Source: a virus | Lineage: Duplodnaviria > Caudoviricetes | IMG/VR virus record: IMGVR_UViG_2892966740_000006 | Span: 1-64,000 of that record | Strand: one strand, 5' to 3' | DNA length: 64,000 nt | Shown: piece by piece, positions 1 to 64,000 of the stretch | Numbering within the stretch: the first letter of the stretch is position 1 | Layout: each line of letters opens with the position of its first letter | The notes under the pieces: generated by a model | The model's database searches: none | What the model was told of the DNA's origin: nothing | Seen by the model: only the letters and a program-made list of their open reading frames with translations | Made by a program: the position numbers and the translations under genes

Positions 1-5
1 ACGAC

Positions 6-34
6 TTGCGTTAGCTTGGTGGCCTAGGTATATT
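6..34 (+). promoter_or_regulatory. sigma70 promoter of tRNA-Thr
   Basis: TTGCGT-17bp-TATATT followed by a GC-rich discriminator, 11 nt before the tRNA. Confidence 0.6.
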
Positions 35-45
35 ACGCGCCTATC

Positions 46-121
46 GCCGGTGTAGCTCAGTTGGTAGAGCAGCTGACTTGTAATCAGAAGGTCGGGGGTT
101 CGACTCCTCTCTCCGGCACCA
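46..121 (+). tRNA. tRNA-Thr(UGU); probable integration site of the lambdoid prophage
   Basis: 76-nt cloverleaf GCCGGTG...TTCGA...CCGGCACCA, anticodon loop CTTGTAA; the integrase 3' end lies 87 bp downstream. Confidence 0.95.
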
Positions 122-127
122 ATACAG

Positions 128-157
128 ACGGGCCTTGCAGCTATGCAAGGCCCGTTT
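128..157 (+). terminator. hairpin terminator after the tRNA
   Basis: 12-bp stem ACGGGCCTTGCA/TGCAAGGCCCGT. Confidence 0.7.
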
Positions 158-179
158 CACATTCATGGTTTTAGAAAAA

Positions 180-201
180 TATTAGACAGTGCTGTCTAAT
201 A
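180..201. repeat. palindrome in the att arm (possible Int/Xis site or integrase terminator)
   Basis: TATTAGACAG-TG-CTGTCTAATA between the tRNA and the integrase stop. Confidence 0.4.
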
Positions 202-207
202 TAAACA

Positions 208-310
208 CTACTTCACGGCCTTTCCCTTGCGAATACTTCGCCTGTCATAGACCTTGTGAAGCGTTGTGTCGTCGGCATGGCCAGTTGTATTTTTTGCATC
301 CTCGCCTTGC
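208..310 (-). pseudogene. int: stranded C-terminal fragment of the lambdoid tyrosine integrase
   Basis: Reads (E)QGEDAKNTTGHADDTTLHKVYDRRSIRKGKAVK*; joins in frame to DLRAKGATDLLEQ at 41631 when the Mu-like element and one CTTGC are removed. Confidence 0.95.
306..310. repeat. 5-bp target-site duplication CTTGC (second copy 41631..41635)
   Basis: CTTGC|TGTAAC at one junction and ACCACA|CTTGC at the other. Confidence 0.95.
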
Positions 311-400
311 TGTAACGTTGCGAATTGATTTGCACAGTTTAGCGCGGGCTTTTGCACTGCCCAACACGGCTAACCAGTGCAAATAACCCGCAAAAATACC
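311..400. repeat. Mu-like right end with probable transposase-binding repeats
   Basis: TTTGCAC / GTGCAAA repeated near the end; similar TGCA-containing motifs at 41448..41612. Confidence 0.55.
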
Positions 401-417
401 GGCTTTTAACCCTCCCC

Positions 418-870
418 CTACTCAATCAGACTGGCCGCGACAAACAGCGCATCCAGCTGCTTATCCGTCAGCCCTAGCTGCTGACCAACCCCGGTGATAA
501 ACGGGCTGTACCGTTTGAACGTCTGGGCATCCTGCCAAGCCAGCTTCAGCATCATGTCCGTTCCCTCGGCGGCAATGAATGCTTCCACCTTGTCCAGTAG
601 CCCAGCCTGGTAAAGCGCACCACGCGCTTGAAAGCGGGTGACTTCCTGCGGAATAGCCGGTGCCGGGTCTGGCACGACCTCCGATTTGATTGGCCGTTCC
701 GGCAGCACCACCCACTGGCCGTTCTGGTACTTGGCCACCTCGCTCCCCGATATTGGTGGTACCGGCGTTAGTGTCGAGTAGTGCGGGAGCGGCCCAGTCG
801 GGTCAAGCTGTTCAACATGGTCAAACAGCCAGTCAGAACCACAGACGTAAACACTGATCAGGTCGGCCAT
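418..870 (-). CDS. tail fibre assembly-like protein
   Basis: Follows the fibre gene; P..ST..P.P and VT.FQAR.AL...GLL motifs. Confidence 0.65.
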   Translation of the reverse strand: MADLISVYVCGSDWLFDHVEQLDPTGPLPHYSTLTPVPPISGSEVAKYQNGQWVVLPERPIKSEVVPDPAPAIPQEVTRFQARGALYQAGLLDKVEAFIAAEGTDMMLKLAWQDAQTFKRYSPFITGVGQQLGLTDKQLDALFVAASLIE

Positions 871-872
871 GG

Positions 873-2021
873 TTAAGTCCTCACGTAAGCTTTGAGCTGG
901 CTGATACGGCCATCCAGCGCGTCGATGTCAGGGACGACAAACTGGGTCCCGGTGTCGTAGCTGTAACGCGGCCCATCAGGGGATATGCCGTAAACCACGC
1001 CAGATGCAGGTAAAACAACGACCATCCCCCCGCCAAACGCCGCGCTGTTGCATGTAAAGGCGGCGGGTTGTGTGTGCTTACTCCACACGATTCCGTCGGT
1101 AGACGTGGCCGCGAAGTAACCGGATGCGTTAAAAGCCGCGAAGTAACCGTTACAGAAAATAACCACGCCGATTGACGAAATATACGGGAGGTATCCCCCG
1201 GTCCAGTGCTGCCCGTCCGCCGAGACGGCAAAGCCTGACGAGCCTACCGCCACAAAGACGCCGTTTCCATAGGCGATGCTGGTCCAGCTTGCATTGACCG
1301 GCAGTGTGCCGCCGAATGTCCACGTCACCCCGTCCGGGGAAGTGGCGCACACGGTATTGTTAGTCATTGCTACCGCGACGAAGACGCCGTTTCCGTAGGT
1401 CAGTGCTGACCAGTTGGCCGATATGCCTATCGCCCGCTGCGTCCACGTCACCCCGTCTGGCGACGTGGCAGCAATCGACGTGTTATTGGCAAGCGCGACA
1501 AAGACACCGTTACCGAACGCTACCGCCTTCCAATAGCTGTTCGGCATCGTATGTGTTGTCCATGTCATACCGTCAGAAGACGTGGCCATGGTCGCCGTGC
1601 CGTTAGCGACGGCGACAAAAACTCCATTCCCGTAGGCGACTGAATCCCATGATGCCGTCGCGCCCATGGACCGTTTAGTCCAGTTGATGCCATCCGGTGA
1701 GCTGTAGCTGTATAGGCCGCTACCTGCTGCCAGCGCAACAAACATGCCGTTACCAAAGGCGACAGCCATCCAGTTCGAGGTCGGCAGGATTTGGGGAACG
1801 AGATCACCCAAGTTGCTGGTTGGAATAGTACCCAGCTTCCCGTACAACGCCGGATAGCTGCTTTGCAGGTAGGCCGAGCCATCGCATGGCAGCCAGTCAG
1901 GTCCGGGGGCATCGGCAGCGTAGAGAATGTCGCCCGTCTTGCTAGAGCCACGGTTAAACAGGCTTTTGATGTCAGCTCCAATCGCGCCGAGGGAAGACTG
2001 AATGTTCGCAAGCAGCGACAT
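873..2021 (-). CDS. tail fibre/receptor-binding protein (tail-collar motif plus beta-propeller repeats)
   Basis: WLPCDGS.Y.QSSYPALY collar motif; about 7 repeats of W..VAYGNGVFVA...TSPDG..WT. Confidence 0.8.
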   Translation of the reverse strand: MSLLANIQSSLGAIGADIKSLFNRGSSKTGDILYAADAPGPDWLPCDGSAYLQSSYPALYGKLGTIPTSNLGDLVPQILPTSNWMAVAFGNGMFVALAAGSGLYSYSSPDGINWTKRSMGATASWDSVAYGNGVFVAVANGTATMATSSDGMTWTTHTMPNSYWKAVAFGNGVFVALANNTSIAATSPDGVTWTQRAIGISANWSALTYGNGVFVAVAMTNNTVCATSPDGVTWTFGGTLPVNASWTSIAYGNGVFVAVGSSGFAVSADGQHWTGGYLPYISSIGVVIFCNGYFAAFNASGYFAATSTDGIVWSKHTQPAAFTCNSAAFGGGMVVVLPASGVVYGISPDGPRYSYDTGTQFVVPDIDALDGRISQLKAYVRT

Positions 2022-2033
2022 ACGGCAGCCCTC

Positions 2034-2507
2034 TTATGCCTTGGCGGCGTTGTAGATGGCAACGAGGTCAATAGTCGGGTCACCCACGCCGATATTCTGG
2101 CACGCCTGCAACTGCTGGGCAGCAGTGAGCGTCTGGACATCAGCAAAGCTTACACGATTGCCTACAGCGGAAAGCAGGTTGGCCAAAGCGGTGTCATCAC
2201 CCCCCAACTTGGCTTCGATTTCCTTCAGCGTATCGTAGGCCGCGCTAGATCCGCCGAGGATATCTTCCTTCAGTTGAGCCAGCAGATCGGTGACCTTGCT
2301 GGACGAGTACGTGGATGCGGCCGATATAGCTGCATCGTTGATGCCAGTGGCTGATTGCAGGGCCAGCTGTAACTCATTAATGGCGTTGACAAGAGAGGTC
2401 TTCGCTGTGGTATTCAGTGCGGCAGGATTGCCAACAGCAGCCATCAAGGCTTTTACATCGGTGGCGAGCGCTTGTGCCAATGCAGAGAGTTTCACATCAA
2501 GTGTCAT
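2034..2507 (-). CDS. tail fibre adaptor/coiled-coil protein
   Basis: L.TTAKTSLV.AINE and AYDTLKEI motifs seen in phage fibre proteins. Confidence 0.6.
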   Translation of the reverse strand: MTLDVKLSALAQALATDVKALMAAVGNPAALNTTAKTSLVNAINELQLALQSATGINDAAISAASTYSSSKVTDLLAQLKEDILGGSSAAYDTLKEIEAKLGGDDTALANLLSAVGNRVSFADVQTLTAAQQLQACQNIGVGDPTIDLVAIYNAAKA

Positions 2508-2516
2508 GGTGGTTCC

Positions 2517-2702
2517 TTAGAGTTTCGCGATTTGGTAGATCAAAACAAGGTCGACATCGAATTCAGCAGTACCGGATTGGCCGGGCGGACCGGGTGGCCC
2601 CTGTTCTGCCGAGGTGGTGAGCACCTCGCGGTCGATAACCGTGGTTTCCAGCACCTCGACCTCGACGCTGGGCACCAGTTCGATGATTTCCGGATCGCTC
2701 AT
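2517..2702 (-). CDS. small tail protein with collagen-like GPPGPPG
   Basis: ORF with EQGPPGPPGQSG in the fibre operon. Confidence 0.55.
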   Translation of the reverse strand: MSDPEIIELVPSVEVEVLETTVIDREVLTTSAEQGPPGPPGQSGTAEFDVDLVLIYQIAKL

Positions 2703-3054
2703 GGCGCCAGCACTCCCGGTTTCACGACGATCGTCCCGGTCATGACAAGGTCCACGCGGCGTGGCTCGGGGCCGGGCCAGCGCACTCTCAGGTTGAAAAC
2801 GGCAGAACGCCGGGCGTAGGTTCGGGTGATGTCGGATTCGATGCGGAAAGTGAAGGTACTATCCGTGACGGTGATGCCAGTACCGGTGGTCAGGAACAAG
2901 AGCGTGTCCATGGACCCGGCATCGGCCTTAGCCACCAGTTCGAACTCGGCCCCGGTTAGATCGACAGGCTTACCGCCCGCCGTCCACTGCCAAGACTTCT
3001 CGAAGGTGCAGCCCGGGTAATCTCCAGTGGGTCGGGACGGGCATACGGTTTCAT
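2699..3054 (-). CDS. tail protein (apparent frameshift near 3015)
   Basis: MKPYARPDPLEI..GCTFEKSWQW..GKPVDLTGAE joins ORF 2699..2935. Confidence 0.6.
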
Positions 3055-3088
3055 GGGGTTCCTAAAGCAAAAACGCCGAACAAGGCGA

Positions 3089-3135
3089 ATTGTCCGGCGT
3101 CTGGTGGCTTCAGGGAGGTGGGAAGGGGTTCGGTA
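3089..3135 (-). promoter_or_regulatory. late promoter for the tail fibre operon (Mor/C activator box)
   Basis: TACCGAACCCCTTCC-26bp-GACAAT; one of four copies. Confidence 0.75.
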
Positions 3136-3247
3136 GATTAGTGACCGATCAAAACTATTGCTAAATCAATCATCTATTATGCATAATTTGATGGTCGCTA
3201 AGTCGTGAAGAATATATGCTCCTATATTCATAACTATTGGGCCACTA

Positions 3248-3642
3248 ATGAGCGCACCTTCAATTCAAAAAGAACACGCAGTTGAAACATACAAATCACT
3301 TATACAAATTTCCGTTGAGGGAATGAAATTACTTGCCGTTTTCAATGGAGGGGCGGCTGTTGCATTATTATCTTACCTGGGAATCTGGCAGGAAAAAATA
3401 TCCCAGTTCCAAATATGAAATGCTCCATGGGGTGCTTCTTGGCAGGGCTATTTTGTTGTGGCGCTTGTTTTATAACAAGTTACCTAACTCAGCTGAATTT
3501 ATATCAGGAATCTATGGAGTTCCATGAAAATAATTCCAAGACAAATCATGCGTGCATACTAAAAATTTCAATACTATTTGCTGTATTAAGTATTCTATTT
3601 TTCGCCATTGGCTCCTATAGTGCCGTTGTCAATTTTAAATAG
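3248..3642 (+). CDS. AT-rich moron: membrane protein (1-nt error near 3380)
   Basis: MSAPSIQKEHAVETYKSLIQISVEGMKLLAVFNGGAAVALLSYLG continues into ORF 3415..3642; three hydrophobic segments. Confidence 0.7.
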
Positions 3643-3658
3643 ATTCGGATAGATAATT

Positions 3659-3934
3659 ATGACATCAATGAAAACCATAAAAATATTTTTACTTACTGCA
3701 TGCATTGTCATTTCTGGCTGTGCGGCGATAGTTAAACCTATGACAACACCTGATGGTAAACAGGGGTTTCTTGTTTCGTGCGATGGTGCCGCAGATGACT
3801 GGAGTTCTTGCTATGAGGCGGCTACAAAGGCATGCCAAGGCCCATACAAACTTATTGATCGTAATGAAAGCGCCATCCCGTCGGCATACGGGCCAATTAT
3901 CAGAAGAAATTTAATTGCCGAATGTAAGCAGTAA
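3659..3934 (+). CDS. AT-rich moron: small lipoprotein
   Basis: Signal peptide with lipobox ISG-C; four further Cys. Confidence 0.75.
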   Translation: MTSMKTIKIFLLTACIVISGCAAIVKPMTTPDGKQGFLVSCDGAADDWSSCYEAATKACQGPYKLIDRNESAIPSAYGPIIRRNLIAECKQ

Positions 3935-3958
3935 CAAGTATGACGGCCATGGGCGCCC

Positions 3959-5260
3959 CTACACAAAAAACACACTCTGGTCGTTCGGGTTATCTGACAG
4001 GAAGATCCTGTCCGGGGAGATGGCCCGGACATAGCTGGCGTTGGCGTTCTTGCGCAGGATTTTGTCTTCGGGGATAACCTGCTGGGTGGTCAGGTCGTAG
4101 TAGACGTGGTGGTCGACATGGCTGGTTGACTCACTGATCGTCAGCGGCATGACATTCAGGGTGTGGCTGCCATCCGAAAAACTACCAGCGTTGATATCAC
4201 CGGTGCCGATATCAATGCCGATCAGGCTGTGCGTGATTTCCAGCGCCGGAAGGTCGAAGCTGTCCGTGCCGTACGGCAAGATTTCCCCGGTATCTTGCCG
4301 ACGCGACCAACCATCCTCTGCATTTTTCCGATGAAAATCAAACGAAATGGACCCGATTTTCTGGCTGAAGGTGTAGTCCTCCAGATAGTAGCCGTACTCG
4401 ACAATGTACGGCGTCCCCATCGGGTGGCCCGCCCCGTCAGAGGTCGGATACGTAAGCACTTCCCTGACTTTGACCATTTCGACGGTACCGGTTGTTCTGA
4501 CATAGAAGTCGACCGGTACGACGTTGCCCGCTTCACTCAGGGTATAGAGCGGCCCTTTGTAAAAATACGTCCATCCCCCTTCTTTTACGTCAACCTGCAC
4601 CCGTCCAAGCTGTTGAATCGTCATCGTCACGTCGTAGCGGGTCTTATTGATGCGGTACGGGTCACTGACATTGTCCGTACGGACCACGCTGGTCACGTTG
4701 ACCTGGTAGTAATAGCGCCGGGTGCTTCTCAACAAGGCCGTCTTTCCATCTTTTGAGGCCATGACCCACTCGTAGTCGCTGTCATCGTCCTCGGTCTTGG
4801 TGATGGTGCTATGAACCACGACGTTGGGCTGGTAGGTGTACTCCCGGTCATCGGCGTAGCCTCCCGCCCCAACCGTGAGTTTCAAGACTTCGCCGGGAGC
4901 GATGGGGTACAGCCAACAAAGCCATCCCCCACCAAGACGATGCTTGCCGCCATACACCGACATCTGCGGCCCGGATGTCCAGATATCGTTTCGGGCACCG
5001 GCCACGTTTTTAGGGGCGTTCGGTACCGTGGTGACATTCATGTACACGGGGCTGCCACCAGTAAGAAATCCACCATAATTATTCAGTTTGCAATCAAACG
5101 GATTGATGCCCTTCCATGGAAATGTTTGGCCGTCATCGCGGAACAGCGTACCGGTGGAACCAAACCCGGTGATGCTTGAATATGGGGCATCTTTGTCTGG
5201 GGTAACGACGACATACCCACCGCCAATGAATCCGTATTGGGTCGGCTGGTCGATCATCAT
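3959..5260 (-). CDS. putative tail tip/host-range protein
   Basis: 433-aa beta-rich ORF in the tail operon. Confidence 0.55.
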   Translation of the reverse strand: MMIDQPTQYGFIGGGYVVVTPDKDAPYSSITGFGSTGTLFRDDGQTFPWKGINPFDCKLNNYGGFLTGGSPVYMNVTTVPNAPKNVAGARNDIWTSGPQMSVYGGKHRLGGGWLCWLYPIAPGEVLKLTVGAGGYADDREYTYQPNVVVHSTITKTEDDDSDYEWVMASKDGKTALLRSTRRYYYQVNVTSVVRTDNVSDPYRINKTRYDVTMTIQQLGRVQVDVKEGGWTYFYKGPLYTLSEAGNVVPVDFYVRTTGTVEMVKVREVLTYPTSDGAGHPMGTPYIVEYGYYLEDYTFSQKIGSISFDFHRKNAEDGWSRRQDTGEILPYGTDSFDLPALEITHSLIGIDIGTGDINAGSFSDGSHTLNVMPLTISESTSHVDHHVYYDLTTQQVIPEDKILRKNANASYVRAISPDRIFLSDNPNDQSVFFV

Positions 5261-5622
5261 GCCCCCTGTTTGAAGGTGATGGTGACGGGTGAACCAGTGG
5301 GGTTTCCGCTGCTGTTTGACTCGGCAATGGTCAGGGTTTTGATCGGCACTGTTCCAATCCGGAACAGCCCGTCATGGGTAAAGTAAGGCGTGGTGTCGGT
5401 GGTGCTGTCGTAGAGCGTCCGGCCGGTTTCCACATACTTGGCCGCGAGGCCCGCCGACGTCTGGCCAGTCCCACTACCTTCCGTTGCCTTGCCACGAAAT
5501 ATCCCGCCGGGAATACCACCGGGGCCGCTGGCGGGCGGTAGGCCGGGGTCGGTCTTCTGGCTGGATTGCCGGGCCAGTGCCTGGGCGACTTCGGCCGCTT
5601 CTTGTGCGCTGAGTCTCGCCAT
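5257..5622 (-). CDS. tail protein
   Basis: ORF coupled within the tail operon. Confidence 0.55.
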   Translation of the reverse strand: MARLSAQEAAEVAQALARQSSQKTDPGLPPASGPGGIPGGIFRGKATEGSGTGQTSAGLAAKYVETGRTLYDSTTDTTPYFTHDGLFRIGTVPIKTLTIAESNSSGNPTGSPVTITFKQGA

Positions 5623-5624
5623 GG

Positions 5625-5983
5625 TTACACCTCGTAGATTTCGTTGCTGACCAGTGAAAGGTTGGCGTACTGGCCATCGTCCAGTCCGGCATCTTCAACC
5701 TGCAGCCACAGTGCTTGCATGCCGGACACCACTTGCCCGATGGCTACGCTGGCACCGCCATGGGCGAGTTCTGAGAGCGAGTTGGCCAGTCTGATCTGGC
5801 TGGCCGGGAGTCCGGGGCCGATGGCCTGCGCCGTCAGGGTGATGGTTTCACCACTGGGTGTCATGGCCACCTTGCTGCCATCGGTACCGACCCAGATCCG
5901 GGTAACAGTGCCACCGGCTAATGCCAGCTGGCAAGCGGCTGGTGACGCTCGGCGTCACGATAAAAGCCGAATGTCAGGCTCAT
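5625..5983 (-). CDS. tail protein (apparent frameshift)
   Basis: MSLTFGFYRDA.. start joins ORF 5625..5870. Confidence 0.55.
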
Positions 5984-8119
5984 GAGCGGAACTCCAGATG
6001 ATCGACAGGAATGGCCACGGACACGGTGTAGGCCAGTTCCCGCGAGACCGGGTCGGTGAGGTAGACCGGAATCTCCGGCACGGCGATGGCCACTTCATGG
6101 GGGTATTCCGAGGCGGCATCTCCACTAGCCCCCGTGGTATAGCCGGTGGTGCTGGTGCTGTACTGGCTGCGTCCCTCAAGGCAGGTGCCCAGATCCGCAC
6201 TATCCGCCCGGGACTGGCTGGGCAGCGCCTCCAGCTCCGGGCTTTTTAGCGGGTCGCTGTCGACGGTGCCAACACCGATCAGGCCCGAGATGGCCAGCTC
6301 GACGGCGGCCAGTGCACTACCCGCCGTCAGGTCGTAGGTTTCGGTCAGGCGGGCAATCTTGCCGCTGGTCAGCAGGTCGGGCCGGTCTACCGTGATTGCC
6401 CGCGAGGTGTCTAAAGCCGGGTTAATCGGCAGGCTGAATTTAACGCGGGTTAAACGGTGGGATTCCAGAATCTGGCGCCGGGCAATGGCAGCCAGTGTCT
6501 GGATGGCCAGATTGGCGTCCTCACGGGTGGCATCGGCCAGACTGGTGAGGTCGACCGAGGTGGTGCCCACTTCCGGCAGCATGGTGGTCGAGTCTGTCCA
6601 GGCCGAGGCGTCAAATGCACTGCCGAGCATCGATACTGGCGGTCTGCCCCTGTTTCTTCATCTCGCCCAGCGCGGCAATGCTGTCCGGTGCCGTCACGGT
6701 AATACGCCACCGCTCGGTCAGGGTCTGCACCACTCGCTTGGCGATGGCGATCACCGCAGACTCGCAGCGCGGATCGTCTTCGGGCTTGCCGGTGTAATCG
6801 TTGTTGTACTTCAGCACCGCCACGGCATCATCTGGCACCGTATCACCAGAATGGACGTTGCCACTGCTATCGACATATCCGACATAGTGGACACCACCCT
6901 GTAGCGGCGACGTATAGAACTCGGAGAGCAGTTTCCAACCACTGGAATCCACCGCTGACTTGAACAGCGACTTCTCCGGAAGCTTGTACGGCTTGCCGTT
7001 ATTCCCTTTGGCGTATTCGGCATAGCTCATACCCATAGCCCGGTATAGGTGCGGCGGTATTCGTGCAGGCGCGGATAGCGGTATTGCAGCGAGCAGTCGA
7101 CGACGCGCTCTTGCGCGGCCTGACCGATGATTGCCGTCCCTTTGCCATTCCGGGCCACCTGAAACGGCGTGCCCCACATCGTGCACTGGATGGTTCCATA
7201 CGTAAGGGTGACGCACGGGGTATAGCGGCCATCAGCCGGGGTTTCGTTACCTTGGCCGACCAGTGGCCCCCGGCGCTGTGGCAGTCAGGGTCTGGCCACC
7301 GACCTTCACCTTTACGGTCATACCGGGCGTGGCCACGCCGGTGATCGTCGGCTGGGTACTGGTGGTCAGGGTCTTGCCGTCCGACAGTTTGCAGATCGCC
7401 GTGGTACTGATGGTCTGGGGTGATTCATTGTCATTGGTGACCGGGTTGATCACCGACTTGTGGCTGCTGGGCTGAATCGATAGCGATTCATCGACGATAT
7501 CGCTCGGCATGCAGGGTCAGGCTGGACGCCAGCCCGGCCCATGGGGTCAGGCGCGGATTGCCGTAGACATCCAGATCATAGGCAGCGGGGATGGTAGATA
7601 ACCGGTCATTGGCGTATTGCAGGCTGTCGGCGTAGCGGGCAAACACATGTTGAGACCAGTAGCCGCCCAGCAGTGCCTCCAGCTCGGCCCGGCTGGCCAG
7701 AGCCAGCGATTCACTCCGCTGGTCACGGGCATGCAGGGTGACAAAGTCACGATCCCGGCCAAACTCGGGCGTGTCCACGATGCCGGTAAAGCGCCGCTGC
7801 CAGCTGGCCAGCACGTTCGGACGCATCTCGACCACCAGTGGCTTGCCAGTCAGGTCAGACAGGCGTTGCCCGGTCAGCAGCAGCTTGACCGTGGCGATAC
7901 GGGCGGCAGACTCCTCGGCCTCAATCACGACCTGCCCGGTCAGGTGGTCGGTGATGTCCTGGTCAGTGAGTAGAACACGGATATCCCAGATCGTGACAGC
8001 ATCCGGCTGGGTATGCGCGACGGTGACCACCAGCGGCAGCGAAACGGTTTCACCGGTGATGCTCTCTCCCCCGGCCGTACCGAATGGCGCCGGCCAAACG
8101 TCGTCAGGCCGAACATCAT
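5980..8119 (-). CDS. large tail hub/central protein with an Ig-like insert, broken into 4-5 ORFs by probable sequencing errors
   Basis: Collinear fragments 7488..8119, 7247..7510 (TQPTITGVATPG..VKV Ig-like), 6611..7216 and 5980..6630. Confidence 0.6.
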
Positions 8120-8756
8120 GAGACGACTCCAACGCTTCCCGATGCATCAAACCATACTGTTTCGCCAGATAGTTTTGTGGTTTGCAGTACGACATACCCA
8201 GCGGCAGTGTAGTAGCACAGAACAATCAGCCCGCTATCACCACTTTCTACTGCTTAAGCAGCTGAAAGCCAGAGCCGTCTGGATTCATCATATACGGGCT
8301 AAACCCGCCAATGCAGGCCCATGTCCCATTGTTGATGACATAGGTGATGCACTCGGGAGACCGGTTAGCCAGTAGCTGCATATCAGCGGCCATCAGCGGC
8401 AGGTATACCCGGCTTCCTGACGGAATCGTCATGCTGGCATCAGATACTGCACCGGTCGCCATGTCCGGCATGTCACCCCAGCGGATAACATCGCCTGCGG
8501 CATATAGTGAAAAGGGACGACGATAGGTTGTACCATCTTCGCTGTCCCACTCGATCACCACTGTGGCAGTGGTACCGGACAGCATTTTTAGCTGGGTATC
8601 CAGACCGATCCAGTCAGTCAGAACAGGACTGCTCATGCCGTTTGGCGTCCAGTCAGCTGCTAGCGTGGTTTCCCACCCATCCAGATAAATAGAACGTCCG
8701 CTAATAGCATGGGTGAGCGGGGAATAAGCATCATTCGGGAGCACAGTCGCCATCAT
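8116..8756 (-). CDS. tail protein; true end at 8116 after restoring GCCGGC at 8252
   Basis: GFQL-PA-VESGDSG...GVVS* ends overlapping the next ATG. Confidence 0.6.
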
Positions 8757-9175
8757 TCTTCCTCTATCGTTATGGTCCAGCCCCACGTGGCCGAGCGCGG
8801 GTCGGTGTCTTCCGTGATTTCCAGATAGCCGGTGAGCCGGGGCCAGTACACATACATGCCGTCGCGGATCACGCCGGGCACATCCGGGCGTTCGGAGACC
8901 GGGGTGCCAATGGGCACGGCGCGCGGAGCAACGCAGTCAATGGTGTGCACGATGCTCCGGTCCAGCCCGGCCAACGGGAGCGGCGCCCAGCCGGTACCTG
9001 ACAACTCGCTACGCATCTTTTGCCACCGGGATTGCAGATGGCCCCGGCCATTGCTCATGCGCGTCAGGGTGCGACCGCCAAGGGTCTCGTACCGCTGGGT
9101 GACTTTAACGACAGATTTAACCGGGATTAACACGCCGTCGATGCCGAATGTCAGGGCATAGTCGTGGACGTTCAT
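8753..9175 (-). CDS. distal tail-like protein
   Basis: First gene after the tape measure; Q.YE..GG....RMSNG motif. Confidence 0.6.
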   Translation of the reverse strand: MNVHDYALTFGIDGVLIPVKSVVKVTQRYETLGGRTLTRMSNGRGHLQSRWQKMRSELSGTGWAPLPLAGLDRSIVHTIDCVAPRAVPIGTPVSERPDVPGVIRDGMYVYWPRLTGYLEITEDTDPRSATWGWTITIEEE

Positions 9176-9176
9176 A

Positions 9177-12100
9177 TCATCCCCTCTTCAGATTCATGAG
9201 TTTGGCGGCGGCCACCAGCTGCTTCACCGCATCCTCGCTGCCGGAGAGCGGGACCGGGTCAGACTGGCCGGGTAGATGGAGATTTACCGGTCGAAGTGAA
9301 CCGGATGAATGTGCCGGTTGGATCGTTGGCATGCTATCCAACGTATTACGGATTAGATCTGCAGGTTGTTTCAGGCGAGAGACAATGCCCCCTGATGCAT
9401 AGCCACGCCAGCCCTGAAGAGCCTTCAAGCCATAGCGGTTAACCCGGTCAAACAATGCCAAAGCCCCCGGCTCGCGGGTAACTTCCTGACGCATTACAAA
9501 TTCGTCAGCGTGAACGATACCAGCGGGTTGATATTTCCCACCCGGTCCCGTCCAGCCACCGGTATCAAAAGTCGATAGTGCGATTTTTACTAGATCATCG
9601 GTGGATGCCCCTGCCGCAGCAGCCTTAGTGACCTGTGCTTGCAGACTGGTATCGGGTGCCGCCGCATTCTTCTGCTGCACACTAACCGTGACGACCTTAT
9701 CCTGGATTGAATCGATCTGATCCTTGAGTTCTTGCACCTTCGTTTTGGCTTGTTCAACATCGGCATCTACCTTGATCTGGTTATCTGCCGCCATTAACTT
9801 TGCCAAGGTTTCTTCAACCGATTTAACGTTGGCATTGGCATCATTCAGCTGCTGCTTCAGCTTATCGATACCTTTGTTCTGTTCGGCCAGCTTGGCTTCC
9901 TGATCTGACTTCTGCTGCTCAGTGTCGGCAATATCAGCCTTACTGGTCGAATTGGCCTGATCAATCGCTTTCTTGGCTAGTTCCTCCGCCTTTTTGTTGT
10001 CTTTAATGCTTTCCGCCAAGGACAAGGCATCCTCTGCAGCTTTTTTGGCTCCTTCATAGTCGCCCTTGTTACGAAGGGAGCTGGACTGACTAATTTTTTC
10101 GTCTGTTTGTTTTGCGATGTCCTTTTGCTGATCATCTTCTGACATGCTCCGGCGTTGGATGACACGCAGCCTATCGGAATAGGACATGTTGCTAGTGACC
10201 ATTGCCTCCTGTTTTTTCTTGAGGTCAGCATTGATCTGTTTGATCTTATCGGCTGTTTGCTTGGCGGCTTCCTCCTGCTTGTGCAAGGCATCTTTGACAA
10301 CATCAACCTGTTTTTTTGCCGACTCGACCCATGCCTTACCTTGCTCCATCTGCAAGCTAGTAGAGGTGGCCACATATGCTTGCTCAGCCGCTGTCAGCGT
10401 TTGCAGTGTGTGGATTTTGTACTTGATGCTTTCTTCATAGGCTTTGATATCCGCTTCTTGCTGTTTTTTCTTCTGCGCGGCCAACTTACTCGCTAAGTCT
10501 GCCTCTGCTACATTCAACTGCCCCTGCAGTTCATCCCGCTTGGCAAGCAAATCGTTGATCTGTTTCAGTTGAGTAATCGCGTCAGCATAAAGATGATTCA
10601 TCCTGGCTGCGTTTATGGCCTCGGGTGAGTCCCACTGTCTTGCGCTTTCCTGCTCCATCCTTGCTTGCCAATAGGCTTTAGCCTGATCCAGTTTTTTGGC
10701 GTACTCTTCGCGCTCCTTGACCGATGCTTTAGACAGTTTTTCAGAACTCTGTACGACGGTGTTAGCGTAGTCTTTAGTCGTTGCTATTGTTTGATCCAGC
10801 GCGGCTTTACGTGCAGATACCGAATCTTGCATATCCTGATTTTCACGCCATAGCCGATACAACTCGGTCAACTTGTTGCTGGTCCAAACCACCTCAGCCA
10901 CAAATGCTGTCAATAACGGCACGGCCGCCATGGCCGAAGCCCCAACAGTCCCCAGTCCTGCGCCAAGTTCTACCGCACTGACCGAACTGGAAACGGCCAG
11001 CGTAGGCAGTTTCGAAAGCACTCCGGCAAGGCCACCCACACCGAGAATATTGAGCAGTCCGGATACAGCTACACCGGCAGCAGTCATCCCAGCTAAAGCA
11101 AGGCCAGCATCCTTGATCGGCTCAGGCAGGGCATTAAAGGACCGCAACATATCCGTCAGAAAGTTAAGGAATGGCGTCGCTGAGTTCACCATGTCACCAA
11201 ACTCAATCTTCAGCTCCGAGACGGCCCCTTTGAATTCCGTTCCACTATGCTTTGCCGTATCGGTTGCTTTGCCGTAAGCCTCCATCGCCACACCGCCAAC
11301 ATTCCCCATCTTGACGACTTCATTGGCGAGTTCCTGGTAGTGCTGTGACAGGGTTAATACCCCGCGCGCACCCTCCATATCCGGGACGATGGACTTGATA
11401 GCATCGATGCCAAGGTGCTTATCGGTAATTTGCTTAATCGTACCGGCCAGCCCATTCCAAGTGATTCCTAACTCACCAAGTTTGTCTTTGGCTTCTTTTG
11501 ATGGTGCCGTGAGCTGGGTAATTGCCCCGTTAATTGAGGTAATGGCTGCCGGAGTCTGATAGGCCTTGTTGGTTAACACGGCAATGGCGGCCCCCAACTC
11601 ACTCAGCGGTACTTTTGCACCGACTGCCGTTGGCAGGACCAAACCGATGGATTGCGCCAGTGCCGGGAATTCCGTTACACCGTCCTTGATCGTTTGAAAC
11701 AGGATGTCGTAGATACCATTCAGATCTTCAGTACCCTTCCCATAGGCATTCATAATGCCGAGACCGACCCGAACACTGGTCCCCACATCCGTGAATCCGC
11801 CCTTGGCTGCAATTTGTGCTTGGTGCAGTACCTTTAGTGAATCCGTTGGCCGAGTAAAATCCATTGATCCGAAGATATCGGCCAAGGCATACGCCGACTG
11901 AGTGGCATCGACCCCCATACTCTGCGCCAGATCACGTACCCCTTTGGTTAGATTGGGAAGCTCTTTCGTCTGAGCGCCTTCCAACTGGGTATTCACCTTG
12001 GCCATGGCCTCTTCAAAATTGGCGGCATACTGCGAGGCTTCTTTGGTGATGTAGCCCGCAGTCAGTCCCGGTGCAACCTGAGTCCCGATCTGACGGAGCT

Positions 12101-12761
12101 GAGAGGCCACTGGTGGCAGACTGGTCGCTGAAACATTCGACATCTCTTGCTTCAGCAGGGCAATCTTTGACTTTGCCGACTCAGCGGCACGAGCCAGCTC
12201 TGCCGATGAAATTTCGCCTGACCGAGCCAACCGTCCGTAGGCGGCCGCAACAAGATCAATCTCCCGCTGTATGTCTTTCTGGCTACGAATGTTGAGTACC
12301 TGTTCAGCCCGTGCAATACGGGCTGAGGCGAGCTGGCGAGCGCTATTAATGGACTGACTTTGTTCAACAGATTGCTGGGCAGCTTCCAGTACTTTGCTGT
12401 CAGCCGCATACGCCTGCAACTCCGCGCGAGATTGTTTAAGAATTACCGCTTGCGTACCGAGTTGACCGGATAAGGATTTCACCACGGCCTCAGCCACACC
12501 TTGCAGTTTCTCCAGCGAAGTAATGGGCGATGTGGCTTGGCTGGTCGCCTGTTGATAGGCCTCCAGTTCGTGTTTGGCTTCAGCTAGCTGATTGGCCAGG
12601 TTTTGGAAATCACGGTTTGCCGCTGAGAACAACTCCAGCTTACTGGCCATCTCTGGCCAACGCTTGATCATGTCCTGATAGCGTGCCTCAGCCTCTTTCA
12701 GGCCAGATAGAAACCCCGCAGGGTTTAGCTGCAGGGCATAAGCCAGCGTTGTGTTACTCAT
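9177..12761 (-). CDS. tape measure protein
   Basis: 1194 aa, Ala/Lys/Gln-rich helical; TP901-like core FEEAMAKVNT; GGWTG..GKYQPAGIVH motif. Confidence 0.9.
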   Translation of the reverse strand: MSNTTLAYALQLNPAGFLSGLKEAEARYQDMIKRWPEMASKLELFSAANRDFQNLANQLAEAKHELEAYQQATSQATSPITSLEKLQGVAEAVVKSLSGQLGTQAVILKQSRAELQAYAADSKVLEAAQQSVEQSQSINSARQLASARIARAEQVLNIRSQKDIQREIDLVAAAYGRLARSGEISSAELARAAESAKSKIALLKQEMSNVSATSLPPVASQLRQIGTQVAPGLTAGYITKEASQYAANFEEAMAKVNTQLEGAQTKELPNLTKGVRDLAQSMGVDATQSAYALADIFGSMDFTRPTDSLKVLHQAQIAAKGGFTDVGTSVRVGLGIMNAYGKGTEDLNGIYDILFQTIKDGVTEFPALAQSIGLVLPTAVGAKVPLSELGAAIAVLTNKAYQTPAAITSINGAITQLTAPSKEAKDKLGELGITWNGLAGTIKQITDKHLGIDAIKSIVPDMEGARGVLTLSQHYQELANEVVKMGNVGGVAMEAYGKATDTAKHSGTEFKGAVSELKIEFGDMVNSATPFLNFLTDMLRSFNALPEPIKDAGLALAGMTAAGVAVSGLLNILGVGGLAGVLSKLPTLAVSSSVSAVELGAGLGTVGASAMAAVPLLTAFVAEVVWTSNKLTELYRLWRENQDMQDSVSARKAALDQTIATTKDYANTVVQSSEKLSKASVKEREEYAKKLDQAKAYWQARMEQESARQWDSPEAINAARMNHLYADAITQLKQINDLLAKRDELQGQLNVAEADLASKLAAQKKKQQEADIKAYEESIKYKIHTLQTLTAAEQAYVATSTSLQMEQGKAWVESAKKQVDVVKDALHKQEEAAKQTADKIKQINADLKKKQEAMVTSNMSYSDRLRVIQRRSMSEDDQQKDIAKQTDEKISQSSSLRNKGDYEGAKKAAEDALSLAESIKDNKKAEELAKKAIDQANSTSKADIADTEQQKSDQEAKLAEQNKGIDKLKQQLNDANANVKSVEETLAKLMAADNQIKVDADVEQAKTKVQELKDQIDSIQDKVVTVSVQQKNAAAPDTSLQAQVTKAAAAGASTDDLVKIALSTFDTGGWTGPGGKYQPAGIVHADEFVMRQEVTREPGALALFDRVNRYGLKALQGWRGYASGGIVSRLKQPADLIRNTLDSMPTIQPAHSSGSLRPVNLHLPGQSDPVPLSGSEDAVKQLVAAAKLMNLKRG

Positions 12762-13248
12762 GATTTCTCTTGTTGATTGATGTCATCAATGGCGTCTAAA
12801 AAGAAACGCCAAGGGAACTGCTCAACATGCGTAAACCCGCGCTGCATAAGGCCACGCATGTTGCGTTCTAATCGACTGAGTTGTTCGGAGGGGTGATCAG
12901 CAACTTGGCCATGTCGGTCGTCATCTTCGCCTGATGTATCCGCCCCTTCATCCCGAAAAAAGCGGATTCAACTCCCGCATGGTATCGACCACCTCGGTCA
13001 GTTCAGACTGAGTCAACAAGTCCATCTTAAGCCTCATCAAGATCCGTCATGGCTAGCACATCGGTTAATGTCGGTACAGGCAGCAGCCAATTATTCATTT
13101 CCATCCGGCTGCGTTCCTCTGCAGAGCAATGTAAATCGGCATCTGATGGACCGTTATGCGTGGTGATCAGCAAAGCCCGTATTTCTCCTACCGTCAGCTC
13201 TTTCACCAAAACTCCAGAGCCAATTTGCAGGTTCTTTTGCACTCGCAT
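12758..13248 (-). CDS. tail assembly chaperone pair (G/GT-like)
   Basis: VKELTVGEIR...DEA(G)MDLLTQSEL...LNP, then a short second frame ending PWRFFLDAI. Confidence 0.65.
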
Positions 13249-13298
13249 GAAAAACTCCAAAGAGGATGCACGGCCAGTGTCCGTGCATCATGTAATGA

Positions 13299-14059
13299 TT
13301 ACTTCATGAGGGTTTCACGTACCCACTGGGAGAGGCCGTCACCGGTCTGCAGCGGATCAGACAGCACTTCGAACTTCAGACCGGCCCCACGGAAGTCCTT
13401 ACCCAGCAGGGCATACTTGTCGGCAAAGCCGAACTTGCCCCGGAAAATCTCCACGGCCACCTCTTTGCGGTTGGCCTTGTTCACCCCATGGAAGATGAGT
13501 GAACGCTCTTGGCTGGAGCTAAGCCAGCCAGTTGACGATGTCGGCCTGCTTGGCCTTGTAGCTGACCTTGATCTTGGCGCCGTCAGCGATAGCGCCACTT
13601 TCCAGAACAAAGATACCGGCAGCGGTCGGCAGATAATCTTTACCGGCCACGTAAGGGGCCGGATTCGTACCGGCTTCATCGGTCACAATAAAGTCACCGG
13701 CACCGATGTTTTCCAGCGGAACCAGCGTGCCCTTGTAGACCGTCTGTACTTCGTCAGAGATAGCCTCTTCCGCCCGCGTGGTGGCCACGCCCATGGTCAT
13801 CTCAGCGATGATTTCCGGCTGGAAGGTCTTGATGTCCAGATCCAGCGTGACGGCTTTCACCGAGTACATCTTGTCGTAGTTGCCCGGCCGGTGTAGGCAT
13901 CCGGCAGTTCCCGGGTTTCCTGCTCAATCGTCAGGTTGGCGGTATCGACCATGGCAAACGGCTTGTACTTTTTTCGCCGTAGGCCGACATCAGCATCTGG
14001 CCGGACACCGAGTAGGTGTGCTTTTCAGTCGAGGTAAGAATCGGGGCGTAACCCATCAT
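13299..14059 (-). CDS. major tail tube protein (fragmented)
   Basis: Collinear fragments before the chaperone and tape measure; no sheath gene seen. Confidence 0.65.
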
Positions 14060-14241
14060 TCATTCTCCGTAGTGGGGGTAACGGTTGCCTTGGTAAGCGT
14101 GGCTTGGCGATGTTGTGGCGGTACAGCCAGGGCAGCGGTGCTCGAAGACACCACCAGCTCATGACCAACTGGGTATTCGGTACCGGCGTTTTTGTGCACT
14201 TGTAGCAACTCAACGCGTTCACGCTGGGACGATCCAGCCAT
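14056..14241 (-). CDS. small virion protein
   Basis: VELLQVHKNAGTEYPVG motif; RBS present. Confidence 0.5.
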   Translation of the reverse strand: MAGSSQRERVELLQVHKNAGTEYPVGHELVVSSSTAALAVPPQHRQATLTKATVTPTTENE

Positions 14242-14253
14242 GGGTGCCTCCTT

Positions 14254-14675
14254 TCAGGCGTAAAAATCGGCGTTAAACATCAGCGGGAAATACCCCCAGT
14301 CACTGAGGTACATGGCAGCAGGAGGTGTTGCCGCTTGTAGCGGGTCATATAGCGCGGTGTCCGGGGTCCAGCCCAACAGGGCATCACGGACGCCCGCCAG
14401 CAGCTGGCCAGCCTTGTCGATAAGTTGATCCGGACTACCCTGTACGGCGACCACCACCATCCACTGCTGCACGATATGGTTCATGCCATCCATGCTCTGG
14501 CTGCCGGATGGCAACAAATCCCGGACATAGATCACATACAGCGAGGGGGATATCTGCTCACCGCTGGTGACATCGTTCATCTCCCCGCGCAGGGCGATCT
14601 GGCGCACGTCATTGATCTGCTGTTTTAGCCGGGCGACGATGGCTTAACCCCTAGCGCGAGGTGGTTCGGGCGCAT
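14254..14675 (-). CDS. Mu gp37-like tail terminator
   Basis: Position; AGQLL..VRDALLGW motif; start MRPNHLALG(PA)IVARLK after repair. Confidence 0.7.
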
Positions 14676-15107
14676 CAGTAGTCCTTCATGCTGTGGCGGG
14701 AGAACTTGCGACGCGGGGTTAACCATGACGACCTTGCCGGTCGAACTCACCGGGGTTTCCGCCACCGGCAAGCCCAGCGACACCACACCATTGGCCACGT
14801 CCTTGAGCCACTTGACCCCATCGTCGTAACGCTTGGTCACTTCCTCGCCGGGCTGGCTGGCATAGAGGAAATAGCGCACCAGATCAGCGGCTACTCGCTC
14901 CAGCGAACCCGGCACAAACGGCACCGGCAAGGTGTAGCGCTTACCCAGATAGGAGTTCACCAGCTCGGTGGCATCACTGATGGCGCGGGCCACCTTGCCC
15001 TGGTCAATTTCGCCGGTATTGGTCGGGTCGGTCACACGCAACAGGAACTCGCGGCCGAAGCGATCTTCGAGACCTTGTTGGGTGATGTAGTGAGTGGAAG
15101 TCGTCAT
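14675..15107 (-). CDS. Mu gp36/J-like head-tail connector (DUF1320-like)
   Basis: YIT...L..RFG, I.DA...VNSYL..RY.LP and RYDD.VKWL..VA.G motifs. Confidence 0.85.
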
Positions 15108-15113
15108 GCCCGC

Positions 15114-15160
15114 ATTGTGCGGGCATCGGGAGTGCAAAAAAGGCAGGAAAGGGTTCGGTA
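15114..15160 (-). promoter_or_regulatory. late promoter for the neck/tail operon, leaderless
   Basis: TACCGAACCCTTTCC-26bp-CACAAT-6bp-ATG. Confidence 0.75.
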
Positions 15161-15337
15161 GTGGTCAGTTCTCTGAACAAAACTAAGTCTGGGTGGCTAC
15201 TGGTCTACCGAAGCAAGCATTCATGCCATTGTGATAGCATGGCTATCGGCCAATACCGGCTATTGAGGATTTTCCCGATAGCGGACGTCCCTGCCAGCAC
15301 TCTCCCTCGCATACTATTTAAGTCGCCATTCTGCCCA

Positions 15338-16297
15338 ATGAAACAAAGCCTCTGCCCCTATACTCTTAAGCCGCTAGCTGAAATCTCCAACACCAATGGG
15401 GAACATATCCTTCCTAGGGCATTCGGTGCCCCGGAAAGCTTCACCGTTCCTGCAGACGAAGCAGAGAACACTCGCATGAACGATCAGATCGACTCCCCCG
15501 CAATCAATGATCCGCTTATGCGTCTGCTTGCAGTAACACAAGGCGTCAAGTCTCGTTCTGGATCGGTTAGAGCAAAGCTTAAGGGAGTGGTTACCGAAAG
15601 CGGCGAGGAGGTGATAGCAATTCTTGGGCAAGAGGGCATTGATTTCCGCTTTGTAGCCCCCGTTGATGTCGATGAAAACGGTTCCGTAAAAGGCGTCCGA
15701 GGTTTCGGAGATGCTGCACAAAAACTAGTAAACCAATTCCTGCGGGATAGCGCCCGTAAAGGACGCAAAATGGAAGTAGACGAGACGGTATCGCAGCCGA
15801 ATCCACATCTTTCTCTCGGACTGGAGGGAGACCTTAAAGTCATCCATAAGGAAGTCAGGAAAATTGCATATCTGATGACGGTACGAATTTTTGGTGACGA
15901 AGCCATTAAGTCCCGTAGCGGGGAAATTTATCGTGCAGCTATCCACGCCGAAACCGAAGAGGAGGTTCAGGCCACTGGCTTGCGAGGTGGCACGAACATT
16001 GACAGTATCGCTACTCTTGCTCGTGCAAAGCACAATGAACATGCACTTACCTGCTTTCGAATAGGCAGTGCCATCGTCTCGGCAGTAATTCTTTTCGGAT
16101 CGATTACCGGCATTTGTATTACCCCGGCGGAAGGCTTCTCAGCCCCGGAACTGGCTGGTGAAGTGATCATCATCAATGCCACGACCGGCACGCTAACCAG
16201 CGCTCCATACGACCAATGGATCCGGGATTTTATGCAAACGCCCGAGTTCGGGCAGGCGATGGTTAGGGCAGCCTCCTTGCAAACATATAAAACCTGA
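15338..16297 (+). CDS. moron: HNH-type endonuclease-like protein
   Basis: N-terminal CPYT...EHILPRAFG...EN..MN motif; opposite strand to the virion genes. Confidence 0.65.
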   Translation: MKQSLCPYTLKPLAEISNTNGEHILPRAFGAPESFTVPADEAENTRMNDQIDSPAINDPLMRLLAVTQGVKSRSGSVRAKLKGVVTESGEEVIAILGQEGIDFRFVAPVDVDENGSVKGVRGFGDAAQKLVNQFLRDSARKGRKMEVDETVSQPNPHLSLGLEGDLKVIHKEVRKIAYLMTVRIFGDEAIKSRSGEIYRAAIHAETEEEVQATGLRGGTNIDSIATLARAKHNEHALTCFRIGSAIVSAVILFGSITGICITPAEGFSAPELAGEVIIINATTGTLTSAPYDQWIRDFMQTPEFGQAMVRAASLQTYKT

Positions 16298-16499
16298 CAA
16301 CTCCTGCGGCCAACAAGCTATTGGCGCCGGGAGGATGGCAGCTAAGCACCAGCACTCTCGGCCACGCCCATAGTGTTCTGGTTGGATTGTCGCTGACTTC
16401 CATGGGGGAATGTTCGCTTCCCTACAATGGCTACTTCTGCTTTGGGTCGAAAGCAGGCATTGCCAGCATATGCAGGTAATGCCTGATCAGGCCTAATCA

Positions 16500-17264
16500 C
16501 TACCAGCTACAAATGATCAACTCCGCGCTGGCCTTCCCCTTGTTCTGATTCACGCTGTACTGGATGGCCACCTGCTCCATCCTGAAACCCGCGAACACGT
16601 CACGAATATCCGGGTGGTCGTTGATGCTCAAGATCACCTTGCCTTTACAGCTGCTCATCACCTCAGCCAGTGCCCGGTACTCTTCAAACGGAAACGGCAC
16701 CCCATAGCCTGCGGTCTTCCAGTACGGCGGATCGGCATAGAACAGAGTGTGGGGCCGGTCGTACTTCTGGATGCAGGTTTTCCAGTCCAAGTGCTCGACG
16801 TAGGTCCGGGCCAGGCGCAAGTGTGCGGCCGACAGCTCCTCCTCAATGCGCAGAAGGTTCAGCCGGGGCGCACTGGTGGTGGCGGTGCCGAAGGTTTGGC
16901 CGGTCACTTTTCCGCCAAACGCCATTTTCTGCAGATAAAAAAACCGGGCTGCCCGCTGGATATCGGTCAACGGCTCCGTGCGGGTCAGTTGTAGCCATTT
17001 GAACATTTCACGGCTGATCAGGGACCATTTGAACTGCCGCACGAACTCTTCAAGGTGGTGCTGTACCACCCGGTACAGGTTCACCAGTTCGCCATTCAGG
17101 TCGTTGATGACCTCGGTTTTGGCTGGCGCTTTCATGAAGTACAGTGCGGCGGCACCACAGAACGGTTCAACATAGCAGGCGTGTTCGGGGAACAGCGGCA
17201 GGATGTGCTTGGCCAGACGGCGTTTGCCGCCGATCCATGGCACAAGGGGGTTAGCGTTAGGCAT
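16500..17264 (-). CDS. D12-class (Dam-like) DNA adenine methyltransferase
   Basis: PWIGGKRRLA, YVEPFCG, INDLN and FYADPPY motifs. Confidence 0.92.
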   Translation of the reverse strand: MPNANPLVPWIGGKRRLAKHILPLFPEHACYVEPFCGAAALYFMKAPAKTEVINDLNGELVNLYRVVQHHLEEFVRQFKWSLISREMFKWLQLTRTEPLTDIQRAARFFYLQKMAFGGKVTGQTFGTATTSAPRLNLLRIEEELSAAHLRLARTYVEHLDWKTCIQKYDRPHTLFYADPPYWKTAGYGVPFPFEEYRALAEVMSSCKGKVILSINDHPDIRDVFAGFRMEQVAIQYSVNQNKGKASAELIICSW

Positions 17265-17432
17265 CAGGTATGTCCTTTTTATTGGCACTCCGGTGCTCGG
17301 ATCGTGGCTCGTGGCCCTGAAATGATTCAGTGCCCGGCATCGCGGGCACTTGATGGAGAGTTCGGTATAGCGGCCTTCGGCCAGTTTGCGGCCGCAATGG
17401 CCACAGCGGATGTCTTCCAGTGGGGTATTCAT
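17257..17432 (-). CDS. com: Com-family zinc-finger regulator
   Basis: DIRCGHCGRKLA....LSIKCPRC..LN. Confidence 0.85.
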
Positions 17433-17469
17433 ACTCTGCAAGTGCAAATAAACCCGCTAAACTGTTCAG

Positions 17470-17570
17470 GCTTTCGTGCACGAAAGTGACAGCCTCGGGT
17501 TGGCTTGCAGCTCACTCTGCGGGTCAGCTGTCCGGGTGGGTGTTGACGCACCCACCCGGTCGCTGTCTCT
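17470..17570 (+). ncRNA. structured RNA antisense to the com-methyltransferase leader
   Basis: Closing stem GACAGC/GCTGTC, an 11-bp hairpin and a G-U-rich hairpin that pairs fully only on +; TAAACT -10 just upstream. Confidence 0.55.
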
Positions 17571-17590
17571 CTATCGCCTTCCGGCGACGC

Positions 17591-18611
17591 TTACTTCAGC
17601 TGCAATTCCACCAGCACACCCGGACGCAAGCACAGCGGCAAGCGGTTGGACTGGGTATGCAGATCCACGCCCCGGTCAAAGTCGGTGTTCTTGATCTTGG
17701 CGTAGTAAGGTTGGCCGATGGTGCCCACCGCTTCGACAAAGTCACCCGGCGCATCGTAGATGCGGAAGGTCGACATGGTGCCCAGCGGGACGACATGACC
17801 ATGGCCTTGGTCAATCAGCCGTTGCGTGCTCTTGCCATCCGCCGTCGGTACTTCACCGGTGTACTCTTCGAACGTCAGCCCGCCAAACTTGAAGCCATTA
17901 CGGGTGTCTCCACCGATGTTTTCTTGTGCCGCCGCCCAGCCCGGAAGGCTTTTTCGACATTGGGGTGCGACGTCAGCGCATCAAAGAAATCCGCGTCGAT
18001 CCATGCCTTGATACCGGTGGAAATATCGCCCAGCAGGTTCTTTTCAACGTGGCGGCAGACATCGGCGCAGGCTTTTTTGACGTTGAAGGCAGGATCGGAC
18101 AGCTTGAACTCAACGACTTTCTTCTGGATGCTGAATTCCTTGAACAGGTCATACATCAGCTCGCCATTACCATCCAGAATCTGCCCCTTCGCCGCCCCCA
18201 GCATCATCCATTCGTGGGTCAGATCGTGGCGGGACTTCATATCCTGCAGGTGGTCGTTGACCACGCTGGCCACGTCAGCCACCGGATCGGTCGAGCCAAA
18301 GCCGCGAGACCCCATCAAATCGGCCGACAAGATCGTATCGTCGTGCGGGATATGTGGCACACCGAAGTAACGGACGTTGCGCGGGTTACGTTTGGTTCGC
18401 TGCCCCGGACTACCGACGTCCTGGTTGGCCAGCAGATGGATGCGACCCGGGCGTATTCGATGGCAACGGTACGGGTGTTGATCCCCTTGCCCTTAAAGAT
18501 GCCGCTTTGGCCGACCTTGGAGAAGGTATTGGGCAGCAGCTTGATGGACTCGGTCAGGCTGGCGACGTTAAAGCACGGGTCTTTCAGAATGTCCGCAAGC
18601 GATTGGGGCAT
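17591..18611 (-). CDS. major capsid protein (fragmented)
   Basis: F...SLTESI..LP, PHIPHDD.I and TQSN.LPLCLRP.VL motifs of the capsid E-like family. Confidence 0.85.
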
Positions 18612-18644
18612 TGTGTTGTTCCTTTATATAGGAGTCGGTGGCGA

Positions 18645-19036
18645 CTATTCGCCAGCACGCTCGGTGATACGGATGCCACGTGCCGACAACTGGCGATAAA
18701 CGTGGCGATAATGGGCGGGCGCGGCCGACTGGGCCTCACTCAGGACCGGTAGCGAGTCGAGGGCAATCACGCAGTCACCAGCCGCAATGCTTCGGCATTA
18801 CGCGAGGTCACGCCCGCGTCGGCAGCTGGCAAGTCATGGCGCAGGACGCCCAGCACAAAGGCCAGCGGGTCACTCGCGGCGGCAGACCAGGGCACGGCCA
18901 GCTCATCATCCAATGAGGCCACACCGAGAATGGTGCTTAGCAGAGCGTCCGGGCCGACCTGTACGGTTTCGCCGTATTCGTCCGGTTCGCCACACAGCGG
19001 AATTTGCGGTGGCAGCTGTTCAGTCACGGAAGGCAT
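18645..19036 (-). CDS. head decoration protein (fragmented)
   Basis: Between protease and capsid; ends ...GIRITERAGE*. Confidence 0.55.
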
Positions 19037-19048
19037 TCTCTTCTCCTG

Positions 19049-20055
19049 TTAGTGCGATGCAGCTCGCGCCTTGGCATTGGCGAGCAGCGGGTTGTCGTGG
19101 GGTTTTTCTTGCTGGCTGTTCATCGCACGGCTGGTGGCATCCGTGCCGGGCTTGACCACGACCGGGGCCGTTTTGATGAAGTCCTGGAAGGCGCTCATGT
19201 CGGCGCTACACATGGCCTTGTAAAAACCACGGCTGGTAAGCGCGATCTTGCTTAAGCCGCCACCGCGTCATCCAGTTGCTTGTCGATTTCCGCCTCGGCC
19301 GTACCGGCCTGCAGCTGTTGCAGCGAGTTGGCCACGCGTTCGTATTCCGCCTTCGGCACAAAGCCGGTCATGATGCTGCTGGTCACGGCTTTCAGATCTG
19401 CATCGGCCGCTGCACCGGTAACTTGGCGCAAGCTATTCATCGCGGTGGTGGTGTCGGCACTGGCGGATTTCAGCGTTTTGATCGCCTCAATCACCGCTGC
19501 GGCATCTGCCGCCGGGTCCAGTCCGAGCAGTTCAATCAGTTGTTTCAGCAGGTCCACAGAGGTCTCCATTGAGTTAAGGGCACGTAAAAACAGGTTCGGG
19601 ACATTGACGATGGCCACGGATATCAGCTTGACGATGCGGCCCGTGGCATCGAAATCGAATACCGGCGAGAGATATCGATACTTTTTAGCGACGACTTTCT
19701 CGGCCCCCTCCACGACCCAGTCGACACACGCCCAGATCGCACCATCACGGACCTCAAGCTGCTTGATCCATCCGGCGGCCTCGGCCTTGGTGCCGGGTCC
19801 GCAGGTCTGGTGGTTGTAGTCGACGACGGGATCAATCCCCGCCGACTGGTCAGCGGCAAAGGACTGCAAGATGGCCGGAACATCGCTAAACCATGGCCCG
19901 CGCCCATCACGACCGGTAAACGTCCCGGCTGGAATAACCTCTACCCACTCGGGAGCCGAGTCACCCTCTGGTAACGAAAGGGTCAGCGCGTTAATGGCCC
20001 TGCCAGCGGATGGCATGGCATTGATGGCCCGAAGGAGTTTTTGAGCGGTGTTCAT
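19049..20055 (-). CDS. Mu I-like prohead protease/scaffold
   Basis: VIPAG.F.GRDGR, VDYNHQT, AAGWI and YRYLSPVF motifs; the stop at 19252 is a corrupted GCCGGC. Confidence 0.9.
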
Positions 20056-20062
20056 GCCCCGC

Positions 20063-20109
20063 ATTGTGAGCGGGGAGAAATGGGGAAAAACGGGGGAAAG
20101 GGTTCGGTA
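20063..20109 (-). promoter_or_regulatory. late promoter (PI-like), leaderless
   Basis: TACCGAACCCTTTCC-26bp-CACAAT-7bp-ATG. Confidence 0.75.
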
Positions 20110-20270
20110 AAACCGAGTGGGGATTGCCGCGCGTCACATCGATGGCGTTAAAACCCCGTTAAAATCGCCATGGTAGCCTTACCAGTGCCATGAGCATGGC
20201 GTTAGGCGATAGATGCCAAATCAAACGCACAACGGCCGTTTGTGCGCTTAACCATTTCTTTGGATCAACG

Positions 20271-20597
20271 ATGAGCACTCAAACAGAAAACCTCATTCAC
20301 CAACTCTCGTGTCTCCCGGTCTGTGATGCCATTAGCCAACATCCTGCTGTGATGCTGGACCTGTCGAATGGAGCCATCATCAGAAGCCCGGCTAATCTTG
20401 CGGCGGACGACGAATGCGAGTTCTTTGAAGTTCAATGGCCGGGCGGAGAACCACAGCAAGTTTTGGCCTGCAAGATCGTAGACAAGCTACTTCTCGCGGC
20501 TATCCATCACTGGAAAGACACGGGAGAAATGAAGGGGGATATCGCGATGCTCTTTCAGGATCAGCGGGAGCACCTGCAGATCAAGTTTGGGTTCTGA
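20271..20597 (+). CDS. moron: small acidic hypothetical protein between G and I
   Basis: 108-aa ORF filling the G-I gap on the opposite strand. Confidence 0.6.
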   Translation: MSTQTENLIHQLSCLPVCDAISQHPAVMLDLSNGAIIRSPANLAADDECEFFEVQWPGGEPQQVLACKIVDKLLLAAIHHWKDTGEMKGDIAMLFQDQREHLQIKFGF

Positions 20598-20601
20598 TTG
20601 G

Positions 20602-21150
20602 TTACTCATCAAAGTATCTCCCCAAGATGGCCAGCAGCTCCGCTTCAGCGACGGGTGCCAGCTGGCCATTCTCATCCACCGGCAGATAGGCCCGCGCCGG
20701 GATATACACGCCAAGGCCTCGGCCAGCCCGGCCACCCAACTGCTGGATGGCCGCATAGGCATCCAGTCCATTACCCCATGGGCCGAAGGCCAGATGATCC
20801 GGCCCCGCTTCAAAGCTGAAGGCGTACTGGCGCAGATTGTTGGTATGGCCCTGCAGGATTTTCTTGTTGGCCAGCACGGTCTGGCCGCGCTTCGATAGCG
20901 AGCCATCTTTCTTGAAGTTCTTCTTGCCGCCGTGCCGGATATACGCCGCCAGTGTCGTCGGGGCGTTCGGCTCCCAAGGCTGGCCGTGCCAGTCTTTCTG
21001 TTCGGCAAAGCGCTGGTCGGTCTCTGCCTTGGCCCACTCGGCAAAGTCCAGCAGTGCCGGGCGCAGGTTGTGGGCTTGCGCCAACAGTTTATCCAGTGCC
21101 CGGCCAACACTGTCATTGACGACTTTGATTTCGAAGCTGTTGTCACTCAT
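20602..21150 (-). CDS. Mu G-like virion morphogenesis protein
   Basis: RF..Q.DW.G..W and YAAIQQLGG.AGR....IPARAYL motifs. Confidence 0.88.
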   Translation of the reverse strand: MSDNSFEIKVVNDSVGRALDKLLAQAHNLRPALLDFAEWAKAETDQRFAEQKDWHGQPWEPNAPTTLAAYIRHGGKKNFKKDGSLSKRGQTVLANKKILQGHTNNLRQYAFSFEAGPDHLAFGPWGNGLDAYAAIQQLGGRAGRGLGVYIPARAYLPVDENGQLAPVAEAELLAILGRYFDE

Positions 21151-21153
21151 AAT
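21125..21153 (+). promoter_or_regulatory. sigma70-like promoter firing into the F-G intergenic RNA
   Basis: TTGATT-17bp-CATAAT; predicted +1 at about 21159-21160. Confidence 0.55.
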
Positions 21154-21157
21154 GAAT

Positions 21158-21253
21158 ATAGGCCGTGCAGAAGTACGTGAAATATCGCATTACGTACTGC
21201 AACCCCGAAAGGGCGTGCACACGCAGGGGGTGGCGTCCTGCCTGCACGGCTAT
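21158..21253 (+). ncRNA. four-way-junction structured RNA downstream of MuF
   Basis: Closing stem GCCGTGCAG/CTGCACGGC encloses three hairpins, one with a GAAA tetraloop. Confidence 0.6.
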
Positions 21254-21258
21254 CCTCC

Positions 21259-22549
21259 TCATATGATCCGCCGATACAGGGCCGGGTTATTCAAGTCCCG
21301 TAAATCCACATAGCCCAATGTGGTCAATGTATTTGTCTGCATGGGTATACGCTTCCCGTTCCGATCCTTGTCTTTCACGCGGTAATTTGCATTGATCACG
21401 GCTTTTACGTACCGCTTCTCATCCTGGGCTTTCCATACCGCTAGATAGATCGGCTCAAGCTGGTCATTGCTTACCTGCTGATAAACCCGTTCAGGCTCCC
21501 ACATGCCAATAATTGTCTGCATGGCATCGTCCAGGGGTAATCCGCTTGTCTGCCTTGGCCCCCGTATCCCGCAAAGCATGTTTCACCTCGCTGTCATCGA
21601 CCGACACCACCGCCGTGGCCAATGACTCGCCCGTGGCCTGCTCGATCTTGTCGACCAGTTGCGGCGACAGCCCGCCAATATGGATACGCTGCTTGGTTGG
21701 CCGGTAGCCCGCCGGGTCCGGGTAGATCTGCTGGACCAGCGGTTGCCAGCGTTCCTGGACGATCTTGTCCAGTGCCTGAATGTTGTCGACCGCGCTCTGA
21801 ATAGCCGCAGCCCCGATCCGGGCCGACGTTGTCGCCGCCTTGTCCAGCAGCAGGCGGCCAAGGTTCGCTTGTCCTGGGGCGTAGTCCCATCCGTAGTCAA
21901 TGCCATCCGGCACGGACACAGGGCCATCTGGCGTGTCCTGCTCGACGTACTGAATGGCCGGGGCGGTATCGGGGCCGTTCTTGCCGTACTTTTCGCGCAG
22001 TTCTTTCTCGGATACCCCATAGACCGTGCACTGACATCCCCAGCCGTTTGGCGGGTAATGGGTTTGCCACCACGGATCATCGGCCCGCAGGATCAGGCCG
22101 TTCCGGGCTAAATGCTGCGGCCGTGGATGCAGGACTGAATCGGAATGGCGATAGCGCCAGTAAGGCCGCGCTTTCAGCATGTCCGGGTCGGTCAGCTGCT
22201 GGTAACGGCCAGCGGCATAGCTGGTCTGCAGATTGGTCTGGTAGATGACGCGGGTTCGCCAGTTTCGACCACCCTTATAGTCCCAGCCGTGCCGGGCGAC
22301 GATGTCGTCAAACCCGGCCCGGAAATCTTCCAGCGTCGACTCACCGGCAATGGCCTTATCGACTTCCTGCCGCAGATCCTCCAGCAGATCGCTGGCCATA
22401 GCCCCGGCCACGACAAACGAACGGTCGTGCTGGGCCTTCATGATGTCGGTCCATGTCTGGGTGGGCAGATTCAGCTTCTGCCGGAAGTAGTCCATCTGAA
22501 CTGGCCACGGCTGCTTGAACACCGCACCCAGCAACGCATCATCGGCCAT
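21259..22549 (-). CDS. MuF head morphogenesis protein with a C-terminal extension (putative nuclease domain)
   Basis: IYQTNLQTSYAAGRY and WQTHYPPNGWGCQC; an extra C near 21535 splits KRIT-LDDAMQ. Confidence 0.88.
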
Positions 22550-24085
22550 GGCGGACCTCATAACGGCCAGCCAACTCAGCCAGACTAAAAGCGGTGTTCA
22601 TTACCCGCTGCAGCTCGGTGGTAGGCAAGTTACCAAACCCATTGATCAACCACGCCCGGAACGACGCCAGATCCGGGGCATCGGCCAGTGCTTGGCGAAT
22701 GACCTGAAGAATGGCTTCCATCGGGTCGGTAGTCTCGTTGGTAAGCTGTTCAATTAGCGGTGCCATCGGGTCAGCCGGTCCCGGCTGCAACGCATTAGTC
22801 GCCCGATAGTGATTCATCGCCGCTTGGGTCTGAGGGGCTTAAGACATCAACCGGCACCATCAGAGCTTCGCTTTGGGCCGTTCCAGACCGAAGCGCTCAT
22901 AGGTGGACTCCTGACCGACCGGCAGGCACGCACCAGCTTATCCACCACGCCAGCCAATGCGGTCAGGTCTTCCGGTTTGTTAATCCGTAGGCGGATGGCC
23001 GGGTACTTTTGCTGCGGCCCCAGATTGAGGTCCACCACCGGCTTGACGTAGTCGCGGGCCAGCGTGGCTACCAGCTGTTTGACGTCGGCGTCCAGAATAT
23101 CTTCGCGTACCTCGTTATGGACCTTGCCCAAGGCGTAGGCGCCACCGCCACTGCTCCCGCCGGTGTTGGTGGCAAGCGTCTGGCCAAGGACGATCTTGCT
23201 GGTCTGCTTGTCGAAATATTCCGTCAGGCGGGCATAGATATCGACCGAGGCGGTTTTATTGCTAAGCGTCGACAAAGTCGATTTCCATGTTCTTCGGGAT
23301 GGCGGCGGCCGCATCCGTGCCGAGGCTACGCAGGGCCGTCAGCAGAGTTTCAATGTCCTGCGGCGTGGCTGAGACATCGTACTTACCGACACGCAGCGGC
23401 TGGCCATACGCCTCGGCAAACGTGACCCAATCCTTGATCGCGTAGTTGCTGAACAGAAAAGCCCAGCACGCCATGCGGGCCAGACCGCCGCGGATCAGCA
23501 CGCCCGACTTGGCCTTGACCTTGTGGGTGATGAATTTATAGGGTGCCAGCGGATCGCCGTAGATATTGGTATCCGAGCGCAGATATAAGGTTTCAGGGTC
23601 TTCGCGGCGGGTTTGCAGCCAGTACGGTTGCAGATAGGACAAGCCACGCGGCATCCACTGCCGCGCACTGGTTTCCCAGTCGATCTCATGCACGCTGAAG
23701 CCCTTGCCGATGGCGTCCAGAATATCGAACAGGTTTTCACTGATCGGGGCCAGCGCTTCTTCCACCAGTGCGGCGGCCTGCTGACTGGCGGCATCATCGC
23801 CAGCTTACCAACGTACAGCTCCAAACCGACTAGGGCACGCTTGCGGGTCGACAGCTCGGAGCCGTAGTGCAGGTACTTCTCTTCCATGTCCTCGGCCAGC
23901 CGCAAGTAGGCGCTGGCATCACCGTTCACCGCCTGACGCAGCATGTGCCCCAGCAATTCCGGGTCAAGGCCATGGCTGGCAGAGGCAATGATCTGCCGTA
24001 CCCCGGTGGTGGTCGGGGTGGCGATGGAGGTTTTTAACAGGCCCATGTTAATCGGCTGGCCATTATGGTCAACGAGTTGCGCCAT
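22539..24085 (-). CDS. portal protein (Mu gp29/DUF935), fragmented
   Basis: LAEDMEEK, FAEAYGQPLRVGKY, SKIVLGQTL and ALGKVHNEVR motifs. Confidence 0.9.
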
Positions 24086-24153
24086 GATTTACATCCTTTT
24101 TTGCATTGGCACGTCACTGCTAAACTTCAATGTCATTACTTGGAGACGGAACC

Positions 24154-24654
24154 ATGATTGATATGATTACGGGCGCATTCGGCGGCCTGAAGTCTGCGGC
24201 GGAGCTGGCTCAGAGTTTGCTCACGCTCAAAACGGATTCGGCTGTATCGACCAAGGCCGTTGAGCTGAACAGAATCATTTTTGATATCCAGCAGAAAATG
24301 TTTGCCATTCAGGCGGACTATGCGGCGCTGCTGAGCCGCACTGGCGACCTTGAAGCCGAAATTCGAGATCTCAAAAGCTGGGAAGAAGAAAAGCAGCGCT
24401 ATCAATTGCACGAACTGGCTCCGGGAACGTTCACTCACCGCCTGAAGCCAGATTGCCAAGGCTCCGAACCGCTTCATGACCTGTGCGAAAACTGCTATCA
24501 GAATGGCGTCAAATCGATCTTGCAGGCGGCTGGACATAAAGGCTCCTATCCATGTTTTGTCTGTCCAAAATGCAAAAGTGAGTATTTGGCTGAACGACAA
24601 TCCATGCCGTCCTATGTCGTCTCGCTGCCATCCAATCCCCGTACTCGTTTCTGA
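24154..24654 (+). CDS. moron: coiled-coil plus zinc-ribbon protein
   Basis: RBS GGAG; CENC...SILQ...CPKC; opposite strand between terminase and portal. Confidence 0.7.
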   Translation: MIDMITGAFGGLKSAAELAQSLLTLKTDSAVSTKAVELNRIIFDIQQKMFAIQADYAALLSRTGDLEAEIRDLKSWEEEKQRYQLHELAPGTFTHRLKPDCQGSEPLHDLCENCYQNGVKSILQAAGHKGSYPCFVCPKCKSEYLAERQSMPSYVVSLPSNPRTRF

Positions 24655-24658
24655 TGGG

Positions 24659-26293
24659 CTACCAGGTGCCGCGCCCGAATCGGGCTGATGCCGCAAACTG
24701 TCCTCGGCCGATGCCCTTGTAGCCTTTGGTCGCCAGCGGCGCGGCATCAATCACGCGGGCGGCATACCAGGCCAAGGCCACCGCAACGGCCACGTCACCG
24801 TGGCGCTTGCCCTTGTCTTCGCCGGTGGTCCGGGTGTCCGGTATGCGCGGTACGCCATTAATGATTTGCACTGCCCGCAGGTCGGCCAGCACGTCCTTGT
24901 CTTTCGGCAGGCCATCCAGATCGCCGTCTTCCAGCGCGGCTTTGACCGGCGGCATGTGTTCGCGGTACCAGCTCTCCGACAGCATCACCTGATGGATACG
25001 ATCCGCCCCGTATTTCTGCATGGCTACCTCGGCCAGAAACTGGCCGTTGCCCCGCGCATCGAAGGCACCACCGGCAAAGCCCGGCAGGTTATCTAGCAGA
25101 TGGAAGGTGACTTGCTCTTGCTGGCGGAAGGGGACGTTGCGCATTTCCAGAATGAACGGCACGCGCCGCACCAGGTTCTGCAGTTCGATCAGCGGCACAT
25201 GGACCGACAAGTCACCGCTCCGGGCAAAATCCTCCCCGTCAAAGCTGCGGACATCCTTGGGGAGTTTGTCCAGCTCCGGCTGGAGCACTTCATCAATCCA
25301 GTCCTGGCAATGGCGCTCCCGCACATAGTCAGGCTCCAGCTCAAAGCCTTGGGGGCACTCGTAGCGCAGCACCGGCGTATCGGCCGACATGCGCTTTTCG
25401 ATCAGCAGGCTGGATAGCCAGTTGCCGCCGCTGTTTTTGGGGATACAGCCGTACTCCTCGTCGGCCGACTCGGGGTTCGGGGCATTCTTGTAGAGGTCAT
25501 CGCGCCATTTCTTCTCGGCTTCGACCGACCAGGTCTGACCGGTGACATAACAGATGCGCTTATAGAGACCGTCGGCAATGGCGTCATCCAGCGTGATGCG
25601 ATGCACGCTGTAATCCTTCTTGCTTAAGCACGCGCTTCCTGAATCAGCTCGTTGAAGATGTTTTCGGCCCCGTTATGGGTACTGATCAGCCTGACCTTGT
25701 TGCCCCACATGGTGAGGGCTAATGCCGCCTTGAGCAGTTCTGCGAGTGAATCGTGGAAAGCCGCTTCATCAATCACCACATCGCCCTGCAGACCGCGCAG
25801 GTTGGAGGGCCGACTGGATAACGCCTGAATCTTGAAGCCCGACTTGGGGAAGCGAATCATGTAGGCGAGGATTTCTTCCTGCTTACCTTCATCCCAGAAT
25901 GTCTGTTCATACACATCGGCCCGCGCCAGCTCATTGAAGGCTTTGGCAAACAACGCAGCGGCGGCGATGTACTCCAGCGCCATTTCCTTTTTGCTGCCGA
26001 CATAGAAGGTATTGCAACCGTGGCGCTTGCGCGGTTTTGCCGCTTTGACCACGTTGCGTGTAAGCTTCCGCCCACGTCAGACCGGTACGGCGTGACTTCT
26101 CCGCGATCATGATCTGGGACTCGTCCTCAAACCAACGCTGCTGATACGGCAGTAAAACCGGTTGATTCTCCGGGATGGCGTCAGCCACGTCCTGCGGCAC
26201 CACCACCCCGGCCAGTTCCATCTCTTCGGCCAGGTTAATCTTGCGCGGGCCACCAAGGGCTTTTAACGGGGGATGTTCCTGTTCGGCCATCAC
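24659..26293 (-). CDS. terminase large subunit (Mu gp28-like), three fragments
   Basis: LLPYQQRW, EKSRRTGLTWAEA, VVIDEAAFH, DFARSGDLS and RHGD motifs. Confidence 0.92.
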
Positions 26294-26859
26294 TCTTTAC
26301 CCAACAGGATGCGGCGGATGCTGTTTTCCATCTGCTCGCTCATGCCATCCGAGCCACGCAGTTCTTCCAGCTTTTCTTCCTGCTCGGCCAGCAGTTTGGC
26401 ACGGGCTTCGCGCTCGATGCGGGCCTGCTCATCCAGACGGAATTTCTTCTGGTTGACCGAAGCCCGGCTCAACGTGGCAATGTTCTTGGCCACCTTGCTC
26501 AACAGCGCAATGCGGTCTTCATTAGAGACATTCTCGTCCCCGGCTTCCTGCAGATCTACGATGGATTCGAACAGCTGGGTCTGTACCGGGGCGAGCAGTG
26601 CTTCGGAACGGGTATCGGTATCGTCCGAGGCGCCTTGCGTCAGCAGCCGGGCGGCCTCGGTGCTGGCCTTGATGGCCGCGAAGCGCCGTTCAATCTTCTG
26701 ACCGAAGCGATGGATGGCAGATTTGCTGATGACAAAGCCCTTTTCGCGCAGGGCTTCTTCCAGCGCCTGGTAGCCGCTGAAGTTACCCTCGACCAGCGCA
26801 TTCTCCAGCCATTCACGCACCTCGGCCGGAAGCATGGAAACACTATTGCGAGCGGCCAT
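26290..26859 (-). CDS. DUF3486/Mu gp27-like (putative small terminase)
   Basis: MAARNSVSMLP.EVR.WL and ISKSAIHRFG motifs. Confidence 0.85.
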   Translation of the reverse strand: MAARNSVSMLPAEVREWLENALVEGNFSGYQALEEALREKGFVISKSAIHRFGQKIERRFAAIKASTEAARLLTQGASDDTDTRSEALLAPVQTQLFESIVDLQEAGDENVSNEDRIALLSKVAKNIATLSRASVNQKKFRLDEQARIEREARAKLLAEQEEKLEELRGSDGMSEQMENSIRRILLGKE

Positions 26860-26860
26860 G

Positions 26861-27171
26861 TCAGCTCCAGTATTTCTCAGGGCGGGCAATGCCGGCTGGC
26901 AGTCGATGGTGTACTCGGCCAGATCCACACCATAGCGGGTGATATCGGCCCACCAGCGGCCACCCGGCTCCTTGCGCAACTTCACCATGGCGCGATCTTC
27001 CAGATAATCCAGTTCTTTGCGCACCTCCAGTGGAGACACATCAGGATAGATCGCTCGCATGGTTTGCTGGATCACATCTTCGACGACCTCGGTAGGCCGG
27101 GCGTTGTACGCTGCCAGCACTAGATACCAGCGCAGGCTTTCGCGGCGGATTTTGGCGGCATCGATATTCAT
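26861..27171 (-). CDS. Mu gp26-like winged-helix protein
   Basis: RRESLRW and ELDYLEDR; natural end CQPGIARPEKYWS* after a 1-nt repair. Confidence 0.75.
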
Positions 27172-27554
27172 TGCTGCAGTCCTTTCAGTTGGACGTTTTC
27201 AATTTTGAGAGCGACCGAGTCCAGCTTGGCTTCGATCACGGTCTGGTTACGAACGTAGTCCTCACGGCGCACATAGTTGATGGGTAAATCCGCCTGAAAT
27301 CGCAGGAAATCCCGTTCCAATGACTGCCAGCCATCTGTCTCGCGCTGGTTCTGATCCATTAGCTGATTAAACCGGGACTCCCAGTTTTTATTAGCGGTCT
27401 CCTGTGACTGCTCCATGGTTTTAAAGCGCTGGCTCAACTGGTTATCGACCTGTGCCAGCAAAAGCCGGACAGCGACAAAACAGAAGGACATAAACGCCAG
27501 CAGCAGGCCAATCAGGAAAGTCAGCAATTGCCATAGATCCAACTGGATACTCAT
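27168..27554 (-). CDS. membrane-anchored coiled-coil protein (Mu gp25-like position)
   Basis: N-terminal TM segment; LPINYVRREDY motif. Confidence 0.7.
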   Translation of the reverse strand: MSIQLDLWQLLTFLIGLLLAFMSFCFVAVRLLLAQVDNQLSQRFKTMEQSQETANKNWESRFNQLMDQNQRETDGWQSLERDFLRFQADLPINYVRREDYVRNQTVIEAKLDSVALKIENVQLKGLQQ

Positions 27555-27767
27555 CGATGTGATCTCCCGAATCGTTCCCACGATGATTGGCAATCCACGC
27601 AGCGCCGACAGCCCTGGGACGGCTTTCTGTCGCTGTTCGGAAATCGCCTCACCACAGTCCTCACAGTGGCTTAGGCCCATACCGTGGCAGGACTTGGCCA
27701 ACTGATCCGCAATGGCCTGATCGCGCTCTTCCACTTCCAGTTCCTGTGCGCGATCAAATTGATCCAT
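27551..27767 (-). CDS. TraR/DksA C4 zinc-finger protein
   Basis: MDQFDRAQELE...CEDCGEAI...R.KAVPG. Confidence 0.8.
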
Positions 27768-27972
27768 CGAACGACTCCGTCGCCTTGTCGATCCACATTT
27801 TTGCTTCCTCAAACCGCTTGGTAGCTTCCATGGCCAGCACACGATTCCCTCCTAGCGGGGGAATCCGCTGGATCAGTTTTTCCAGGCGGTGGGTGGCTTC
27901 AGACAGGTCATCCAGCAGCTGGGCTTGTTCGTTCTGACGGACGCCAAGGTCCGCCGGTGGGAGTTGAGTCAT
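27754..27972 (-). CDS. hypothetical protein
   Basis: RBS; LA....FEEAKMWIDKA motif. Confidence 0.5.
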   Translation of the reverse strand: MTQLPPADLGVRQNEQAQLLDDLSEATHRLEKLIQRIPPLGGNRVLAMEATKRFEEAKMWIDKATESFDGSI

Positions 27973-28003
27973 GGGGTCTCCGATGCTTGAGTGTGAAACG
28001 TGA

Positions 28004-28567
28004 TCAAGCTGTCAAACTTCGCTTCCAGCGCGCCGCACCAGGCGCCGTAATCACTGGCGTGAGCCAGGATGTCTTCTGGTGATAACCCGGCACCGGGGCT
28101 GCTTGATCGGCTTTTGCAGCATCTCCGGGCTGGGTTTCGGGCAGACCCGGATCACCTGCGGTTCCGTAGCCGAGTTCGGCTTGGTAGAGGCGCAGGCTGA
28201 CAGGGCCAAGGCCAGTCCAATGCTGACCATCCATGCGTATCGCATCGGGAATCCTTTGCTTGAGTTGTTGCTGTTTGGCTTTGAGCTGGCTTTCTGTGGC
28301 CAGCAAGGTGACGCCTAACTGGTGAGCCAGCTGGGCGTACTTCTGGGTATCGGAAGCCGCCTTGGCCAGTTCGCGGGATTTGGCCTCAGCCTTCTGGCGC
28401 AAGGTCGACTCGTAATCCGCCTTTTGCTTGTCCAGCTTGGCTTGCCAGTCATGTGCAGCCGCTTGATAACCGGTGTGGTAGATGCCATAGCCAACACCAG
28501 CGAGAACGGTGACGATGGCCAGCGGTTTGACCCACCACGGCAGCAGGGAAACGGAAGGAATATTCAT
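28004..28567 (-). CDS. spanin region (Rz-like with nested Rz1-like lipoprotein ~28051..28245)
   Basis: TM plus coiled coil; nested LALALSA-C lipobox followed by a Pro-rich segment. Confidence 0.7.
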   Translation of the reverse strand: MNIPSVSLLPWWVKPLAIVTVLAGVGYGIYHTGYQAAAHDWQAKLDKQKADYESTLRQKAEAKSRELAKAASDTQKYAQLAHQLGVTLLATESQLKAKQQQLKQRIPDAIRMDGQHWTGLGPVSLRLYQAELGYGTAGDPGLPETQPGDAAKADQAAPVPGYHQKTSWLTPVITAPGAARWKRSLTA

Positions 28568-28831
28568 GCTGTCTGGTCCTTGTCGGCTTGCAGGTCGGCA
28601 AGCAATTGCCGCGTCGCTCGACTGATGTACCACCCGGCTCACAGCAGACAGAAAGCCAAACACCGTCGACAGGATGGCAAACGGCATCGGAGAAAGCGCG
28701 GCCTGCCAAACCGGCAGCAGATCGGTGCCGGTTTGCAGTAGAACTGTGATCAACCCACACATCGCGGACAGCAGCGCAAAGCGGATGGACCACAGGCGGT
28801 GCCAGACTGGGGCGATTGGATCGAAGCGCAT
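28564..28831 (-). CDS. putative holin (3' end uncertain)
   Basis: W.RLWSIRFA motif, two TM segments, directly after the endolysin. Confidence 0.65.
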
Positions 28832-29360
28832 CACACGCCCCCCAAAATCTTGCCGGACAGTGGCTTCATGCCTCCCTTGATCCAGTCTGCGACGGTGAAG
28901 CCGGGGCAAGTCTTGAGCCATTCGTTGGGTTCGATGGTGCCGTCGTGGTTTTTGTCGGGCGACAGATCACGGTGGCCAACAATCCGCGCGGCCGGATACT
29001 TCGCCGCCAGCGCTTTGATCAGGCTGGCCAACGCCTGCCATTGCAGCAACGTGAATTGATCGGTCCCGACCATGCAGACGCCGATAGAGTTGGCGTTGAA
29101 ACCGGACACATGAGCGCCGATTTCATCCAGGCCACGGCCGGTCGACTTGCTGCCATCGGTATCCAGTACAAAGTGGTAGCCAATGGCTTTTAACGTGGGG
29201 TTAAACGCGCCGACAGCGGCTTAAGCTGACGGTGAAAACCTCGGGTACTGTGCCAAACGTCAATGGTGGTGGCGGCCGTCTGACCATTCTTGGCCAGCTG
29301 CTTGCCATTCGGGCTGGCCGAACAGTGGATGACGATCAAGTTGATAGCGCGGGGCATCAT
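28831..29360 (-). CDS. endolysin, N-acetylmuramoyl-L-alanine amidase
   Basis: LIVIHCSA, IGYHFV, GAHVSGFN, VGHRDLSPD and KTCPGF; break at a corrupted GCCGGC near 29219. Confidence 0.9.
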
Positions 29361-29388
29361 GCCTCCTCATGCTGAAAACATGAGGGCT

Positions 29389-29435
29389 ATCGTAGGGATT
29401 CAGGCCGGGAGAGCGGATTGGGAAGGGGTTCGGTA
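29389..29435 (-). promoter_or_regulatory. late promoter (Plys-like)
   Basis: TACCGAACCCCTTCC-26bp-TACGAT. Confidence 0.75.
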
Positions 29436-29440
29436 AAAAC

Positions 29441-29464
29441 AAAACCCCGCTGGGTGGCGGGGTT
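29441..29464 (-). terminator. intrinsic terminator ending the early/middle operon
   Basis: AACCCCGC..GCGGGGTT hairpin plus U tract. Confidence 0.75.
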
Positions 29465-29473
29465 GGATGGCGG

Positions 29474-29911
29474 TTACTTACAAAGGCTCTGTGCTAGATC
29501 GAACAATGGAGACAATGGCTTTTTGGGAGGTCCATAGTAATTGCCACTCGCGTCGTAAAATGATGGATCAGGCGGTTGTACGGCAACAATCGGATCAATG
29601 CTTCCATACTGCGAGATGCCAAATCCGTTGATGCCGTATTTTTTACCAGAGTCATCCGTGAAGACCAGCGTGTCGCCGCCGCGTTCGCACGATACCCATC
29701 CATGGTCGACAGTTAGAGGCCATGCCTGTTTCATCTGTTCTGCAGATACTTCGATCCGATTGGATGGACCACTATTAGCGACTGTCTCTGATGCTTGAAA
29801 GCTGCCATTTCTTTGGTATTGCAGTATCGCGCCGATAATAAAAATAGCGAAAAGGATGACCAACAGTACCTTGATCCTCCTTGTACTTGTGTCAACCTCA
29901 ACCATTTTCAT
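29474..29911 (-). CDS. membrane-anchored YebY/DUF2511-like protein
   Basis: TM segment; WPLTVD.G.VSC and YGING motifs. Confidence 0.6.
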   Translation of the reverse strand: MKMVEVDTSTRRIKVLLVILFAIFIIGAILQYQRNGSFQASETVANSGPSNRIEVSAEQMKQAWPLTVDHGWVSCERGGDTLVFTDDSGKKYGINGFGISQYGSIDPIVAVQPPDPSFYDASGNYYGPPKKPLSPLFDLAQSLCK

Positions 29912-29914
29912 CTC

Positions 29915-30370
29915 CTAAAAAAGCTGACCTTGGGGGACGTTATCAGGCAGCAGCTCGTCGGCCTTGCTCAAAATCTCTTCGATCCGGCGGTCACACAGTT
30001 TGAACTTTGGCACCAGTATATTATTGACGGTGGCATTATGTCCCAGCTCCCGGCAGTGTCTGTCATAGTCTGCCCGGATCTCTGCATCACGTAGCGCCCG
30101 CAACGCGGCGGCGCATTTCGGTACGTATAACCGCGTGTTCCCGTAGTGTTTGGTCAGTGTTCGGGCTGCATCCACTCCCACCACCTCAGCCAGCGCCGAA
30201 AAATACTGGCCTTCCTGCCGGGCGGTTTTAGGAATGGGGAAATGGGTGCCGCCCAACAGGTCGACCAGCTTCATGGTCATGGGCAGGCTGATCAGCCGCA
30301 CCAGTTCACGGGCGTTTTCCGGCAGCAGGTGCTGGGCACGCAGAATCGCGTCCTCTCTTACTTTTCCCAT
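29915..30370 (-). CDS. Mor/C-family transcription activator
   Basis: YG..RLYVPKC, RD.EI.ADY and L.DRRIEEIL motifs. Confidence 0.85.
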   Translation of the reverse strand: MGKVREDAILRAQHLLPENARELVRLISLPMTMKLVDLLGGTHFPIPKTARQEGQYFSALAEVVGVDAARTLTKHYGNTRLYVPKCAAALRALRDAEIRADYDRHCRELGHNATVNNILVPKFKLCDRRIEEILSKADELLPDNVPQGQLF

Positions 30371-30789
30371 GCTTCAGTTCCTTTACCATGGCGGCGGGCA
30401 TCGATTTCCAGCCCGATCATCAACCGGCGCAGCTGGTCATCATCCAGCCATGCCACCTTCTCAACCTTGAACATGCGGAGCGCCATTCCATCGGCGTAGT
30501 CCCATGGCCGTTTCTGGTCAGCCAGCAGAGCCTCAACCTTGGCCATGTAGCGCTCGCGGTCATCTTGGGGCGTGGGACGTTTACCGATATTTCGCGCGGT
30601 CTTTTGCACAAATCCAAGGCGCTTCATTTCGGCCAGTACGTCATCCAGTTGCTGCAGGGTCAGCTTGGTACTGCTGGTCTTGCCTTCGGCCAGACGGGCG
30701 AGCATGGCCCGATAGCTGTCATCCGCCATCTGCAGCTGCTGCTTGGCGATATGAATCTTGGAGATCATCGCCTTGCGTCTATCGGTCAT
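30358..30789 (-). CDS. gemA: GemA (DUF1018)
   Basis: IHIAKQQL.M.DDSYRAML...GKTSS..L. Confidence 0.88.
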   Translation of the reverse strand: MTDRRKAMISKIHIAKQQLQMADDSYRAMLARLAEGKTSSTKLTLQQLDDVLAEMKRLGFVQKTARNIGKRPTPQDDRERYMAKVEALLADQKRPWDYADGMALRMFKVEKVAWLDDDQLRRLMIGLEIDARRHGKGTEAWEK

Positions 30790-30808
30790 TGTTCTTCTCC
30801 TGGTCAAA

Positions 30809-30900
30809 CTCAATGCACGCGTGACCGGCCATGCCGAGCTTTATCAGAGGACGGCACCCCAGTAAGTGGATCGGGGCTGGCCGGTCACGGCTGCATTGAG
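30809..30900 (-). ncRNA. unrecognised structured RNA, copy 1
   Basis: Long stem around a 39-nt core shared with 46489..46581. Confidence 0.65.
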
Positions 30901-30947
30901 GGTTAAAACACGTTGCGGAGCCTGTAACGCAGGCTCGACACCGGGTT

Positions 30948-31358
30948 CTAAGTGGTACTACTTCGTCGCCAGATGAAATCCAATTCGCTAGGGAGTACCC
31001 ATAAGTGCCGCATGTTTGCCACATTCACGACATCGCCGATTCGCGGGTATACCTCAATAGCATCGTTGCTGCCGTAGCCGACTCCATCCTTGATGTCCTG
31101 CAGCTCCTCCCAACTAATGCCATCGATCCAATGGCCATCGTTTCCCAGACAAGTACGGCACACAGACAGGCGCACAATGTCGTTCGGCTCGGCATAAAGC
31201 TGCACCATGAAGTCCTTGCTCCAGTAGACCGCGAAGGGGAAATTCCTCCCCTTGATTTCAGGCCACCGATCACGCGGGGCGGGTGTCAGTACGGCCGGTA
31301 GCGTAGCTACTAGCTCACGGTTTGCTTTTTGCCGTGCTCGTCGTTGTTCTCGGTTCAT
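30948..31358 (-). CDS. conserved phage hypothetical protein
   Basis: ISWEELQ.IK and EVYP...VVNVANMRHLW motifs. Confidence 0.7.
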   Translation of the reverse strand: MNREQRRARQKANRELVATLPAVLTPAPRDRWPEIKGRNFPFAVYWSKDFMVQLYAEPNDIVRLSVCRTCLGNDGHWIDGISWEELQDIKDGVGYGSNDAIEVYPRIGDVVNVANMRHLWVLPSELDFIWRRSSTT

Positions 31359-31367
31359 GCGGCACCA

Positions 31368-32076
31368 TCAAGAAAGTTGCGGGGTATGACCCAAGGACAG
31401 GGGTGTGTCAGCCGCTCCGCCAACTCCATGGTTAAGCTGGGCATCCTTGCCAGACTGATAACCGGCGTAATGTGCATTGTCATCACCACTACGGAGGCTT
31501 TTCCCGGCCTGACGGTCACGGGTGGCCAGACTCTCCAGATCCGCGTACTCCTTGGCCATGTAGGCTTTCAGAGCATCGGTATTGCGTTGGCTTCCAGCAA
31601 ATTTGGCGATCTTGCTGGCAACAGCATTCACCCAGCCTTCACAAAACAGATCAGCGCGACGGATACGGCTGGCGGGAATAAGTCGCTTGCATTCCCGTTT
31701 CTGATATTCAGCACGGGCTTTCTTGAGCTGACGCAGCAGCACTTTGTATGCGTAAGTGGCTATCTCTGGCGCAGGGCCATAGCCGATGAAGGTCCAATAG
31801 CCTGCAGACAGCGACCGGTTGAAGACAATTTCGCAACCAAAGGACTCTCCCACGGTGACGGCCAGCCAGCTTTCCCACTACACAGGCTTGGACTTGGCGC
31901 TAAGCCTTTACATGGTCTTTGCACACTTCAGACATCAGGATGTCGTCGTCTTCGACGCCAAACTTTTCCATCAGGGCTTGAGCCTGGCGCAGGGCGGCAG
32001 CGGCTTCATGCTCGTTGGCGCTCTTGGCCAGTGCCGGGCATTTTTTGATCTTTTCGATTGCGGACTTACGGTCCAT
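31368..32076 (-). CDS. DUF2786-like protein (fragmented)
   Basis: KIKKC.ALA.SANEHEAAAALRQA motif. Confidence 0.7.
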
Positions 32077-32324
32077 CACTCGTCCTCCTCTTCATCCGTG
32101 CAGGGCGTAACGCTGAAGGGGAGTTCCCCTAGTTGGGACAATGCGATTTGCAGGCCGACACGCATACCTTTGGCAATGTCGCTACCGGCTTTGATTTCAA
32201 TGTCAGCCAGCTTGATGTCGGCTTCTGGGTGATCCACGATGACTTGCAAGTTGGCAACACGGGATGCGTGCCAGCTTTGAAGCTGCTTGGTGAATTCAAT
32301 TACTTCGGGGTCGAAAGTTTGCAT
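32076..32324 (-). CDS. hypothetical protein
   Basis: RBS AAGGA; MQTFDPEV...LGELPF. Confidence 0.6.
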   Translation of the reverse strand: MQTFDPEVIEFTKQLQSWHASRVANLQVIVDHPEADIKLADIEIKAGSDIAKGMRVGLQIALSQLGELPFSVTPCTDEEEDE

Positions 32325-32339
32325 TGCTGTCCTTTGGCT

Positions 32340-32394
32340 GCTCATCAGTACCGGACCACCACGCCCGGCAGACCACCCTTGCGGGCGGTTTCGC
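32340..32394 (-). ncRNA. hammerhead ribozyme (type II topology)
   Basis: GC-GAAA-CCGCCC(GCAA)GGGTGG-TC^-TGCCGG(loop)CCGGTA-CTGATGA-GC. Confidence 0.85.
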
Positions 32395-32398
32395 TGGG

Positions 32399-32673
32399 TT
32401 AAGCGATGGCGTCTTTCAGTGCCTTGGATGGAGCAAAAACGACCTTGCGTTTGGCTTAAGCACTTGAATGGTTTCGCCGGTTTTCGGGTTGCGGCCGGAT
32501 CGAGCCGGAACATCCTTGACCTTGAACTTTCCGGTGCTGGCCAGCACGATCTCGCCGCCCTTGGCCAGTTCTTGATGGATTTCTTTTTCCAGTGCATCGA
32601 CAACGCGCAGAACGTCGGCTTTGGACAGGCCAGATTTTTCGGCCGTGGTGGTGATCAGTTCTTGTTTAGTCAT
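32399..32673 (-). CDS. HU-like DNA-binding protein
   Basis: MTKQELI and R.GRNPKTGE; repaired end VPAKRKVVFAPSKALKDAIA*. Confidence 0.9.
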
Positions 32674-32762
32674 GTTGAAGTCCCTTATCAGGTGAAAAAT
32701 TGAGTGTTTGGGAATGTTCCCGGTACGTAGGTTGCGAATCAGTAGCTTGTAATTGGCGAGGC

Positions 32763-33374
32763 TCATACCCCGGCAATATCCAGCGGAATCGGCACATACT
32801 GGTCTGCCTCGCCAACCCGCTCGTAGACGCGGATGTACGACTTGGAGCATTGCACCCGTACCGAGTCACTGAGGGCCGTCATGGCTCGTTGCCATTTCTC
32901 GTCCTGAATCTCCAGACGACGCAAACCGAGGATGCGGCCGGTTGAAATCTTTCCCTCCTTGTCGACGTTGAAGGCGTCATTGATCAAGGCACGGATCTCG
33001 CTACGTGCTCCCTCGGTCCACTCGTGCACGCACTCGTCGATTAGTGCTTTGGCCGCCTGCAGTCCCTCGTCAAACGTCAGCGTGTCGGATACGGCCCGCT
33101 TGATCTGGTAGCGACCATCAAAGGTGGTCAGGGTGGTATTGCCCTTGGCCCCGCCGACCTTGGCGCCATAACGCTCTGCCGACAGTTCGATAAAGGCCTG
33201 GATATCGGCAAAGGCCGTGGCCTTGAACGTAGCCAAATGTGCTTTGACCTCAACGGCTTTCTTGACGATTTCGCTCACCAGCTCATCACGGGCGATATCG
33301 ATGGGCTTGATGGTCTCGACCGGAATCAAACGCCCCTTGGCGTCCTTTTTGTATCCCTGCGGGATGGCATCCAT
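32763..33374 (-). CDS. DUF3164 family protein
   Basis: DAKGRLIP..TIKPID and GG.KGN.TL.TFDG motifs. Confidence 0.8.
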   Translation of the reverse strand: MDAIPQGYKKDAKGRLIPVETIKPIDIARDELVSEIVKKAVEVKAHLATFKATAFADIQAFIELSAERYGAKVGGAKGNTTLTTFDGRYQIKRAVSDTLTFDEGLQAAKALIDECVHEWTEGARSEIRALINDAFNVDKEGKISTGRILGLRRLEIQDEKWQRAMTALSDSVRVQCSKSYIRVYERVGEADQYVPIPLDIAGV

Positions 33375-33376
33375 GG

Positions 33377-34568
33377 TTATTTCCTCAGTCCTACTAGTTG
33401 TTTCACTTTGGCCAGTTCGGCCCGGTTCTTTTGCAGCCACTCCGGCGTCATCGCCACTTCATCGGCTGCCCGCCAAAATCTTTTTCGTGACGGCGGCGAT
33501 GGCGGTTTATCCGGTGGCGGCTCCGGTACCGGGGTGTCTGGTGGGCTAGGCTCGGGCTGTGGTGGCGCTGGGGCGGTGGCGACCACCGGTGTGGCAGAGG
33601 CCGCCAGCTCGTCCAGATAGTCATCCCACACAATGCGCCGGGCCTTCTTCCGGTCCATGCCCATGCCAACCAGACGCTCAACCTCTTCGGCCAACCTTGC
33701 CTTGGTCATGTCATCCAGCTCGCTGGCCTGCGTCATGCCAGCAACTCCCGTTGCGGCATGACTGGCTGTAACCGGTGCAAAAACTGGTACAGCTGATCGG
33801 TTTCATCCGGGCTAAGTACCGTCGTGCTGCCGTTCGTCAGGTCCAGATAAAGCCACCCGGCTTGATCCAACAGGCAGTTAAACGGCACGTCTTCTTTGGG
33901 CTTGGATGGCGACGGTTCTACCGGTTTCTTGCCCGACACATGCGAGGGGAATAGCACCTTGAAGCGTTCAGGTGCGCTCTCAAACAGCTCTACAGTGCCG
34001 TCATCACCAATGGAGCCAATCAACGGAATCGGGCTGCAGTCTGGAGCGCTCATGTCATCGTTTACGTTCCCATTCCCGGCTACTTCGGTATCCGTGTTGG
34101 AGTCGGCATGACGGGCCTGCTTGCTTTCCTTGGCGACGGACTGATCGGTATTGGAGACCCAATACCAGTGGCCATTGTCATGGCGTTTGACCTGATCCTT
34201 TTTGCGGTAGAACTGCAGGGCGGTGTTGACTGCTGCCGGTGAGCCGACCACTTGATCAACCAGTTGGGCCGATGTCATCCCGGTTTTGCCTACTCCCATC
34301 AATATCCGCTTAACCGGGCAGGAACGTTCTGCTTGTCATTCGGCTTGGCCTCCGCGACCACGTGCTTTCCGGGTCCGAACTGCCAGATCAGTTCGTTACC
34401 GACATCACGGCGGTTGACCTTGTTTTGGCTCTCAAGCTGCAACAGTGCTGACGTCAGTTCCATCACGCTATGCCCCAGCTGTTGTGCGAGTTCTTTGGTC
34501 GAGCGGCCATGTTTGTGTTCGGACAAGGCAGCCAGCACCTGCTGTTCAAGCACTTTTGCGTTCTCCAT
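33377..34568 (-). CDS. three early hypothetical/wHTH ORFs (33377..33736, 33733..34302, 34299..34568)
   Basis: Tightly coupled ORFs in the semi-essential region. Confidence 0.55.
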
Positions 34569-34569
34569 G

Positions 34570-34962
34570 TCACTGCACCTCAACGCAGGCGGGTTTGCCG
34601 GTCAGCATCGTGTTGACTCCAACCGAGGTCTCGACCAGATCCGTCGCCACCTTCCCGACGTTGACCATCAACTCACGGCAACGGTTAGCCATATCCAGCA
34701 ACTCCTTGGCATCCAGTTCCTTCAGCAGAATGGCGCGGATCACGTCGGCGTTTTCCGGGGTGATGAGGGTGATATCAATGCCCAGCTCGTGGCGAAGGCG
34801 TACCATCTCATCGACCTGTGCCGGGGCTTTGCGGCCGCTTTCATAGCGGGAGCCGCCGGACTGGGTGACTTTGACCGCACTCCAGAAATCTGATTGATTC
34901 AGGCCAAGGGCACGGCGCATGGCGCGGTAGTCACGTTTTACGGTTTGTTCTTGCATGGTCAT
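34570..34962 (-). CDS. XRE-type HTH protein
   Basis: RRALGLNQSDFW..V.VTQSGGSRYESGR. Confidence 0.8.
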   Translation of the reverse strand: MTMQEQTVKRDYRAMRRALGLNQSDFWSAVKVTQSGGSRYESGRKAPAQVDEMVRLRHELGIDITLITPENADVIRAILLKELDAKELLDMANRCRELMVNVGKVATDLVETSVGVNTMLTGKPACVEVQ

Positions 34963-34969
34963 CTCCTGA

Positions 34970-36220
34970 TTAATTTCCGATTTCTGTCCAAACGATGCGG
35001 CAACCGCCCAGCTGGAACTGTCCTTCGCGGTACTGGCCCACACGCTCACGCTTGCCAAAACTGAAGTACACCGCTTCGCCCTTGGCGATCAGGGTGTGGC
35101 ACTGGCCACTGGTCTGAATGCGAATGGTCGGACGGGATACGCTCTTCAACTCCACATCGGTGACCGTGAAGCCGTTCTCGCTCAACGCTTCAATGGCGCG
35201 GGCCGCTTTATGCGTGGCATCCAGCAACGCCGCATTAACCTGCCGGGTTGAATGGGTACGTAAATGGGTCGTGCTCATTAACATGGTCAGTCTCCTTTGC
35301 AGCAGTTTTTGCACTGTCGGCAGGCTCGCCAGTGGCTGAGTTTTAACGGGTGGTGAGTGGGGGCGCGGCTACTGCTGAAAGCCCGGCAATCGGCCATCGT
35401 CATGTCAGCGCCATTGAATGGGCAGATCACACGGGCCAGTACCGCGAGCACTTTTTTCTCAACGGCGTCGGTTTTGCCAGCATATTTCCCGGCCAGTACC
35501 AGGGCTGACCGTAGAGCGCGAGTAGCCCAGCGCGTCGGCCACCGGTTTCTGCCCGCGTTCGGCCACCGCTTCCCGCAGGATTTCCAGCCAGTCAGCAGTC
35601 ATGATCAGGCTCCTCTTGCCAGACCACTTTCCCCAGATTCGGGTCATAGACCGTCTTGGTGCGCTGGATCATCGGTGGGCGCGGGCCGGAGTTGCGGGCC
35701 GGGTTGAAGCGATAGCGGGTGGGGATGCCACCGGCGCCCTTGCCATGGCCCTTGGTCACGGTAATCAGATAACCCGCTGCTGACAGGTGCTTGACGTATG
35801 CCTTGGCGGTTTCGGTCGCGACGGTGACTTCGGAAGAACTGGATAGCGCGGCCAGCTCATGAAACGTGAAGTCACGGATCATCCGCATGGTTCGCCACAT
35901 CGATTCATTCGCCAGCCCTTGGGTGACCGGCTTGCCATCACGGGTCAGGCGAGGCGCTTCGATTCCCTTATCCACAGCCAGCTTCCAGCGCTTCTCGGTA
36001 TGACCAGATGCCTCCTGAATGACCTCAATGATTCCGGCCTTGGTCAGCGACCGCAGATAGGTCTTCGCCGTATCGATATCGGTATCGGCTTTGGCGGCCA
36101 CGTCGATGACCGTGAAGTCGTCACGTTTTTTACGGATAGCCTCCCAAAGTCTCTGACGCCCCCCTTACCCCCCACCAGTTCAAGGTGAGCCGCGCGACGC
36201 GGATTTAGTGGTGCCCCCAT
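34970..36220 (-). CDS. three conserved Mu-like early ORFs after B (34970..35284, HTH 35287..35602, wHTH 35592..36220)
   Basis: GCRIVW, LGYSRSTVS..LAGKY and NSGPRPPMIQRTK.VYDPN motifs. Confidence 0.65.
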
Positions 36221-36221
36221 C

Positions 36222-36935
36222 TCAGTTCCTCTTCGGTGCGTCGCCGGTATACAGCGGGTTAGTGCCCCATGTAGCCCGGTCAATCGCATCCAGCCCGTGC
36301 AGCATCGCGTATTCATGGAGGTTGACCAGGTTGACGCACACCCGGCGGACCGAGCCGTGAGCCAGATCTACCACGTAGGCCAGCAAGTCCTCAGCGATGG
36401 CGACCTGTGGGCTGTAAATCGGAACCAGTTTCGCCGCGTCAGCCATCGTCACCGGCTGGGCCGGTACCCATGCCAGCACCCGGCCGTGAAAGCGTTCAAA
36501 CTTCTTCAGCTTGGTCGGCAGCATTTCTTCACCGACCAGCATCAGCGGCGCCTGGCTGCCTTCGTAAATGTCGCGCAACAGTTCCACCATGCCCGGTCGG
36601 CTGGCAGCGTGGTCAGCTTCGTCCAGGATCAGCGGCCGCTGGCTGGTGCTCATCTGCTCGCAGATCAGATCAAGGTTGGCCGATACCGTGGAGGCCGGAC
36701 GCATGCCCATTTCAAAGGCGATTTTTTCCAGCAGCGCTTTTTTTCCCAGTGCACTACGCATCTGGACGTAATAAGCGCGGGTTTCATTGGACACCGCCAC
36801 GATGGTGGTGGTCTTGCCGTAACCACTGGGGCCGTAGTACACGCCGAGGCCCGGCAGGCCATCTTGGCGATTGATCAGCTTGCTCATCGCAATGCTGACC
36901 AAATCGAGGTTGGCAATCGGTGCAATCTTGTTCAC
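36222..36935 (-). CDS. MuB-like transposition ATPase
   Basis: Walker A GPSGYGKT; Walker B LILDEAD. Confidence 0.92.
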   Translation of the reverse strand: MNKIAPIANLDLVSIAMSKLINRQDGLPGLGVYYGPSGYGKTTTIVAVSNETRAYYVQMRSALGKKALLEKIAFEMGMRPASTVSANLDLICEQMSTSQRPLILDEADHAASRPGMVELLRDIYEGSQAPLMLVGEEMLPTKLKKFERFHGRVLAWVPAQPVTMADAAKLVPIYSPQVAIAEDLLAYVVDLAHGSVRRVCVNLVNLHEYAMLHGLDAIDRATWGTNPLYTGDAPKRN

Positions 36936-36946
36936 GGTTCAAACTC

Positions 36947-39073
36947 CTATCGACGACTCAAGGTCTTGTATTCGTTGGTGTGGGTGTATTTGTTCAGTAC
37001 CCAATCCAGTTCACGCTCGCTGAGGCATTCGCCCCGTCCATGGCGATCACGTAGCGTGCAGAAATAGCGGTAACGGGCCTCCGGGCTGTCCGGGATGGAC
37101 AGCACATTGCTCGGCAAGACGGTTTCAACGGGTACGGTCGGCGGTACCACCTGCAAGGTGGGTTTGTCGGTCAGAGGCTCGACCGGTTTTTCCGCGTGTT
37201 CGGCCCGAACCTTGGCAGCGGCTTCGGCCAACTGCTCACGGGTACCAAACACCACGCCGGGGATAACGATTTCCTTTTGGGCCTCAATGGTAAACTGGCC
37301 ACGGCGTTCGGCTTCCACTTCTTCCAGATGCGCTTGCAGGCGGTCAGCGCGGGCATCGGCGCGTTTCTCTCGGGCACGCTCAATGACAGAAACCGGGAAG
37401 TAACTGCGGACATTCGCATTCCATTCGGCCGTGCAAATTAGCCTGCCATCGTCGGCATAAACCCATACCGGCTGGCGTCATTCACGTCATAGCCAATGCG
37501 CAGCTGTTCACCGTGAAATTCCTCCAGCTCACGGCTGAAATAGCGGTTGCCATACAGTTGTATTTCGCCCCGGCGAATAACCCGTTCGACTTGCGGCCGA
37601 AACAGATAGGCGTCTTCACCCGGCTTCAACGTATGAGGTTCCCAGCCAAGAGCAATAAACTCGGCCAGTTTCATATCCGGGCTAATGCCATTCAGGCTGG
37701 AATGAGGACGGGCGTTGTAATCCGCGATGCGCTGATTAATGAATTCGATAAATTGCGGCCAACTGATCAAATTAACGGTGCCACCGGTTTTGACGGCTTT
37801 ACGGGTAATCTTGAATTGAGCCAGTTTGGCTTCACGGTCCATATCAACGCCGATATAGCTTTGCAACTCGCGGGCGGCACGAACAAATACCGACTGGTGC
37901 AAACGTTCCACGGCGCCTTTGGCCTGCGAGTTATACGGTTTGGCAAAGTGCATTTCCGCACCTAGCCGTCCCATAATCCCGGTCGATTCATTTCGCAGCA
38001 GGTCGTTTTTGTAACCAGAGCCGTTATCGACATAAAAGATCGCCATAACGCCTTCACGCGTTACCGCATGGGTAATGGCATCCAGTACGGCTAGTGATGA
38101 TTCCGCCAGCCCGACACTCCATCCCACGATACGGCGGGTGGCCACATCGATAATGGCGGTGATTTCCGGGCGAAAAGGCTTACCATGGAACGGATGTTGA
38201 ACCTCGGCATCAAAGGTGTGCCCATCAGCGGTCCAGACGTCGTTCGGCAGCAGATCAGAGATATCGCGGCGGACGAACGGCTTGATATTCTTCATCTCAC
38301 GCGGGCCGATCCGACCGGTTTGGCGGCTGACGTTCCCCAGCTTGCCAATGAAGCGGCGCACCTGATGGATCGAGGGTAGATCCTCCGGGCTTCCGGCCCA
38401 CTCTCGTCTGAACTGCTCATAGGAATGCGTCACGTTCGGTTTGCTGGGCAACTGCCAGAGTCGCAGGAAGGCGGCGGCCCATTCCGGCACATCCAGTAAC
38501 GCCGTCATGGCGGTTTTAGGCGCCAGATGGCCTTCTTTTTCCAAGGCACGCCAGCCTTTGATGGTACGAATGGAGGGATAGGGACCATTCAAGCCCTTGC
38601 GGCCACGTCCGTCATGGGCAGCGCGGAGCATCATGTCCAGATGCGGGTCCAGCATCCCGGCCTTGGCCTGCGTTAAAAGCGTGTGAATCGCCGCCTCACG
38701 GCTCACGCCACACCCCGCCATCAAACGCTCAATGGCCACCAAGACCCCCTTGCGGGCACCTTCTACCGTCTGCTGACGGCTGGTCAGCGCCAATTCCAGC
38801 TGCTGTTCCTTGGTTTTAACGGCGGGCAGTGCCACGACCGGGGCAGAAACCAGCTTCGTAACCAAGCGATCCTTAATTGCCTTGATTGCTTCATCCGGCA
38901 GGCTGGTGAGGGCGTATTCGTACCCGCCACCGCGCCCTTGGCGTTTTTTTGATTCCCATAGTTCGGTTTTTGCCCGGATTCCAATTCCTTGGATGGTTCC
39001 GGTGCAGCCCCGGCAGCTTCAGGTCAGCCAACTCGGCGGCGCTGTAATGGGTTTTAAGTTCGGTCTGGCTCAT
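36947..39073 (-). CDS. MuA-like DDE transposase (three fragments)
   Basis: HYSAAELA.L.LPG N-terminus; WTADGHTFD, YVDNGSGY and AKGAVER motifs. Confidence 0.92.
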
Positions 39074-39171
39074 GCCCAAACCCCTTGTTGGGTGAGGACT
39101 CTGCCAATCTGGGTAGAATGGCGATGCAGGCCGCAAACTTGCATGTCATCAACCTTCATTGGAGAGCCCCC

Positions 39172-39471
39172 ATGGAAGACAAAGAATTGATAGCTACACT
39201 TGAGAATCGGGATGAAAACTTTGTTGCGCTGCGGGAAGCGTTTGTGGCGCTTGCTCATTCGCTCGCTCATCAAGGGATTCTTGACCTGGATGTTTTTCGG
39301 AAAGAGATGAAAGCCGCTGCAAATCATCTTCAGACCACTGCCGACGAACCAAAGGCGGCAGTTCTTTTGGAAAGCTTTTCAACAAACCTTCTCGCAGACC
39401 TTGAGAACAAAAGGGACATTGCTGCCGCTCGGCGTAAACGGGATCTTTCTCGTTCTCAGCAGGAGGATTGA
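39172..39471 (+). CDS. opposite-strand hypothetical protein
   Basis: RBS GGAG; 99-aa helical ORF. Confidence 0.55.
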   Translation: MEDKELIATLENRDENFVALREAFVALAHSLAHQGILDLDVFRKEMKAAANHLQTTADEPKAAVLLESFSTNLLADLENKRDIAAARRKRDLSRSQQED

Positions 39472-39606
39472 TACGCGCTGACAAAATTTGTTGAGCATGT
39501 AGCTGTGCTCGACGATCTAAGAGAATCTGTTTCTTCTCTGCTTTCTCAGAAAGAAAATCCGCAGAGAAAATGACGACCCCATCAACAATCTTTGTTGGTT
39601 GGTTTT

Positions 39607-40089
39607 TCATGTCATATCTCCAAACAGTTCAAGCTCTGGTTTGCTGGCCTTCATCACGTTCTCGCGGTGATAGGCCACTTCAGACAAGGTGCGAGTAAGC
39701 GAAGAAACGGTTTCTTCCAGTCCTGACCCATCCTGATAAAACCGTGCTAACAGCGAGATGGCTGCGGCGGCGTTGGCTTGCAGTTCGGCAACATCCGTCA
39801 CGCTGGCTTTACGTCCTGCCGGGATAGCGATTACCACCTTGTTGCCATGGGCCAGACAGAGGTGCTCGCTGACGAATGAAGCACCGGCGAAATACTCAAA
39901 CTGACGAACGCGGTTAAGGGGAATGGAGCTGTCAGCTAACCAGCGGTAATAGGTCTTGAGTTCAACGCCCATCAGGTCAGCCATCACCTTGGCTGGGCGG
40001 CGTAAAACCTCGCTGGCGTGATCGGCACATAGCTCAATCGCCTCATCCAGACTCGAAGGTCTTGCCGACTTCCAGTTGCGTTTTCTCAT
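39607..40089 (-). CDS. conserved Mu-like early regulator
   Basis: HTH-like MADLMGVELKTYYRWL. Confidence 0.65.
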   Translation of the reverse strand: MRKRNWKSARPSSLDEAIELCADHASEVLRRPAKVMADLMGVELKTYYRWLADSSIPLNRVRQFEYFAGASFVSEHLCLAHGNKVVIAIPAGRKASVTDVAELQANAAAAISLLARFYQDGSGLEETVSSLTRTLSEVAYHRENVMKASKPELELFGDMT

Positions 40090-40149
40090 GATGGTTTTCC
40101 TTGCTTCGGGAAACGTAAGGCTGGTGCGCTGTCGCGCTTCCACCTACGC

Positions 40150-40446
40150 TTACTCCATGACAACAGGGCAATTTGCAGTGCCAGAAGGCACCGAAGGGAA
40201 AACCGGCTTAAAATGGCGATGCTCGTAACGGCTTGGCCAAATGGTTTCTGGCTTTACACCGATAGCAGCGGCGATAATTCGCTCGGCTTTCGGCCAAGGA
40301 CGATCAAGCGCATTGTTCAGTGCAGAAGGACTCATTCCTGCCGCGATGGACAGCTTGCGGATCGACCAGCTCCTTACGAACTTCCGCCACGATGTCCGCC
40401 CTGTGCCAATCAACGGCGGCTTTTTTTCGGGTTGCATTGTGCTCAT
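40150..40446 (-). CDS. ner: Ner-like repressor (frameshift errors)
   Basis: DWHRADIVA and L.RPWPKAERIIA.AIG..PETIWPSRY. Confidence 0.88.
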   Translation of the reverse strand: MSTMQPEKKPPLIGTGRTSWRKFVRSWSIRKLSIAAGMSPSALNNALDRPWPKAERIIAAAIGVKPETIWPSRYEHRHFKPVFPSVPSGTANCPVVME

Positions 40447-40600
40447 TCCTTAATCTATTTCGGTGATTAGGTGAGCACATGGTATGACCAAATGGGTTCA
40501 AAGTAAACATGAAAGAGGTCATTTTCATGTTCAAAACAAACTCAAGTGTTGCCATTTTGCAAACCTGTGAATTTGTTTGCTTAAAATTCAAAGGCTTAAC

Positions 40601-41403
40601 ATGAACTATAAAGCTGATAAAAATCCCATTGATCAACTTTCAAGTTCGAGCCGTGAACCTGAAAGTTCAGACTTTCACCAGCGGCTAGCTTCGCTACTAC
40701 CCTCATTTAAGAGTGTTCGTGCTTTTGCTATTGCATCTGGGGTATCGCAAACAGGTTTGCAGAGATTGATTAATGGTGGTGAGCCGACTCTGTCCACCTT
40801 GGTTTCATTGGCTAAAGCAGGTGGCGTGTCTGTTGAGTGGCTTGCGACAGGCGAAGGTACAAGGATGCTAGACAGCGATGCGTCTACGACTGGATCGTTC
40901 GCAACTAATGAGCCAATCGCCCACTATGCCGTCGGCCCATCGACCTCACAGGTAATGGATACGCAGGGGAACCCGGTATGCTTGGAGGAGTTCGCCTTCA
41001 TTCCGCGCTACAACCTGAAGGCATCGGCAGGCTACGGAGCAAGCACAGACGGCGAGAAACCGCTGTTTACCATGGCTTTCCGCAAGTATTGGATAGACAA
41101 CTATCTGCGGTGCCAGCCTAGTGACCTGTCGGTTATCTCGGTGAAGGGTGACTCAATGGAGGGTGTGCTGAACGACCGCGACGTCATCCTCATTAACCAT
41201 ACCGACAATGATCCTGGTACGGGTCTGTACGTCCTGCGTATGGATGGCGATCTGATCGTGAAGCGCGTGCAGCGCATTCCGGTGGCAAGATCAAGGTAAC
41301 CAGTGCGAATACGGCCTACGAGCCTTTTGAAGTCGATCTGGCCAACTTGCCTAACGACTTCTCCATCATCGGCCGTGTCGTGTGGTTTGGGCGCCAAATT
41401 TAA
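40601..41403 (+). CDS. prophage repressor (HTH plus S24 peptidase)
   Basis: VKGDSMEG and LIVKRVQ; repaired end IIGRVVWFGRQI*. Confidence 0.9.
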
Positions 41404-41565
41404 CGGCTAGGTGTATTGGTACGTGTGAAGTATCGATCTGATGCCAATGCAAAAAAACCGCGAAACGCGCTACTTTAGGCGTTAATCGCGGTTTTCTTTT
41501 GCAGGTTTTAAAATTTGCATGTCGCCCGGCCTGAATCGGCCTGAAATCCAAGCCTGGCGCGGATT

Positions 41566-41630
41566 ATCCCGCATCATCCCGGCTCATCCCACAGACTATC
41601 CCCCTGTGCAATTCACCTCACCACACCACA
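41566..41630. repeat. Mu-like left end with periodic ATCCC repeats
   Basis: ATCCC at 41566, 41576, 41586 and 41598; terminal CA at 41630. Confidence 0.6.
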
Positions 41631-42618
41631 CTTGCTCAAGAAGGTCTGTCGCGCCTTTCGCTCGCAAGTCATGAAAGTGAAATCGGCGATTTCCCGCCGC
41701 CTCCCGTGCTCGCATTATTTTCTGCACCAGAGCATTGAATCCGCTGTCGGTGTATGGTTTGCCAGTCCTGCTTGAAACGAATAAATACCTAGATCCGGAT
41801 GGTCTAGGGAGCTTTTTCGCTTCAGCTACAGCTGCCATTAACTTTGGCGCCCACCCTATCAGTACGGTAACGGGTCGGCTGTTCCTGGTTTTTAGCTGAC
41901 GAACTAAAAGCCCGTCGTCGCTTATTGCATCAAGCGACAGGCGCAATACGTCTTGCCTACGCTGTGCCGCAAGATAGGCGATTTCGAGGGCTGATGCGAC
42001 GACCTTCCCTGTGCGCAATGTATTGCCATAGTCCTTGTTTGTCGCCTTTCTGACACCATCCTCACGTTCAGTAAGCATTCCGTGCCTTAGCTCACGAGCA
42101 AAGCTGATGAATCTATCGAGTTCATCATCATCGACGTATCTGTCGCGGGGCAACTCTTTGTTGCGCGTTACCCCTCGGCATGGGTTGCTTTCCACGATCC
42201 CCCAGCGCATTGCCATTGTAAAAACATGGGAGAGAAGCGCTTTCTCTCGATTTCCGGCCACTGCGGCGCCCTTTCCTGCCCTATAGTCGAGATATTGGGC
42301 AACGTGAACTGGCTTTATTTCATCAGGCCTAAAATCACCAAATGCTGCTTCAAGCAGCTTCATCTGCCGCTCTTGGTCCATTCGCGTCTTTGCCGCCTTG
42401 GTTGGTAACACCTCGACTGCATAACGGTTGAAAACAGCAGCCATCCCCTGTGAAGGCATCCGGCATGGTGCTTCCAGTTCTACCCACCGTCTTTTTGCCT
42501 CCCCCAGATCAGCAGATAGTCGAATCCATTTGTTTGCTTTGGTGACGTAGTAGTACGCGCCATTTTTTCGGTACATACGCGGAGGAAGGTCGCGATTTTT
42601 TAGACGGGGTCTTGCCAT
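41631..42618 (-). pseudogene. int: tyrosine integrase interrupted by the Mu-like prophage
   Basis: AAQRRQDVL and FHFHDLRAK motifs; the GH...Y motif is at 208..310. Confidence 0.95.
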
Positions 42619-42620
42619 GT

Positions 42621-42863
42621 TTATCTCGTCGTGGCCATATCTAATGCATCAATGTTTATTGATCGCGTGCTCAGTTGCTGCTTTGGGTTTTCAAAAGATT
42701 CTCCAAGTGCTTGGCGGAACACTACCGAAGATACGATAGGGCGACCACTTGCGCTCTTTAAGTGCGGGATATTATTGGCCTCCAACCACTCGCACACGCG
42801 TCTTGCCAGCTTATATCCAGACAGCTGCTTTAGCTCATCGAATGAGACGATGGTGTCTTCCAT
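42621..42863 (-). CDS. excisionase-like protein (DUF4224-like)
   Basis: EL..LSGYK....CEWL..N.IP....SGRPIV; directly upstream of int. Confidence 0.75.
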   Translation of the reverse strand: MEDTIVSFDELKQLSGYKLARRVCEWLEANNIPHLKSASGRPIVSSVVFRQALGESFENPKQQLSTRSINIDALDMATTR

Positions 42864-42889
42864 CTTCACCCCCCAACAAAAAAGCCGCA

Positions 42890-43326
42890 CTATGCGGCTG
42901 TGTTTACCTTCTTCATGTGGGCGAAGCCCATTCCCTTCTGCCAGACAGTGACACCATCGATTACGATACGCGTCGCCCCTTTCTTTCTTGCTTCCGTTAC
43001 TCGATTGAAAAGCTTCCTGCCGATACGATCCTTATAGCGGCGGCGGCACTCTTCATTTCCAAGGGCAGCCGGTTGAGGTGCATCCTTACCAGGTCCATAC
43101 ACAAAAATGCGGCAGGCTGGGCACCGACTACCGGATGACTCGTACCGCCAGGGCGGCAATGTGAATCAGCTGGCGCAAGCGTAGCGCCTTGAGCATGGTC
43201 TGCATGGTGCGAAGATCAGGTATGGCCAGCTTGGTTTGGAGTTCCGTACGAGTCAGGCTTAGCCGGAGACTGCTGTAGCAACTGCAGCGCACGGCGCTGG
43301 TTAGGGCCAAGTCGTGAGGTGTCCAT
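42890..43326 (-). CDS. winged-helix hypothetical protein (fragmented)
   Basis: QSP(AG)LTRTELQ joins the fragments after repair. Confidence 0.5.
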
Positions 43327-43428
43327 TATTTATTCACCTCCATTAGCACTTTTCTGTCAGTTCTCATGTGATTTACCCATGAAAAAAGCCGCTCAGTGGC
43401 GGCTTGGTAAATAGTTGACGGTAGCGTG

Positions 43429-43920
43429 TTAGTCCACGCGACCTTTGATCTTGTAGCGGCCCCCAACAACGTATCGCTTGTAGGCTGCGATCCAGTCGGT
43501 TGCCATGGCCTTTTGTGCCTCGGCCAGAGAGACATTTCCGTCGCAGACTGACCGGTACAGCACGAACTCCAATTGGTCTTTCTTGGCGGCGCTCCATTCG
43601 CTATTGCGGGGCTGCGGCCACAGGTTGCGTTCATCACGCGGATCACCACCGATCGACAGGGCAATCAGGTGGTCTTCCTCGTAATGTTTTGGGTCCGTGT
43701 CGGCATATCCGTATTCGACGATCTGCGCCTTCTTCAGCTTGTTGGTGTAGTACGCCGGTGGCCGGATAGTCTTGGTGAAGCCTTTGACGCACACGGTTTG
43801 CTGGATGTTGGACTGAGTAATGTCCGGGTTGATGGCGCCCGGAGTAAGTTTAGGATTTGGCAGGTCACCGGCCGCGGCGAATCCCGCAGCCAGTAGTAGA
43901 GCAAGTGCAATCTGTTTCAT
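43429..43920 (-). CDS. secreted HNH-like protein
   Basis: Signal peptide; YEEDHLIALSIGG...NLWPQ...KD.LE. Confidence 0.75.
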   Translation of the reverse strand: MKQIALALLLAAGFAAAGDLPNPKLTPGAINPDITQSNIQQTVCVKGFTKTIRPPAYYTNKLKKAQIVEYGYADTDPKHYEEDHLIALSIGGDPRDERNLWPQPRNSEWSAAKKDQLEFVLYRSVCDGNVSLAEAQKAMATDWIAAYKRYVVGGRYKIKGRVD

Positions 43921-43955
43921 GTTTTCTCGGTGCGATGTTACTGAGCGACAGTATT

Positions 43956-44631
43956 TTACTGCGAGGCGGAGGAATCGGCGCCCGACTGGCTGTGTTTGTT
44001 GCCACGGGCGCGGATGGCGGTGGCGCAGTCGTTGGCACTTTGCCAGCCATCACGGCTAATGTCCCATTGCACACGCTCCATTTCACACACCCCCGCACAC
44101 GCCTCGCGCTCGGCTTCTACTGCCAGACGCACTTCGTCCGGCGCGGCCACCGGCTGGGTGCTGGCGGGCTGCTGCGACTCGCCGTGATCTGCTGCACTGA
44201 ACAGCGCGCCGCAGTCCATACACAGATAGCCGCTTTGCACCACTTGGTTGCGCGCGTCGGCAATGCGGTGCTGGCACACCGGCTGTGCTGCCTCGGCAGC
44301 GGCGATGGCTTCAACAGCCAAGTCATAAGCCGCACCTTGTAAGTGGAAATCGGTAGAGTTACCAAATCCGGCACGATAATAAGCTTTCAGCGCGAGGTAA
44401 AGCTTCGTTTCCAGTTCAGTCATGGCTGGTTCCTTTGCATTCGCACGGCTTTATTGCAACCTCCCAAGTCCCTGCAAACTGCGGATAGATAGTGCATCCA
44501 TCAAAAAGCCATTTCCCTAATATCTTCCCTATGTCCTTGTTATTTGTTCGACGTACATCCAATGCACCGATGATTCTGCCGCACTGGCATATTGCAATAA
44601 ACCCTGTTGGCTTTCGCTTAGTCATGCTCAC
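43956..44631 (-). CDS. two early hypothetical ORFs (43956..44423, 44416..44631)
   Basis: Coupled ORFs; AEREACA..CE and CA.AIRARG motifs. Confidence 0.55.
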
Positions 44632-45127
44632 CCCCTTTCGGCTTCATAAAGACGTACCAATGCGTAAGGCCCTTGCGCCCAGTCGGATGTCCAAACAGTG
44701 GCTGAACAGGGGTAAGAGTCAACAGTTCGCTAATCTTTACCTGTGTTTCATTCCACTTAAAAACAAGTACGCCATCATCGTCCAGAACACGGAAGCACTC
44801 CTCAAAACCTCGGCGGATATCCTCGCGCCAGTCTTTCCCTAGCTTCCCATACTTCGCAGCAAGCCAGCTTTTTGGCCCGGCGCGTACAAGATGCGGTGGG
44901 TCAAATGAAACAAGCTTGAATGACTTGTCTGGGTAAGGCATATCACGGAAGTCCATCATCACATCAGGCTCAATGTGGAGTGTGCGCTGTCCAGTAGGAT
45001 TTCCATGTGAATGATCGGTAACGGTAATGGATTCACTACGGCGGTCACCAAAAACAACATCAGGATTCTTTCGATCAAACCAGAACATTCGACTGCCGCA
45101 GCATGGGTCAAGGACACGCTTATTCAC
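44618..45127 (-). CDS. phage SAM-dependent (amino) DNA methyltransferase
   Basis: VLDPCCGSRMFWF, FDPPH and FKWNE motifs. Confidence 0.85.
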   Translation of the reverse strand: MNKRVLDPCCGSRMFWFDRKNPDVVFGDRRSESITVTDHSHGNPTGQRTLHIEPDVMMDFRDMPYPDKSFKLVSFDPPHLVRAGPKSWLAAKYGKLGKDWREDIRRGFEECFRVLDDDGVLVFKWNETQVKISELLTLTPVQPLFGHPTGRKGLTHWYVFMKPKGGEHD

Positions 45128-45732
45128 ATCTCACCCCCTTTCGGCTGAGGGGCGGCGGGTAGCGGCATCCAGTATGTCGGCTTAGTCAGCCAACATTGAT
45201 TAGATTCGACAGATGTTTCATACCACCAAGCTGCGAACAGATCGCCATCTTCCCAGTTGTCGTCGATGTATTCCTTTGTGAACCACTGGCCGCGCATAGG
45301 GCGCCAGTTCCCGTGACTGTTGAAGTAGCCAAGAAGAACGGTTCGTCCATCTTTCGGCGCAGTGCTGATATCGCGCCACCCATCCGGAACCTGCGCGGTC
45401 GGGGCGTCGAAATCGCCATTCAGCACGGACAGGCCGAAATTCGTGTGCTCGTAGATATTGGCGGTGACGCGCCGCACCAGACCGATTTCAGCCGGGCGCT
45501 TCATCATGTCCTTCGGCACGTCGTAGCCTTCACCATCCGTTACGCATTCGTGGAAGCGGCGAAGAGCCTTCATTTCATCGGGAATGATTGCGAACGGCAG
45601 CGCCACCGCCTCACCGGCAGGCTTGGCGCGGGATGATTGCCATGCAATTAAGGCATCTCCCTTGGTGCCAGTGGTAATTTTCTGGCCTTCGCTATTCCAC
45701 CACTCCTCAAACTCCTCGCGCATCTTGTCCAT
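45124..45732 (-). CDS. DUF551-like protein
   Basis: WRDISTAPKDG...PTYWMPLPAAP. Confidence 0.75.
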   Translation of the reverse strand: MDKMREEFEEWWNSEGQKITTGTKGDALIAWQSSRAKPAGEAVALPFAIIPDEMKALRRFHECVTDGEGYDVPKDMMKRPAEIGLVRRVTANIYEHTNFGLSVLNGDFDAPTAQVPDGWRDISTAPKDGRTVLLGYFNSHGNWRPMRGQWFTKEYIDDNWEDGDLFAAWWYETSVESNQCWLTKPTYWMPLPAAPQPKGGEM

Positions 45733-46488
45733 ATCGAACTCCAAAAAAAATGAGGCCGCTCGGGCCTCGTTATTCCTTATCCTGGTATCGCTGACCGCAC
45801 TGGTCTGAGCAGAACTCGTCAAAGTGATGCCGCACCCTATGACGCCCGGTGATCGGGTCACGGTCCTGCTGTACGACTTCGTGGATGACGCGATCCTCTA
45901 TCGGCTTTCCGCAGTGCGGGCAGCGTGGGAGTGTGTTCACGCCACCTCCCGTACCATCTGGATGACGTTTTCGCGGCTCTCAGCAGGCAAGCGGCTTGCA
46001 GCCAGCGCAACTTCCAGTTCGCGGATGCGTGCGTCTGCCGCAGCAAGCTGGCGCTCTGCGATTTCGGTACGCTCGGCCTCGGCGGCCAGTGCGATGTTCT
46101 GGCGGCCAAGGTCCATGATGTTTTCGTTGAGCTGTTTGATCTGCGATTGTTGCCTGAGGATGATCTCAGCAGCTTGCAGTCTGATAATGGTTATTTGGTC
46201 CATGGCGTTTCCTCAAATAAGGCTGGGCTGCTCCAGCACGCCCAGCGGCGCGAGGTCTGATGCCTCGGCCACGATTGTTGTGTGTATGACGGCATCGACC
46301 AGAACCATCGAGACACCATCCCGCTCGTGATAGCCACCATTACGGCCGGCGGACTACGGTTTGCCCGGCATATAACTTCCAGTCGCCCTCCCCGTTCACG
46401 GTGAAAGCGGTGTCCATCGGAATGCGCCGGGCATCACGCTTGGCAGCGGCCAAATGCTCTATGGTTCCGTGTTCCATGCCCTCTCCTT

Positions 46489-46581
46489 CCGCCGCCAGTG
46501 TTGAGCGCCCTCTACCGGCTTTATCAGAGGACGGCACCCAAGCGAGTTGATCGGGGTGAAGGCGCTCAGGACTGGCGGCGG
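46489..46581 (-). ncRNA. unrecognised structured RNA, copy 2
   Basis: Long stem around the core shared with 30809..30900. Confidence 0.65.
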
Positions 46582-46634
46582 GGCAAAGAAAAAGCCCGCG
46601 GGTGGCGGGCTTGTCATACTTCAATAACGGGTGA

Positions 46635-47115
46635 TCACATCACCAGCACGCTGAAGCGCGATTGCAGGCCGATTGGGGAGAACGGGATGTCGTCATCAAG
46701 ATCGTCCATCTTCTTCGGCGCTGGATCTGGCTGACGTCGAGGCGGCGCAGCCGGGGCGCTGTGCTGCTCACCTGCCCCATCACGCCCACCCAACATTTGC
46801 ATACGGTCGCCGCGAATCTCCGTGCTGTAACGGTCCTGGCCGGTTTCTTTGTCCTGCCATTTGCGCGTACGGATCGAACCTTCCACGTACACTTGCGAGC
46901 CTTTTTTCAGGTATTGGGCTGCAACTTCGGCTGTTTTGCCAAAGAACACGACACGGTGCCATTCGGTCAGCTCTTCACGCTGGCCGGTTTGCTTGTTGTT
47001 GTACGTGTCGGTGGTGGCCACGGACAGTGTGGCAATGGCGTCGCCTAAGCATGTAACGCGTTTCAGGATCGCGGCCAAGGTTGCCGACGAGGATCACTTT
47101 GTTGACTGATGCCAT
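46635..47115 (-). CDS. ssb: single-stranded DNA-binding protein
   Basis: [25 protein letters not shown] and DDDIPF; break near 47045. Confidence 0.92.
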
Positions 47116-47764
47116 CAGGCTGCTTCCTTTTCGTCATCCGGTATTGCCTGCAAAAAACAGGCTTTTAAGTTTTCGTAAGCCGTTTGTAATCGTTGCTTTT
47201 CGCTTTCCCCACAACGCTTCCAAGCTCCGCCAAAAATCCCTTGCAGGCTTGCAAGGTCAGCACATCCTTGCATTGCCTCGATCGCCATATCGACTTCTTC
47301 GGCCTGCATGGCCGCGTTATCTTTTTCCTCTTTTTCAGCAAACTCTTTCTTCAAAGAGGTTACGTACTTGTTGTCATCGAATAGCCCCATGAACACATCA
47401 GCACTAAACCCAATGTGAGAAAGCCCCTTTGTCAGCGCGTCAGTTGTCGCCTTCTTAGCCGCATCGTCATCAAGCTTTCCTTTGGCGTTAAGAATTTCGG
47501 CAAGGCCGCGCCGGGACCAAAACAGTTACTGCGATCGCCATGCCATACAATCACATCAGCAGCAGCAAGAACGATGCTTCCTGCTGTGACAGTTGAATGC
47601 TCTACTGTGTATCCCCATCCCTGCCCCACAGGCCCGAATGTTTCCGTTGCCCGCATCACTTGGTAGTGCGCATCGATGGCGGTGAATTTACGGCCAAGAC
47701 TTACATCTTTTGTGTGTCTTGGGTCTGTCTTGCTTACTTTGTTCCAAAGGTCCATGTTTGACAT
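47115..47764 (-). CDS. putative ssDNA-annealing recombinase (two fragments)
   Basis: ATETFGPVGQGWG and DAAKKATTDALTKGLS.IGFSADVFMG; adjacent to ssb. Confidence 0.65.
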
Positions 47765-47948
47765 GTTGATCCCCTAAAACGGCAACACCTGCACGCGGGC
47801 AGGTGTTGGTTGATCTCTTCGGCACAGCATATTGCTGGCGAGTAGCTGTGACATTGTCTCGCATGGCCTAAGCGGGTCTTTCCTTGACCGCGCCCAGCGC
47901 CATGCATCGGCCCATTGTTTACGGTTCATGGCAATTATCATGGTCATC

Positions 47949-48464
47949 TCAGCGCCAAGTTATGGCGCACCTCGATGTGCGCACCGGTATTTGCTGGCCG
48001 TCTTTCAGCAGCTTCTTGACGTCAGCTTTGCGCACGGCCCAGCTGGCTGGGACGTACTCTTTTGCCGTGTTCGGGATAAGGCTTTCGTCGTCGATGATGA
48101 CGGCCTCGCTCTTGCGTAGCCCCATGGCGATTTCGCTATCCTTTGGCGTGATGGCGCGCTCCAGCATCACCTTGACGGCCAGTGACGCCAGATTGTCTTT
48201 GCCTCCTTCTAGCGCCTTCTTGCGGGCTTGCAGTGACTTGATGCGCTCGTCCAAAGCTGCCGCCTCGGCCTCTTTGTTCTTGATCACCTTGGCGTAGTTG
48301 AGCAGCTTGGTTTCAATGTCCCCAGACTCGCCTTCCAGTGTGTCCAGATAGATTTGCTTTGCTTGCTCCTCTGTCAGCTTCCCTTCTGCTACATCAGCAG
48401 CAAGACTGGCCGACAGGCTGGCTTCCATCTCAGCAAAGGCTCTGTTCAGTTCAAAAAGGTTCAT
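47949..48464 (-). CDS. siphovirus Gp157-like protein
   Basis: DTLE..SG..E.K, KN..AEA and V.I.DESLIP motifs. Confidence 0.75.
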   Translation of the reverse strand: MNLFELNRAFAEMEASLSASLAADVAEGKLTEEQAKQIYLDTLEGESGDIETKLLNYAKVIKNKEAEAAALDERIKSLQARKKALEGGKDNLASLAVKVMLERAITPKDSEIAMGLRKSEAVIIDDESLIPNTAKEYVPASWAVRKADVKKLLKDGQQIPVRTSRCAITWR

Positions 48465-48691
48465 GATTCACTCCATGAAAAAGGCCGCACTAGGCGGCCA
48501 GTCTTGGTTTCTGTTTCAGACACTCGAACAGGATGTCTTCGATGGTTGATCTTTCGCGCTCGCGCTCGACGGCGTCTTTCCGTCGTCCGGGCGCTTTCGG
48601 CAGCCCGGAAAACAAGCATCCGGTGGTGCTTATCACGCGTCTGCGCCACGGCATTGCTGAGGGTCATTTCGGCAGGAATCATTTGCGGGCC

Positions 48692-49003
48692 TCAATCAAT
48701 GGTTTCTGTCTTTGTCTCGCAAGTTCGTGTCTTTCCAGCCTGTCGGCATTCTTCCCAGCTACTCTCAGTGCTTGTCTTGCTGTTATTGCAGCGAGTGAAA
48801 TAGTGGTAACGATCTCCAGATTTGAAGGTATAAACCTTGCACCCATCAGCCTCGCGGATTACGTGAGGCGTTTTCTCTCGGCGCTCACTTTCTGCCTGTT
48901 CTCTCTGATCGCGCTTGTACCACTCTGAGTTTTGGCAGGACGAAACCCCAAACAAAATCCCGGCAAAAACAGCAATTAATACAACTAAGTCTTTCCAGCT
49001 CAT
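48692..49003 (-). CDS. lipoprotein-like protein
   Basis: Hydrophobic N-terminus, VSS-C and DGCKVYTF motifs. Confidence 0.55.
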   Translation of the reverse strand: MSWKDLVVLIAVFAGILFGVSSCQNSEWYKRDQREQAESERREKTPHVIREADGCKVYTFKSGDRYHYFTRCNNSKTSTESSWEECRQAGKTRTCETKTETID

Positions 49004-49290
49004 GCCGCCTTCCTTTGCATCATGCACTTCGCGTAGTCTTCTGCCGCCACTTCAACAATCGCGTCCAATGCCTTCTTGGCTAGGCAATCAGGTCCAGCGC
49101 TGACAAGTGCGAGAAAGTCTTCGAGCATGGGGCCGATTTCCTGTGTCCTACCAATCACATCCCCATAGTCGATTCCATCGCTCATGTATGAGCGTTTCAG
49201 CCTCTCGAATTCGGCCTTCTTGTCGGCGTCACGATCCAGCTCCTGCAGGTGCCTAAAAAGGTCATTCATCACTGCGCACGGGGCGTTCAC
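49000..49290 (-). CDS. hypothetical early protein
   Basis: Coupled ORF ending RKAA. Confidence 0.5.
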   Translation of the reverse strand: MNAPCAVMNDLFRHLQELDRDADKKAEFERLKRSYMSDGIDYGDVIGRTQEIGPMLEDFLALVSAGPDCLAKKALDAIVEVAAEDYAKCMMQRKAA

Positions 49291-49777
49291 CGCCGCACCT
49301 CATGCACAGGAAGGCCGTTGCGGCCGAAGTAGCGAAAGCGCAAGCGCAGCCCTTGCTCGCGGAGTTGGCTGGCCATTTCATCCGTCACCCAGCCGATGAT
49401 TTCGGTAAGAGTCATGGTGTATTCCCCAAAAAAGAACCCCGCACATGGCGGGGCTAGGTTCAATCACAAGGGAAAGCCGGTGAGGCTTCTGGCCGTCCGG
49501 GTTTACGTAGACCGAGGAGATGGATAGTGACCAGTCGCCTCAACGGTTTCCCCTCAAAAAGATGGGCGACCCGAAAGCCGCCCCAAGTCAACGCTCGTTA
49601 CAAAGGAGAGTCGATGGTTACCCATCATCAAGCGCACTCCGGCTACTGGACTGTGGCGTCCCACTGGTCGCTTGCTCACGAAATGTGCTTGAGGATGGGG
49701 GCTGGCCTTTAACCTCGCCAGCGCGGAGGCCGTGGTAAACTCAATTTCCACATGTCATCAACCACGGAGATGCCTTT

Positions 49778-49912
49778 ATGCAAAAATTTTCCGATAACAC
49801 ACGCGGGCACGTTCCGCGTACCCCTCCTCCGCCCCCTCCTAACTCTTCGGGATTTGCGAAGGATCATGCGCCGAGAATGCCGCCACCACCGCCGCCACCG
49901 GCAAAAAAGTGA
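49778..49912 (+). CDS. 44-aa polyproline repeat peptide (not in the ORF track)
   Basis: RBS GGAG; MQKFSDNTRGHVPRTPPPPPPNSSGFAKDHAPRMPPPPPPPAKK*. Confidence 0.7.
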   Translation: MQKFSDNTRGHVPRTPPPPPPNSSGFAKDHAPRMPPPPPPPAKK

Positions 49913-49920
49913 GGTAGTAA

Positions 49921-50399
49921 ATGGATCGTCACGAAGTTGAATTCCAGCTTGATTACTCAATCATCATTGAGGAAATGCAGCTAATCCTTATGGGAAGAGC
50001 TGATCGATTCCTGACGTTTTTCCAGTTTTTACTGGGGAGTGCGGCAGCTGGTGATATTTTTTCAATCAAGTTTATTGGTTTTGTTGTGGCGATCTGTGCT
50101 GCATTGCAGTTTGTTTACCAACCAGCTTCAAAAGCGATGGAGGCCAAAATCCAGCGCGATCGATATTTGTTACTGAAAAAACAATCGGTAGAGATGAGCA
50201 CTGAGCAATTGGATTTAGCATTAAAGGATGTCTTGCCTATTGATTCAATTATCCCTAATGCGCTCTGCCATCCTGCTTGGCTGGCTACCTGCTTACAACA
50301 GGGAAGGCCAATTGAAGATCATGTAAAAAAGATGACATGGATGGAGTCTTTCCTTTCCGGCTTGCAAGCAGGAGACCCGTTCTGGATAGAACCTCATAA
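49921..50399 (+). CDS. two-TM membrane protein (SLATT-like layout)
   Basis: Helix-TM-TM-helix; probable true end ..LAGRRPVLDRTS* at 50399. Confidence 0.65.
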
Positions 50400-51048
50400 C
50401 TCTATTGCGTTAATCAGTGGTGGAGCTCCCGGAAGGGCTTCCGGTACTGTTTTCTCTCCTCCGCACATGACGACCGAGAGCGGGTCGTTGAAGTCTATCC
50501 GCCTGATGGCGGCCAGCGGTGCGGTACGCTGGTCATCGCAAACCAACACAGCTGCACGCTCCCACACTGAAATACAGACAAATACAAGGAAGAAAAACGG
50601 AGCGTGCATGTGTGTTGGTGCTGCATCCCGCCATTCCGTGCAGCGGCTGTCACTATTTCCCGGCCCTTACAGGTCGGTGCCGTGGCGAGTCGGCGTTGGG
50701 TTATGCTGGTCTTTAAAGACGCCAGCGCGGTCTCATCGGCAGTTAAGTCCGCCGCTCGCCTTGGTGCTCAGTTGGCGCATCCAGCTTCGCGGCTTTTTCG
50801 TAGAGCCGCATCATTCTGCGCATCAGTTTTTTGTAGTAATCGTCTTGGTGGTACTTGCAGACGTCACCCGGATAAATCATGAAACCGTTTTCGTACTCAG
50901 GGTGGCTGCACTCGCACTTCCCGCGAAGCTTCGATTTGATCTCTGCTTTGCACGCAGACTCAAAGCTAAACCATCGTCGCCCACCGCCGCGCCAAACAAC
51001 GGCTACTTCTTTTCTTGGCAGCATGTTGGCCTCCTCGTTAAACATCAA
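50394..51048 (-). CDS. first pL-operon ORFs (50394..50609, 50743..51048)
   Basis: RBS GAGGAGG before MLPRKE; follow the pL leader hairpins. Confidence 0.45.
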
Positions 51049-51298
51049 AACCCCCTGTCACGAAGCTTTGATGCTGGCCCTGTTGCCAAGGCCTCCCAGC
51101 CCCTCCGCTCGTCATCTGGAGTTAAGGGCCTTCCCATCGGTGCGCTTACGTTCCACGCGCATTGACCACCGCTCATGGGGCTTCTGGGGCTGGGTGTGCA
51201 GTCTTGCGCCCGTCTGCCTGACGGTACGCCCCGGACTGGGCGGGTGCTTCTACTGGGTTGTTTGAGATCGGTGCCCGGTGTGCTGGGCTGATGGAGTG

Positions 51299-51339
51299 AA
51301 TATACACAAACGTGTTTCTTGGTGTCAACACATTTGTGT
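51299..51339 (-). promoter_or_regulatory. pL/oL
   Basis: TTGACA...TATATT overlapping ACACAAACGTGT (51304) and ACACATTTGTGT (51328). Confidence 0.7.
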
Positions 51340-51537
51340 TATCAGGATGTGTTTTTTGTGTCATGGAGATACAGCTACGTGTAGGTTGGTGTTGTATGGA
51401 CGCAAAAAAGCCCGCGAACGCGGGCTGGATGGTGCGAGCCTGCCGCACCGGTTTTTACCCGAATGGTTAGATCCCGTCCGGAGTGTAGTTGGTGTGCAGC
51501 CTAGCTGCTGTCGGAGCAAGCCTATCTATGGATAGTC

Positions 51538-52098
51538 TCAATCTTGCAGTTTAACTAACTTGCCGTTTCGGTATCGGTATAAGACCCCGTAGCCTTGCGT
51601 TCCAATGGGAATAAAAACTTCACCGGACCGGAAAAAGACCTTGTCTTGCCCGGTATCTGACATTAGACGAACCCATTTACCATTACGAAGGGAAAATACT
51701 TCAACTACCGATTTAAAGTGCTCGGTATCGCAATGCACAACAGCTACTTGTTTTTTTCCGTCCGTTCCAAGTGAAATCTGGGCCACTTCAATTTGAGAAC
51801 CATGAATGCTCTCTAAGTTATCCAAGCTTACCGGAAGTGCTTTTATTGGCAATTGGTAAGCAACGTTTGCGCCATCTCTTGCTGTGAAATAACCGATTTC
51901 ACCACGGGCGCGCGGAATTATATCGACGTCATACAAATCGCCATCTTGCTTGAATTTTATCTTCAGTTCTTTAAATGTTCCATCACGGTCAAGTTTAGTA
52001 ATCTTGGTGGGGACACTGGGATCAATGCAGCGAGGAGCAGCAGCGGCTATCGTAGAGGCCACGGAAAGAGTGATAGCTGCGATATGAAGTAATTTCAT
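51538..52098 (-). CDS. moron: secreted protein
   Basis: Signal peptide; AT-rich. Confidence 0.7.
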   Translation of the reverse strand: MKLLHIAAITLSVASTIAAAAPRCIDPSVPTKITKLDRDGTFKELKIKFKQDGDLYDVDIIPRARGEIGYFTARDGANVAYQLPIKALPVSLDNLESIHGSQIEVAQISLGTDGKKQVAVVHCDTEHFKSVVEVFSLRNGKWVRLMSDTGQDKVFFRSGEVFIPIGTQGYGVLYRYRNGKLVKLQD

Positions 52099-52289
52099 GA
52101 GATGTCCAGTTGGCAGTTAGCTTATCAGGGCAATTCATTCGCTACCATCCATGGAACCCATGATTGGTAATTGGATGGGCAGCGGAAATGATGGATGACT
52201 ACGAGCCATTCTATCAGTCATTTTCATGCATTTGCCATAGGTCATGATGGTCATAATGCAAAAAAACCCGCCGAGGCGGGTTAGTGCAA

Positions 52290-52382
52290 TCAACGCAGCA
52301 TGTGCGCAATCAATAAAACAATTTGTGTTTCGTACATCAGGCCAAAGAAAAATCCAGACAGCAACGTTAGTATATCGTTCAT
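52290..52382 (-). CDS. 30-aa hydrophobic peptide (not in the ORF track)
   Basis: RBS GAGG; MNDILTLLSGFFFGLMYETQIVLLIAHMLR*; own terminator. Confidence 0.55.
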   Translation of the reverse strand: MNDILTLLSGFFFGLMYETQIVLLIAHMLR

Positions 52383-52590
52383 GCTCTTACCTCTTAAATT
52401 AGCGCGCCACTAGGATTGGGCGCGTACCCCCAATTTTCAGGCCATAACATGAGGAGCATGCAGCTAACAAAGTGGGGTAACTCTGCCTATTTCCAACTTT
52501 TTTCAATTTTTTTGCTAGTTAACGACTAGACTTGCTTGCTTAGACCAAGAAAAAACCCGCTGAAGCGGGTTCATCAGCCATAGGGATGAA

Positions 52591-52779
52591 TCAGGCAGTG
52601 GTGTTGATGCGGTTACCGACTGTAGCCGAAATCGGGCGCGATTGACGCTCAACTTCGCCTCGTTTGCTGTTGTCGTTGTCCCCATCGCTATCAGTGGCTA
52701 CTCGATTCGCCTGACCTGCCGTTCTGCTGACAGCCTGCTGGCTTTGATAAGACATACTGCTGCTTACGCTTGAAATCAT
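52591..52779 (-). CDS. moron: 62-aa low-complexity protein
   Basis: RBS GAGG; DSDGDND; ends VGNRINTTA; own terminator. Confidence 0.65.
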   Translation of the reverse strand: MISSVSSSMSYQSQQAVSRTAGQANRVATDSDGDNDNSKRGEVERQSRPISATVGNRINTTA

Positions 52780-52939
52780 GGTTTTATCCTCTTAGGGGGT
52801 AGAGTCCCCATTTGTCACTATATCTACGCCAGATTAAAGGCACCTTAAGCCTCAGTCGGGGTTGGCAATGATGCAGGAGATCAGGATATGGTGGGGCAGG
52901 CATGAAGTGCAGACAATAAAAAACCCGCCTCGGCGGGTC

Positions 52940-53791
52940 TTACTTCATATACTTAGCAATAACATCATGTTTTACTTTAAAATAAGAAAACCCAGACTTT
53001 AGCGTGATGCAACATTCATCACCACCCACATGTAAATCTGCAATTTTGTATCTACCCTCCGGAATATATCCATGATCCGCGCCATTATAAAATGGTTCAT
53101 GCATCACCATATCTTTAGGTATCTCAACAAACCCTTTATCGATCCATCTATCGTACAGCCATGTAAAGTCTGCAAAAATCCTATTATTTGGTGGATTTGT
53201 TATATTTCTTCGCTGGATTATGAACGGTTCAGAAATATCATAAACGCCAATTAGTATGCTTCTCAAGCTGCTCTTCATTAGCATCTCATCCAAGTCACCG
53301 TTTTTAATTCCGATAGCAATAAATTCCAAATAATTAAGTATATAGCGTACGGCTGCGACTTTCTCTTTATCATTAGTGTCTTCGCTAGCAATTAGCTCCA
53401 GTGACATCTTTCTTGTTTTACCGGATGCAGTCATGAAGCATTTATTAAGCATTTCAACATTTTCCATATACTTTGCTGACAATCTAGTCTGTAGCAATGT
53501 ATTTATAGTATGTTGCTTAATTGAATTTCTAATAGTAACCATGGAGCTTGTAATCCAACCTGCGACCGCCGCATATGCCGCAGTTAGAGTTACCCATGAC
53601 TGTGCATTAAACTCTGATGAAGTAAGTGGAAATGTCTTTGGAAGTAAAAAGTGCCAAGCAGCAAAAATAAAATACGCACATGAGACAAAAATAAGCAAAA
53701 GACCCAGCGCTCGGCTGGGTCTTGTGAAAGTCTTTACAGTATTGAAGTTAATCAATTTATACAGCCTTTGCTCCGAGGCCTTCACCTTCAT
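52940..53791 (-). CDS. moron: DUF4760-like membrane protein (start uncertain)
   Basis: Two TM segments; KQHTINTLL and YILNYLEFIAIGIKNGDLDE. Confidence 0.7.
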   Translation of the reverse strand: MKVKASEQRLYKLINFNTVKTFTRPSRALGLLLIFVSCAYFIFAAWHFLLPKTFPLTSSEFNAQSWVTLTAAYAAVAGWITSSMVTIRNSIKQHTINTLLQTRLSAKYMENVEMLNKCFMTASGKTRKMSLELIASEDTNDKEKVAAVRYILNYLEFIAIGIKNGDLDEMLMKSSLRSILIGVYDISEPFIIQRRNITNPPNNRIFADFTWLYDRWIDKGFVEIPKDMVMHEPFYNGADHGYIPEGRYKIADLHVGGDECCITLKSGFSYFKVKHDVIAKYMK

Positions 53792-53804
53792 TATATTTTT
53801 TCAT
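53757..53804 (-). CDS. 15-aa leader peptide MKKYNEGEGLGAKAV
   Basis: AGGAG RBS 8 nt before the ATG. Confidence 0.5.
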   Translation of the reverse strand: MKKYNEGEGLGAKAV

Positions 53805-53832
53805 ATTGACATCTCCTGTCTGCGGGTAAAAA

Positions 53833-53908
53833 TTTAAATAAAACGACCATGACAAAAATAGCCCTTGCGTCGCAAAGGCTTCTCATGTTCATGGTCGTTT
53901 TATTTAAA
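53833..53908. repeat. perfect 20-bp inverted repeat enclosing a second hairpin
   Basis: TTTAAATAAAACGACCATGA / TCATGGTCGTTTTATTTAAA. Confidence 0.85.
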
Positions 53909-54300
53909 GATCTTCCTGCTATTTAGGCAGGTTAAAGTACTTGATTTGTACTTTGTAAGGTAATTCTAGACAGTTCCGCGAGCGCTCACAACCGAGTTAT
54001 CCACAGATTTCATGTTTTTTTCGCACAGTCAAGTGTCCCACTGAGAGTAAGTAACCTATTTGCGCAATGACCAGCACATGCTGTGCTTGGGGAGCGATGT
54101 TCTCATTGAAGGTGCTGAGAAATCAACACCTTCTTCTAGATGTTGCGGCCACTTCATGCCTTTGTGACAGAGTGGCAACAGGTTGGCGATGCTACTAGGG
54201 TTGCCATTCCATCTTCGGGAACTCTCTGCTCGTAACCATTCCTGCATAGCCTGACATCACGCACTAGTGCTTGCAACCCAAGAAAACATGAATCTATACC

Positions 54301-54589
54301 TCAATACCACACCGCCACACCACCATGGTGCGAGCAAGTCCCCCGCCGATGGGCGCTGAACGAATACGACCCATCACCACACTTGGCCGACGCGCTTACC
54401 GGTTTGGAGGCCAAGTGCACCGGGCGATGAATCTGCCGACCATCGACGTTGGTGTAGGTATCGCCATCCGTGACAATGTTCGTTGTACCGGTGACGTGGT
54501 GCTTGTGGTGATGCGGCACCCTCGCCTTGGGCTGGTGCGGCGACAAGCGCCAGTGCAGCAATGGCGGAAATCAGTAGTTTCTTAAACAT
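54301..54589 (-). CDS. DUF3761-like secreted protein (1-nt error)
   Basis: Signal peptide; ASAKCGDGSYSFS.HRRGTCSHHGGV..W. Confidence 0.8.
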
Positions 54590-54695
54590 TTCGTTCCCTT
54601 TGCATGTTCAGCGTTTTGACATGTGACATTGGCATGTCCTCATGCGGTTGCAAAGAATCCCGCTTGCGCGGGACTCTGGTGTGGCGGCTATCGTC

Positions 54696-55398
54696 CTAGA
54701 TATTGAAGCTAACGGATACCACCAACCCAACGACATGCAGCGTATCCGGATCATCTGGCTTAGCGTTGATTTCCCGGTAGAGCTTTTCATTGTCCGAGTG
54801 AATTGTCACCGAACCATCCATCTGCTTATAAAGCCGTTTCACGTAGCATTCGTTGCCCCGGCAGATAACGTGGACCTTCCCATTCGCTATCTCCTGTTGC
54901 CGGTGAACAATCAGGCTTGCCCCGTTCGGTATGGTCGGCTCCATAGAATCGCCCGACGCAACAATACTGAACAGGCTTTCTTTCTTGTAGCCGTGACGCT
55001 TCGCCCAGAGCCGTTCGGCAATAGTTAGGGTCGCCCTTGGTATCAACCTCAAGGATGGGCGTTCCATGGCCAGCTGACGCCTTGAGCGTGTAGCGAGGAA
55101 CGGAAATTACGGCATCGCCAGCTTCATCTTCCGCGTCCAGCAACACAACAGGCCGCATTGGCGTGTTGACTGGCAAGCCGAGGTCAATGACCTCCTTCTG
55201 GCCTTCTCCAGTTTTCAGCCACTCAGGATTTACCCCAAGCACCTTAGATAGCTCCAAGGTGAAACGCGACTCGCCGGATCTGTTCTCGATGTTACCGATC
55301 GTGGAGGCATGTTTCGCCCCGATTGCCTTGGCAAGCCCAGCTTGAGTAAGCCCTAGCTCCTCGCGCCGCTCCCTAACTCTATCGCCGTATGTCTTCAT
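54696..55398 (-). CDS. cI: CI-like repressor (HTH plus S24), one frameshift error
   Basis: RREELGLTQ.GLA, ASAGHG, GDSMEPTI and YVKRL; leaderless (TACGAT 7 nt upstream). Confidence 0.9.
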
Positions 55399-55400
55399 GA

Positions 55401-55474
55401 ACACAATCGTATCTGCAAGTTCTATCACATGCGTGTCAATATCCTTGCCTTCAAATACACAATCGTGTTTAATC
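55401..55474. promoter_or_regulatory. oR/pR/pRM
   Basis: Three ACACA-N3-GTGT-like operators (55401, 55425, 55457); TTGCCT-17bp-TTTAAT. Confidence 0.7.
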
Positions 55475-55480
55475 TGTGTC

Positions 55481-55675
55481 ATGGACTGGATCAACGTTAT
55501 CTCCTCTCTCAAGGCAGCAGGACTCTCGCTTGAAGAAATAGCTAAAGAGGTCGACTGCTCTGTTTCTCTACTTCGGGCGCTATCTCGTAAAGCGCGAGGA
55601 AAGCGGCTCTCTTACGACGTCGGTCGGAAGCTTGAGTATCTGTATGAGAAATACCGACAGCCTGACGCTGCCTAA
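55481..55675 (+). CDS. cro: Cro-like protein
   Basis: Divergent small HTH, GLSLEEIAKEV.CS.S. Confidence 0.8.
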   Translation: MDWINVISSLKAAGLSLEEIAKEVDCSVSLLRALSRKARGKRLSYDVGRKLEYLYEKYRQPDAA

Positions 55676-55706
55676 TCCAACCAACCAACTGATAAGGAGG
55701 CTCCCC

Positions 55707-55910
55707 ATGCGCAAGCGTGACCCTCTGGTGATGGAAGCAAAAAGCCGCTTAACGGAGGCGGAGTACGAAGACCTTCAGGTTGCTGCCGACATGGAAACCG
55801 GCGGGAACATTGCGGCATATCTTCGTAAAACCATCCGCGAAAAGCTGTACGGCCAACTGGGTTCAAGCGTACGCGATACCCCGAAGGCAGGCAGTCCCGT
55901 AGCGGCCTGA
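55707..55910 (+). CDS. small regulator in the cII position
   Basis: RBS AAGGAGG; RHH-like AAYLRKTI. Confidence 0.55.
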   Translation: MRKRDPLVMEAKSRLTEAEYEDLQVAADMETGGNIAAYLRKTIREKLYGQLGSSVRDTPKAGSPVAA

Positions 55911-56203
55911 AACGTCCCTACTTCTGGCAGAAAAATGAGTGATGACCATGTTGAAACACGACTGCTTGTTCCGGCTGATATAGCCGCACAAGTGGAAATC
56001 GCCCGGTCAAGGGATGGGAAACCATTGAATGACTACTGGGTTGAGACGATGGACCGCCGACTCAATGGAGTTCTCGCGGCTTATCGGAAAGAAAAGCGGG
56101 ATGAGCAGGGCTGAAAAGGCCCTAGTTCTGTTTTTGCAAAAGAAAACCCCACCGTCAACGGCCGGCCGGGCCTCGGGTGGGGTTCTCAGATACAGAGGTA
56201 AGT

Positions 56204-56395
56204 ATGGCCGAATCATTCAACATAGACAAGCACAGCCGCCGTGTTTATTGGCTATGCAAGCGCATGGAGTCAGCCCGGAACCGTGGGCGTATTACTCGTG
56301 CCCGTGCGTGCTGCCTAGCCTTGCAGCGCGAGATTGACCGCCGCCCAGCGTGGTTTATCGCGCAGCTTGAGCAAGACAGGGGGCTGGCATCATGA
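56204..56395 (+). CDS. hypothetical protein
   Basis: RBS GAGG; coupled to O. Confidence 0.5.
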   Translation: MAESFNIDKHSRRVYWLCKRMESARNRGRITRARACCLALQREIDRRPAWFIAQLEQDRGLAS

Positions 56396-57240
56396 GCGCC
56401 GCAGAGAAGATCATCAGCCTGGCAGAGCGCCGTGCAGCCATTGCCCCGGTCGAAGGGAAGAAGCGCATGCAGGACGGTTTCACCGCTATTCCGAATGACG
56501 TGGAGGACGCACTGCTTCGCTCCCCGCTGACGCATCGCCAAGAGCGTGTATTCCGCGCCATCCTGCGCAAGACGCTTGGCTTCAACAAGACCGAAGATTG
56601 CATTGCCACCACACAGATTTCAGAGCTAACTGGAATTGATGAATCCCCGGTTCGCAAGTGCGTCAATGATCTGGTTGACATGGGATTGGTTGCACGGGGT
56701 CGACGCACAAAATTTGGGACGTTCATCACCCCAAATCTTGATGTTTCATCATGGAATTTCAAACAGGACGAATCGTCCCGTTTACCGTCCCAAACAGGAC
56801 AAATCGTCCCGAATAAACAGTACGATTTAGCCCCCCACAAAAGACAATTACAAAAGACAGTTAAAGAACCTAACGGTTCTTCGTCCTCGGCCAAGCCGAA
56901 GACCGACAAAATCGCCTGCCCACATGCACAGCTGATCGACCTGTATCACGAAGAGCTTCCTACCTGCCGACAAGTCCGTGAGTGGAACGATGCTCGCAAG
57001 AGCCTCATGCGTGCCCGCTGGAACGAGAAGCTGGCAGCTGGCAAGTATCACGACTTGCAGACTGGACTTGCCTACTGGCGCCGGTTCTTTGCCTACGTCA
57101 ACCAATCCGACTTCCTGACCGGCCGCTCAGAACCGGGCAATGGCCGCAAGGTGTTTGTTGCTGACCTTGAGTGGATCATCCGTCCGACCAACTTCGCCAA
57201 GATCGTTGAGGGCAAGTATCACGAGGAGGCTGGCGAATGA
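56392..57240 (+). CDS. replication initiator O-like protein
   Basis: DGFTAIPN, R.F.AILRKTLGFNK and NFAKIVEGKY motifs. Confidence 0.85.
   Translation: MSAAEKIISLAERRAAIAPVEGKKRMQDGFTAIPNDVEDALLRSPLTHRQERVFRAILRKTLGFNKTEDCIATTQISELTGIDESPVRKCVNDLVDMGLVARGRRTKFGTFITPNLDVSSWNFKQDESSRLPSQTGQIVPNKQYDLAPHKRQLQKTVKEPNGSSSSAKPKTDKIACPHAQLIDLYHEELPTCRQVREWNDARKSLMRARWNEKLAAGKYHDLQTGLAYWRRFFAYVNQSDFLTGRSEPGNGRKVFVADLEWIIRPTNFAKIVEGKYHEEAGE
56761..56870 (+). repeat. replication origin iterons plus A-rich tract
   Basis: AAACAGGAC(G/A)AATCGTCCCG at 56761 and 56792; degenerate copy at 56815. Confidence 0.75.
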
Positions 57241-58613
57241 TCCCCCTGCACAGCCATGAATCTGAGCAGTCCGTCATCGGCGCGATGCTGATCGACCCTC
57301 GCCGCTTGGATGACGTACTGGACGTGATCTCCTCTTCCGACTTCTACGACCCGAGCCACCGAACGATTTTCGGCGCCATTGAGGCCGTCCACCTGAACAA
57401 AATGCCGGTGGATGTGGTGACGGTTGGCGAGCAGCTGGAAACGCGCGGCGAGCTGGAGGCGGCTGGCGGATATGGCTACATGGCCGATCTGGCAAAAAAC
57501 ATCCCGTCGGCAGCCAACGTCATGCGCTACGTGAAGATCGTCAACGAGCGCTCCCTGCGCCGCCGCCCTGGTGAACCTTGGCGAGCAGCTGACGGTTTCC
57601 GCGACCGAAGTCGAGGACGTCGAGGAGCTGATCGAATCCAGCATCAAGGCGATTGAGCAGGCCCAACCGGAGTGTAGCGAGGACGATCTGGCCACCGGCT
57701 CCGACCTGTGTGCAGAGGCCCTGCAATTTGTCACGGAACGCTTCGAGAACAAGGGTTCGATTGGCGGCGTGCCAACTGGATTCATCGACGTGGACAAGCG
57801 CCTGCTTGGCATGAAGCCGGGTGACCTGATCATCGTTGCTTAAGCCGCCCCGGCATGGGTAAGACCGTGTACGGCCTGAACATCGCCAACCACGTTGCCG
57901 ACCACTCCGGCCCGGTGCTGTTCGTTTCGCTGGAGATGTCCAAGCTGCAACTTGGCCTTCGCCAGCAGGCCAACTTCGGCGGCATCAGCATGACGGCCTT
58001 GCAAGAAGGCAATCTTGACGCGGAGGACTTTAACTTCCGCCTGCCAAATGCCGTTCGCCGGGCCACGGAATCCCGCCTGTATTGCGACTTCCGCTCTGGC
58101 CAGACCGCCGCGCAAATCCGTGCCAAAGCCAAGGCCGTGAAGCGCAAACACGGTCTGTCCATGATCGTGATCGACTACCTCGGCAAGATGACCGCGCCCC
58201 GGGCAGAAAACCGCACGAACGAGGTACGGATGATGGTTTCCGCACTCAAAGACATGGCGAAAGACCTGCAAGTGCCCGTCATGGCGCTGGCCCAACTATC
58301 CCGCAAGGTTGAGGACCGACCCAACAAGCGCCCGATGATGTCCGACCTGCGCGACTCCGGCGACATCGAGCAAGAGGCCGACGTCATCCAGTTCCTATAC
58401 CGGGACGAGTATTACGACCACGACAGCCCACACCGCGGATACGTGGAGGTCATTACGGCAAAGCAGCGCATGGGTGAGCCAGGCACCGATTTTCTGGTGT
58501 TCCAAGGACAGTACAGCCGCATGAGCAACGCCGACATGCGGGAGGTTCACCGAATGGATGCTGTCGCCTCGGCCAAGCCATACAGCAAGAAAACACGGGG
58601 GTTTGACGCATGA
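57237..58613 (+). CDS. dnaB: DnaB-like replicative helicase (three fragments)
   Basis: ESEQSVIGAML, VA(G)RPGMGKT and DLRDSGDIEQEAD motifs. Confidence 0.92.
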
Positions 58614-59056
58614 CCGACACATTCGCTATCCCGAATCCCAACAGCCTGCGCCCCGTCATGCTCCGCGTATGGGAGGCCGTCAATGCCGAGGTCAAAGGCG
58701 AGCAAGAAGCCGTGCAGGTGGTCATCAAAAAGATGAGCAAGCGCAGTGCCGAGGCAAACGCCCTGATGTGGGTACGCCTGCATGAGCTGGCCGCACAGAC
58801 CGACTGGCACGGCATCAAGCTGTCCCCGGATGAGTTCAAAGACCTGCTATCGGCCGGACTGGTGAAATCCAAGGTGGTGCCGAACATCGACGGCACCGGT
58901 TTCGTGATCGTCGGCCAGCGCACCAGCAAATTCACCGTTGCTCAGATGAACGACATGATTACGCTGATCGAGGCATTCGGCAGCGAGCGCGGGGTTCGGT
59001 TCAGTGCTGATCCGCGCATTGTTCCGAAAGCCAAGAAGCAACAGACCATCCGGTAA
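58610..59056 (+). CDS. ninB: NinB-like protein
   Basis: RS.EANALMW and GQRTSKFT...M..MI..IEAFG motifs. Confidence 0.85.
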   Translation: MTDTFAIPNPNSLRPVMLRVWEAVNAEVKGEQEAVQVVIKKMSKRSAEANALMWVRLHELAAQTDWHGIKLSPDEFKDLLSAGLVKSKVVPNIDGTGFVIVGQRTSKFTVAQMNDMITLIEAFGSERGVRFSADPRIVPKAKKQQTIR

Positions 59057-59090
59057 GCGTAACCGTGGAAGGCGAATATGAGGTGGCAGC

Positions 59091-59778
59091 ATGAACGGCG
59101 TTGCTATCTTCCTCTGCGACATCACTGGGATTGCCGGTGAGCCGTGGCTCGCTGCTGGGTACGACATTGTGCTGGTTGACCCACAGCACACCCGATACAT
59201 GGTGGAACGTACCACATCCGGCGCAACCGTCGAGCGTATCCCGCTGACGATCCTGCAAGCAGCGCAGCGCCTGGGTGAGATCGTACGCGGTCGGCATGTC
59301 GTTTTTGTCGCAGGTTTCCCTCCATGCACTGACGTAGCGGTATCTGGTGCCCGCTGGTTCGAGGACAAGCGAAAGGCTGATCCACATTTCCAGGCCAAGG
59401 CAGCACTGGTGGCCGAGCAGTGCCGCATGGTTGGCGAGCTTTCCGGAGCGCCTTGGTTATTCGAGAACCCAGTTTCTGTGCTCTCCAGCATCTTCGGAAA
59501 GCCGGATCACACCTTCCACCCATGGCACTTCACCTCGCTGGAGCCTGACGACAACTACACCAAGCAGACGTGCCTATGGGTCGGTGGCGGGTTCGTTATG
59601 CCTGACGCCTGCCCTGATGCCTCGCTGGGCGAACCGGATAACCGGATCCACGCCTGCCCTCCCTGGTGATGACCGGGCGAACATCCGCAGCGCTACGCCT
59701 CGTGGATTCTCGATAGCCGTCTTCATGGCTAACGCTCCGCACCTGAAACGCCAGCCGAATCTGTGGGAGGCGGCATGA
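59091..59778 (+). CDS. C5-cytosine methyltransferase-like protein (1-nt error near 59660)
   Basis: FPPCT, ENPV and RSATPRGF motifs. Confidence 0.75.
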
Positions 59779-60185
59779 GCAGCAAAACCACCCGCAGCGC
59801 CAAGACCGTGCCACGCCCCTACTCCGGCCCGTCTTTTCAAGATGTGGCGACAGCTGATTTCAAGAAGCCAGATCGCATCGAATCAGCTGCAATCCGCGCC
59901 AGTGCTAGAGGTGAGGACTGCACTTTCCAGATCGTTGGCGTCTGCAATCAACAAACAGACACGACCGTGCTCTGTCATCTACCTGACGAAAGCCATGGCA
60001 TGAGCCGCAAGGCTGACGACCTCAGCAGCGCCTACGGCTGCTCTGCCTGCCATGACGTGATCGATGGCCGTGTGAAGCATGACTGGCAGCCTGGCGAAAA
60101 GGACTTCTACATGCGGCGTGCGCAGAACAGGACGTGGCGACGGCTGCGCGAAAAGGGACTGCTGATCATAAAGGGTGCCGCATGA
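59775..60185 (+). CDS. DUF1364/YbcO-like nuclease
   Basis: ARGEDC...VC...TTVLCH...GCSACHD.IDGR. Confidence 0.8.
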   Translation: MSSKTTRSAKTVPRPYSGPSFQDVATADFKKPDRIESAAIRASARGEDCTFQIVGVCNQQTDTTVLCHLPDESHGMSRKADDLSSAYGCSACHDVIDGRVKHDWQPGEKDFYMRRAQNRTWRRLREKGLLIIKGAA

Positions 60186-60361
60186 CATGGACAAAGGTTA
60201 GCGCCCTCTGCATCGCATCCGGCCCGTGGCGCATCTTCCGGTACAACCGCGCCGATCCCGAGTATTTCGAACTGTGGCGTGGCGATGAATTCACTGGGCG
60301 ATACGAGACAAGCGCCAAGGCAAAAGAAGCGGCGGAAATGTTATGGGACGAAGCGGCGTGA
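60182..60361 (+). CDS. hypothetical protein
   Basis: Coupled ORF MTWTKVS...EAA. Confidence 0.5.
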   Translation: MTWTKVSALCIASGPWRIFRYNRADPEYFELWRGDEFTGRYETSAKAKEAAEMLWDEAA

Positions 60362-60705
60362 TGCAGAAAAATTTACTGGCCTTGGGCCGACTCAAAACTG
60401 GCGTCATGAACAAAACCGAGGCCGCCTACGCCGCGCACCTTGAACAACGCCAGCACGCTGGCGAGGTAGCCTGGTTCAAGTTCGAGGGCCTGAAGTTCCG
60501 GTTGGCCGACAACACGTTCTACATGCCCGACTTCGCCGTAATGCTTGCCACCGGTGAGATGGAGGCCCACGAGGTAAAAGGCCACTGGATGGATGACGCA
60601 CGGGCAAAGATCAAGATCGCCGCCGACATGTACCCGTTCCGCTTCATCGCCGTGAAGGTACAGCCAAAGAAGGCTGGCGGCGGCTGGGCAATCGAAGAGT
60701 TTTGA
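60361..60705 (+). CDS. DUF1064-like PD-(D/E)xK nuclease
   Basis: MNKTEAAY, YMPDF and HEVKG motifs. Confidence 0.8.
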   Translation: MQKNLLALGRLKTGVMNKTEAAYAAHLEQRQHAGEVAWFKFEGLKFRLADNTFYMPDFAVMLATGEMEAHEVKGHWMDDARAKIKIAADMYPFRFIAVKVQPKKAGGGWAIEEF

Positions 60706-60738
60706 AATCTGGCAGGTAGAAGCAACAAGGGGAATTGA

Positions 60739-61254
60739 ATGACGGATTTGGGTTTGGTGAGATACATGCGACTGATGGACATTCCTCTGGAAGCACTGGA
60801 AGCACTGGAAAACTGGGGGCGCTGGCAGCGTCAGCGTGAGGGCCGCAATCGCTCACCCGGGCTTGAGGGGAAATTCCGCTCCAATCGCTGCCCTGCCTGC
60901 TACGAGCATGACGACCCATGCGAGGACTGCCAGCGTAATGCTCCGCACGGCCAGCAGATCGACATGGCGCTGGCGCTTGCTGTGGAGCGAGCTATCACGC
61001 GCGGCGCGTTCACACTGGCCAAGGTGTTTCTGTATAGCGGTACCGGGAAAGGCCGAATCGCCGAGCAGTGCTATTGCAAAGAGCAGGCCATCTTGCTGGC
61101 GCACTTCCGTGGCATCCGGGTATCACAGCACGGATACGCGAGCAGTAACCCAAAGGCCACCTGCCGGGCATTCGGCATTCAGATTGACGAGTACGACCGG
61201 CACGTGGCTAATCTCGTGCGCATGGTCTGGAACAGAATGAAAGCAACCCGTTGA
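60739..61254 (+). CDS. Q-like antiterminator
   Basis: LENWGRWQR; position before a pR'-like promoter and terminator. Confidence 0.6.
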   Translation: MTDLGLVRYMRLMDIPLEALEALENWGRWQRQREGRNRSPGLEGKFRSNRCPACYEHDDPCEDCQRNAPHGQQIDMALALAVERAITRGAFTLAKVFLYSGTGKGRIAEQCYCKEQAILLAHFRGIRVSQHGYASSNPKATCRAFGIQIDEYDRHVANLVRMVWNRMKATR

Positions 61255-61395
61255 CATTGACAAGATCATGCTTCAAACTGTCTTTGACAGTTTGCCTACC
61301 TCAGAGCATCGAGTGATCTTCCAGCCGAATGGCTGGATTGTCATGCCTGAAAGAATCAGACATAAGCCCCACGTTTCGACGCGGGGCTTTGTCGT
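61251..61395 (+). promoter_or_regulatory. pR'-like promoter and tR'-like terminator
   Basis: TTGACA-17bp-CAAACT; hairpin AGCCCC...GGGGCT followed by TT. Confidence 0.5.
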
Positions 61396-61418
61396 TTATG
61401 ACAGCAATACCAACTTGG

Positions 61419-61699
61419 TCACCCCACTCTGGCAATCTTGCTTGTGATCAAAAATTCAGATACATCCTGATTATTGGTGGCCCTGATCAGCTTTTCGGCT
61501 ACTTGTTGAATCTGATGGGAATTGTTTTCGTAACAATCTACCGCTGCCGCTTCGCCTCCGGGCTAAGCTTATAAACATCCTGAAGAGCTTCAGTTGAGAT
61601 AAACACCAACTTCGTGGATCCATCCACAATGGCCTGAAAGCTGACACACATTCTTGTTCCGTTGAAACCATGCTTTCCAGCTGGGAAAGTAATATTCAT
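61419..61699 (-). CDS. DUF1488-like protein (not in the ORF track; error near 61565)
   Basis: RBS GAGG; VSFQAIVDG....FISTEALQD...YENN..QIQQVAEKLI. Confidence 0.65.
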
Positions 61700-62100
61700 A
61701 AAACTTACCTCTTTTCAGTTGTAAATGTATTAGATGTCGTGGCTTTTTCGATAAATACAAGCCAATTAATGCTATAGGGGTAATCCATGCACATGGAACA
61801 CGCCAAGCCGGTACTCGACGCCTGCCACCTGCACGAAGGCCAGCATGTACTGATGGCATCAGGCCGAGCCGCACGTGTGGCTGACGTAGGCCAGCACGCC
61901 ATACGCTTCGAGTACCGGAACAGCGCGGGCCGGATGACTACATCGTGCTGCCACGTCACCGGGTGCCTGAGATGGTGCGGGTTTAGGCTATTCCGAAGGT
62001 ACAACACTGCATCTAATCGCCTCGCTTATGCGGGGCGTTTCTGTTTTTGGCCTCGCTATTTTCTGCGGGGCTTTTTTACGTCCATCCCATTGGAGAAACT

Positions 62101-62619
62101 ATGGACAATTTGATGGAGCTTTCATTCGAGAATCAACCGCTGCAACTGATTGAGCACGACGGACGGCTGTGGCTGAAGTCTGCTGATATTGCTCGCGCGC
62201 TGGGTTATGCGCGATCCGATCGAATGGGGCGTGTTTACGATCGACACCAGGCGGAATTCTCCGCGTCGATGACCACGATTTTACGGACCCCCAGTTTGGG
62301 ACGTGGATCGCCGCCTTTGGAAGAGCGCCTGTTCAGCCTGCGCGGCGCCCACCTGCTCGGCATGTTCGCCCGTACTGCAAAGGGTGTGGCTTTCCGCCGC
62401 TGGGTACTCGACCAGCTTGAAAGCATCGAGGCACAGAACAAGGCCAACCGATCGCTGATGGCAGAATGGTATGAAGCCAAAGCAGAACTCGATAACCAGC
62501 AGCGATTCGCCAGCCTATGCGGAAAAGGATTGAATGACCACAGGCGGCGAAAGCCAACACTAACTCAGCGTGTGATGCAGATTGCTGACCGCATACAGCC
62601 TTCACTGCTACTCACCTAA
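62101..62619 (+). CDS. Bro-N domain protein
   Basis: WLKSADIARALGY, FSLRGAHLLGMFART and FRRWVLD motifs. Confidence 0.85.
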   Translation: MDNLMELSFENQPLQLIEHDGRLWLKSADIARALGYARSDRMGRVYDRHQAEFSASMTTILRTPSLGRGSPPLEERLFSLRGAHLLGMFARTAKGVAFRRWVLDQLESIEAQNKANRSLMAEWYEAKAELDNQQRFASLCGKGLNDHRRRKPTLTQRVMQIADRIQPSLLLT

Positions 62620-62741
62620 CCCGGCCAAGCGCCGGGTTTTTTGTTTCGCACGGTTGCTGGCCACGGCCAAGCGTAGAACCACACGGTAAGCCGTGCACCC
62701 CTATCATTTTTGCGAAATTAACCCCATGAAGAGGTGCATCC

Positions 62742-63302
62742 ATGCCGAAATGCGGGGCATCAACCCGCAAAGGCGGGAAGTGCCAACGCGAGGCGCTGCA
62801 CGGCAAGCGCCGATGCGCCTTGCATGGCGGTAAAAGCACTGGACCTGTAGGACATAAGAACGCCGCCAAGCCGGGCAGCCTCTACAGCACCTACATGACG
62901 CCAGAAGAGCAAGAGATAGCCAGCCAGCTGGAGCTTGGCCGCGTCGATGAAGAGCTACGGCTCACCCGGATACGGCTGATGCGTGCACTGAAGCTGGAGC
63001 AAGAGCGCGGCGGCACGGCGGAACTGGACGAGCGCATCGAGCGCGATGGTGCTGAAAACGTCTCGGCGCGAATGGAAGAGAAGTACAAGGTCCGCGACTA
63101 CGCCGGGATGATCGACAGACTGACGGCGCGGATTGAGTCGCTGGAGGCACGTCGGGCATATCTGATGGGGCAGGAGCAAGAACGCCGAATGCGCGAGCTT
63201 GATCTTGCCGAGAAGGAGCGAGCTGCGTCCGGGTTGATGGGTGGCGTGGACTTTACGGTACGCCGAGCTGGCGAGGAGTTGGGCGATGCGCCGTCAAATT
63301 GA
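62742..63302 (+). CDS. HGGxSTG-domain protein, probable terminase small subunit
   Basis: CGA.TR.G..C...RC.LHGGKSTG; directly before terL. Confidence 0.8.
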   Translation: MPKCGASTRKGGKCQREALHGKRRCALHGGKSTGPVGHKNAAKPGSLYSTYMTPEEQEIASQLELGRVDEELRLTRIRLMRALKLEQERGGTAELDERIERDGAENVSARMEEKYKVRDYAGMIDRLTARIESLEARRAYLMGQEQERRMRELDLAEKERAASGLMGGVDFTVRRAGEELGDAPSN

Positions 63303-64000
63303 CATCCGCCTGACCGTTCCGCAAGAGGACTTCGTGTTCTCGCCTGCCAAGTTTCCAGCCTTCGTCGGCGGGTTTGGAGCCGGAAAGTCAGAGGCGCTGG
63401 TCACACGCCTGCTGTTGCTAAAGCTGCGCTACCCCGGAAACGATGTTGGCTACTTCGCCCCGACCTATGACCTGATCCGCCTGATTGCCTGGCATCGCTT
63501 TGCCGAGAAGCTGGAGCAGTGGGGTATCCCGCACAAGCTCAACAAGTCGGAAAACACTCTGGCTGTTCATGGTGCGGGCCGAGTGATCTTCCGCACGCTC
63601 GATAACCCCGACCGCATCGTCGGCTTCGAGATCGGCGATGCCGGAATCGATGAATTCGACACACTGGCCGAGAAGCAGGCCGACAACGCCCGGAACAAGG
63701 TTTTGGCGCGCTGCGCAAGAAGCCTGACGGACTGCCCAATACCTGCTGCGTGGCGACCACGCCGGAAGGCTTCCGTGCGACGTACCGCAAGTGGGTGAGG
63801 GACGCCAAGGCCGAATATGCACTGTACCGCGCGCCCACGCTGTCGAATCCGTACCTGCCAGCCGATTACGTCGATGGGCTGCGCCAGACCTACCCGCCTA
63901 ACCTGCTGTCGGCCTACATCGAAGGCCAGTTCGTCAACCTGAACTCCGGCGCGGTCTACCCAGACTTCGACCGCCAACTTAATGGCTGTGACACGCTGAT
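63286..64000 (+). CDS. terminase large subunit (partial)
   Basis: GGFGAGKS, APTY, IDEFD and ATTPEGF motifs. Confidence 0.9.

Follow-up and report, generated by a model that had tools for sequence, protein, structure and literature searches.

Between genes F and G of a Mu-like phage, we identified a compact structured RNA of about 90 nt that has the connectivity of a tRNA, lies antisense to both genes, is present in multiple copies with matching promoter-like hexamers, and co-occurs with a histidine in the C-terminal domain of the adjoining F protein, a domain that structure modeling weakly assigns to the BECR/RNase-like fold class. We put at about one half the probability that the RNA gene and this MuF-C/PBECR domain form a two-part module, with the RNA acting as a tRNA-like decoy or antidote, a reading in which we infer transcription, RNase activity, binding, and neutralization. 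The stretch analyzed, hereafter the window, comprises 64,000 nucleotides (positions 1 to 64,000 of IMG/VR virus record IMGVR_UViG_2892966740_000006).

A cloverleaf RNA antisense to F and G

F and G are encoded on the minus strand of the window and the RNA on the plus strand, so that the RNA is antisense to both genes. Gene F (21259–22561; Phage_Mu_F, 1.1e-13) encodes a Mu F (gp30-type) head protein that consists of the MuF core (Pfam PF04233) and a C-terminal MuF-C/PBECR-like domain; in phage records, F is annotated as “minor head protein and DNA pilot.” After a gap of 108 nt, the next gene is G (20602–21150, minus strand; virion morphogenesis/tail completion, PF05069; Phage_tail_S, 4.4e-13). 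F had been read as one continuous ORF through its characteristic motifs, a reading that had to be abandoned: a single frameshift near 21534 splits the gene into two overlapping ORFs of 356 aa (21491–22561), which holds EVKHALRD, and 106 aa (21259–21579), which holds WEPERVY and everything after it, and the motifs thus straddle the frameshift. The assembly is error-rich, and at 21534 a related public contig is one base shorter than the window. An intact relative of F, P0001 (431 aa), aligns over the full length, and Phage_Mu_F is found above the gathering score in both the window ORF (52.4 bits, cut-off 29.6) and P0001 (58 bits).

The RNA occupies positions 21162–21250 of the plus strand. Its closing stem, P1, is formed by 9 bp between GCCGTGCAG (21162–21170) and CTGCACGGC (21242–21250); arm 1 pairs AGTACGTGA (21172–21180) with TTACGTACT (21190–21198) around a loop at 21181–21189; the variable arm 2 (21199–21218) consists of CCC-GAAA-GGG enclosed by GCA/TGC; and the 4-nt joiner ACAC (21219–21222) leads to arm 3, in which GCAGGG (21223–21228) and TCCTGC (21236–21241) flank the conserved 7-nt loop GGUGGCG (21229–21235). 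The four-way junction, with the stems assigned to it by the original prediction, can be read directly in the sequence, and both folding and covariation bear it out. Folding of the plus strand yields −46.5 kcal/mol (z −3.85), with none of 200 shuffles as good, and a covariance model matches the window at 21158–21255 with 115 bits. Because covariation supports 22 of the 29 pairs across 26 distinct sequences, a level reached in 0/500 shuffles, the structure stands above chance; when the 3′ partners were slid along as a control, pairing dropped from 93.6% to 28–44%. Fold z-scores of the gaps of other phages are mostly unremarkable (−2.9 to +1.2; −0.3 and −0.7 in Pasteurella) and discriminate poorly, given that a confirmed member, L321, reaches only −1.4. 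Arm 2 varies in length through hairpin insertions, its tip being either GAAA or variable insertions, and conservation of the loops and of a joiner reaches from Chromobacteriaceae phages to Pseudomonas phage B3, with the stems fully rewritten. By eye, loops 1 and 3 could pair with each other (CGC with GCG).

The order of elements is that of a tRNA (P1, 1 nt, arm 1, arm 2, ACAC, arm 3 of 6 bp with a 7-nt loop, P1); a 7-nt anticodon loop, a canonical T-loop, and detection by tRNA finders are absent. ARAGORN called only a tRNA-Thr at 46–121 in the window, passing over the RNA, and nothing in three related loci (L012, L020, and L167); the Rfam tRNA model does not recognize the RNA either. The RNA had no match in Rfam 15 at gathering thresholds; at E ≤ 10, the region 20900–21500 yielded chance-level matches only (Afu_514 and ftsZ-DE) and no C4 match, and at E ≤ 1, nothing relevant was found in 13 related loci.

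As had been argued from the G-U pairs, the plus strand is the favored one: canonical pairs amount to 95.8% on the RNA strand versus 86.8% on the other, and pairing is better on the antisense strand in all 18 distinct sequences compared; the B3 copy retains 21 of the 29 pairs on the sense strand. This comparison bears on the improbable alternative that the conserved structure is a sense-strand element of the late transcript, which would bring GGAGG near the G ATG, couple translation of F and G through a short ORF, or serve as a processing site. The minus strand folds well too (−43.3 kcal/mol, z −2.82), and a 34-aa ORF on that strand (21143–21247; GGAGG, then GTG) extends across the RNA and ends 3 nt past the ATG of G, which, as read from the sequence, has no Shine-Dalgarno of its own. 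In 9 of 13 Chromobacteriaceae-type phage copies (all but L003, L014, L149, and L138), the Shine-Dalgarno-led start and the stop at the G start persist notwithstanding changes of the inner frame, and this ORF is probably no more than a translational bridge from F to G. Against a sense-strand element, however, the conserved G-U pairs would be A-C mismatches on that strand, where each of the 18 distinct sequences pairs less well, and four copies outside any F/G context still keep the promoter-like hexamers.

The gap had been described as free of ORFs, which is incorrect for the sense strand in view of the 34-aa frame, although its peptide is not conserved in three-frame translations read by eye. 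A protein-coding gap was rejected: the open frames differ between copies, some of which contain stops, and B3ORF34 and the 34-aa ORF of the window have no frame in common. Downstream of F, no ORF for an immunity protein was found, in agreement with the earlier reading, the non-conserved 34-aa ORF being the only one before G.

Promoter-like site and copies of the RNA

A predicted sigma-70-like promoter, TTGATT-17-CATAAT, lies on the plus strand at 21125–21153, within the start of G, such that its −10 hexamer includes the complement of the G start codon. It is the sole promoter-like site in the scanned region 20800–21700, where 0.6 sites are expected by chance, and the predicted transcription start (~21160–21161) falls at the base of P1. 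This site, too, had been proposed from the window, and the hexamers recur at matching positions in 7/7 genomic copies, including four non-phage ones, whereas the spacer differs between phage and non-phage copies. The −35 hexamer is weaker (TGGATT) in most relatives, and no terminator was found 3′ of the RNA in the phage context. The only part of the window present in the RNA library X7 is 21137–21290, in one contig of 154 nt that spans the RNA; its first base lies 24 nt ahead of the predicted transcription start, and it may derive from DNA or from late mRNA. The runs X1, X4, and X5, probably of DNA, extend to other parts of the window as well, and the parts left uncovered by the runs carry no meaning. 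[quoted passage not shown]

Of the seven copies of the RNA in the genome, three belong to Mu-like prophages and four lie elsewhere on the chromosome. No RNase-like gene was found beside the four orphan copies, the neighbors of which are DUF6602, PhzF, and unnamed genes that provided no lead. A first pattern scan of genome contigs was too loose, with only three of 115 stretches (L033, L037, and L122) real by the covariance model. Among 67 other genomes of the family, six have the RNA, in every case in the F-G gap, and in an order-level scan of 151 genomes, it was detected only in G000 and G010, one of which is the window's own. Further Chromobacteriaceae prophages and B3 also carry members of the RNA family; in B3 and B3-like viral contigs, it is always antisense in the F-G gap, as it is where F is only ~31% identical and the match is weak. 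Searched by blastn against 50,697 phage records, the window RNA produced no hits and the B3 RNA matched only the two B3 records.

Several copies in one genome, together with such a sporadic distribution (2/151 genomes of the order, and B3 alone among the phage records), would fit a functionless small mobile or repeated element inserted by chance between F and G. We find this barely credible: neither a transposase nor terminal repeats were found at the RNA copies, the same slot and orientation recur where F is only ~31–40% identical and every one of the four helices shows compensatory changes, and selfish repeats would not keep their loops while the stems are rewritten.

Co-occurrence of the RNA with the histidine of the F C-terminal domain

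[quoted passage not shown] 2017, PMC5512222). The original prediction had seen here a nuclease-like tail of about 190 aa; the RNase-like character is in line with sub-threshold Pfam hits, an AlphaFold2 (AF2) model, and low-Z structural matches, but the tail corresponds to the normal MuF-C of the Mu gp30 type and not to an unusual toxin tip. None of the Pfam models for MuF-C/PBECR (PF18819, PF18812, and PF18810) scored above the gathering threshold; against P0001 or its last 191 aa, they gave no match even at E 10, with Phage_Mu_F the only model found in P0001. Relatives of F collected with phmmer matched MuF_C (7/22) and PBECR3 (3/22), all under the cut-offs, and PBECR2 likewise below threshold. 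The BECR fold has an N-terminal helix ahead of a sheet of 4–5 strands; in the AF2 model of the domain (pLDDT 92.6), a helix at 81–88 is followed by four long strands. Of the 29 top rows in VIA-align, 28 were BECR-type toxins (RelE/ParE-family TA toxins, colicin D, and CdiA-CT), with Z only 5.0–3.2; BrnT, RelE, YoeB, colicin D, and CdiA-CT are among the top rows at Z 5.0–3.0. Foldseek with the domain model found nothing at E ≤ 0.001, and a PDB sequence search returned chance antibody matches only. The model and the VIA-align matches weakly suggest a BECR/RNase-like fold class. The histidine of EVKHALRD, an H-x-L-R-D motif encoded at 21564–21587 on the minus strand (His codon 21576–21578), sits in the helix 81–88, which opens the BECR-like core, and is invariant in sets of 22 and 28 aligned relatives.

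Among 80 viral loci, 37 are of the MuF-C type, and in these, the F-G gap follows the histidine. All 20 loci with the HxLR motif have gaps of 97–128 nt, 18 of which hold the RNA described here and two a related tRNA-like RNA that has a true T-arm, versus gaps of −4 to 32 nt (overlapping or nearly so) in 16 of the 17 motif-less loci; short F genes have gaps of 2–7 nt in 8/8 evaluable cases. The comparison of gaps behind F genes with and without the extension, which had been proposed as a check, thus came out as expected, with no such gap behind short or histidine-less genes and the RNA tracking the histidine motif. Phage B3 has both the histidine and the RNA; its close kin JD18, JBD67, and PM105 lack the histidine and have a 4-nt F-G overlap, as does Mu. 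A naive regular expression scored Mu gp30 as histidine-positive on account of an off-position HEIR; in the manual alignment, the segment is RLLVMNGKS, with no histidine. In a second sample, drawn from metagenomes, 6/6 new histidine loci have gaps of 116–274 nt with a tRNA-like RNA, and two of three histidine-less loci have no such RNA.

In a tree built from the N-terminal part of F, the histidine state changes at least five times, and the gap follows in four of four independent pairs, too few for significance in a sign test (p = 0.125). In cluster 1, which has another C-terminal class, gap and histidine are not cleanly sorted, and two of its loci, L291 and L294, retain a histidine, their gaps being 8 and 21 nt. 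The end of F adjoins the gap, so that a single recombination or deletion can alter both, and the joint loss of RNA and motif may in part reflect linkage. A sister RNA class in other phages, with the canonical T-arm CCGG-UUCGAAU-CCGG, occupies the same F-G slot. Since in related phages the RNA is found only beside F genes that keep the key histidine, it is probably the partner of the RNase-like domain and perhaps its antidote.

The co-occurrence would equally suit an RNA that serves as cofactor, guide, or cargo: it would bind to the PBECR domain, be packaged or processed together with F, and aim the RNase at a target or enter the next host. The RNA binding proposed for MuF-C (Iyer et al. 2017, PMC5512222) and the pilot annotation of F are compatible with such a role. 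We regard this as quite unlikely, as such an RNA should also serve the histidine-less RNA-binding versions, which are without it, and the orphan copies on the chromosome are difficult to explain in this way.

A cis-antisense regulator or exclusion RNA also appears unlikely to us. Here, RNA made in the lysogen would pair with the fully complementary F-G junction of the late mRNA (the GGAGG after the F stop and the G leader) and block synthesis of G from leaky or superinfecting transcripts, and the chromosomal copies would be anti-phage decoys. The layout suits it: the promoter lies within the start of G, the RNA spans the entire intergenic leader, the G ATG of the window type has its sole Shine-Dalgarno inside the RNA target, and antisense control typically involves folded sense and antisense RNAs whose loops are complementary; STnc6030, a prophage antisense RNA of Salmonella phage BTP1, is a precedent (PMC7067206). 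Left unexplained, however, are the confinement of the RNA to F genes that keep the histidine, the presence of unrelated tRNA-like RNAs with a canonical T-arm in the same slot, and the conservation of loops and joiner as far as B3 despite fully rewritten stems; moreover, G of B3 has its own Shine-Dalgarno outside the RNA, and a second complementary site in the window is not beyond chance (11 loop-complementary targets elsewhere in the window versus 8.1 expected, and 3 versus 4.9).

A candidate RNA antidote and its known counterparts

In the decoy or antidote reading that we prefer, the F-G gap would hold an independent small-RNA gene, transcribed from its sigma-70-type promoter on the strand opposite to the late genes into a compact RNA of ~90 nt with tRNA connectivity. 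This product would bind the MuF-C/PBECR domain of the adjoining F as a tRNA-like decoy or antidote, keeping the RNase silent in the virion-making cell and in lysogens, and would thereby stand in for the immunity protein encoded at MuF polymorphic-toxin loci; orphan antidotes would be what the four chromosomal copies beyond the prophages represent. More tentatively, and at less than even odds, one may generalize that in Mu-like phages with a catalytically competent BECR RNase on F, an RNA immunity gene replaces the protein one, in the form of a tRNA mimic of at least two or three structural classes, encoded antisense between F and G under its own promoter. Such an RNA would plug the injected tRNase in producer cells and lysogens, bacteria could capture orphan copies as a defense against incoming F, and loss of the RNA would lead to decay of the RNase and vice versa.

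The MuF-C of Mu F was called poorly characterized in 2017 (PMC5512222), and a dedicated RNA partner would provide a handle on the function of the domain and on how a virion RNase can be carried without harm to the phage's own production. If confirmed, a tRNA-shaped, single-copy, antisense-encoded RNA would join the few RNA antidotes to protein toxins and add new structured RNA classes outside Rfam. The idea is directly testable because the RNA is present in the cultivable phage B3 and absent from the closely related JD18, JBD67, and PM105. The original prediction knew of no description of this pairing, and no published one was found in the literature searched.

[quoted passage not shown] MuF polymorphic toxins are described as having a variable C-terminal effector with a protective immunity partner directly downstream (Jamet et al. 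2017, BMC Biol, PMC5576092). Common to these loci and the present one are the MuF N-terminal domain, the C-terminal effector-type domain, and a candidate protective partner downstream; the polymorphic toxins have an immunity ORF and a swapped toxin tip, whereas here, an RNA gene lies downstream on the other strand and the C-terminal domain is of the conserved MuF-C type.

Like a tRNA, the RNA runs from the closing stem through 1 nt, two arms, a 4-nt joiner, and an arm with a 7-nt loop back to the closing stem; unlike a tRNA, it has no anticodon loop, a closing stem of 9 bp, a first arm of 8 bp, and, in the window's class, no T-loop sequence. Phage antisense and immunity RNAs such as c4 of P1/P7, CI of P4, and STnc6030 of BTP1 (for the last, PMC7067206) are small prophage-encoded RNAs with their own promoters, and some of them are antisense within late genes, as here. 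Unlike them, the present RNA has no C4 match and no second prophage target above chance, and its link to the F histidine is without counterpart.

In type III toxin-antitoxin systems (ToxIN and its kin), a structured RNA neutralizes an endoribonuclease by direct binding, and the antitoxins, encoded ahead of the toxin gene and on its strand, consist of tandem repeats that the toxin excises. The F-G locus resembles these systems in combining a candidate RNA neutralizer with an RNase-like protein and in that both partners are lost together; unlike them, it has a single cloverleaf, located downstream on the opposite strand with its own promoter-like site, and the partner domain belongs to a virion protein.

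The RNA element between F and G

The 108-nt interval between the Mu F (gp30-type) head protein gene F and the adjoining gene G (20602..21150, - strand, Phage_tail_S family) folds as a four-way junction (21162-21250, + strand), as the original prediction had proposed, with a free energy of -46.5 kcal/mol (z -3.85) on the + strand and -43.3 kcal/mol on the - strand. No family was found by an Rfam search at this gap, and a protein-coding reading of the gap fails. Seven copies of the RNA are present in the 3.35-Mb genome: three between F and G in Mu-like prophages, three beside a PhzF-like gene within duplicated segments of about 1.07 kb that are 94-99% identical (L004, L005, and L006, at C3:3103769, C1:131761, and C1:5756, respectively), and one elsewhere, adjoining a DUF6602 protein (L007, C3:2408055). 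On contig C1, two segments share 99% identity over 3 kb. Homology between the phage and non-phage copies spans the RNA and about 40 nt upstream, where -35 (TTGATT or TTGAGT) and -10 ((C/G)ATAAT) hexamers occupy identical positions, with spacers that differ between the two groups. About 45 nt downstream of the RNA, the non-phage copies carry a hairpin that is better as a terminator for the opposite strand; no terminator-like site was found after the RNA in the window.

Among 67 other genomes of the family, which is Chromobacteriaceae judging by source names (e.g., Aquitalea, Chromobacterium, and Pseudogulbenkiania), 6 carry the RNA, in every case in the F-G gap. In Pseudomonas phage B3, whose F-G gap is 123 nt long, a covariance model made from 13 of the copies detected the RNA (49.8 bits), antisense to F and G. 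Further phages, both B3-like and more distant, came from a second model and from a pattern scan across viral contigs, with F identity to B3 down to 52-70% and one weak RNA match at 31%. Compensatory changes were identified at 22 of the 29 base pairs among 26 distinct sequences in an alignment fitted to the model; covariation this high was reached in 0 of 500 shuffles, and pairing was destroyed when partners were slid. In a plain MAFFT alignment of 13 sequences, covariation was found at 8 of 29 pairs. The structure could alternatively be a sense-strand mRNA element; each of the 18 distinct sequences tested was better paired on the antisense strand (95.8% vs 86.8%), owing to conserved G-U pairs, in agreement with the expectation that these pairs favor the + strand. 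Between the Chromobacteriaceae phages and B3, the stems are rewritten and the loop motifs GAAAU..CGC and GUGGCGU are kept along with a short joiner. A CGC-GCG contact between the two RNA loops is conceivable. In one RNA library, a single 154-nt contig covers just the RNA region, but starting upstream of the predicted transcription start; the Fc02 study (PMC9936078) reports no such transcript in the text consulted.

Gene F and its C-terminal domain

The late genes lie on the - strand in the order portal gene (in pieces), F, G. The tail of F past the MuF core is present as predicted but is not unbroken: F consists of a 356-aa ORF with the Phage_Mu_F domain (21491..22561, -) and an overlapping 106-aa ORF in another frame (21259..21579, -). 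Given that the intact 431-aa F of a related genome (G005, source name Aquitalea magnusonii) is colinear with both pieces, that a related public contig has one base fewer at position 21534, that the portal-like and terminase-like genes (22847-24085 and 24659-26293, -) are likewise broken, each into two or three overlapping ORFs that lie in different frames, and that genome completeness is 80.6%, an error of assembly or a recent lesion is the most likely cause of the break, which the original prediction had read across without noticing it. Together with 6.7% contamination, the split genes and the completeness score point to an indel-rich assembly, so that frame breaks in the window are not to be taken as biology. 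Directly after G, on the opposite strand, is a 135-aa ORF without a Pfam match (20190-20597, +), and the same Mu-like prophage carries a Type II hammerhead ribozyme (32332-32396, -; 72.3 bits vs a gathering score of 37).

The last ~190 aa of F have no Pfam match of their own. Relatives of this tail include the C-termini of 415-460-aa MuF proteins, solo proteins of 170-212 aa, and one portal-MuF fusion, some of them with sub-threshold matches to MuF_C, PBECR3, and PBECR2. The AlphaFold model of the domain is confident (pLDDT 92.6); Foldseek returned nothing clear with it, and exhaustive structural alignment placed BECR-type toxins (RelE/ParE-family toxin-antitoxin toxins, BrnT, RelE, YoeB, HigB, colicin D, and CdiA-CT) in 28 of the 29 top rows, at low Z scores of 5.0-3.2. 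The MuF-C domain has already been described as a PBECR whose usual catalytic residue is a histidine of the N-terminal helix, with Mu gp30 as an inactive version and its orthologues as probably active (Iyer et al. 2017, PMC5512222). The tail is thus a known, ordinary part of the MuF protein family, and the guess that it is RNase-like was probably right.

Coupling of the RNA to the histidine motif

Phage B3, with the RNA, keeps the motif (LHVLRD), and its close relatives JD18, JBD67, and PM105 have LV(S/P)LVKA at this position, a 4-nt F/G overlap, and no RNA; F and G of phage Mu also overlap by 4 nt. Of 493 relatives, we sampled the 80 best, Mu F loci on viral contigs, and clustered them by their last 150 aa. 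Among these 80, the MuF-C cluster comprises 37 loci, of which 20 carry H-x-L-R; all 20 have an F-G gap of 97-128 nt, occupied by RNA of the window's class in 18 (57-108 bits) and, in the remaining two, by another type of cloverleaf, which has a canonical T-arm. In the same best 80, the gap measures -4 to 32 nt in 16 of the 17 MuF-C loci lacking the motif, the other having a 586-nt insert, and among the 10 short F genes without the domain the gap is 2-7 nt in all 8 measurable cases, so that the RNA gap is absent where the F extension is absent, as the original prediction required. In cluster 3, another C-terminal class of these best 80, the gap is 120-139 nt in six loci that contain an AH..HPE segment, and -4 and 8 nt in two that lack it; cluster 1 is not cleanly sorted by a simple His criterion, with L291 and L294 keeping His despite small gaps. 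A second sample of 80 metagenomic loci, many duplicating the first set, yielded six new strict-motif loci, all with gaps of 116-274 nt and T-arm class RNA, and three His-less loci, two with gaps of 2 and -1 nt and one of the 586-nt type. The F-G interval of 586 nt is that of L271 and L341, both of them His-less MuF-C loci.

A tree was built from the N-terminal portion of F, excluding the trait columns; on it, the state of the His motif changes at least five times and the gap follows in 4 of 4 independent pairs (sign test, p = 0.125, a test unable to reach significance with so few pairs). Since the gap directly adjoins the end of F, linkage contributes to the co-occurrence. The motif position reads differently among the His-less lineages, which suggests separate decay events rather than the spread of one allele. 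These sequence comparisons give good support to the RNA gene and to the coupling between it and the His-bearing MuF-C domain.

The T-arm class (L365, L380, L388, L406, L415, L377, L267, L292, L353, and L167; F-G gaps, antisense strand) is a tRNA-like cloverleaf with an acceptor-like stem, a UUCC/GGAA arm, a variable arm, and the T-arm CCGG-UUCGA(A/G)U-CCGG, and runs up to the F stop codon. Covariation was found at 9 of 16 predicted pairs in the 10 sequences; there was no Rfam match in the three loci scanned (L267, L292, and L167) and no ARAGORN call in L167. Pasteurella phage AFS-2018a belongs to this class, with its RNA behind TTGATT-17-TATAGT. A third class, distantly related to the RNA of the window (L342, L349, L354, L376, L396, and L377; R2 matches of 21-31 bits in three of the six), accompanies the 'QxRH' subtype of the domain (..REGLIRGxKQxRH..); L377 carries the third and T-arm classes in tandem, with TATACT before each. 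Among other C-terminal classes, L333 and L334 (gaps of 176 and 206 nt), L270-L311 (cluster 1), and L272-L276 and L304 (cluster 3) show gaps of 90-200 nt in which antisense -10-like boxes and predicted closing stems occur, two of these gaps containing two tandem copies of a unit. An antisense TATACT or TATAAT-like -10 recurs in gap-bearing loci of several C-terminal classes, a pattern noticed rather than proven: the box ends within 3-30 nt of the G start in 27 of 29 loci, with a mean promoter score of 8.4 antisense vs 6.6 sense and 6.3 for shuffles.

A candidate partner of the MuF-C domain

The most economical mechanism, we infer, is that the RNA would neutralize the MuF-C domain of F as a tRNA-like decoy or antidote; the RNA might otherwise be an antisense regulator of G, or serve as a cofactor or cargo. 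Neutralization would account for the orphan, non-phage copies and for the joint loss of the His motif and the gap RNA. In the literature searched, no paper was found that connects either an RNA partner or a tRNA-like RNA with MuF or PBECR; the domain itself is already known (Iyer et al. 2017). The antidote reading would further explain the tRNA shape, given that tRNA is cut by many BECR enzymes (Iyer et al. 2017), and the position of the RNA, which occupies the same slot as the immunity gene in MuF toxin loci.

What the first reader, a model, noticed from the sequence alone, without database searches (positions are those of the whole stretch)
30809..30900. The same unrecognised RNA motif occurs in two unrelated prophages (copy in the Mu-like phage)
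Seen: a 39-nt core (30838..30876) matches 46518..46556 at 35 positions, including 22 identical nt (GCTTTATCAGAGGACGGCACCC). The flanks differ in sequence but both form long stems (here CTCAATGCA/TGCATTGAG and CGTGACCGGCCA/TGGCCGGTCACG). On -, three of the four differences fall in a small ACTY-N4-GGGT hairpin, which stays paired. Both copies are intergenic in early operons, just before an RBS (here gemA). Inference: a conserved functional RNA, such as a new self-cleaving ribozyme, an RNase III-released sRNA or protein decoy, or an antitermination element. I cannot match it to hammerhead, HDV, twister, pistol or a riboswitch.
Basis: partly seen in the sequence, partly recalled or inferred. Interest (0 to 1): 0.85.

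Follow-up and report, generated by a model that had tools for sequence, protein, structure and literature searches.

The report
Shared structured element in unrelated prophages
A folded nucleic-acid element of about 90 bases, with an invariant 12-base loop, is shared by three unrelated kinds of prophage in one bacterial family; it sits just ahead of regulator genes, matches no catalogued RNA family, and folds best on the strand opposite to those genes.

Summary
Window 30809-30900 and 46489-46581 are two of five copies in this genome. I found 28 distinct versions, all in prophages of one family (named hits: Aquitalea, Chromobacterium).

**Structure:** a stem of about 20 bp (P1) closes a three-way junction. 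Hairpin P2 carries an invariant UCAGAGGACGGC (window + strand). Hairpin P3 covaries. Across the 28 sequences, 95.7% of pair cells are paired against 74.3% in shuffles, and 25 of 28 pairs show changes on both sides.

**Known families:** Rfam has no match. A genuine type II hammerhead lies 1.5 kb away, and in two relatives it lies 10-13 nt from the element.

**Position:** the element sits 11-23 nt before a start codon (one locus: 77 nt). Downstream genes include gemA, alpA-like, HTH_17 and excisionase-like genes, in Mu-like, gpA-type and lambdoid prophages.

**Strand:** G-U wobbles favour the strand antisense to the genes (35 against 8). The neighbouring hairpin H0 favours the sense strand (30 against 4).

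**Best guess (about 0.3):** the body of a cis-antisense RNA acting on the leader of the downstream regulator. Rivals are a sense-strand processing or stability element, a single-stranded DNA signal, and a ribozyme (about 0.05, untested). Function is unproven.

The parts
30809..30900 (+). Element copy 1 (Mu-like prophage). P1a 30809-30817/30892-30900; P1b 30821-30831/30878-30888; P2 30833-30836/30852-30855, with the invariant 12-mer at 30844-30855; P3 30857-30860/30873-30876. The fold appears selected on the + strand.
46489..46581 (+). Element copy 2 (lambdoid prophage). P1 46489-46499/46571-46581 and 46502-46509/46561-46568; P2 46515-46517/46532-46534, with the invariant 12-mer at 46524-46535; P3 46535-46539/46554-46558.
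30901..30950 (-). Hairpin H0. A conserved irregular hairpin that begins at the stop codon of the upstream gene. It ends in a U-rich run, which the predicted fold pairs into the stem. It folds on the sense strand and precedes the element in Mu-like loci.
   Evidence: 18 pairs, two invariant G-U; sense more stable in 9 of 9, G-U 30 against 4.
30358..30789 (-). gemA, the gene directly downstream of copy 1 in the sense direction. Its ATG lies 19 nt after the base of P1.
   Evidence: PF06252, E 8e-25.
30948..31358 (-). Upstream gene (DUF7694). This slot is variable among Mu-like relatives.
32332..32396 (-). Type II hammerhead ribozyme in the same early operon, 1.5 kb upstream in the sense direction.
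   Evidence: 72.3 bits, gathering score 37.
46592..46612 (-). Intrinsic-terminator-like hairpin plus T run, directly upstream (sense direction) of copy 2.
46340..46477 (-). 45-aa ORF whose RBS abuts copy 2. No Pfam or PHROG family.
46635..47078 (-). SSB-like gene upstream of copy 2. It was named from sequence hallmarks that I recall, not from a profile search.
   Evidence: translation only.

Best explanation
**What it is.** It is a genuine, uncatalogued structured element of about 90 nt. A closing stem of 18-23 bp (P1) carries a three-way junction. Hairpin P2 has a U-rich 5' half and an invariant UCAGAGGACGGC. Hairpin P3 covaries, and its loop usually contains GUUGRU. Mu-like, gpA-type and lambdoid prophages of one bacterial family carry one copy each. 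It lies in the untranslated gap just before a gene start. Of the downstream genes profiled, most are putative regulators (gemA followed by mor, alpA-like, HTH_17, excisionase-like).

**How it most likely works.** The fold appears selected on the strand antisense to those genes. My best mechanistic guess is that the element is the structured body of a cis-encoded antisense RNA, working like FinP on traJ or Sar on ant. A host factor would bind the invariant loop. The RNA would pair with the mirror-image hairpin in the leader of the downstream mRNA, right next to its ribosome-binding site. The long duplex would then be cut, or translation blocked. This would keep activators of lytic growth or excision silent until induction.

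**Shown:** the structure, covariation, strand bias, position, distribution, and absence from Rfam.

**Inferred:** that the + strand is transcribed, that the active form is RNA rather than single-stranded DNA, the host cofactor, and any regulatory effect.
For: **Structure.** 28 distinct sequences; 95.7% of 774 pair cells are paired against 74.3% in shuffles (0 of 500 reach it). 25 of 28 pairs change on both sides. Partners slid by 1-3 columns give 29-43%.

**Strand.**
- In the model alignment there are 35 G-U cells on the + orientation against 8 A-C cells, which would be G-U on the other strand.
- Folding only the two P1 arms, each strand on its own, gives 641 pairs with 49 G-U on + against 598 pairs with 10 G-U on -.
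- The + strand is more stable in 18 of 28. Of the other 10, eight are wobble-free copies that differ by 0.5 kcal; L043 and L051 favour -.
- Internal control: the neighbouring hairpin H0 prefers the sense strand in 9 of 9 (G-U 30 against 4). A regional mutation bias therefore does not explain the result.
- Close relatives differ by single transitions that keep pairing only on + (L054 against L034; L057/58 against L044; L042 against L055).

**Position.** In 29 of 30 loci the gene-proximal end of P1 lies within about 25 nt of the first ATG that follows a ribosome-binding site. The script's own gaps ran -10 to 23 nt because it often took earlier in-frame starts; read by eye the gaps are 11-23 nt. 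The one exception is 77 nt. Of 5 downstream genes profiled, 4 hit Pfam: GemA, HTH_17, Phage_AlpA and, weakly, DUF1233 excisionase. The others were named by eye from translations.

**Host range.** Matches in 20 of 68 genomes of the family. Among 147 genomes of other families in the order there is one marginal hit, E 0.0097.

**Recalled, not tested.** The P3 loop motif UUGA/UUGG fits the YUNR type of recognition loop in antisense systems.
Against: - No sigma-70-like promoter was found on either strand near either window copy or L187.
- The DNA 5' of the element on the + strand is the start of non-homologous genes, so any promoter would have had to arise several times.
- No U-rich tail follows P1 on the + strand.
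- The element stops 1-12 nt short of the Shine-Dalgarno sequence, so overlap with it depends on an unknown 5' end.
- The structure conservation index (0.945 on +, 0.969 on -) and shuffle z-scores do not separate the strands.
- If the two outermost P1 pairs are left out, the wobble count is only 15 against 8.
- The sense strand is certainly transcribed as part of the operons, and sense-strand RNA modules (hammerhead, H0) lie directly beside the element.
- A perfectly complementary cis-antisense RNA does not by itself explain the invariant 12-mer.
- No strand-resolved expression data could be obtained; one search returned contigs only.
Confidence: 0.3

Rival explanations
1. Sense-strand cis-acting mRNA element. 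The mirror-image hairpin in the polycistronic early mRNA would act as an intercistronic processing or stability signal. Its duplex of about 20 bp is of RNase III size, and it could serve as a 5' stabiliser after an upstream cut or terminator read-through. The conserved cap would bind a protein and set translation of the next gene.
For: - It is always co-oriented with flanking genes, and it ends 11-23 nt before the start codon in 29 of 30 loci.
- Sense-strand RNA modules lie directly upstream: a hammerhead 10-13 nt away in L045 and L056, H0, and intrinsic terminators.
- P1 is 18-23 bp in all members.
- The sense fold is still very stable.
- A 190-nt contig from a metatranscriptome run spans H0, the element and the gemA start; its strand is unknown and the material may be DNA.
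Against: - Wobble pairs sit on the wrong strand (35 against 8; arms only, 49 against 10), while H0 beside it shows the expected sense-strand pattern.
- In L187 the element lies between a terminator and an AT-rich region with two palindromes, 77 nt before the next gene. Sense transcription there would need read-through.
Confidence: 0.25
2. Single-stranded DNA signal on the template strand. The three-way junction would mimic a replication fork, or act like a single-strand origin. It would recruit host priming or restart proteins, or a nicking replication protein, and would be exchanged as a cassette among phages that share one host family.
For: - The fold is strand-specific without any visible promoter or terminator.
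- There is one copy per prophage.
- It sits at mosaic junctions. Homology between L187 and L206 breaks exactly at the start of the element.
- In the gpA-type group it lies about 0.6-2 kb downstream of a large gpA-type rolling-circle initiator. 12 gpA copies are adjacent to an element, in 9 genomes.
- Copy 2 follows an SSB-like gene.
- The element is restricted to one host family.
- Published motif surveys note that single-stranded DNA and RNA motifs cannot be told apart by computation (PMC5737381, passages read).
Against: - Mu-like and lambdoid phages have no obligatory single-stranded stage.
- 6 of 20 genomes with the element lack any gpA.
- Two large gpA genes, in G045 and G053, have no element.
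- For forks that move in the direction of early transcription, the + strand is the leading-strand template.
- The five chromosomal copies do not share one orientation relative to chromosome replication.
- The direction of P2 replication is recalled and was not verified (one search gave nothing usable).
Confidence: 0.2
3. A new class of self-cleaving ribozyme.
For: - It lies in Mu-like early operons, where hammerheads are common: window 32332-32396, L045, L056, D3112 and RS138.
- A paper states that bacterial ribozymes cluster near Mu-like phage genes and near each other (PMC10085705, passages read).
Against: - No match to any ribozyme model at E<=10.
- The junction strands and the P1 internal loop vary or are absent; the gpA-type group has a perfect 22-bp P1. 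The conserved bases lie only in one hairpin loop.
- The preferred strand is antisense to the hammerheads.
Confidence: 0.05
4. No function of its own. It would be a quasi-palindrome kept complementary by template switching, or a recombination linker at module borders.
For: It lies at homology breakpoints. Palindromes can be homogenised without selection (established knowledge, recalled).
Against: - An invariant 12-mer and the three-way architecture are kept across four gene contexts and several genera.
- The wobble pattern is strand-asymmetric.
- P3 covaries independently.
Confidence: 0.07

Closest known systems
Cis-antisense regulators of leader regions (FinP/traJ of F-like plasmids, Sar/ant of P22, CopA/repA of R1); properties recalled
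   Same: A stable stem-loop RNA encoded opposite the untranslated leader of a regulator gene, close to its ribosome-binding site. The mirror-image hairpin lies in the target. The fold is selected on the antisense strand.
   Different: No promoter or terminator was found. The element is larger: a three-way junction on a 20-bp stem. It has an invariant loop shared across unrelated phages. Expression is unproven.
RNase III processing signals between genes of T7 and lambda early operons (recalled)
   Same: A duplex of about 20 bp, sometimes with an internal loop. It lies between genes of phage early operons, just before a ribosome-binding site.
   Different: Those sites have no conserved branched cap and act on the sense strand. 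Here the wobble pattern favours the other strand.
c4 / CI immunity RNAs of P1, P7 and P4 (Rfam RF01695)
   Same: As I recall it, a closing stem with two hairpins whose loops recognise targets. They are phage regulators processed from an operon leader.
   Different: The Rfam model gives no match even at E<=10. Those RNAs are on the sense strand. No target sequence was found here.
Single-strand origins and primosome assembly sites of rolling-circle plasmids and small phages; integron attC sites (recalled; attC discussed in PMC5737381)
   Same: Strand-specific folded DNA. Sequence varies while structure is kept. They are exchanged as cassettes at module borders. Function is host-specific.
   Different: The hosts here are double-stranded temperate phages. 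The conserved bases lie at the top of the structure, not at its base. No integron integrase was looked for.
Orphan phage-associated motifs of the Weinberg 2017 survey (drum, DUF3800-I to XI)
   Same: Structured motifs in phage-like contexts with unknown roles.
   Different: The best Rfam score is 17.1 bits to DUF3800-IV, against a gathering score of 60.7. The element is not a member.

Membership tests
Any Rfam 15 family (4227 models) | Covariance-model score at or above the curated gathering score | tested here: not met
   Across the whole window, only Hammerhead_II at 32332-32396 and a tRNA pass. At E<=10 on 300-nt windows around both copies there are only weak hits to unrelated families, such as DUF3800-IV at 17.1 bits against 60.7 and miRNA models.
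Hammerhead ribozyme | Three stems around the conserved core (CUGAUGA ... GAAA) with a cleavage triplet | tested here: not met
   No hammerhead-clan match at E<=10 on either strand. The same search finds true hammerheads nearby.
Twister, twister-sister, pistol, hatchet and HDV-like ribozymes | Match to the family covariance model | tested here: not met
   No match at E<=10.
c4 / CI antisense RNA (RF01695) | Match to the family model; target repeats downstream | tested here: not met
   No match at E<=10. The loop's complement occurs nowhere else in the window, and at chance level in the genome.
Cis-antisense RNA regulator | Fold selected on the strand opposite the target gene | tested here: met
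   G-U against A-C is 35 against 8. Arms only, 49 against 10 G-U, and + is more stable in 18 of 28. The H0 control gives the opposite result.
Cis-antisense RNA regulator | Own promoter and terminator on the antisense strand | tested here: not met
   Consensus scans find none. The flanks are non-homologous and not U-rich. These scans are crude, so this lowers the claim but does not exclude it.
Cis-antisense RNA regulator | Detected antisense transcript | not testable with these tools
   Only assembled contigs without strand information were available.
RNase III processing site | Roughly two helical turns of duplex RNA | tested here: met
   P1 spans 18-23 positions in all 28 sequences. Cleavage itself is not testable here.
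Single-stranded DNA initiation signal or attC-like site | Strand-specific fold with variable sequence | tested here: met
Single-stranded DNA initiation signal or attC-like site | A partner enzyme or a single-stranded stage in every carrier | tested here: inconclusive
   A gpA-type initiator lies beside the element in the gpA-type group. It is absent from 6 of 20 genomes with the element. The Mu-like and lambdoid carriers have no known single-stranded stage.
Riboswitch | Conserved ligand pocket, usually at a junction, coupled to an expression platform | tested here: inconclusive
   The junction strands are short and variable, and conservation lies in one hairpin loop. Ligand binding is not testable here.

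The most novel reading that the evidence does not exclude
The element works as folded single-stranded DNA. It would be a three-way junction that mimics a replication fork, carried on the template strand. It would form a portable, host-family-specific 'single-strand initiation' or nicking cassette. Mu-like, gpA-type and lambdoid temperate phages would exchange it to recruit the host replication-restart or priming machinery.
Probability: 0.15. Interest if true: 0.8.

Novelty: new variant of a known kind. Interest (0 to 1): 0.55.

Why it matters
If it is functional, this would be a non-coding module that three unrelated types of temperate phage in one host family have all acquired. They place it immediately before regulators of lytic growth or excision. 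That points to a shared control step that depends on the host.

Two adjacent hairpins in one intergenic region have opposite strand preferences. This is unusual, and strand-specific RNA mapping can test it directly.

The element also lies beside hammerhead ribozymes whose role in Mu-like phages is still unknown, so it may help to explain that association.

It is a narrow, rare family: 28 distinct sequences and one bacterial family. Its general importance is therefore uncertain.

Tried and rejected
**Searches for more copies**
- Rfam at gathering score and at E<=10 gave no family.
- blastn of 151 nt against 50,697 phage records gave no match.
- An 18-mer scan of viral contigs returned 28 loci. 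Only 7 are true copies. The other 21 are an unrelated coding stretch in AT-rich phages or another unrelated sequence.
Of the 80 loci listed and screened, 4 are true copies.
- The metagenome scan returned 18 loci, of which 2 are true.

**Structural ideas**
- A kissing or pseudoknot pair between the P2 loop (UCAG) and the P3 loop (UUGR): complementary in most members, but the two UCUG variants (L053, L061) show no compensating change. An all-against-all column scan found nothing convincing.
- An anti-Shine-Dalgarno role for the sense-strand CCUC loop: by eye, any ribosome-binding site would be complementary, so this has no specific support.

**Targets and host signals**
- A trans target in the host: the 12-mer occurs only in the 5 copies, and one-mismatch hits are below the reversed-pattern control.
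- A DNA-uptake-sequence relative: the recalled Neisseria 10-mer occurs only 12 times in the genome.

**Strand and expression**
- The structure conservation index and z-scores did not separate the strands.
- Promoter and terminator scans found nothing on the + strand.
- Replication orientation: origin near 1.40 Mb and terminus near 2.90 Mb; the 5 copies do not share one orientation.
- Laying public runs returned contigs only, so there is no information on strand, ends or level. Small shares in wastewater and aquatic runs were not interpreted.

**Neighbouring proteins and relatives**
- The unknown protein family upstream of the element has no Pfam or PHROG family. The Atlas gave only unnamed clusters scoring 0.85 or less.
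- Large gpA loci of G045 and G053 have no element, even with the search filters off.
- Other Mu-like phages (D3112, RS138, phiE255) have no structured gap before gemA.

**Papers**
- Searches for prior description used these terms: Mu-like/hammerhead/prophage/RNA motif; bacteriophage P2/rolling circle/...; Chromobacterium/prophage/antisense RNA/....
- Nothing described this motif in the listings and abstracts I read. Supplements were not seen, and those of the 2015 and 2017 motif surveys could list it.

Full report
**Observation.** Both copies are as described. Window 30838-30876 and 46518-46556 agree at 35 of 39 positions, with the first 22 identical. Different long stems flank the shared core in the two copies. 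Each copy folds much better than shuffled versions on either strand (z -5.2 to -6.0, 0 of 200 shuffles as good). The ORF lists show that all neighbouring genes lie on the - strand. Copy 1 ends 19 nt before the ATG of gemA (PF06252, E 8e-25). Copy 2 follows a terminator-like hairpin (46612-46592) and ends 12 nt before a 45-aa ORF.

**More copies.** The genome holds five copies: three in Mu-like contexts and two in lambdoid contexts. I built a covariance model from seven Mu-like copies (R1). It found members in 15 of 60 other genomes of the same family and in 0 of 40 genomes of other families. I then built a second model from 13 diverse members (R2).
- R2 matched 20 of 68 genomes of the family.
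- Among 147 genomes of other families in the same order, it gave only one marginal hit (E 0.0097, 24.9 bits).
- 50,697 phage records gave no blastn match.

After removing identical rows, 28 distinct sequences remain (alignment A8; 30 hits, 2 duplicates dropped).

**Anatomy.** P1 is a stem of 18-23 positions. In Mu-like copies it is often split by a small internal loop; in the gpA-type group it is a perfect 22 bp. P2 is GCCG/CGGC, closing a loop whose 5' part is short, U-rich and variable. Its 3' part, UCAGAGGA, together with the stem strand CGGC, forms a 12-mer that is invariant except for single changes in 5 of the 28 sequences (L042, L050, L053, L060, L061). P3 has 4-6 bp and covaries. Its loop usually holds GUUGRU. 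On A8, 95.7% of 774 cells are paired, against 74.3% in shuffles (0 of 500 reach it) and 29-43% when partners are slid. 25 of 28 pairs show changes on both sides. All 20 P1 pairs and all 4 P3 pairs covary; P2 hardly varies. This alignment was fitted to the model, which leans the counts towards the structure. The hand-read sequences agree.

**Not a known family.** Rfam gives nothing at gathering score except a type II hammerhead at 32332-32396 and a tRNA. At E<=10 there is no ribozyme, riboswitch or c4 match on either copy.

**Context.**
- **Group A, Mu-like:** a variable gene, then hairpin H0 (or, in L045 and L056, a hammerhead 13 and 10 nt away), then the element, the ribosome-binding site and gemA.
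- **Group B:** a large gpA-type replication initiator (PF05840, E 2.6e-76), then an unknown protein of about 148 aa, then the element 13-16 nt later. After a further 13-22 nt comes an HTH_17, AlpA-like or excisionase-like gene, or in L051 a 48-aa ORF of no known family.
- **Group C:** an SSB-like gene, a terminator, the element and a small ORF.
- **Group D (L187):** a distant homolog of the unknown protein, a small ORF, a terminator, the element, 77 nt of AT-rich DNA with two palindromes, and then a gene.

A paralogous locus without the element (L206) is about 97% identical up to the base where the element starts. It then diverges completely. The element therefore sits at mosaic junctions.

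**Which strand?** The flanking genes are always opposite to the model orientation, which is the window + strand. Pairing nevertheless favours the + strand.
- The alignment has 35 G-U cells against 8 A-C cells.
- Without the two outermost P1 pairs the count is 15 against 8. Those outer pairs are themselves paired in 27 and 26 of 28 sequences on +, but only in 19 and 15 on -.
- To avoid alignment bias I folded only the two arms, each strand alone. This gave 641 pairs with 49 G-U on + against 598 pairs with 10 G-U on -.
- The + strand was more stable in 18 of 28. Eight wobble-free copies differ by 0.5 kcal, and L043 and L051 favour -.
- As an internal control, hairpin H0 next door prefers the sense strand in 9 of 9 sequences, with G-U 30 against 4 and two invariant G-U pairs.

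Some results go against a clear call. The structure conservation index (0.945 against 0.969) and the shuffle z-scores do not separate the strands. The whole-sequence energy advantage of + in 22 of 22 sequences is partly a composition effect.

**Mechanism.** I found no promoter-like or terminator-like site for a + strand RNA. The + strand 5' flanks are unrelated coding starts. Strand-resolved expression data were not available. The public runs are contigs. One 190-nt contig from a metatranscriptome run spans H0, the element and the gemA start, which shows neither strand nor transcription.

I still rank a cis-antisense RNA first, at about 0.3. The fold is selected opposite the leader of regulator genes, next to their ribosome-binding sites, as in the FinP, Sar and CopA systems (recalled). 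A sense-strand processing or stability element comes second (0.25), and a single-stranded DNA signal third (0.2). The latter two are nearly as likely.

The single-stranded DNA idea draws on four points: the link to gpA, the three-way shape, the cassette-like exchange and the lack of a promoter. It is weakened because 6 of 20 genomes with the element have no gpA. It is also weakened by the replication modes of Mu-like and lambdoid phages. The five chromosomal copies do not share a replication orientation.

A ribozyme (0.05) has only guilt by association. A paper states that bacterial ribozymes cluster near Mu-like phage genes and near each other (PMC10085705, passages read). I also found hammerheads in D3112 and RS138 upstream of their gemA clusters.

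**Novelty.** No catalogued family matches. Three literature searches (listings and abstracts read) and passages of two papers did not describe the motif. The 2015 ribozyme survey was not held, and supplements were closed, so a listing there cannot be excluded.

**Verdict.** This is a real, narrowly distributed, previously uncatalogued structured element with an unresolved but testable strand paradox. Its function is unknown. Interest is moderate.

Noticed in passing
window 30901-30950 (- strand); L035, L040, L043, L047, L053, L054, L060, L061, L064: H0 is a highly conserved irregular hairpin. It starts at the stop codon of the upstream gene. It has conserved 1x1 mismatches, two invariant G-U pairs and a U-rich 3' end. 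It occupies the slot that a hammerhead fills in L045 and L056. It may be a leaky terminator or a protein or RNase site.
   Followed up: partly
window 30837: There is an extra A (GCCGAGC where every other copy has GCCGGC). The three public contigs that cover it lack this base.
   Followed up: partly
L044:1041-1487, L051:1604-2023, L052:1041-1484, L038:1720-2076; G000:C3:3066366-3066719: A family of unknown proteins of 118-148 aa, sharing an NLYT-like N-terminal motif, lies directly upstream of the element in gpA-type and lambdoid prophages. It has no Pfam or PHROG family. A 97% identical paralog in the same genome is followed by different cargo (an alpA-like gene by its translation) and no element.
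   Followed up: partly
L186 (G056:C1:3737000-3756999) and one search places: A subfamily of large gpA-type initiators (780-880 aa) has the element about 0.6-2 kb downstream. Twelve gpA copies are adjacent to an element, in 9 genomes. Ordinary gpA genes of 580-770 aa have none adjacent. Two large gpA genes, in G045 and G053, also have none.
   Followed up: partly
L207 528-599 (phage D3112); L208 228-294 (phage RS138); L056 2052-2114: Type II hammerheads sit one to three genes upstream of gemA in Pseudomonas and Ralstonia Mu-like phages, and twice in one Aquitalea-group prophage. This looks like a conserved slot.
   Followed up: partly
L060 1501-1600 (- strand of the locus): In this divergent member the otherwise loop-exposed CAGAGGA pairs with an upstream UCCUCUG. 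That segment overlaps the P1 arm, so there is a possible alternative pairing. P3 is also extended.
   Followed up: no
window 46635-47115 (- strand): The SSB-like gene reads in two frames: an N-terminal piece at 46975-47115 and the rest at 46635-47078. It also runs 14 codons past the usual acidic C-terminal tail. This suggests frameshifts or assembly errors.
   Followed up: no
L187 9993-10069 (- strand): The AT-rich gap after the element holds two palindromes (ATTGCT-N7-AGCAAT and TTGATCATAATGGTCAA) before a gene of 186 aa with a weak Lcl_C domain match. It looks like an operator region of a moron.
   Followed up: no

What the first reader, a model, noticed from the sequence alone, without database searches (positions are those of the whole stretch)
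46489..46581. Second copy of the shared RNA motif (lambdoid prophage, after ssb)
Seen: the same core enclosed by different stems (CCGCCGCCAGT/ACTGGCGGCGG and TGAGCGCC/GGCGCTCA). On -, it directly follows a U-tailed hairpin (~46586..46612) and abuts the next RBS. Structure is conserved while flanking sequence and neighbouring genes are not, which argues against a simple recent duplication.
Basis: partly seen in the sequence, partly recalled or inferred. Interest (0 to 1): 0.75.

Follow-up and report, generated by a model that had tools for sequence, protein, structure and literature searches.

The report
New structured RNA motif in prophages
A roughly 90-base stretch that folds into a long stem capped by two small hairpins recurs between genes in several unrelated prophages of one bacterial family; it matches no catalogued RNA family, and what it does is still unknown.

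Summary
Window 46489..46581 (- strand) folds as a ~21-bp outer helix P1 (two segments around a 2x2 internal loop) enclosing a three-way junction. The junction carries a variable hairpin P2 and a short hairpin P3 whose loop begins with the invariant UCCUCUGA. It lies 7 nt after the ssb terminator's U-run and 1 nt before the next Shine-Dalgarno sequence. Copy 1 (30809..30900, -) lies before gemA-mor of a Mu-like prophage. The own genome has five copies.

A covariance model finds the motif in 19 of 68 genomes of the family (Aquitalea, Chromobacterium and relatives). It finds none in 147 genomes of other families of the order, and none in 55 metagenome pattern hits. In 27 distinct copies, 21 of 30 base pairs change on both sides and 90% of cells stay paired. 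P3 and its loop do not vary.

No Rfam 15 family matches. The motif occurs in three element types (Mu-like, lambdoid, P4-like island), nearly always on the gene strand just upstream of a start codon. In Mu-like elements it lies downstream of a type II hammerhead, once only 13 nt away.

Best reading: a new cis-acting RNA domain of prophage early polycistronic mRNAs that processes, stabilises or gates the downstream cistron through a host factor. The mechanism is inferred, not shown. A new self-cleaving ribozyme is not excluded.

The parts
46489..46581 (-). Whole motif, copy 2 (93 nt): P1 helix enclosing a three-way junction with hairpins P2 and P3
   Evidence: covariance-model hit of 90.0 bits (R1) and 78.4 bits (R2)
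46571..46581 (-). P1 outer segment, 5' strand (CCGCCGCCAGU); pairs with 46489..46499
   Evidence: these columns covary across copies
46489..46499 (-). P1 outer segment, 3' strand (ACUGGCGGCGG)
46561..46568 (-). P1 inner segment, 5' strand (UGAGCGCC); pairs with 46502..46509; separated from the outer segment by a 2x2 internal loop (CC/AC)
   Evidence: the inner P1 sequence GAGCGGC/GCCGCUC is semi-conserved in the family
46502..46509 (-). P1 inner segment, 3' strand (GGCGCUCA)
46535..46558 (-). P2 hairpin (CACCC / GGGUG) with a 14-nt loop containing AUCAAC
   Evidence: the stem covaries (3 of 4 pairs); a YYAAC-like word recurs in the loop
46515..46534 (-). P3 hairpin (CCG/CGG here, GCCG/CGGC in most copies); its loop begins with the invariant UCCUCUGA followed by a variable 2-7 nt, usually A-rich, tail
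   Evidence: no change on both sides in P3 in 27 distinct copies
46582..46612 (-). Intrinsic-terminator-like hairpin (46612..46592) plus U-run, directly upstream of the motif
46475..46488 (-). Shine-Dalgarno-like AAGGAGAGGGC and the ATG of the next ORF (45 aa, 46340..46477, no family hit)
46635..47115 (-). ssb gene upstream (phrog_44), apparently interrupted by a frameshift (ORFs 46975..47115 and 46635..47078)
30809..30900 (-). Motif copy 1 (92 nt) in the Mu-like prophage, 19 nt upstream of the gemA-like start
   Evidence: (106.2 bits)
30903..30951 (-). Conserved imperfect hairpin that starts at the stop codon of the upstream gene and ends in GUGUUUUAA; precedes every Mu-type copy examined
29915..30789 (-). 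gemA-like (phrog_286) and mor-like late activator (phrog_836) genes downstream of copy 1
32332..32396 (-). Type II hammerhead ribozyme in the same Mu-like early operon, 1.4 kb upstream of copy 1
   Evidence: 72.3 bits against a gathering score of 37

Best explanation
What it is. The element is a real, previously uncatalogued structured RNA domain carried by prophages and islands of the Chromobacteriaceae-level family. It is transcribed as part of long early polycistronic mRNAs.

Anatomy. P1 is a 19-23 bp helix that is free in sequence but nearly fixed in length, with an invariant CA/UG step and a semi-conserved inner part. It closes a three-way junction. P2 has a variable stem and a loop carrying a YYAAC-like word. 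P3 is GCCG/CGGC, and its loop begins with the invariant UCCUCUGA.

Proposed mechanism (inferred, not shown). The element acts in cis as an intercistronic processing, stability and translation module for the gene that starts 0-23 nt downstream.
- The two-turn P1 duplex is the kind of substrate a double-strand-specific endonuclease such as RNase III cuts, or else a clamp at the 5' end of an already processed mRNA.
- The invariant loops are read by a conserved host component. This would explain why three unrelated element types in one host family keep the same loop sequence while everything around it drifts.
- The outcome is that downstream regulators (gemA-mor; AlpA/Xis-like genes; small ORFs) are uncoupled from the upstream cistron.

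Shown: structure, conservation, distribution and gene context. Inferred: that it acts as RNA, that it is cut or bound, and the effect on expression.
For: Structure.
- z = -4.70 for both window copies.
- In 27 distinct copies, 90.4% of cells are paired and 21 of 30 pairs change on both sides. No shuffle of 500 reaches the observed value on 4 of 5 measures. Slid controls pair at 29-47%.
- P1 has almost no indels despite near-complete sequence turnover (alignment printed; single folds give 19-23 bp).

Not coding. P2 and P3 loop lengths differ by non-multiples of three.

Context.
- A same-strand ORF starts 0-23 nt downstream in 28 of 30 copies.
- A same-strand reading frame ends 2-134 nt upstream in 29 of 30.
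- The upstream terminators in copy 2 and L049 are in the sense orientation.

Three element types carry it.

Link to RNA processing.
- A type II hammerhead lies upstream on the same strand in 7 of 20 loci scanned. All 7 are Mu-like, and in L171 it is 13 nt away.
- In Pseudomonas phage MP29, and in 3 of 5 gemA relatives without the motif, a hammerhead sits in front of the gemA block instead.
- Perreault et al. 2011 (PMC3088659; passages read) propose that prophage hammerheads cut long transcripts into gene-length mRNAs.

Host restriction. 19 of 68 family genomes have it, against 0 of 147 genomes from other families of the order.
Against: - No transcript data. The RNA and metagenome contigs laid on the region covered only ssb, not the motif.
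- No cleavage site, binding partner or expression effect is known.
- The strand is not proven. In sense orientation there are 11 G.U against 15 A.C cells. My own reading of the list, setting aside the internal-loop columns and counting related rows once, gives about 7 G.U against 3 A.C events.
- An RNase III site needs no conserved cap, so P1 alone does not explain the invariant loops.
- In L049 and L219 no gene starts close downstream. In L049 a terminator precedes the motif and a promoter-like region follows it.
- Sitting next to the RBS is partly expected for anything intergenic in a tightly packed phage genome.
- In L171 a hammerhead already cuts 13 nt upstream, which makes a second cleavage function look redundant there.
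Confidence: 0.4

Rival explanations
1. A new class of self-cleaving ribozyme. The invariant P3 loop and the P2 loop would dock to form an active site, and the RNA would cut itself. This would do the same job as the hammerheads in these operons.
For: - About a dozen invariant nucleotides on a covarying scaffold of about 90 nt.
- Intergenic, on the gene strand, just before a start codon, as for the hammerheads in the same phages.
- Co-occurs with type II hammerheads in 7 of 20 loci. Mining the neighbourhood of known ribozymes is how the last three bacterial classes were found (recalled: Weinberg et al. 2015; not read here).
- No known family matches.
Against: - The conserved bases sit in hairpin loops, not in the junction or internal loops.
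- P1 is unusually long and GC-rich for a small ribozyme.
- Distribution is confined to one bacterial family.
- In L171 a hammerhead lies 13 nt upstream, so a second cutter would be redundant.
- No circularly permuted forms were seen.
Confidence: 0.12
2. A precursor of a small stable RNA that acts in trans. The P1 duplex would be cut and the cap (upper P1 + P2 + P3, about 60 nt) released. The cap would then use its invariant pyrimidine-rich loop to titrate a host protein or pair with host or phage RNAs, for example as an anti-defence decoy or a regulator shared between co-resident prophages.
For: - Closing stem plus two hairpins with conserved loops resembles processed phage antisense RNAs such as P1/P7 c4 (architecture recalled).
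- The same loop is kept in three unrelated element types of one host family.
- Five copies occur in one genome.
- The loop is complementary over 8 positions (7 Watson-Crick pairs and 1 G.U) to a 16S rRNA segment of the host. I estimate that such a match would arise by chance roughly one time in seven.
Against: - No complementary target site of 8 of 9 or better lies within 1.5 kb in 24 of 25 loci. The one hit is at -1089.
- No Rfam C4 or isrK match at the motif.
- No own promoter or terminator.
- Nothing shows that the cap accumulates.
Confidence: 0.15
3. A cis-acting processive antitermination RNA, working like the HK022 put sites. The folded RNA would bind the transcribing polymerase and let it read through the many downstream terminators.
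For: - Two adjacent hairpins with sequence-specific loops, with no phage protein in common among the carriers.
- The lambdoid leftward operon has an excess of terminator-like sites: 37 against 15.2 expected in 41-56 kb, about a dozen of them on the - strand, including 45768, 43405 and 42899 downstream of the motif.
Against: - The motif lies about 8 kb from the likely leftward promoter, after most of the terminators and directly after one of them.
- Mu-like and island contexts have no obvious need for it.
- Put RNAs are not enclosed by a 20-bp helix (recalled).
- No put model exists in Rfam, so similarity could not be tested.
Confidence: 0.08
4. A DNA-level element. It would be a hairpin extruded in single-stranded DNA that serves as a priming or recombination site, or simply a shared boundary sequence at which phage modules are exchanged.
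For: - Neighbours are often DNA-metabolism genes: ssb, exonuclease, Gam-like, and a primase-type gene block in the islands.
- In Mu-type copies the conserved block starts exactly at the stop codon of variable upstream genes.
- The wobble test does not favour either strand.
- L049 lies between a terminator and a promoter-like region.
Against: - Compensatory changes in P1 and P2 require selection on a fold, not on shared sequence for recombination.
- The three-way-junction core is asymmetric.
- Strict co-orientation with genes and sense-oriented terminators.
- Mu-like, lambdoid and island elements replicate in different ways.
Confidence: 0.07

Closest known systems
RAGATH-type candidate RNAs (RNAs associated with genes associated with twister and hammerhead ribozymes; Weinberg et al. 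2015/2017, recalled; only a search listing for the word was seen)
   Same: A conserved, covarying, intergenic RNA structure of unknown function in prophage-like DNA close to hammerhead ribozymes.
   Different: No RAGATH or any other Rfam 15 model matches, even at E up to 10. This motif is confined to one bacterial family.
Type II hammerhead ribozymes of Mu-like/Casadabanvirus-like phages (Rfam RF02276)
   Same: Same operons, same strand, intergenic, ending a few bases before a start codon. Also a three-way junction.
   Different: No CUGAUGA...GAAA core in the junction. The conserved bases lie in hairpin loops. No hammerhead model hit on the motif. Self-cleavage is untested.
RNase III processing hairpins of phage early mRNAs (T7 intercistronic sites, lambda sib; recalled)
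   Same: An intercistronic duplex of about two helical turns, free in sequence but kept in structure, sometimes with a central internal loop, in early polycistronic transcripts.
   Different: Those sites need no conserved cap. Here a three-way junction with an invariant 8-nt loop word sits on top. Cleavage is not shown.
c4 / CI antisense immunity RNAs of P1, P7 and P4 (Rfam C4 family; architecture recalled)
   Same: A closing stem with two hairpins carrying conserved loops, embedded in an operon transcript just upstream of a ribosome-binding site; a pyrimidine-rich loop.
   Different: No C4-family hit. No matching target sites nearby beyond generic Shine-Dalgarno complementarity.
Correia/NEMIS repeat-enclosed elements of Neisseria (recalled)
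   Same: Intergenic inverted-repeat elements in related bacteria that are co-transcribed with neighbouring genes and cut by RNase III.
   Different: Those are high-copy mobile elements with conserved terminal repeats and a variable centre. Here there are 5 copies, all in prophages or islands, with covarying stems and a conserved centre.

Membership tests
Any Rfam 15 family (4227 models) | Covariance-model score at or near the family's gathering threshold | tested here: not met
   Gathering scan of the window: only Hammerhead_II (32332..32396) and a tRNA. E<=10 scans of 46380..46700 and 30770..30990: the best hits are 23.4 bits against 90 (a plant microRNA model) and 17.1 against 60.7 (opposite strand). 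No ribozyme, riboswitch, C4 or RAGATH model appears. 20 related loci: only hammerheads.
Hammerhead ribozyme | Three helices around the conserved core (CUGAUGA, GAAA, cleavage triplet) placed in the junction strands | tested here: not met
   The junction strands are short (0-5 nt) and not conserved. CUGA lies inside the P3 loop. No hammerhead model hit on the motif.
Intrinsic terminator | GC-rich hairpin directly followed by a U-run | tested here: not met
   The P1 3' strand is followed by a purine-rich Shine-Dalgarno region, not by U. The true terminator-like hairpin is the separate one at 46612..46592.
RNase III processing site | Roughly 20 bp or more of coaxial double-stranded RNA | tested here: met
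   P1 is 19-23 bp in single-sequence folds. It occupies 21 aligned pair columns with almost no indels.
RNase III processing site | Staggered cleavage by RNase III in vitro or in vivo | not testable with these tools
   No transcript ends are available. Laid contigs did not cover the motif.
c4/CI-type phage antisense RNA | Loop sequences complementary to target sites (a/b sites) on the same operon transcript | tested here: not met
   A search for the complement of the invariant loop (9-mer, up to 1 mismatch) within 1.5 kb on either side: 1 of 25 loci has a site, at -1089.
RNA anti-CRISPR (solitary repeat unit mimicking host CRISPR repeats) | Sequence and hairpin resembling the CRISPR repeat of the host's system | tested here: not met
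   My k-mer scan of the own genome found only three loci of 3 direct repeats each and no longer CRISPR-like array. Repeats next to strong Cas1 hits in 5 of 12 family loci bear no likeness to the motif core by eye. Cas1 is in 22 of 68 genomes and the motif in 19 of 68, with an overlap of 7. Arrays of the systems with weak Cas1 hits were not seen.
tRNA-like element | Cloverleaf detectable by a tRNA finder | tested here: not met
   ARAGORN finds nothing in 30000..48000.
Riboswitch | Conserved junction or internal-loop nucleotides forming a pocket, with a short switchable closing helix coupled to an expression platform | tested here: not met
   The junction strands are unconserved. P1 is a stable helix of about 21 bp (about -41 to -62 kcal/mol for whole motifs in 23 of 24 folds, one at -28.9) and does not include the Shine-Dalgarno sequence. 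Ligand binding itself is not testable here.
Mobile inverted-repeat element (MITE, Correia-like) | Conserved terminal inverted repeats, many copies, variable centre | tested here: not met
   The own genome has 5 copies. The terminal stems differ and covary while the centre is conserved.

The most novel reading that the evidence does not exclude
The motif is a new class of small self-cleaving ribozyme, or a new RNA that recruits a host nuclease. Prophages of Chromobacteriaceae would use it alongside type II hammerheads to cut early polycistronic transcripts just upstream of regulator genes.
Probability: 0.12. Interest if true: 0.85.

Novelty: new variant of a known kind. Interest (0 to 1): 0.55.

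Why it matters
Phage early operons are known to carry RNA elements that cut, stabilise or gate long transcripts, such as hammerheads, RNase III sites and nut/put sites. What those elements are for in prophages is still unclear.

This motif is a well-supported new structure in that setting:
- It is shared by three unrelated kinds of mobile element.
- It occurs in only one host family.
- Its loop sequence has not changed while its stems have been almost fully rewritten.

That pattern points to a specific host-side partner or an intrinsic chemistry. Either would be new.

The element is small (about 90 nt) and has natural compensatory variants, so it is directly testable by self-cleavage assays, RNase III digestion and reporter fusions.

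If it turns out to be only a stabilising hairpin, it is a minor addition to the catalogue of phage RNA motifs.

Tried and rejected
**Transcript evidence.** One search for RNA runs gave only contig-level holders with 5-11% of the words. Laying four of them covered only the conserved ssb part (46679..47100) and nothing over the motif. This says nothing for or against expression.

**Wider homologues.**
- blastn of the element against 50,697 phage records: no match.
- Exact 16-mer in species genomes: 105 stretches, 80 fetched. I ranked these by fold energy and read the 15 most stable. Only the two Aquitalea loci had the architecture.
- Exact 16-mer in IMG/VR: 40 loci, 7 real by eye. Most of the rest belong to one AT-rich contig family, most likely chance or coding.
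- Gapped pattern in metagenomes: 0 of 55 loci pass the model.

**RNA anti-CRISPR mimic.** Rejected. See the membership test.

**c4-like antisense RNA with nearby targets.** Rejected.

**Anti-Shine-Dalgarno sequestration of the downstream RBS.** By eye, the downstream leaders offer only the generic 4-5 nt match of any Shine-Dalgarno sequence to UCCUC (sequences). No extended or covarying pairing was seen, so this was not pursued.

**Loop-loop pseudoknot between P2 and P3.** No pairing is consistent across the copies (read).

**Coding.** Both window copies lie in spurious ORFs sharing ...GCRPLI.... Loop-length differences break the frame in other copies.

**tRNA anticodon-loop mimicry.** The P3 loop contains UCUGA. 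The host assembly has only a tRNA-Gln with anticodon UUG among 85 tRNAs, and ARAGORN sees no tRNA-like fold. Dropped.

**Promoter inside the motif.** No convincing -35/-10 was seen by eye.

**Strand test by G.U versus A.C.** Inconclusive.

**P4-like islands lacking the motif.** The single-protein query found only close Chromobacterium relatives.

**Notes of this scan.** Three look-ups returned nothing.

**Literature.**
- The core sequence strings occur in 8 papers, all unrelated primers by their titles.
- 'Mu-like + hammerhead + ribozyme + prophage': 0 papers.
- 'Chromobacterium + ribozyme + prophage': 1 paper, a general review by its title and abstract; not opened.
- 'Aquitalea + prophage': 3 papers, none about Aquitalea prophages by their titles and abstracts.
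- I found no description of this motif in those searches. Subscription papers and supplements were not seen.

Full report
**1. The observation**

On the - strand, window 46581..46489 reads as two nested stem segments around a core: CCGCCGCCAGU / ACUGGCGGCGG outside and UGAGCGCC / GGCGCUCA inside, separated by a 2x2 internal loop.
- Upstream: the ssb-like gene stops at 46635. A terminator-like hairpin (46612..46592) with a U-run follows, and the motif begins 7 nt after the run of five U's.
- Downstream: the last paired base is followed at once by AAGGAGAGGGC and the ATG at 46477..46475, which opens a 45-codon ORF.
- Fold: as RNA, 46625..46470 has a minimum free energy of -75.3 kcal/mol and z = -4.70. 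None of 200 shuffles folds as well. The inner part forms two adjacent hairpins.

**2. The other copy, and further copies**

A word-7 blastn of the element against the window finds one other place, 30838..30876 (-), with 35 of 39 identical. It is enclosed by quite different stems, giving a 92-nt element at 30809..30900.

PHROG scans place the two copies as follows:
- Copy 1 lies in a Mu-like prophage (transposase, HU-like, Gam-like, then the motif, then gemA-like phrog_286 and the mor-like activator phrog_836).
- Copy 2 lies in the leftward early operon of a lambdoid prophage (CI-like repressor, Gam-like, exonuclease, SSB, the motif, methyltransferase, integrase).

The whole genome holds five exact copies of the 17-mer core, each with its own stems, all on the same strand of contig C3.

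**3. Family and structure**

I built a covariance model from eight copies (R1).
- It finds the motif in 19 of 68 genomes of the window's family, G000 included, in 6 of 10 genera.
- A second model built from 24 hits (R2) finds it in none of the 147 genomes from other families among 151 sampled from the order. That sample holds at most three genomes per family.

Named records with the exact core are Aquitalea aquatica and A. palustris. The protein next to the island-type copies is 100% identical to one in Chromobacterium amazonense.

In other collections:
- IMG/VR, gapped pattern: 94 stretches, 80 fetched, 17 pass the model.
- Metagenome contigs, stricter pattern: 0 of 55 pass.
- 50,697 phage records: no blastn match.

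Covariation on 29 model-aligned hits, 27 distinct:
- 90.4% of cells are standard pairs, against a shuffled mean of 72.3% and 29-47% when partners are slid.
- 21 of 30 pairs change on both sides: P1 18 of 21, P2 3 of 4, P3 0 of 5.
- No shuffle of 500 reaches the observed value for four measures; 19 of 500 do for the count of pair types.
- Because the alignment was fitted to the model, these counts lean towards the structure. The independent single-sequence folds nevertheless give the same architecture for 19 of 24 sequences. In the other five, P1 forms but the inner hairpins are drawn differently.

Consensus read:
- P1: 19-23 bp, nearly free in sequence but almost without indels. It has an invariant CA/UG step, a frequent mismatch two pairs further in, and a semi-conserved inner part GAGCGGC/GCCGCUC.
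- Junction strands: short and unconserved.
- P2: a 4-7 bp variable stem with a 6-18 nt loop carrying a YYAAC-like word.
- P3: GCCG/CGGC with a loop that begins with UCCUCUGA followed by a tail of 2-7 nt, usually A-rich. UCCUCUGA is unchanged in 26 of the 27 distinct aligned copies (one has UUCUCUGA). One weaker hit outside that alignment has UCCUCAGA.

Loop lengths differ by non-multiples of three, so the shared '...GCRPLI...' in spurious ORFs is not a coding signal.

**4. Context**

Three kinds of element carry the motif:
- (a) Mu-like prophages, always in front of gemA-mor. Here the motif is preceded by a second conserved block, an imperfect hairpin that starts at the stop codon of a variable upstream gene and ends in GUGUUUUAA.
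- (b) The lambdoid operon of this window.
- (c) P4-like islands of Chromobacterium and relatives. Here it lies between a conserved small gene (N-terminus ...NLYTR...) and an AlpA/Xis-like helix-turn-helix gene, in one case followed by an integrase.

In 28 of 30 copies a same-strand ORF of at least 35 codons starts 0-23 nt after the motif. In 29 of 30 a same-strand frame ends 2-134 nt before it.

The exceptions are L049 and L219.
- L049 is one of the own genome's five copies. It lies between a terminator and a promoter/operator-like AT-rich region.
- L219 is from IMG/VR.

Opposite-strand ORFs in that script's control are not informative in DNA this GC-rich.

**5. Link to hammerheads**

Rfam finds a type II hammerhead at 32332..32396 (-), 1.4 kb upstream of copy 1 in the same operon. 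It ends 16 nt before an ATG.
- Of 20 related loci scanned, 7 have a hammerhead upstream on the motif's strand. All 7 are Mu-like, and in L171 only 13 nt separate the two.
- Of 12 gemA relatives from IMG/VR, 7 have the motif. Of the 5 without it, 3 have a hammerhead about 280 nt upstream of gemA, directly before a small ORF that overlaps the gemA start.
- Pseudomonas phage MP29 has the same arrangement and no motif. The best R2 score there is 14.4 bits, on the other strand and elsewhere in the locus.

So in this phage group the gemA-mor block is regularly preceded by an RNA-processing element, and in the Chromobacteriaceae members this motif stands there as well.

Perreault et al. 2011 (PMC3088659; passages read) showed that prophage hammerheads flank genes. 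They proposed that these cut long transcripts into gene-length mRNAs.

**6. What it is not**

- No Rfam 15 model matches at E up to 10 on either window copy.
- It is not a tRNA-like fold.
- It is not a terminator: no U-run follows P1.
- It is not a hammerhead: the junction is not conserved.
- It is not a c4-type antisense RNA with nearby targets.
- It does not mimic the CRISPR repeats seen in the family.
- It is not a high-copy mobile repeat.
- It is not riboswitch-like by conservation pattern: loops are conserved, the junction is not, and the closing helix is very stable.

**7. Mechanism**

*Shown.* This is a selected fold with an invariant loop word. It lies on the gene strand, intercistronic, in early operons of three unrelated element types, and is restricted to one host family.

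*Inferred.*
- It acts as RNA in cis on the transcript that carries it.
- The two-turn P1 of near-fixed length is what a double-strand-specific nuclease cuts. Alternatively it is a 5' clamp on an mRNA already cut upstream, as the hammerhead 13 nt away in L171 would produce.
- The loops that never change, in elements that share no protein, argue for a host-side reader or an intrinsic activity.

I put 0.4 on this processing/stability/translation-gate reading as a class. The rivals are:

| Rival | Odds |
|---|---|
| Excised trans-acting RNA or decoy | 0.15 |
| New self-cleaving ribozyme | 0.12 |
| Put-like antitermination | 0.08 |
| DNA-level hairpin or module boundary | 0.07 |

*Against all RNA readings.* No transcript data could be obtained, and the wobble-pair test does not fix the strand: 11 G.U against 15 A.C cells. 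My own reading of the list gives about 7 against 3 events once the internal-loop columns are set aside and related rows are counted once.

*One lead of uncertain weight.* The invariant loop can pair over 8 positions (7 Watson-Crick pairs and 1 G.U) with a 16S rRNA segment present in all seven rRNA operons of the host. By my rough estimate a match of that length somewhere in an rRNA operon has about a one-in-seven chance, so I do not build on it.

**8. Novelty and verdict**

I found no description of the motif in Rfam 15, in full-text searches for its sequence, or in four topic searches. Subscription papers and supplements were not seen.

It is a new RNA family of a known general kind: a phage intercistronic structured RNA close to hammerheads. 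Its taxonomic range is narrow and its function is untested. That makes it moderately interesting as it stands, and highly interesting only if the ribozyme or host-factor reading proves true.

Noticed in passing
window 32332..32396 (-): A type II hammerhead ribozyme (72.3 bits) lies between an HU-like gene and a Gam-like gene of the Mu-like prophage and ends 16 nt before the ATG. The same arrangement occurs in Pseudomonas phage MP29 and in IMG/VR relatives.
   Followed up: partly
window 30903..30951 (-): A conserved imperfect hairpin begins at the stop codon of variable upstream genes and ends in GUGUUUUAA. It precedes every Mu-type copy of the motif examined, including those from other genera. 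It may be a separate RNA element or a weak terminator.
   Followed up: partly
window 46635..47115 (-), 47115..47764 (-), 30837: ssb is split between two frames (ORFs 46975..47115 and 46635..47078). The exonuclease hits are split over two ORFs. Copy 1 has one extra T in P3 that the other Mu-type copies examined lack. The assembly is 80.6% complete with 6.7% contamination, so these may be assembly indels rather than true pseudogenes.
   Followed up: no
window 41000..56000: The lambdoid leftward operon has an excess of terminator-like sites: 37 found against 15.2 expected from shuffles, about a dozen of them on the - strand. This suggests dependence on processive antitermination.
   Followed up: no
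G000 contig C3, seven rRNA operons (16S, about 700 nt into the scanned stretch): A 16S rRNA segment (GUCAGAGGGG) is complementary to the motif's invariant loop over 8 positions, counting one G.U. This is possibly chance.
   Followed up: partly
L165, L166, L168, L169, L172, L174, L176, L253 (motif at about 1500 in each): P4-like islands of Chromobacterium and relatives carry the motif between a conserved small gene (...NLYTR...) and an AlpA/Xis-like helix-turn-helix gene, once followed by an integrase.
   Followed up: partly
L049 / L033 (own genome C3 around 468,100): This copy follows a strong terminator. It is followed not by an RBS but by an AT-rich region with a TTGACT...TAAATA promoter-like pair and an inverted repeat that resembles an operator.
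   Followed up: no
L011, L014-L019, L021, L022 and others (IMG/VR): A family of AT-rich viral contigs shares the exact 16-mer CCGTCCTCTGATAAAG, closed by GAG/CTC. It is probably coding sequence or chance, and it is unrelated in architecture to the motif.
   Followed up: no
window 46..118 (+): A tRNA gene (67 bits) lies at the very start of the window.
   Followed up: no

Follow-up and report, generated by a model that had tools for sequence, protein, structure and literature searches.

Several described systems resemble parts of the locus reported here. SieB of phages lambda and P22 serves in the exclusion of other phages, and Esc is an in-frame internal product of the sieB gene. In lambda, sieB (34482-35036, + strand; 'SieB superinfection exclusion' in the record) sits between N and ral in antisense orientation. 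Insects and mammals make proline-rich antimicrobial peptides that bind to the ribosomal exit tunnel or to DnaK. SLATT proteins are presented in a recent preprint (10.64898/2026.04.29.721553) as predicted pore-forming effectors of conflict systems, and transmembrane proteins of defence systems are regarded as suicide effectors (PMC9122126). An EF-P-dependent principle of upstream ORFs and arrest has been described (PMC5021804, PMC4176338), including polyproline leader ORFs that tie expression to EF-P (PMC5021804). Phage morons are defined in PMC3594210.

The window analysed here is a stretch of 64,000 nucleotides of a Caudoviricetes record (IMGVR_UViG_2892966740_000006, positions 1 to 64,000). 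It carries a lambdoid prophage with Sipho_Gp157, SSB, integrase, HTH repressor and Phage_rep_O genes. A small cassette (Table 1) is inserted on the + strand amid minus-strand early genes, with the integrase (41596-42618, -) and the HTH repressor (54826-55512, -) as flanking minus-strand landmarks. The initial annotation had placed it antisense to the pL operon, and this position holds: the unit is antisense in the leftward early operon. Its limits are given by a related contig of run X14 that lacks it and fuses position 49700 to 50433, the 732 nt being replaced by 40 other letters. The breakpoints are thus 49700/49701 on the left and 50432/50433 on the right. GC content is 0.42 within the cassette and 0.56-0.59 in its flanks. 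The segment 49701-50432 is a discrete, self-contained prophage moron extending from a candidate promoter to a terminator-like hairpin. Like other morons it is an independent transcription unit between operon genes, present or absent among relatives. It differs from them in no kind, and the term refers to packaging and says nothing of function.

Table 1. Features of the cassette in the window
Feature	Position	Strand	Remarks
Whole cassette (moron)	49701..50432	+	732 nt; present or absent as a unit; distinct GC
Inverted repeat GCTGGC-N10-GCCAGC, left edge of the cassette	49701..49722	+	about 10 nt 5' of the -10 element
Extended -10-like element TGGTAAACT	49733..49741	+	conserved in homologue loci; putative promoter
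Leader TGTCATCAACCACGGAGA, with SD GGAG at 49766-69	49753..49770	+	SD 8 nt 5' of the micropeptide ATG
Proline-rich micropeptide gene	49778..49912	+	44 aa, two HxPRxP-polyPro units
Coupling junction (TGA + SD GAGG)	49910..49914	+	read from sequence; stop-in-SD in 11/19 loci
Two-helix-hairpin membrane protein gene (PHROG 6315)	49921..50413	+	end inferred from public contigs
Terminator-like hairpin CCGGAAGGGCTTCCGG, then T-rich tail	50429..50454	+	hairpin 50429-44; right edge of the cassette

The left part of the cassette carries several conserved elements. The inverted repeat at its edge is also found at locus L004, and comparable GC-rich repeats precede the -10 element in L003, Fels-2, E. coli, the Yersinia phage and L029. 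It may be an operator or a boundary hairpin. The extended -10 (TGG-TAAACT) proposed in the initial annotation is present, and aligned elements occur in the homologues: TGGCAGAAT in L003, TGATAGAAT in L004, TGGTAGACT in Fels-2, E. coli and L010, and TGGTATTTT and TGGTATCAT in L017 and L029. However, a simple sigma-70 -35/-10 scan found no promoter (0.9 expected); as a putative promoter, the element is supported by its conservation at the homologue loci. The leader TGTCATCAACCACGGAGA is identical in the window and L003 and has one mismatch in L004, while the proteins are just 41-56% identical.

The first gene of the cassette encodes the peptide MQKFSDNTRGHVPRTPPPPPPNSSGFAKDHAPRMPPPPPPPAKK, which includes 15 Pro, 7 K/R and 2 D/E. 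As already noticed in the initial annotation for this unlisted ORF, it is built of two units, GHVPRT-P6 and DHAPRM-P7, and both proline runs use mixed codons (CCT CCT CCG CCC CCT CCT in the first, CCG CCA CCA CCG CCG CCA CCG in the second). The overlap of its stop codon with the GAGG ribosome-binding site of the following gene could be verified as well: the TGA (49910-12) shares letters with GAGG (49911-14), and the ATG of the membrane protein gene lies 8 nt past this stop. Searches with the micropeptide in Pfam, PHROGs, PADLOC, NCBIfam and PDB gave no match, and comparison of the region with Rfam returned chance matches below threshold. The predicted mRNA fold of 49745-49960 shows no extra stability compared with shuffled sequences (z -0.65). 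For this reason a hairpin switch of the ermC type was discarded.

The second gene encodes a membrane protein of PHROG 6315. The window sequence matches this profile with E 5.4e-20 (residues 2-137 on profile positions 3-138 of 152), and the L003 and L004 proteins with E 4e-24 and 1e-23. The family, which has no assigned function, comprises 248 clusters in the representative library, usually of 150-180 aa (120-200 aa in 137 of the 150 clusters listed). Its mean hydropathy peaks at residues 33-41 and 53-62, separated by a dip at 45-49, and basic residues are located after TM2. An HPAW/Y region is conserved. No match was obtained with the membrane protein in Pfam, PADLOC and NCBIfam searches, nor in a word-indexed protein search using the 160-aa protein as query. 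PDB sequence searches with the family profile returned nothing meaningful, and no PADLOC-DB 2.0.0 family was found at E up to 1 with three family members and the peptide. Fused peptide-membrane protein forms were sought among N-terminally extended family members; the candidates were not convincing.

The 3' end of this gene had been placed at 50399, but in the window as given the TAA at 50397-99 lies in another frame, and the frame opened at 49921 continues to a first in-frame stop at 51165 (414 aa). The tail of this long frame crosses a minus-strand phage gene (50743-51048; phrog_21496, E 2e-12), and GC content rises from 0.42 to 0.56-0.59 past about 50350. In contigs of two public runs there is one more T after 50358, and 8 nt are missing at 50396; otherwise these contigs match the window letter for letter over 50043-50481 and 50327-50551. 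These indels place the TAA at 50411-13 in frame and give a membrane protein of 161 aa; the homologues measure 158 and 171 aa. The extra T alone, with the 8 nt retained, leads to the stop at 50397-99, the end initially annotated. Since the window copy has lost its in-frame stop, it may be inactive or mis-assembled.

The membrane protein had been called SLATT-type in the initial annotation, an assignment that does not hold at the Pfam level. None of 109 family members reached the gathering score of SLATT_1-6 or SLATT_fungal. Below threshold, SLATT_4 and SLATT_fungal each hit 2 of the 109 members (best E 0.041 and 0.077), and SLATT_1 hit one L016 protein with E 0.021, its 15.3 bits falling short of the 26.3 cut-off. 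Weak hhalign scores were obtained when the family was compared with 6 true SLATT_1 proteins (53%, E 1.4e-4, 61 columns) and with 17 of them (67%, E 5e-5, 58 columns), in both cases restricted to TM1-TM2 and their edges. The membrane protein resembles SLATT proteins (SLATT_1/DUF4231, SLATT_5 of DRT10) in its length of about 160 aa and its two-helix membrane hairpin, the flanking helices being putative here. It differs from them in its partner. No SMODS, SLOG, TIR, RT or similar gene was found among the neighbours of its gene. It has no nucleotide-generating, RT, TIR or SLOG partner, and the micropeptide is its sole one. Conversely, none of the 6 true SLATT_1 loci examined carries a comparable coupled Pro-rich ORF.

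The likeness to SieB concerns position and architecture. Both are prophage genes that lie within the leftward early operon of a lambdoid phage and are read from the other strand, and the products of both are small, hydrophobic in their N-terminal part and cytoplasmic in their C-terminal part. However, there is no Pfam match to SieB, hhalign against lambda SieB gives 0.4%, and no Pro-rich ORF was found 5' of lambda sieB. The modulator Esc is internal to the same gene in lambda and P22, whereas the candidate modulator in the cassette is a separate upstream peptide. With EF-P-dependent upstream ORFs and arrest peptides the micropeptide gene shares its short length and upstream position, PPP runs near the stop and tight coupling to the downstream gene. 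It departs from them by conservation well beyond the stall motif, repeated motifs, the absence of PPP at 5 of 19 loci and the lack of a supporting mRNA structure. The micropeptide is also short, basic and Pro/Arg-rich like the proline-rich antimicrobial peptides, with aromatic/His and aliphatic residues before P-R or P-x-P. This likeness is compositional only: the PDB search with the micropeptide was empty and gave no sequence tie to these peptides, and the window peptide is made intracellularly by a prophage.

The association of both genes was examined at 19 distinct loci encoding a membrane-protein homologue. A strict test was used: a same-strand upstream ORF with 6 or more Pro among its last 30 aa and a stop at most 20 nt from the start. 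It was passed at 15 loci. In the remaining four, one ORF overlaps the start and three related ORFs are Pro-poor or interrupted. Among 3944 control ORFs of at least 150 aa from the same genome as the window, an upstream frame with at least 6 Pro precedes 112 (2.8%). At least 10 Pro were counted in 3 cases (0.08%) and 14 Pro, the number among the final 30 aa of the window micropeptide, in one, presumably the window gene itself. A search for Pro-rich ORFs upstream of homologues, close to the one suggested in the initial annotation (for H.PR-polyPro ORFs), yielded 15 of 19 loci against 2.8% of controls, and the refutation named there, homologues that lack the peptide, was not borne out. The stop-to-start gap ranges from -4 to 16 nt over the 19 loci, the stop codon lies within an SD of the AGG/GGA type at 11 of them, and in most the micropeptide ATG is preceded by a canonical SD. 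The pairing first noticed in the window is thus recurrent in homologues, with the stop-in-SD coupling conserved. These comparisons show the peptide and the membrane protein to be conserved together, as a unit, across temperate phages from several orders of bacteria.

Substitution patterns point in the same direction. Between Fels-2 and E. coli CI5 the peptide has 9 synonymous and 5 non-synonymous differences (omega 0.10), and omega for the membrane protein is 0.04. Of the 18 invariant peptide residues in the window, L003 and L004, 16 are encoded by at least two synonymous codons, showing that selection acts on the amino-acid sequence of the peptide. Both genes of the pair are under purifying selection. 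The N-terminal motif HVPR[TS]P, located over 30 residues before the stop, and the C-terminal motif are equally conserved, and motifs of the HxPRxP type are repeated two or three times in some phages. A run of at least 3 Pro occurs at 14 of the 19 loci and is lacking at 5. Pro-Pro is entirely absent from the Fels-2/E. coli type, an Arsenophonus variant has lost its prolines, with an in-frame TGA inside the peptide in one Arsenophonus copy, and a Pro-poor variant retains the N-terminal part of the EKP1-type peptide.

The pair is found in unrelated phage backbones, including P2-like and lambdoid phages and phage-plasmids, and copies are present in 40 of 5426 complete E. coli genomes. In the annotated records of Fels-2, E. 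coli CI5 and GPEC60, Yersinia phage vB_YenM_42.18, phage EKP1 and Arsenophonus paPv10, both neighbours are encoded on the strand opposite to the pair; in Providencia phage PSTNGR2lys it is antisense to the early genes around it. At the IMG/VR locus L031 it adjoins HNH and small-terminase genes of the opposite strand. In EKP1 it adjoins the lysis genes, again on the opposite strand, and a holin and Rz of the phage's own are annotated there. The Arsenophonus paNv_UK9 pair runs in the same direction as the holin/lysozyme genes and lies directly 5' of them, an arrangement that also fits a lysis role. Neighbours across loci are phage early, lysis or packaging genes, and the micropeptide is the only constant partner. 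Megablast of the region against phages gave no match, metagenome contigs searched with A1 and viral contigs searched with P0001 yielded none confirmed and none, respectively, and a scan of genome contigs returned a single Chromobacterium piscinae contig. In alignments A3 and A4 no segment was sufficiently conserved to serve as a query for related loci.

We tentatively propose, with a probability of roughly 45%, that the cassette is a moron of phage-phage conflict in which a coupled peptide acts in trans as the partner of the membrane protein. The cassette would be transcribed from its own promoter in the lysogen and silenced by convergent early transcription upon induction. Ribosomes completing the peptide would re-initiate at the membrane protein gene, which would therefore be made only alongside the peptide and at a rate set by its translation. 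Translation through P6 and P7 in this host would be slow, and hence EF-P-dependent. Once released, the peptide might adopt a polyproline-II rod through its H-x-P-[RP]-x-P(P)n motifs (one to three in number) and remain as partner of the membrane protein, an inhibitor or gate. The pair could then act in superinfection exclusion, or in abortive infection by membrane permeabilisation, in the manner of SieB or SLATT-type effectors though without implying membership in either family. The conserved N-terminal motif, the motif repeats and the N-terminus kept by the Pro-poor variant count in favour of a trans-acting peptide; a peptide-gated defence effector is a possible reading, with no PADLOC match in its favour.

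A more elaborate form of such a defence seems improbable. It would be a translation-surveillance abortive infection in which a short-lived, EF-P-requiring peptide resembling proline-rich antimicrobial peptides gates a SLATT-like pore, synthesised exclusively by ribosomes coming straight from completion of the peptide. Shutdown or retooling of translation by an infecting phage would starve the cell of peptide first, the pre-made pore would open and the cell would die, the HxPRxP repeats serving as determinants of binding to the pore (or to the ribosome or a chaperone). A pure polyproline/EF-P stall sensor, as raised in the initial annotation, is not general: P6 and P7 occur in the window and PPP at 14 of 19 loci, but stalling cannot be the general mechanism because the run is missing at the other 5. 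An alternative is that the short ORF is a cis-acting leader whose product has no function, its translation, slowed by proline, EF-P-dependent or arrested at the stop, occluding or handing over the SD and so setting or conditioning expression of the membrane protein. We consider this unlikely, though it would account for the stop inside the SD at 11 loci, the gap of -4 to 16 nt and the position of the Pro runs within about 25 codons of the stop at 14 loci. The host genome encodes EF-P, and leader ORFs of this kind have been described (PMC5021804). The frequent C-terminal KK might also reflect nucleotide constraint, as its codons are A-rich and lie beside the SD. However, a leader does not explain why HVPR[TS]P, which at termination would have left the exit tunnel or be at its far end, is equally conserved, nor why motifs are duplicated or triplicated. 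Likewise, the Fels-2/E. coli peptide keeps an omega of 0.10 without Pro-Pro, the Pro-poor variant holds the conserved N-terminal part, and the mRNA offers no significant structure to remodel (z -0.65).

Other functions of the same two genes appear less probable than such a leader. In an addiction or maintenance module, or in lysogenic conversion, the membrane protein would be a toxin, or else would modify host physiology, and the peptide would be its labile antidote. The layout, in which a small gene is coupled to a larger one downstream, is toxin-antitoxin-like, the moron moves among unrelated phage backbones and phage-plasmids, and PADLOC has no match. This reading is rather improbable, as neither protein resembles a known toxin or antitoxin family and exclusion genes such as sieB occupy a corresponding position. 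A lysis-timing role, with a holin- or antiholin-like membrane protein and a proline-rich accessory peptide, would be consistent with the two-TM hairpin and its N-in/C-in-like charge flanks and with the neighbourhood of the pair in EKP1 and paNv_UK9. It is nevertheless very unlikely: most records place the pair far from lysis genes and antisense in the early operon, the EKP1 pair is opposite in strand to lysis genes that already include a holin and Rz, the membrane protein matches no lysis-category PHROG and the peptide has neither signal sequence nor lipobox Cys. An Rz1-type spanin was rejected on this last ground. It is scarcely credible that the short ORF stands open by chance in GC-rich DNA or is a side effect of an opposite-strand gene. 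The ORF is unannotated in RefSeq E. coli records and replaced by an opposite-strand ORF in those of Fels-2 and the Yersinia phage, and no RNA data set is listed among the sequencing runs that contain the stretch, but it recurs at 15-16 of 19 loci against 2.8% of controls, has a canonical SD in most of them, is annotated as an ORF in two phage records and shows a pattern of synonymous change that suits the micropeptide frame only. The control counts, omega and codon variation already contradict a chance origin.

If the pair functions as a conflict moron with a trans-acting peptide, the prophage conflict genes would gain a two-gene module that is compact, widespread and almost entirely without annotation, and it would include a rare conserved polyproline micropeptide with a defined partner. 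The pair makes control of a membrane effector by a micropeptide testable, whether by coupling, EF-P dependence or binding. The family is also a concrete case of hidden coding content in the early operons of temperate phages, with a peptide missed by annotation pipelines and some phage records calling the wrong strand. No description of the pair was found in full-text searches of the literature; supplementary tables of defence screens (e.g. Rousset et al. 2022) might list the family. Existing records treat the peptide differently: its ORF is annotated in two phage records, is left unannotated in the RefSeq E. coli records, and has an opposite-strand ORF in its place in those of Fels-2 and the Yersinia phage.

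The cassette belongs to a family of phage morons that is conserved, mostly lacks annotation and includes an unusual micropeptide partner. The 44-aa ORF is present as described in the initial annotation, with two repeat units (GHVPRT-P6 and DHAPRM-P7) and mixed proline codons (CCT CCT CCG CCC CCT CCT in the first run and CCG CCA CCA CCG CCG CCA CCG in the second). The peptide contains 15 Pro, 7 K/R and 2 D/E and is free of hydrophobic segments. Its stop codon indeed overlaps the RBS of the gene for the two-TM membrane protein. Gene end excepted, this arrangement is far beyond chance.

Features of the cassette and of the surrounding prophage
Feature	Position	Strand	Details
Inverted repeat, left edge	49701-22	+	GCTGGC-N10-GCCAGC; cassette starts at its first base
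Extended -10-like element	49733-41	+	TGGTAAACT
Peptide SD	8 nt 5' of peptide ATG	+	GGAG
Micropeptide ORF	49778-49912	+	44 aa, MQKFSDNTRGHVPRTPPPPPPNSSGFAKDHAPRMPPPPPPPAKK
Coupling junction	TGA 49910-12, GAGG 49911-14	+	peptide stop overlaps GAGG; membrane-gene ATG at 49921
Terminator-like hairpin	50429-44	+	T-rich tail after it; right edge of cassette falls inside hairpin
Integrase	41596-42618	-	
SSB	46635-47078	-	
Exonuclease part 2	47115-47396	-	phrog_7838 profile positions 143-232
Exonuclease part 1	47432-47764	-	phrog_7838 profile positions 4-74
Sipho_Gp157	47949-48464	-	
Early-operon ORF	50743-51048	-	match to phrog_21496
HTH repressor	54826-55512	-	
Replication protein O	56392-57240	+	

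Nineteen distinct loci encoding the membrane protein, window included, were compared; duplicates (L005 and the Fels-2-type copies of E. coli) and L016, from an unpublished genome, were left out. In 15 of them a short frame on the same strand ends at most 20 nt from the membrane-gene start and has 6 or more Pro among its last 30 residues (the window, L003, L004, L007, L008, L009, L010, L011 from Fels-2, L012 from EKP1, L014, L015, L018, L027, L031 and L032), whereas among 3944 control ORFs of the window's own genome, each 150 aa or longer, 2.8% reach 6 Pro (0.56% reach 8 and 0.08% reach 10). The peptide is thus kept upstream of the homologues rather than missing there. Pro counts are 14 in the window, 10 in both L003 and L004 and 6-11 in the other twelve, those of L031 and L032 being made by eye. 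Among the remaining loci, L006 carries a Pro-rich frame overlapping the membrane-gene start, L017 (Yersinia phage) a weakly Pro-rich peptide related to that of Fels-2 (..FHILHKPAPPEEKK..) and L028 a Pro-poor peptide whose N-terminal part is common to the EKP1 peptide. The Fels-2-like peptide ORF of L029 (Arsenophonus nasoniae paPv10, ~1876-1965) is broken by an in-frame TGA after 10 codons; past it the HKPAP...DKK part stays open, as does the membrane gene, reflecting recent decay or else read-through. Peptide stop and membrane-gene start are -4 to 16 nt apart, and the stop codon forms part of the SD in 11 of the 19 loci (TGAGG, TAGGA, TAAGGAG and the like). A motif recurs in the peptides: H or an aromatic residue, V/I/A, P-[RP]-x-P, then Pro or Ala-Pro repeats. 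Fels-2 has one copy of it, the window, L003, L004 and L031 have two each, and L032 has three.

Codon comparisons show that the peptide is selected as a protein. Between Fels-2 and E. coli CI5 it shows 9 synonymous and 5 non-synonymous differences (omega 0.10), and its core FHVLPRPAPAP undergoes 6 synonymous codon changes with zero replacements; omega is 0.04 for the membrane protein. The other two frames of the peptide region accumulate many replacements, with stops in one. Similarly, 16 of the 18 aligned invariant residues of the window, L003 and L004 peptides are encoded by at least two synonymous codons. The peptide is unannotated by PGAP in E. coli and is carried as a hypothetical protein in two phage records. 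The pair is also unannotated in Fels-2 (NC_010463, 2836-3435) and the Yersinia phage (OM046624, 2376-2965), where the opposite-strand ORFs STM2733.1 and vBYenM4218_008 are given instead, probably on the wrong strand. One locus (L026, E. coli GPEC60-12-649, 1552-2100) is a mosaic, with a peptide gene identical to that of Fels-2 and a membrane gene of E. coli CI5 type, which indicates recombination between the two genes.

The membrane gene had been assigned an end at 50399, but the TAA there is out of frame from 49921. In the window as given, this frame stays open to 51165 (414 aa). Its tail appears non-genic: GC climbs from 0.42 to 0.56-0.59 past ~50350, and the tail overlies the real minus-strand early-operon gene. 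Homologues stop at 158 and 171 aa, and 137 of 150 relatives among the matches listed are 120-200 aa long. Contigs from two public metagenome runs (X1 and X2), possibly from the sample behind the genome assembly and so not independent support, have one more T after 50358 and are 8 nt shorter at 50396, all other letters matching over 50043-50481 and 50327-50551. This form encodes 161 aa (terminus ...MESFLSWLASRRPVLDRTSLR), whose S-W-L-A...P matches the family ending S-W-F-A-G-x-x-P better than the window frame does. The difference corresponds either to an assembly indel or to strain heterogeneity. An exonuclease gene (phrog_7838, 242 positions) is likewise split in the window (47115-47764, minus strand) by a frameshift or an assembly indel, resembling the lost stop of the membrane gene. 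This second split gene, together with a source genome 80.6% complete in 3 contigs, makes indel errors plausible.

Averaged over the family, hydropathy peaks at residues 33-41 and again at 53-62, with a short dip in between and a basic stretch after the second peak, indicating a predicted two-helix hairpin with both ends probably cytoplasmic. The membrane protein has no match in Pfam, PADLOC or NCBIfam and matches a function-unknown PHROG (phrog_6315, E 5e-20). An exhaustive profile search of representative clusters retrieved 248 at E <= 1e-3 and 110 at E <= 1e-10, named 'hypothetical protein' at source bar one evident misnomer. The family is sparse in sampled genomes: own genome counted, it occurs in 3 of 68 from the same taxonomic family, 6 of 401 from the same order and 4 of 401 from the same class. 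Members are found in Fels-2, Elizabethkingia phage EKP1, Yersinia phage vB_YenM_42.18 and Providencia phage PSTNGR2lys, in 40 of 5426 complete E. coli genomes, on a Salmonella replicon and Arsenophonus phage-plasmids, in two IMG/VR contigs and in Chromobacterium piscinae. The pair is not described in the article texts reached by full-text literature searches.

The SLATT-type label initially proposed does not hold at any Pfam threshold. The best single match is SLATT_1 (E 0.021, from L016), and hhalign gives 53% against six true SLATT_1/DUF4231 proteins and 67% against seventeen, confined to the hairpin. A comparable coupled Pro-rich ORF occurs in none of six true SLATT_1 loci examined, and the signal-generating partner gene of SLATT systems is absent beside the membrane protein, which may work like a SLATT effector although membership is not established. 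SieB resembles it in position and general build, but lacks homology to it and has no upstream peptide.

The cassette is a discrete unit. In a contig from run X14, 49700 is joined directly to 50433, 40 other letters replacing the 732 nt, and ~49699 is also where the two closest homologue loci begin to resemble the window in nucleotide sequence. The -10 element has counterparts in L003 (TGGCAGAAT) and L004 (TGATAGAAT), and the 18-nt leader TGTCATCAACCACGGAGA is identical in L003 and has one mismatch in L004. The copies in Fels-2, E. coli, the Yersinia phage and Arsenophonus are likewise preceded by a GC-rich inverted repeat and then GTGGTA.A.T. A simple -35/-10 scan finds no promoter, so activity of the putative promoter is suggested by this conservation. 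On the minus strand, 49435-49590 holds two or three terminator-like hairpins, shortly past the cassette in the direction of the early operon; early transcripts antisense across the cassette would run into them.

Both neighbours of the pair run on the other strand in Fels-2, E. coli CI5 and GPEC60, the Yersinia phage (in a P2-like early operon), EKP1 (between antiterminator and holin) and Arsenophonus paPv10. The pair lies on the strand opposite to nearby early genes in the Providencia phage, adjoins HNH and small-terminase genes of the other strand in L031, and is directly upstream of the holin, in the same orientation, in Arsenophonus paNv_UK9. These varied positions show that the unit moves between phage backbones and insertion sites.

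Anatomy, co-inheritance, coupling geometry and selection on both products are shown, and the idea of a functional pair is supported; none of the more specific labels first attached to it (SLATT, polyproline stall sensor, defence) is established. The pair would be expressed in the lysogen, as an analogy with lambda sieB suggests, a gene that the lambda record puts antisense between N and ral. Termination-reinitiation would carry translation from peptide to membrane protein, and the Pro runs, where present, might throttle this hand-over; the host encodes EF-P. An RNA-switch mechanism for the coupling is unsupported. The released peptide may then act in trans, a role favoured by the repetition of its motifs, by an N-terminal motif far from the stop yet conserved as well as the C-terminal one, by the strong constraint on the Fels-2 type despite its having no Pro-Pro, and by the retention of another peptide part in the Pro-poor variant. 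By analogy, the membrane protein would be an exclusion or suicide effector: PMC9122126 regards defence-system transmembrane proteins as suicide effectors, and a preprint (10.64898/2026.04.29.721553) treats SLATT proteins as predicted pore-formers.

The genes around the cassette form a lambdoid prophage, and the flanking minus-strand genes bear out the proposed placement of the plus-strand pair inside a leftward early operon. A DUF4760 gene between the early genes and the repressor (52940-53791, minus strand; phrog_2284, E 3e-33; GC 0.36-0.39) looks like another moron. A 186-aa ORF (51538-52098, minus strand; GC 0.42-0.46) has a signal-peptide-like N-terminus (MKLLHIAAITLSVASTIAAAAP...) and is matched by nothing in Pfam, PHROGs or NCBIfam. 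An ORF lying immediately beyond the prophage integrase (37438-38865, minus strand) combines an rve integrase core with a Mu transposase C-terminal domain, suggesting that a second mobile element adjoins the prophage.
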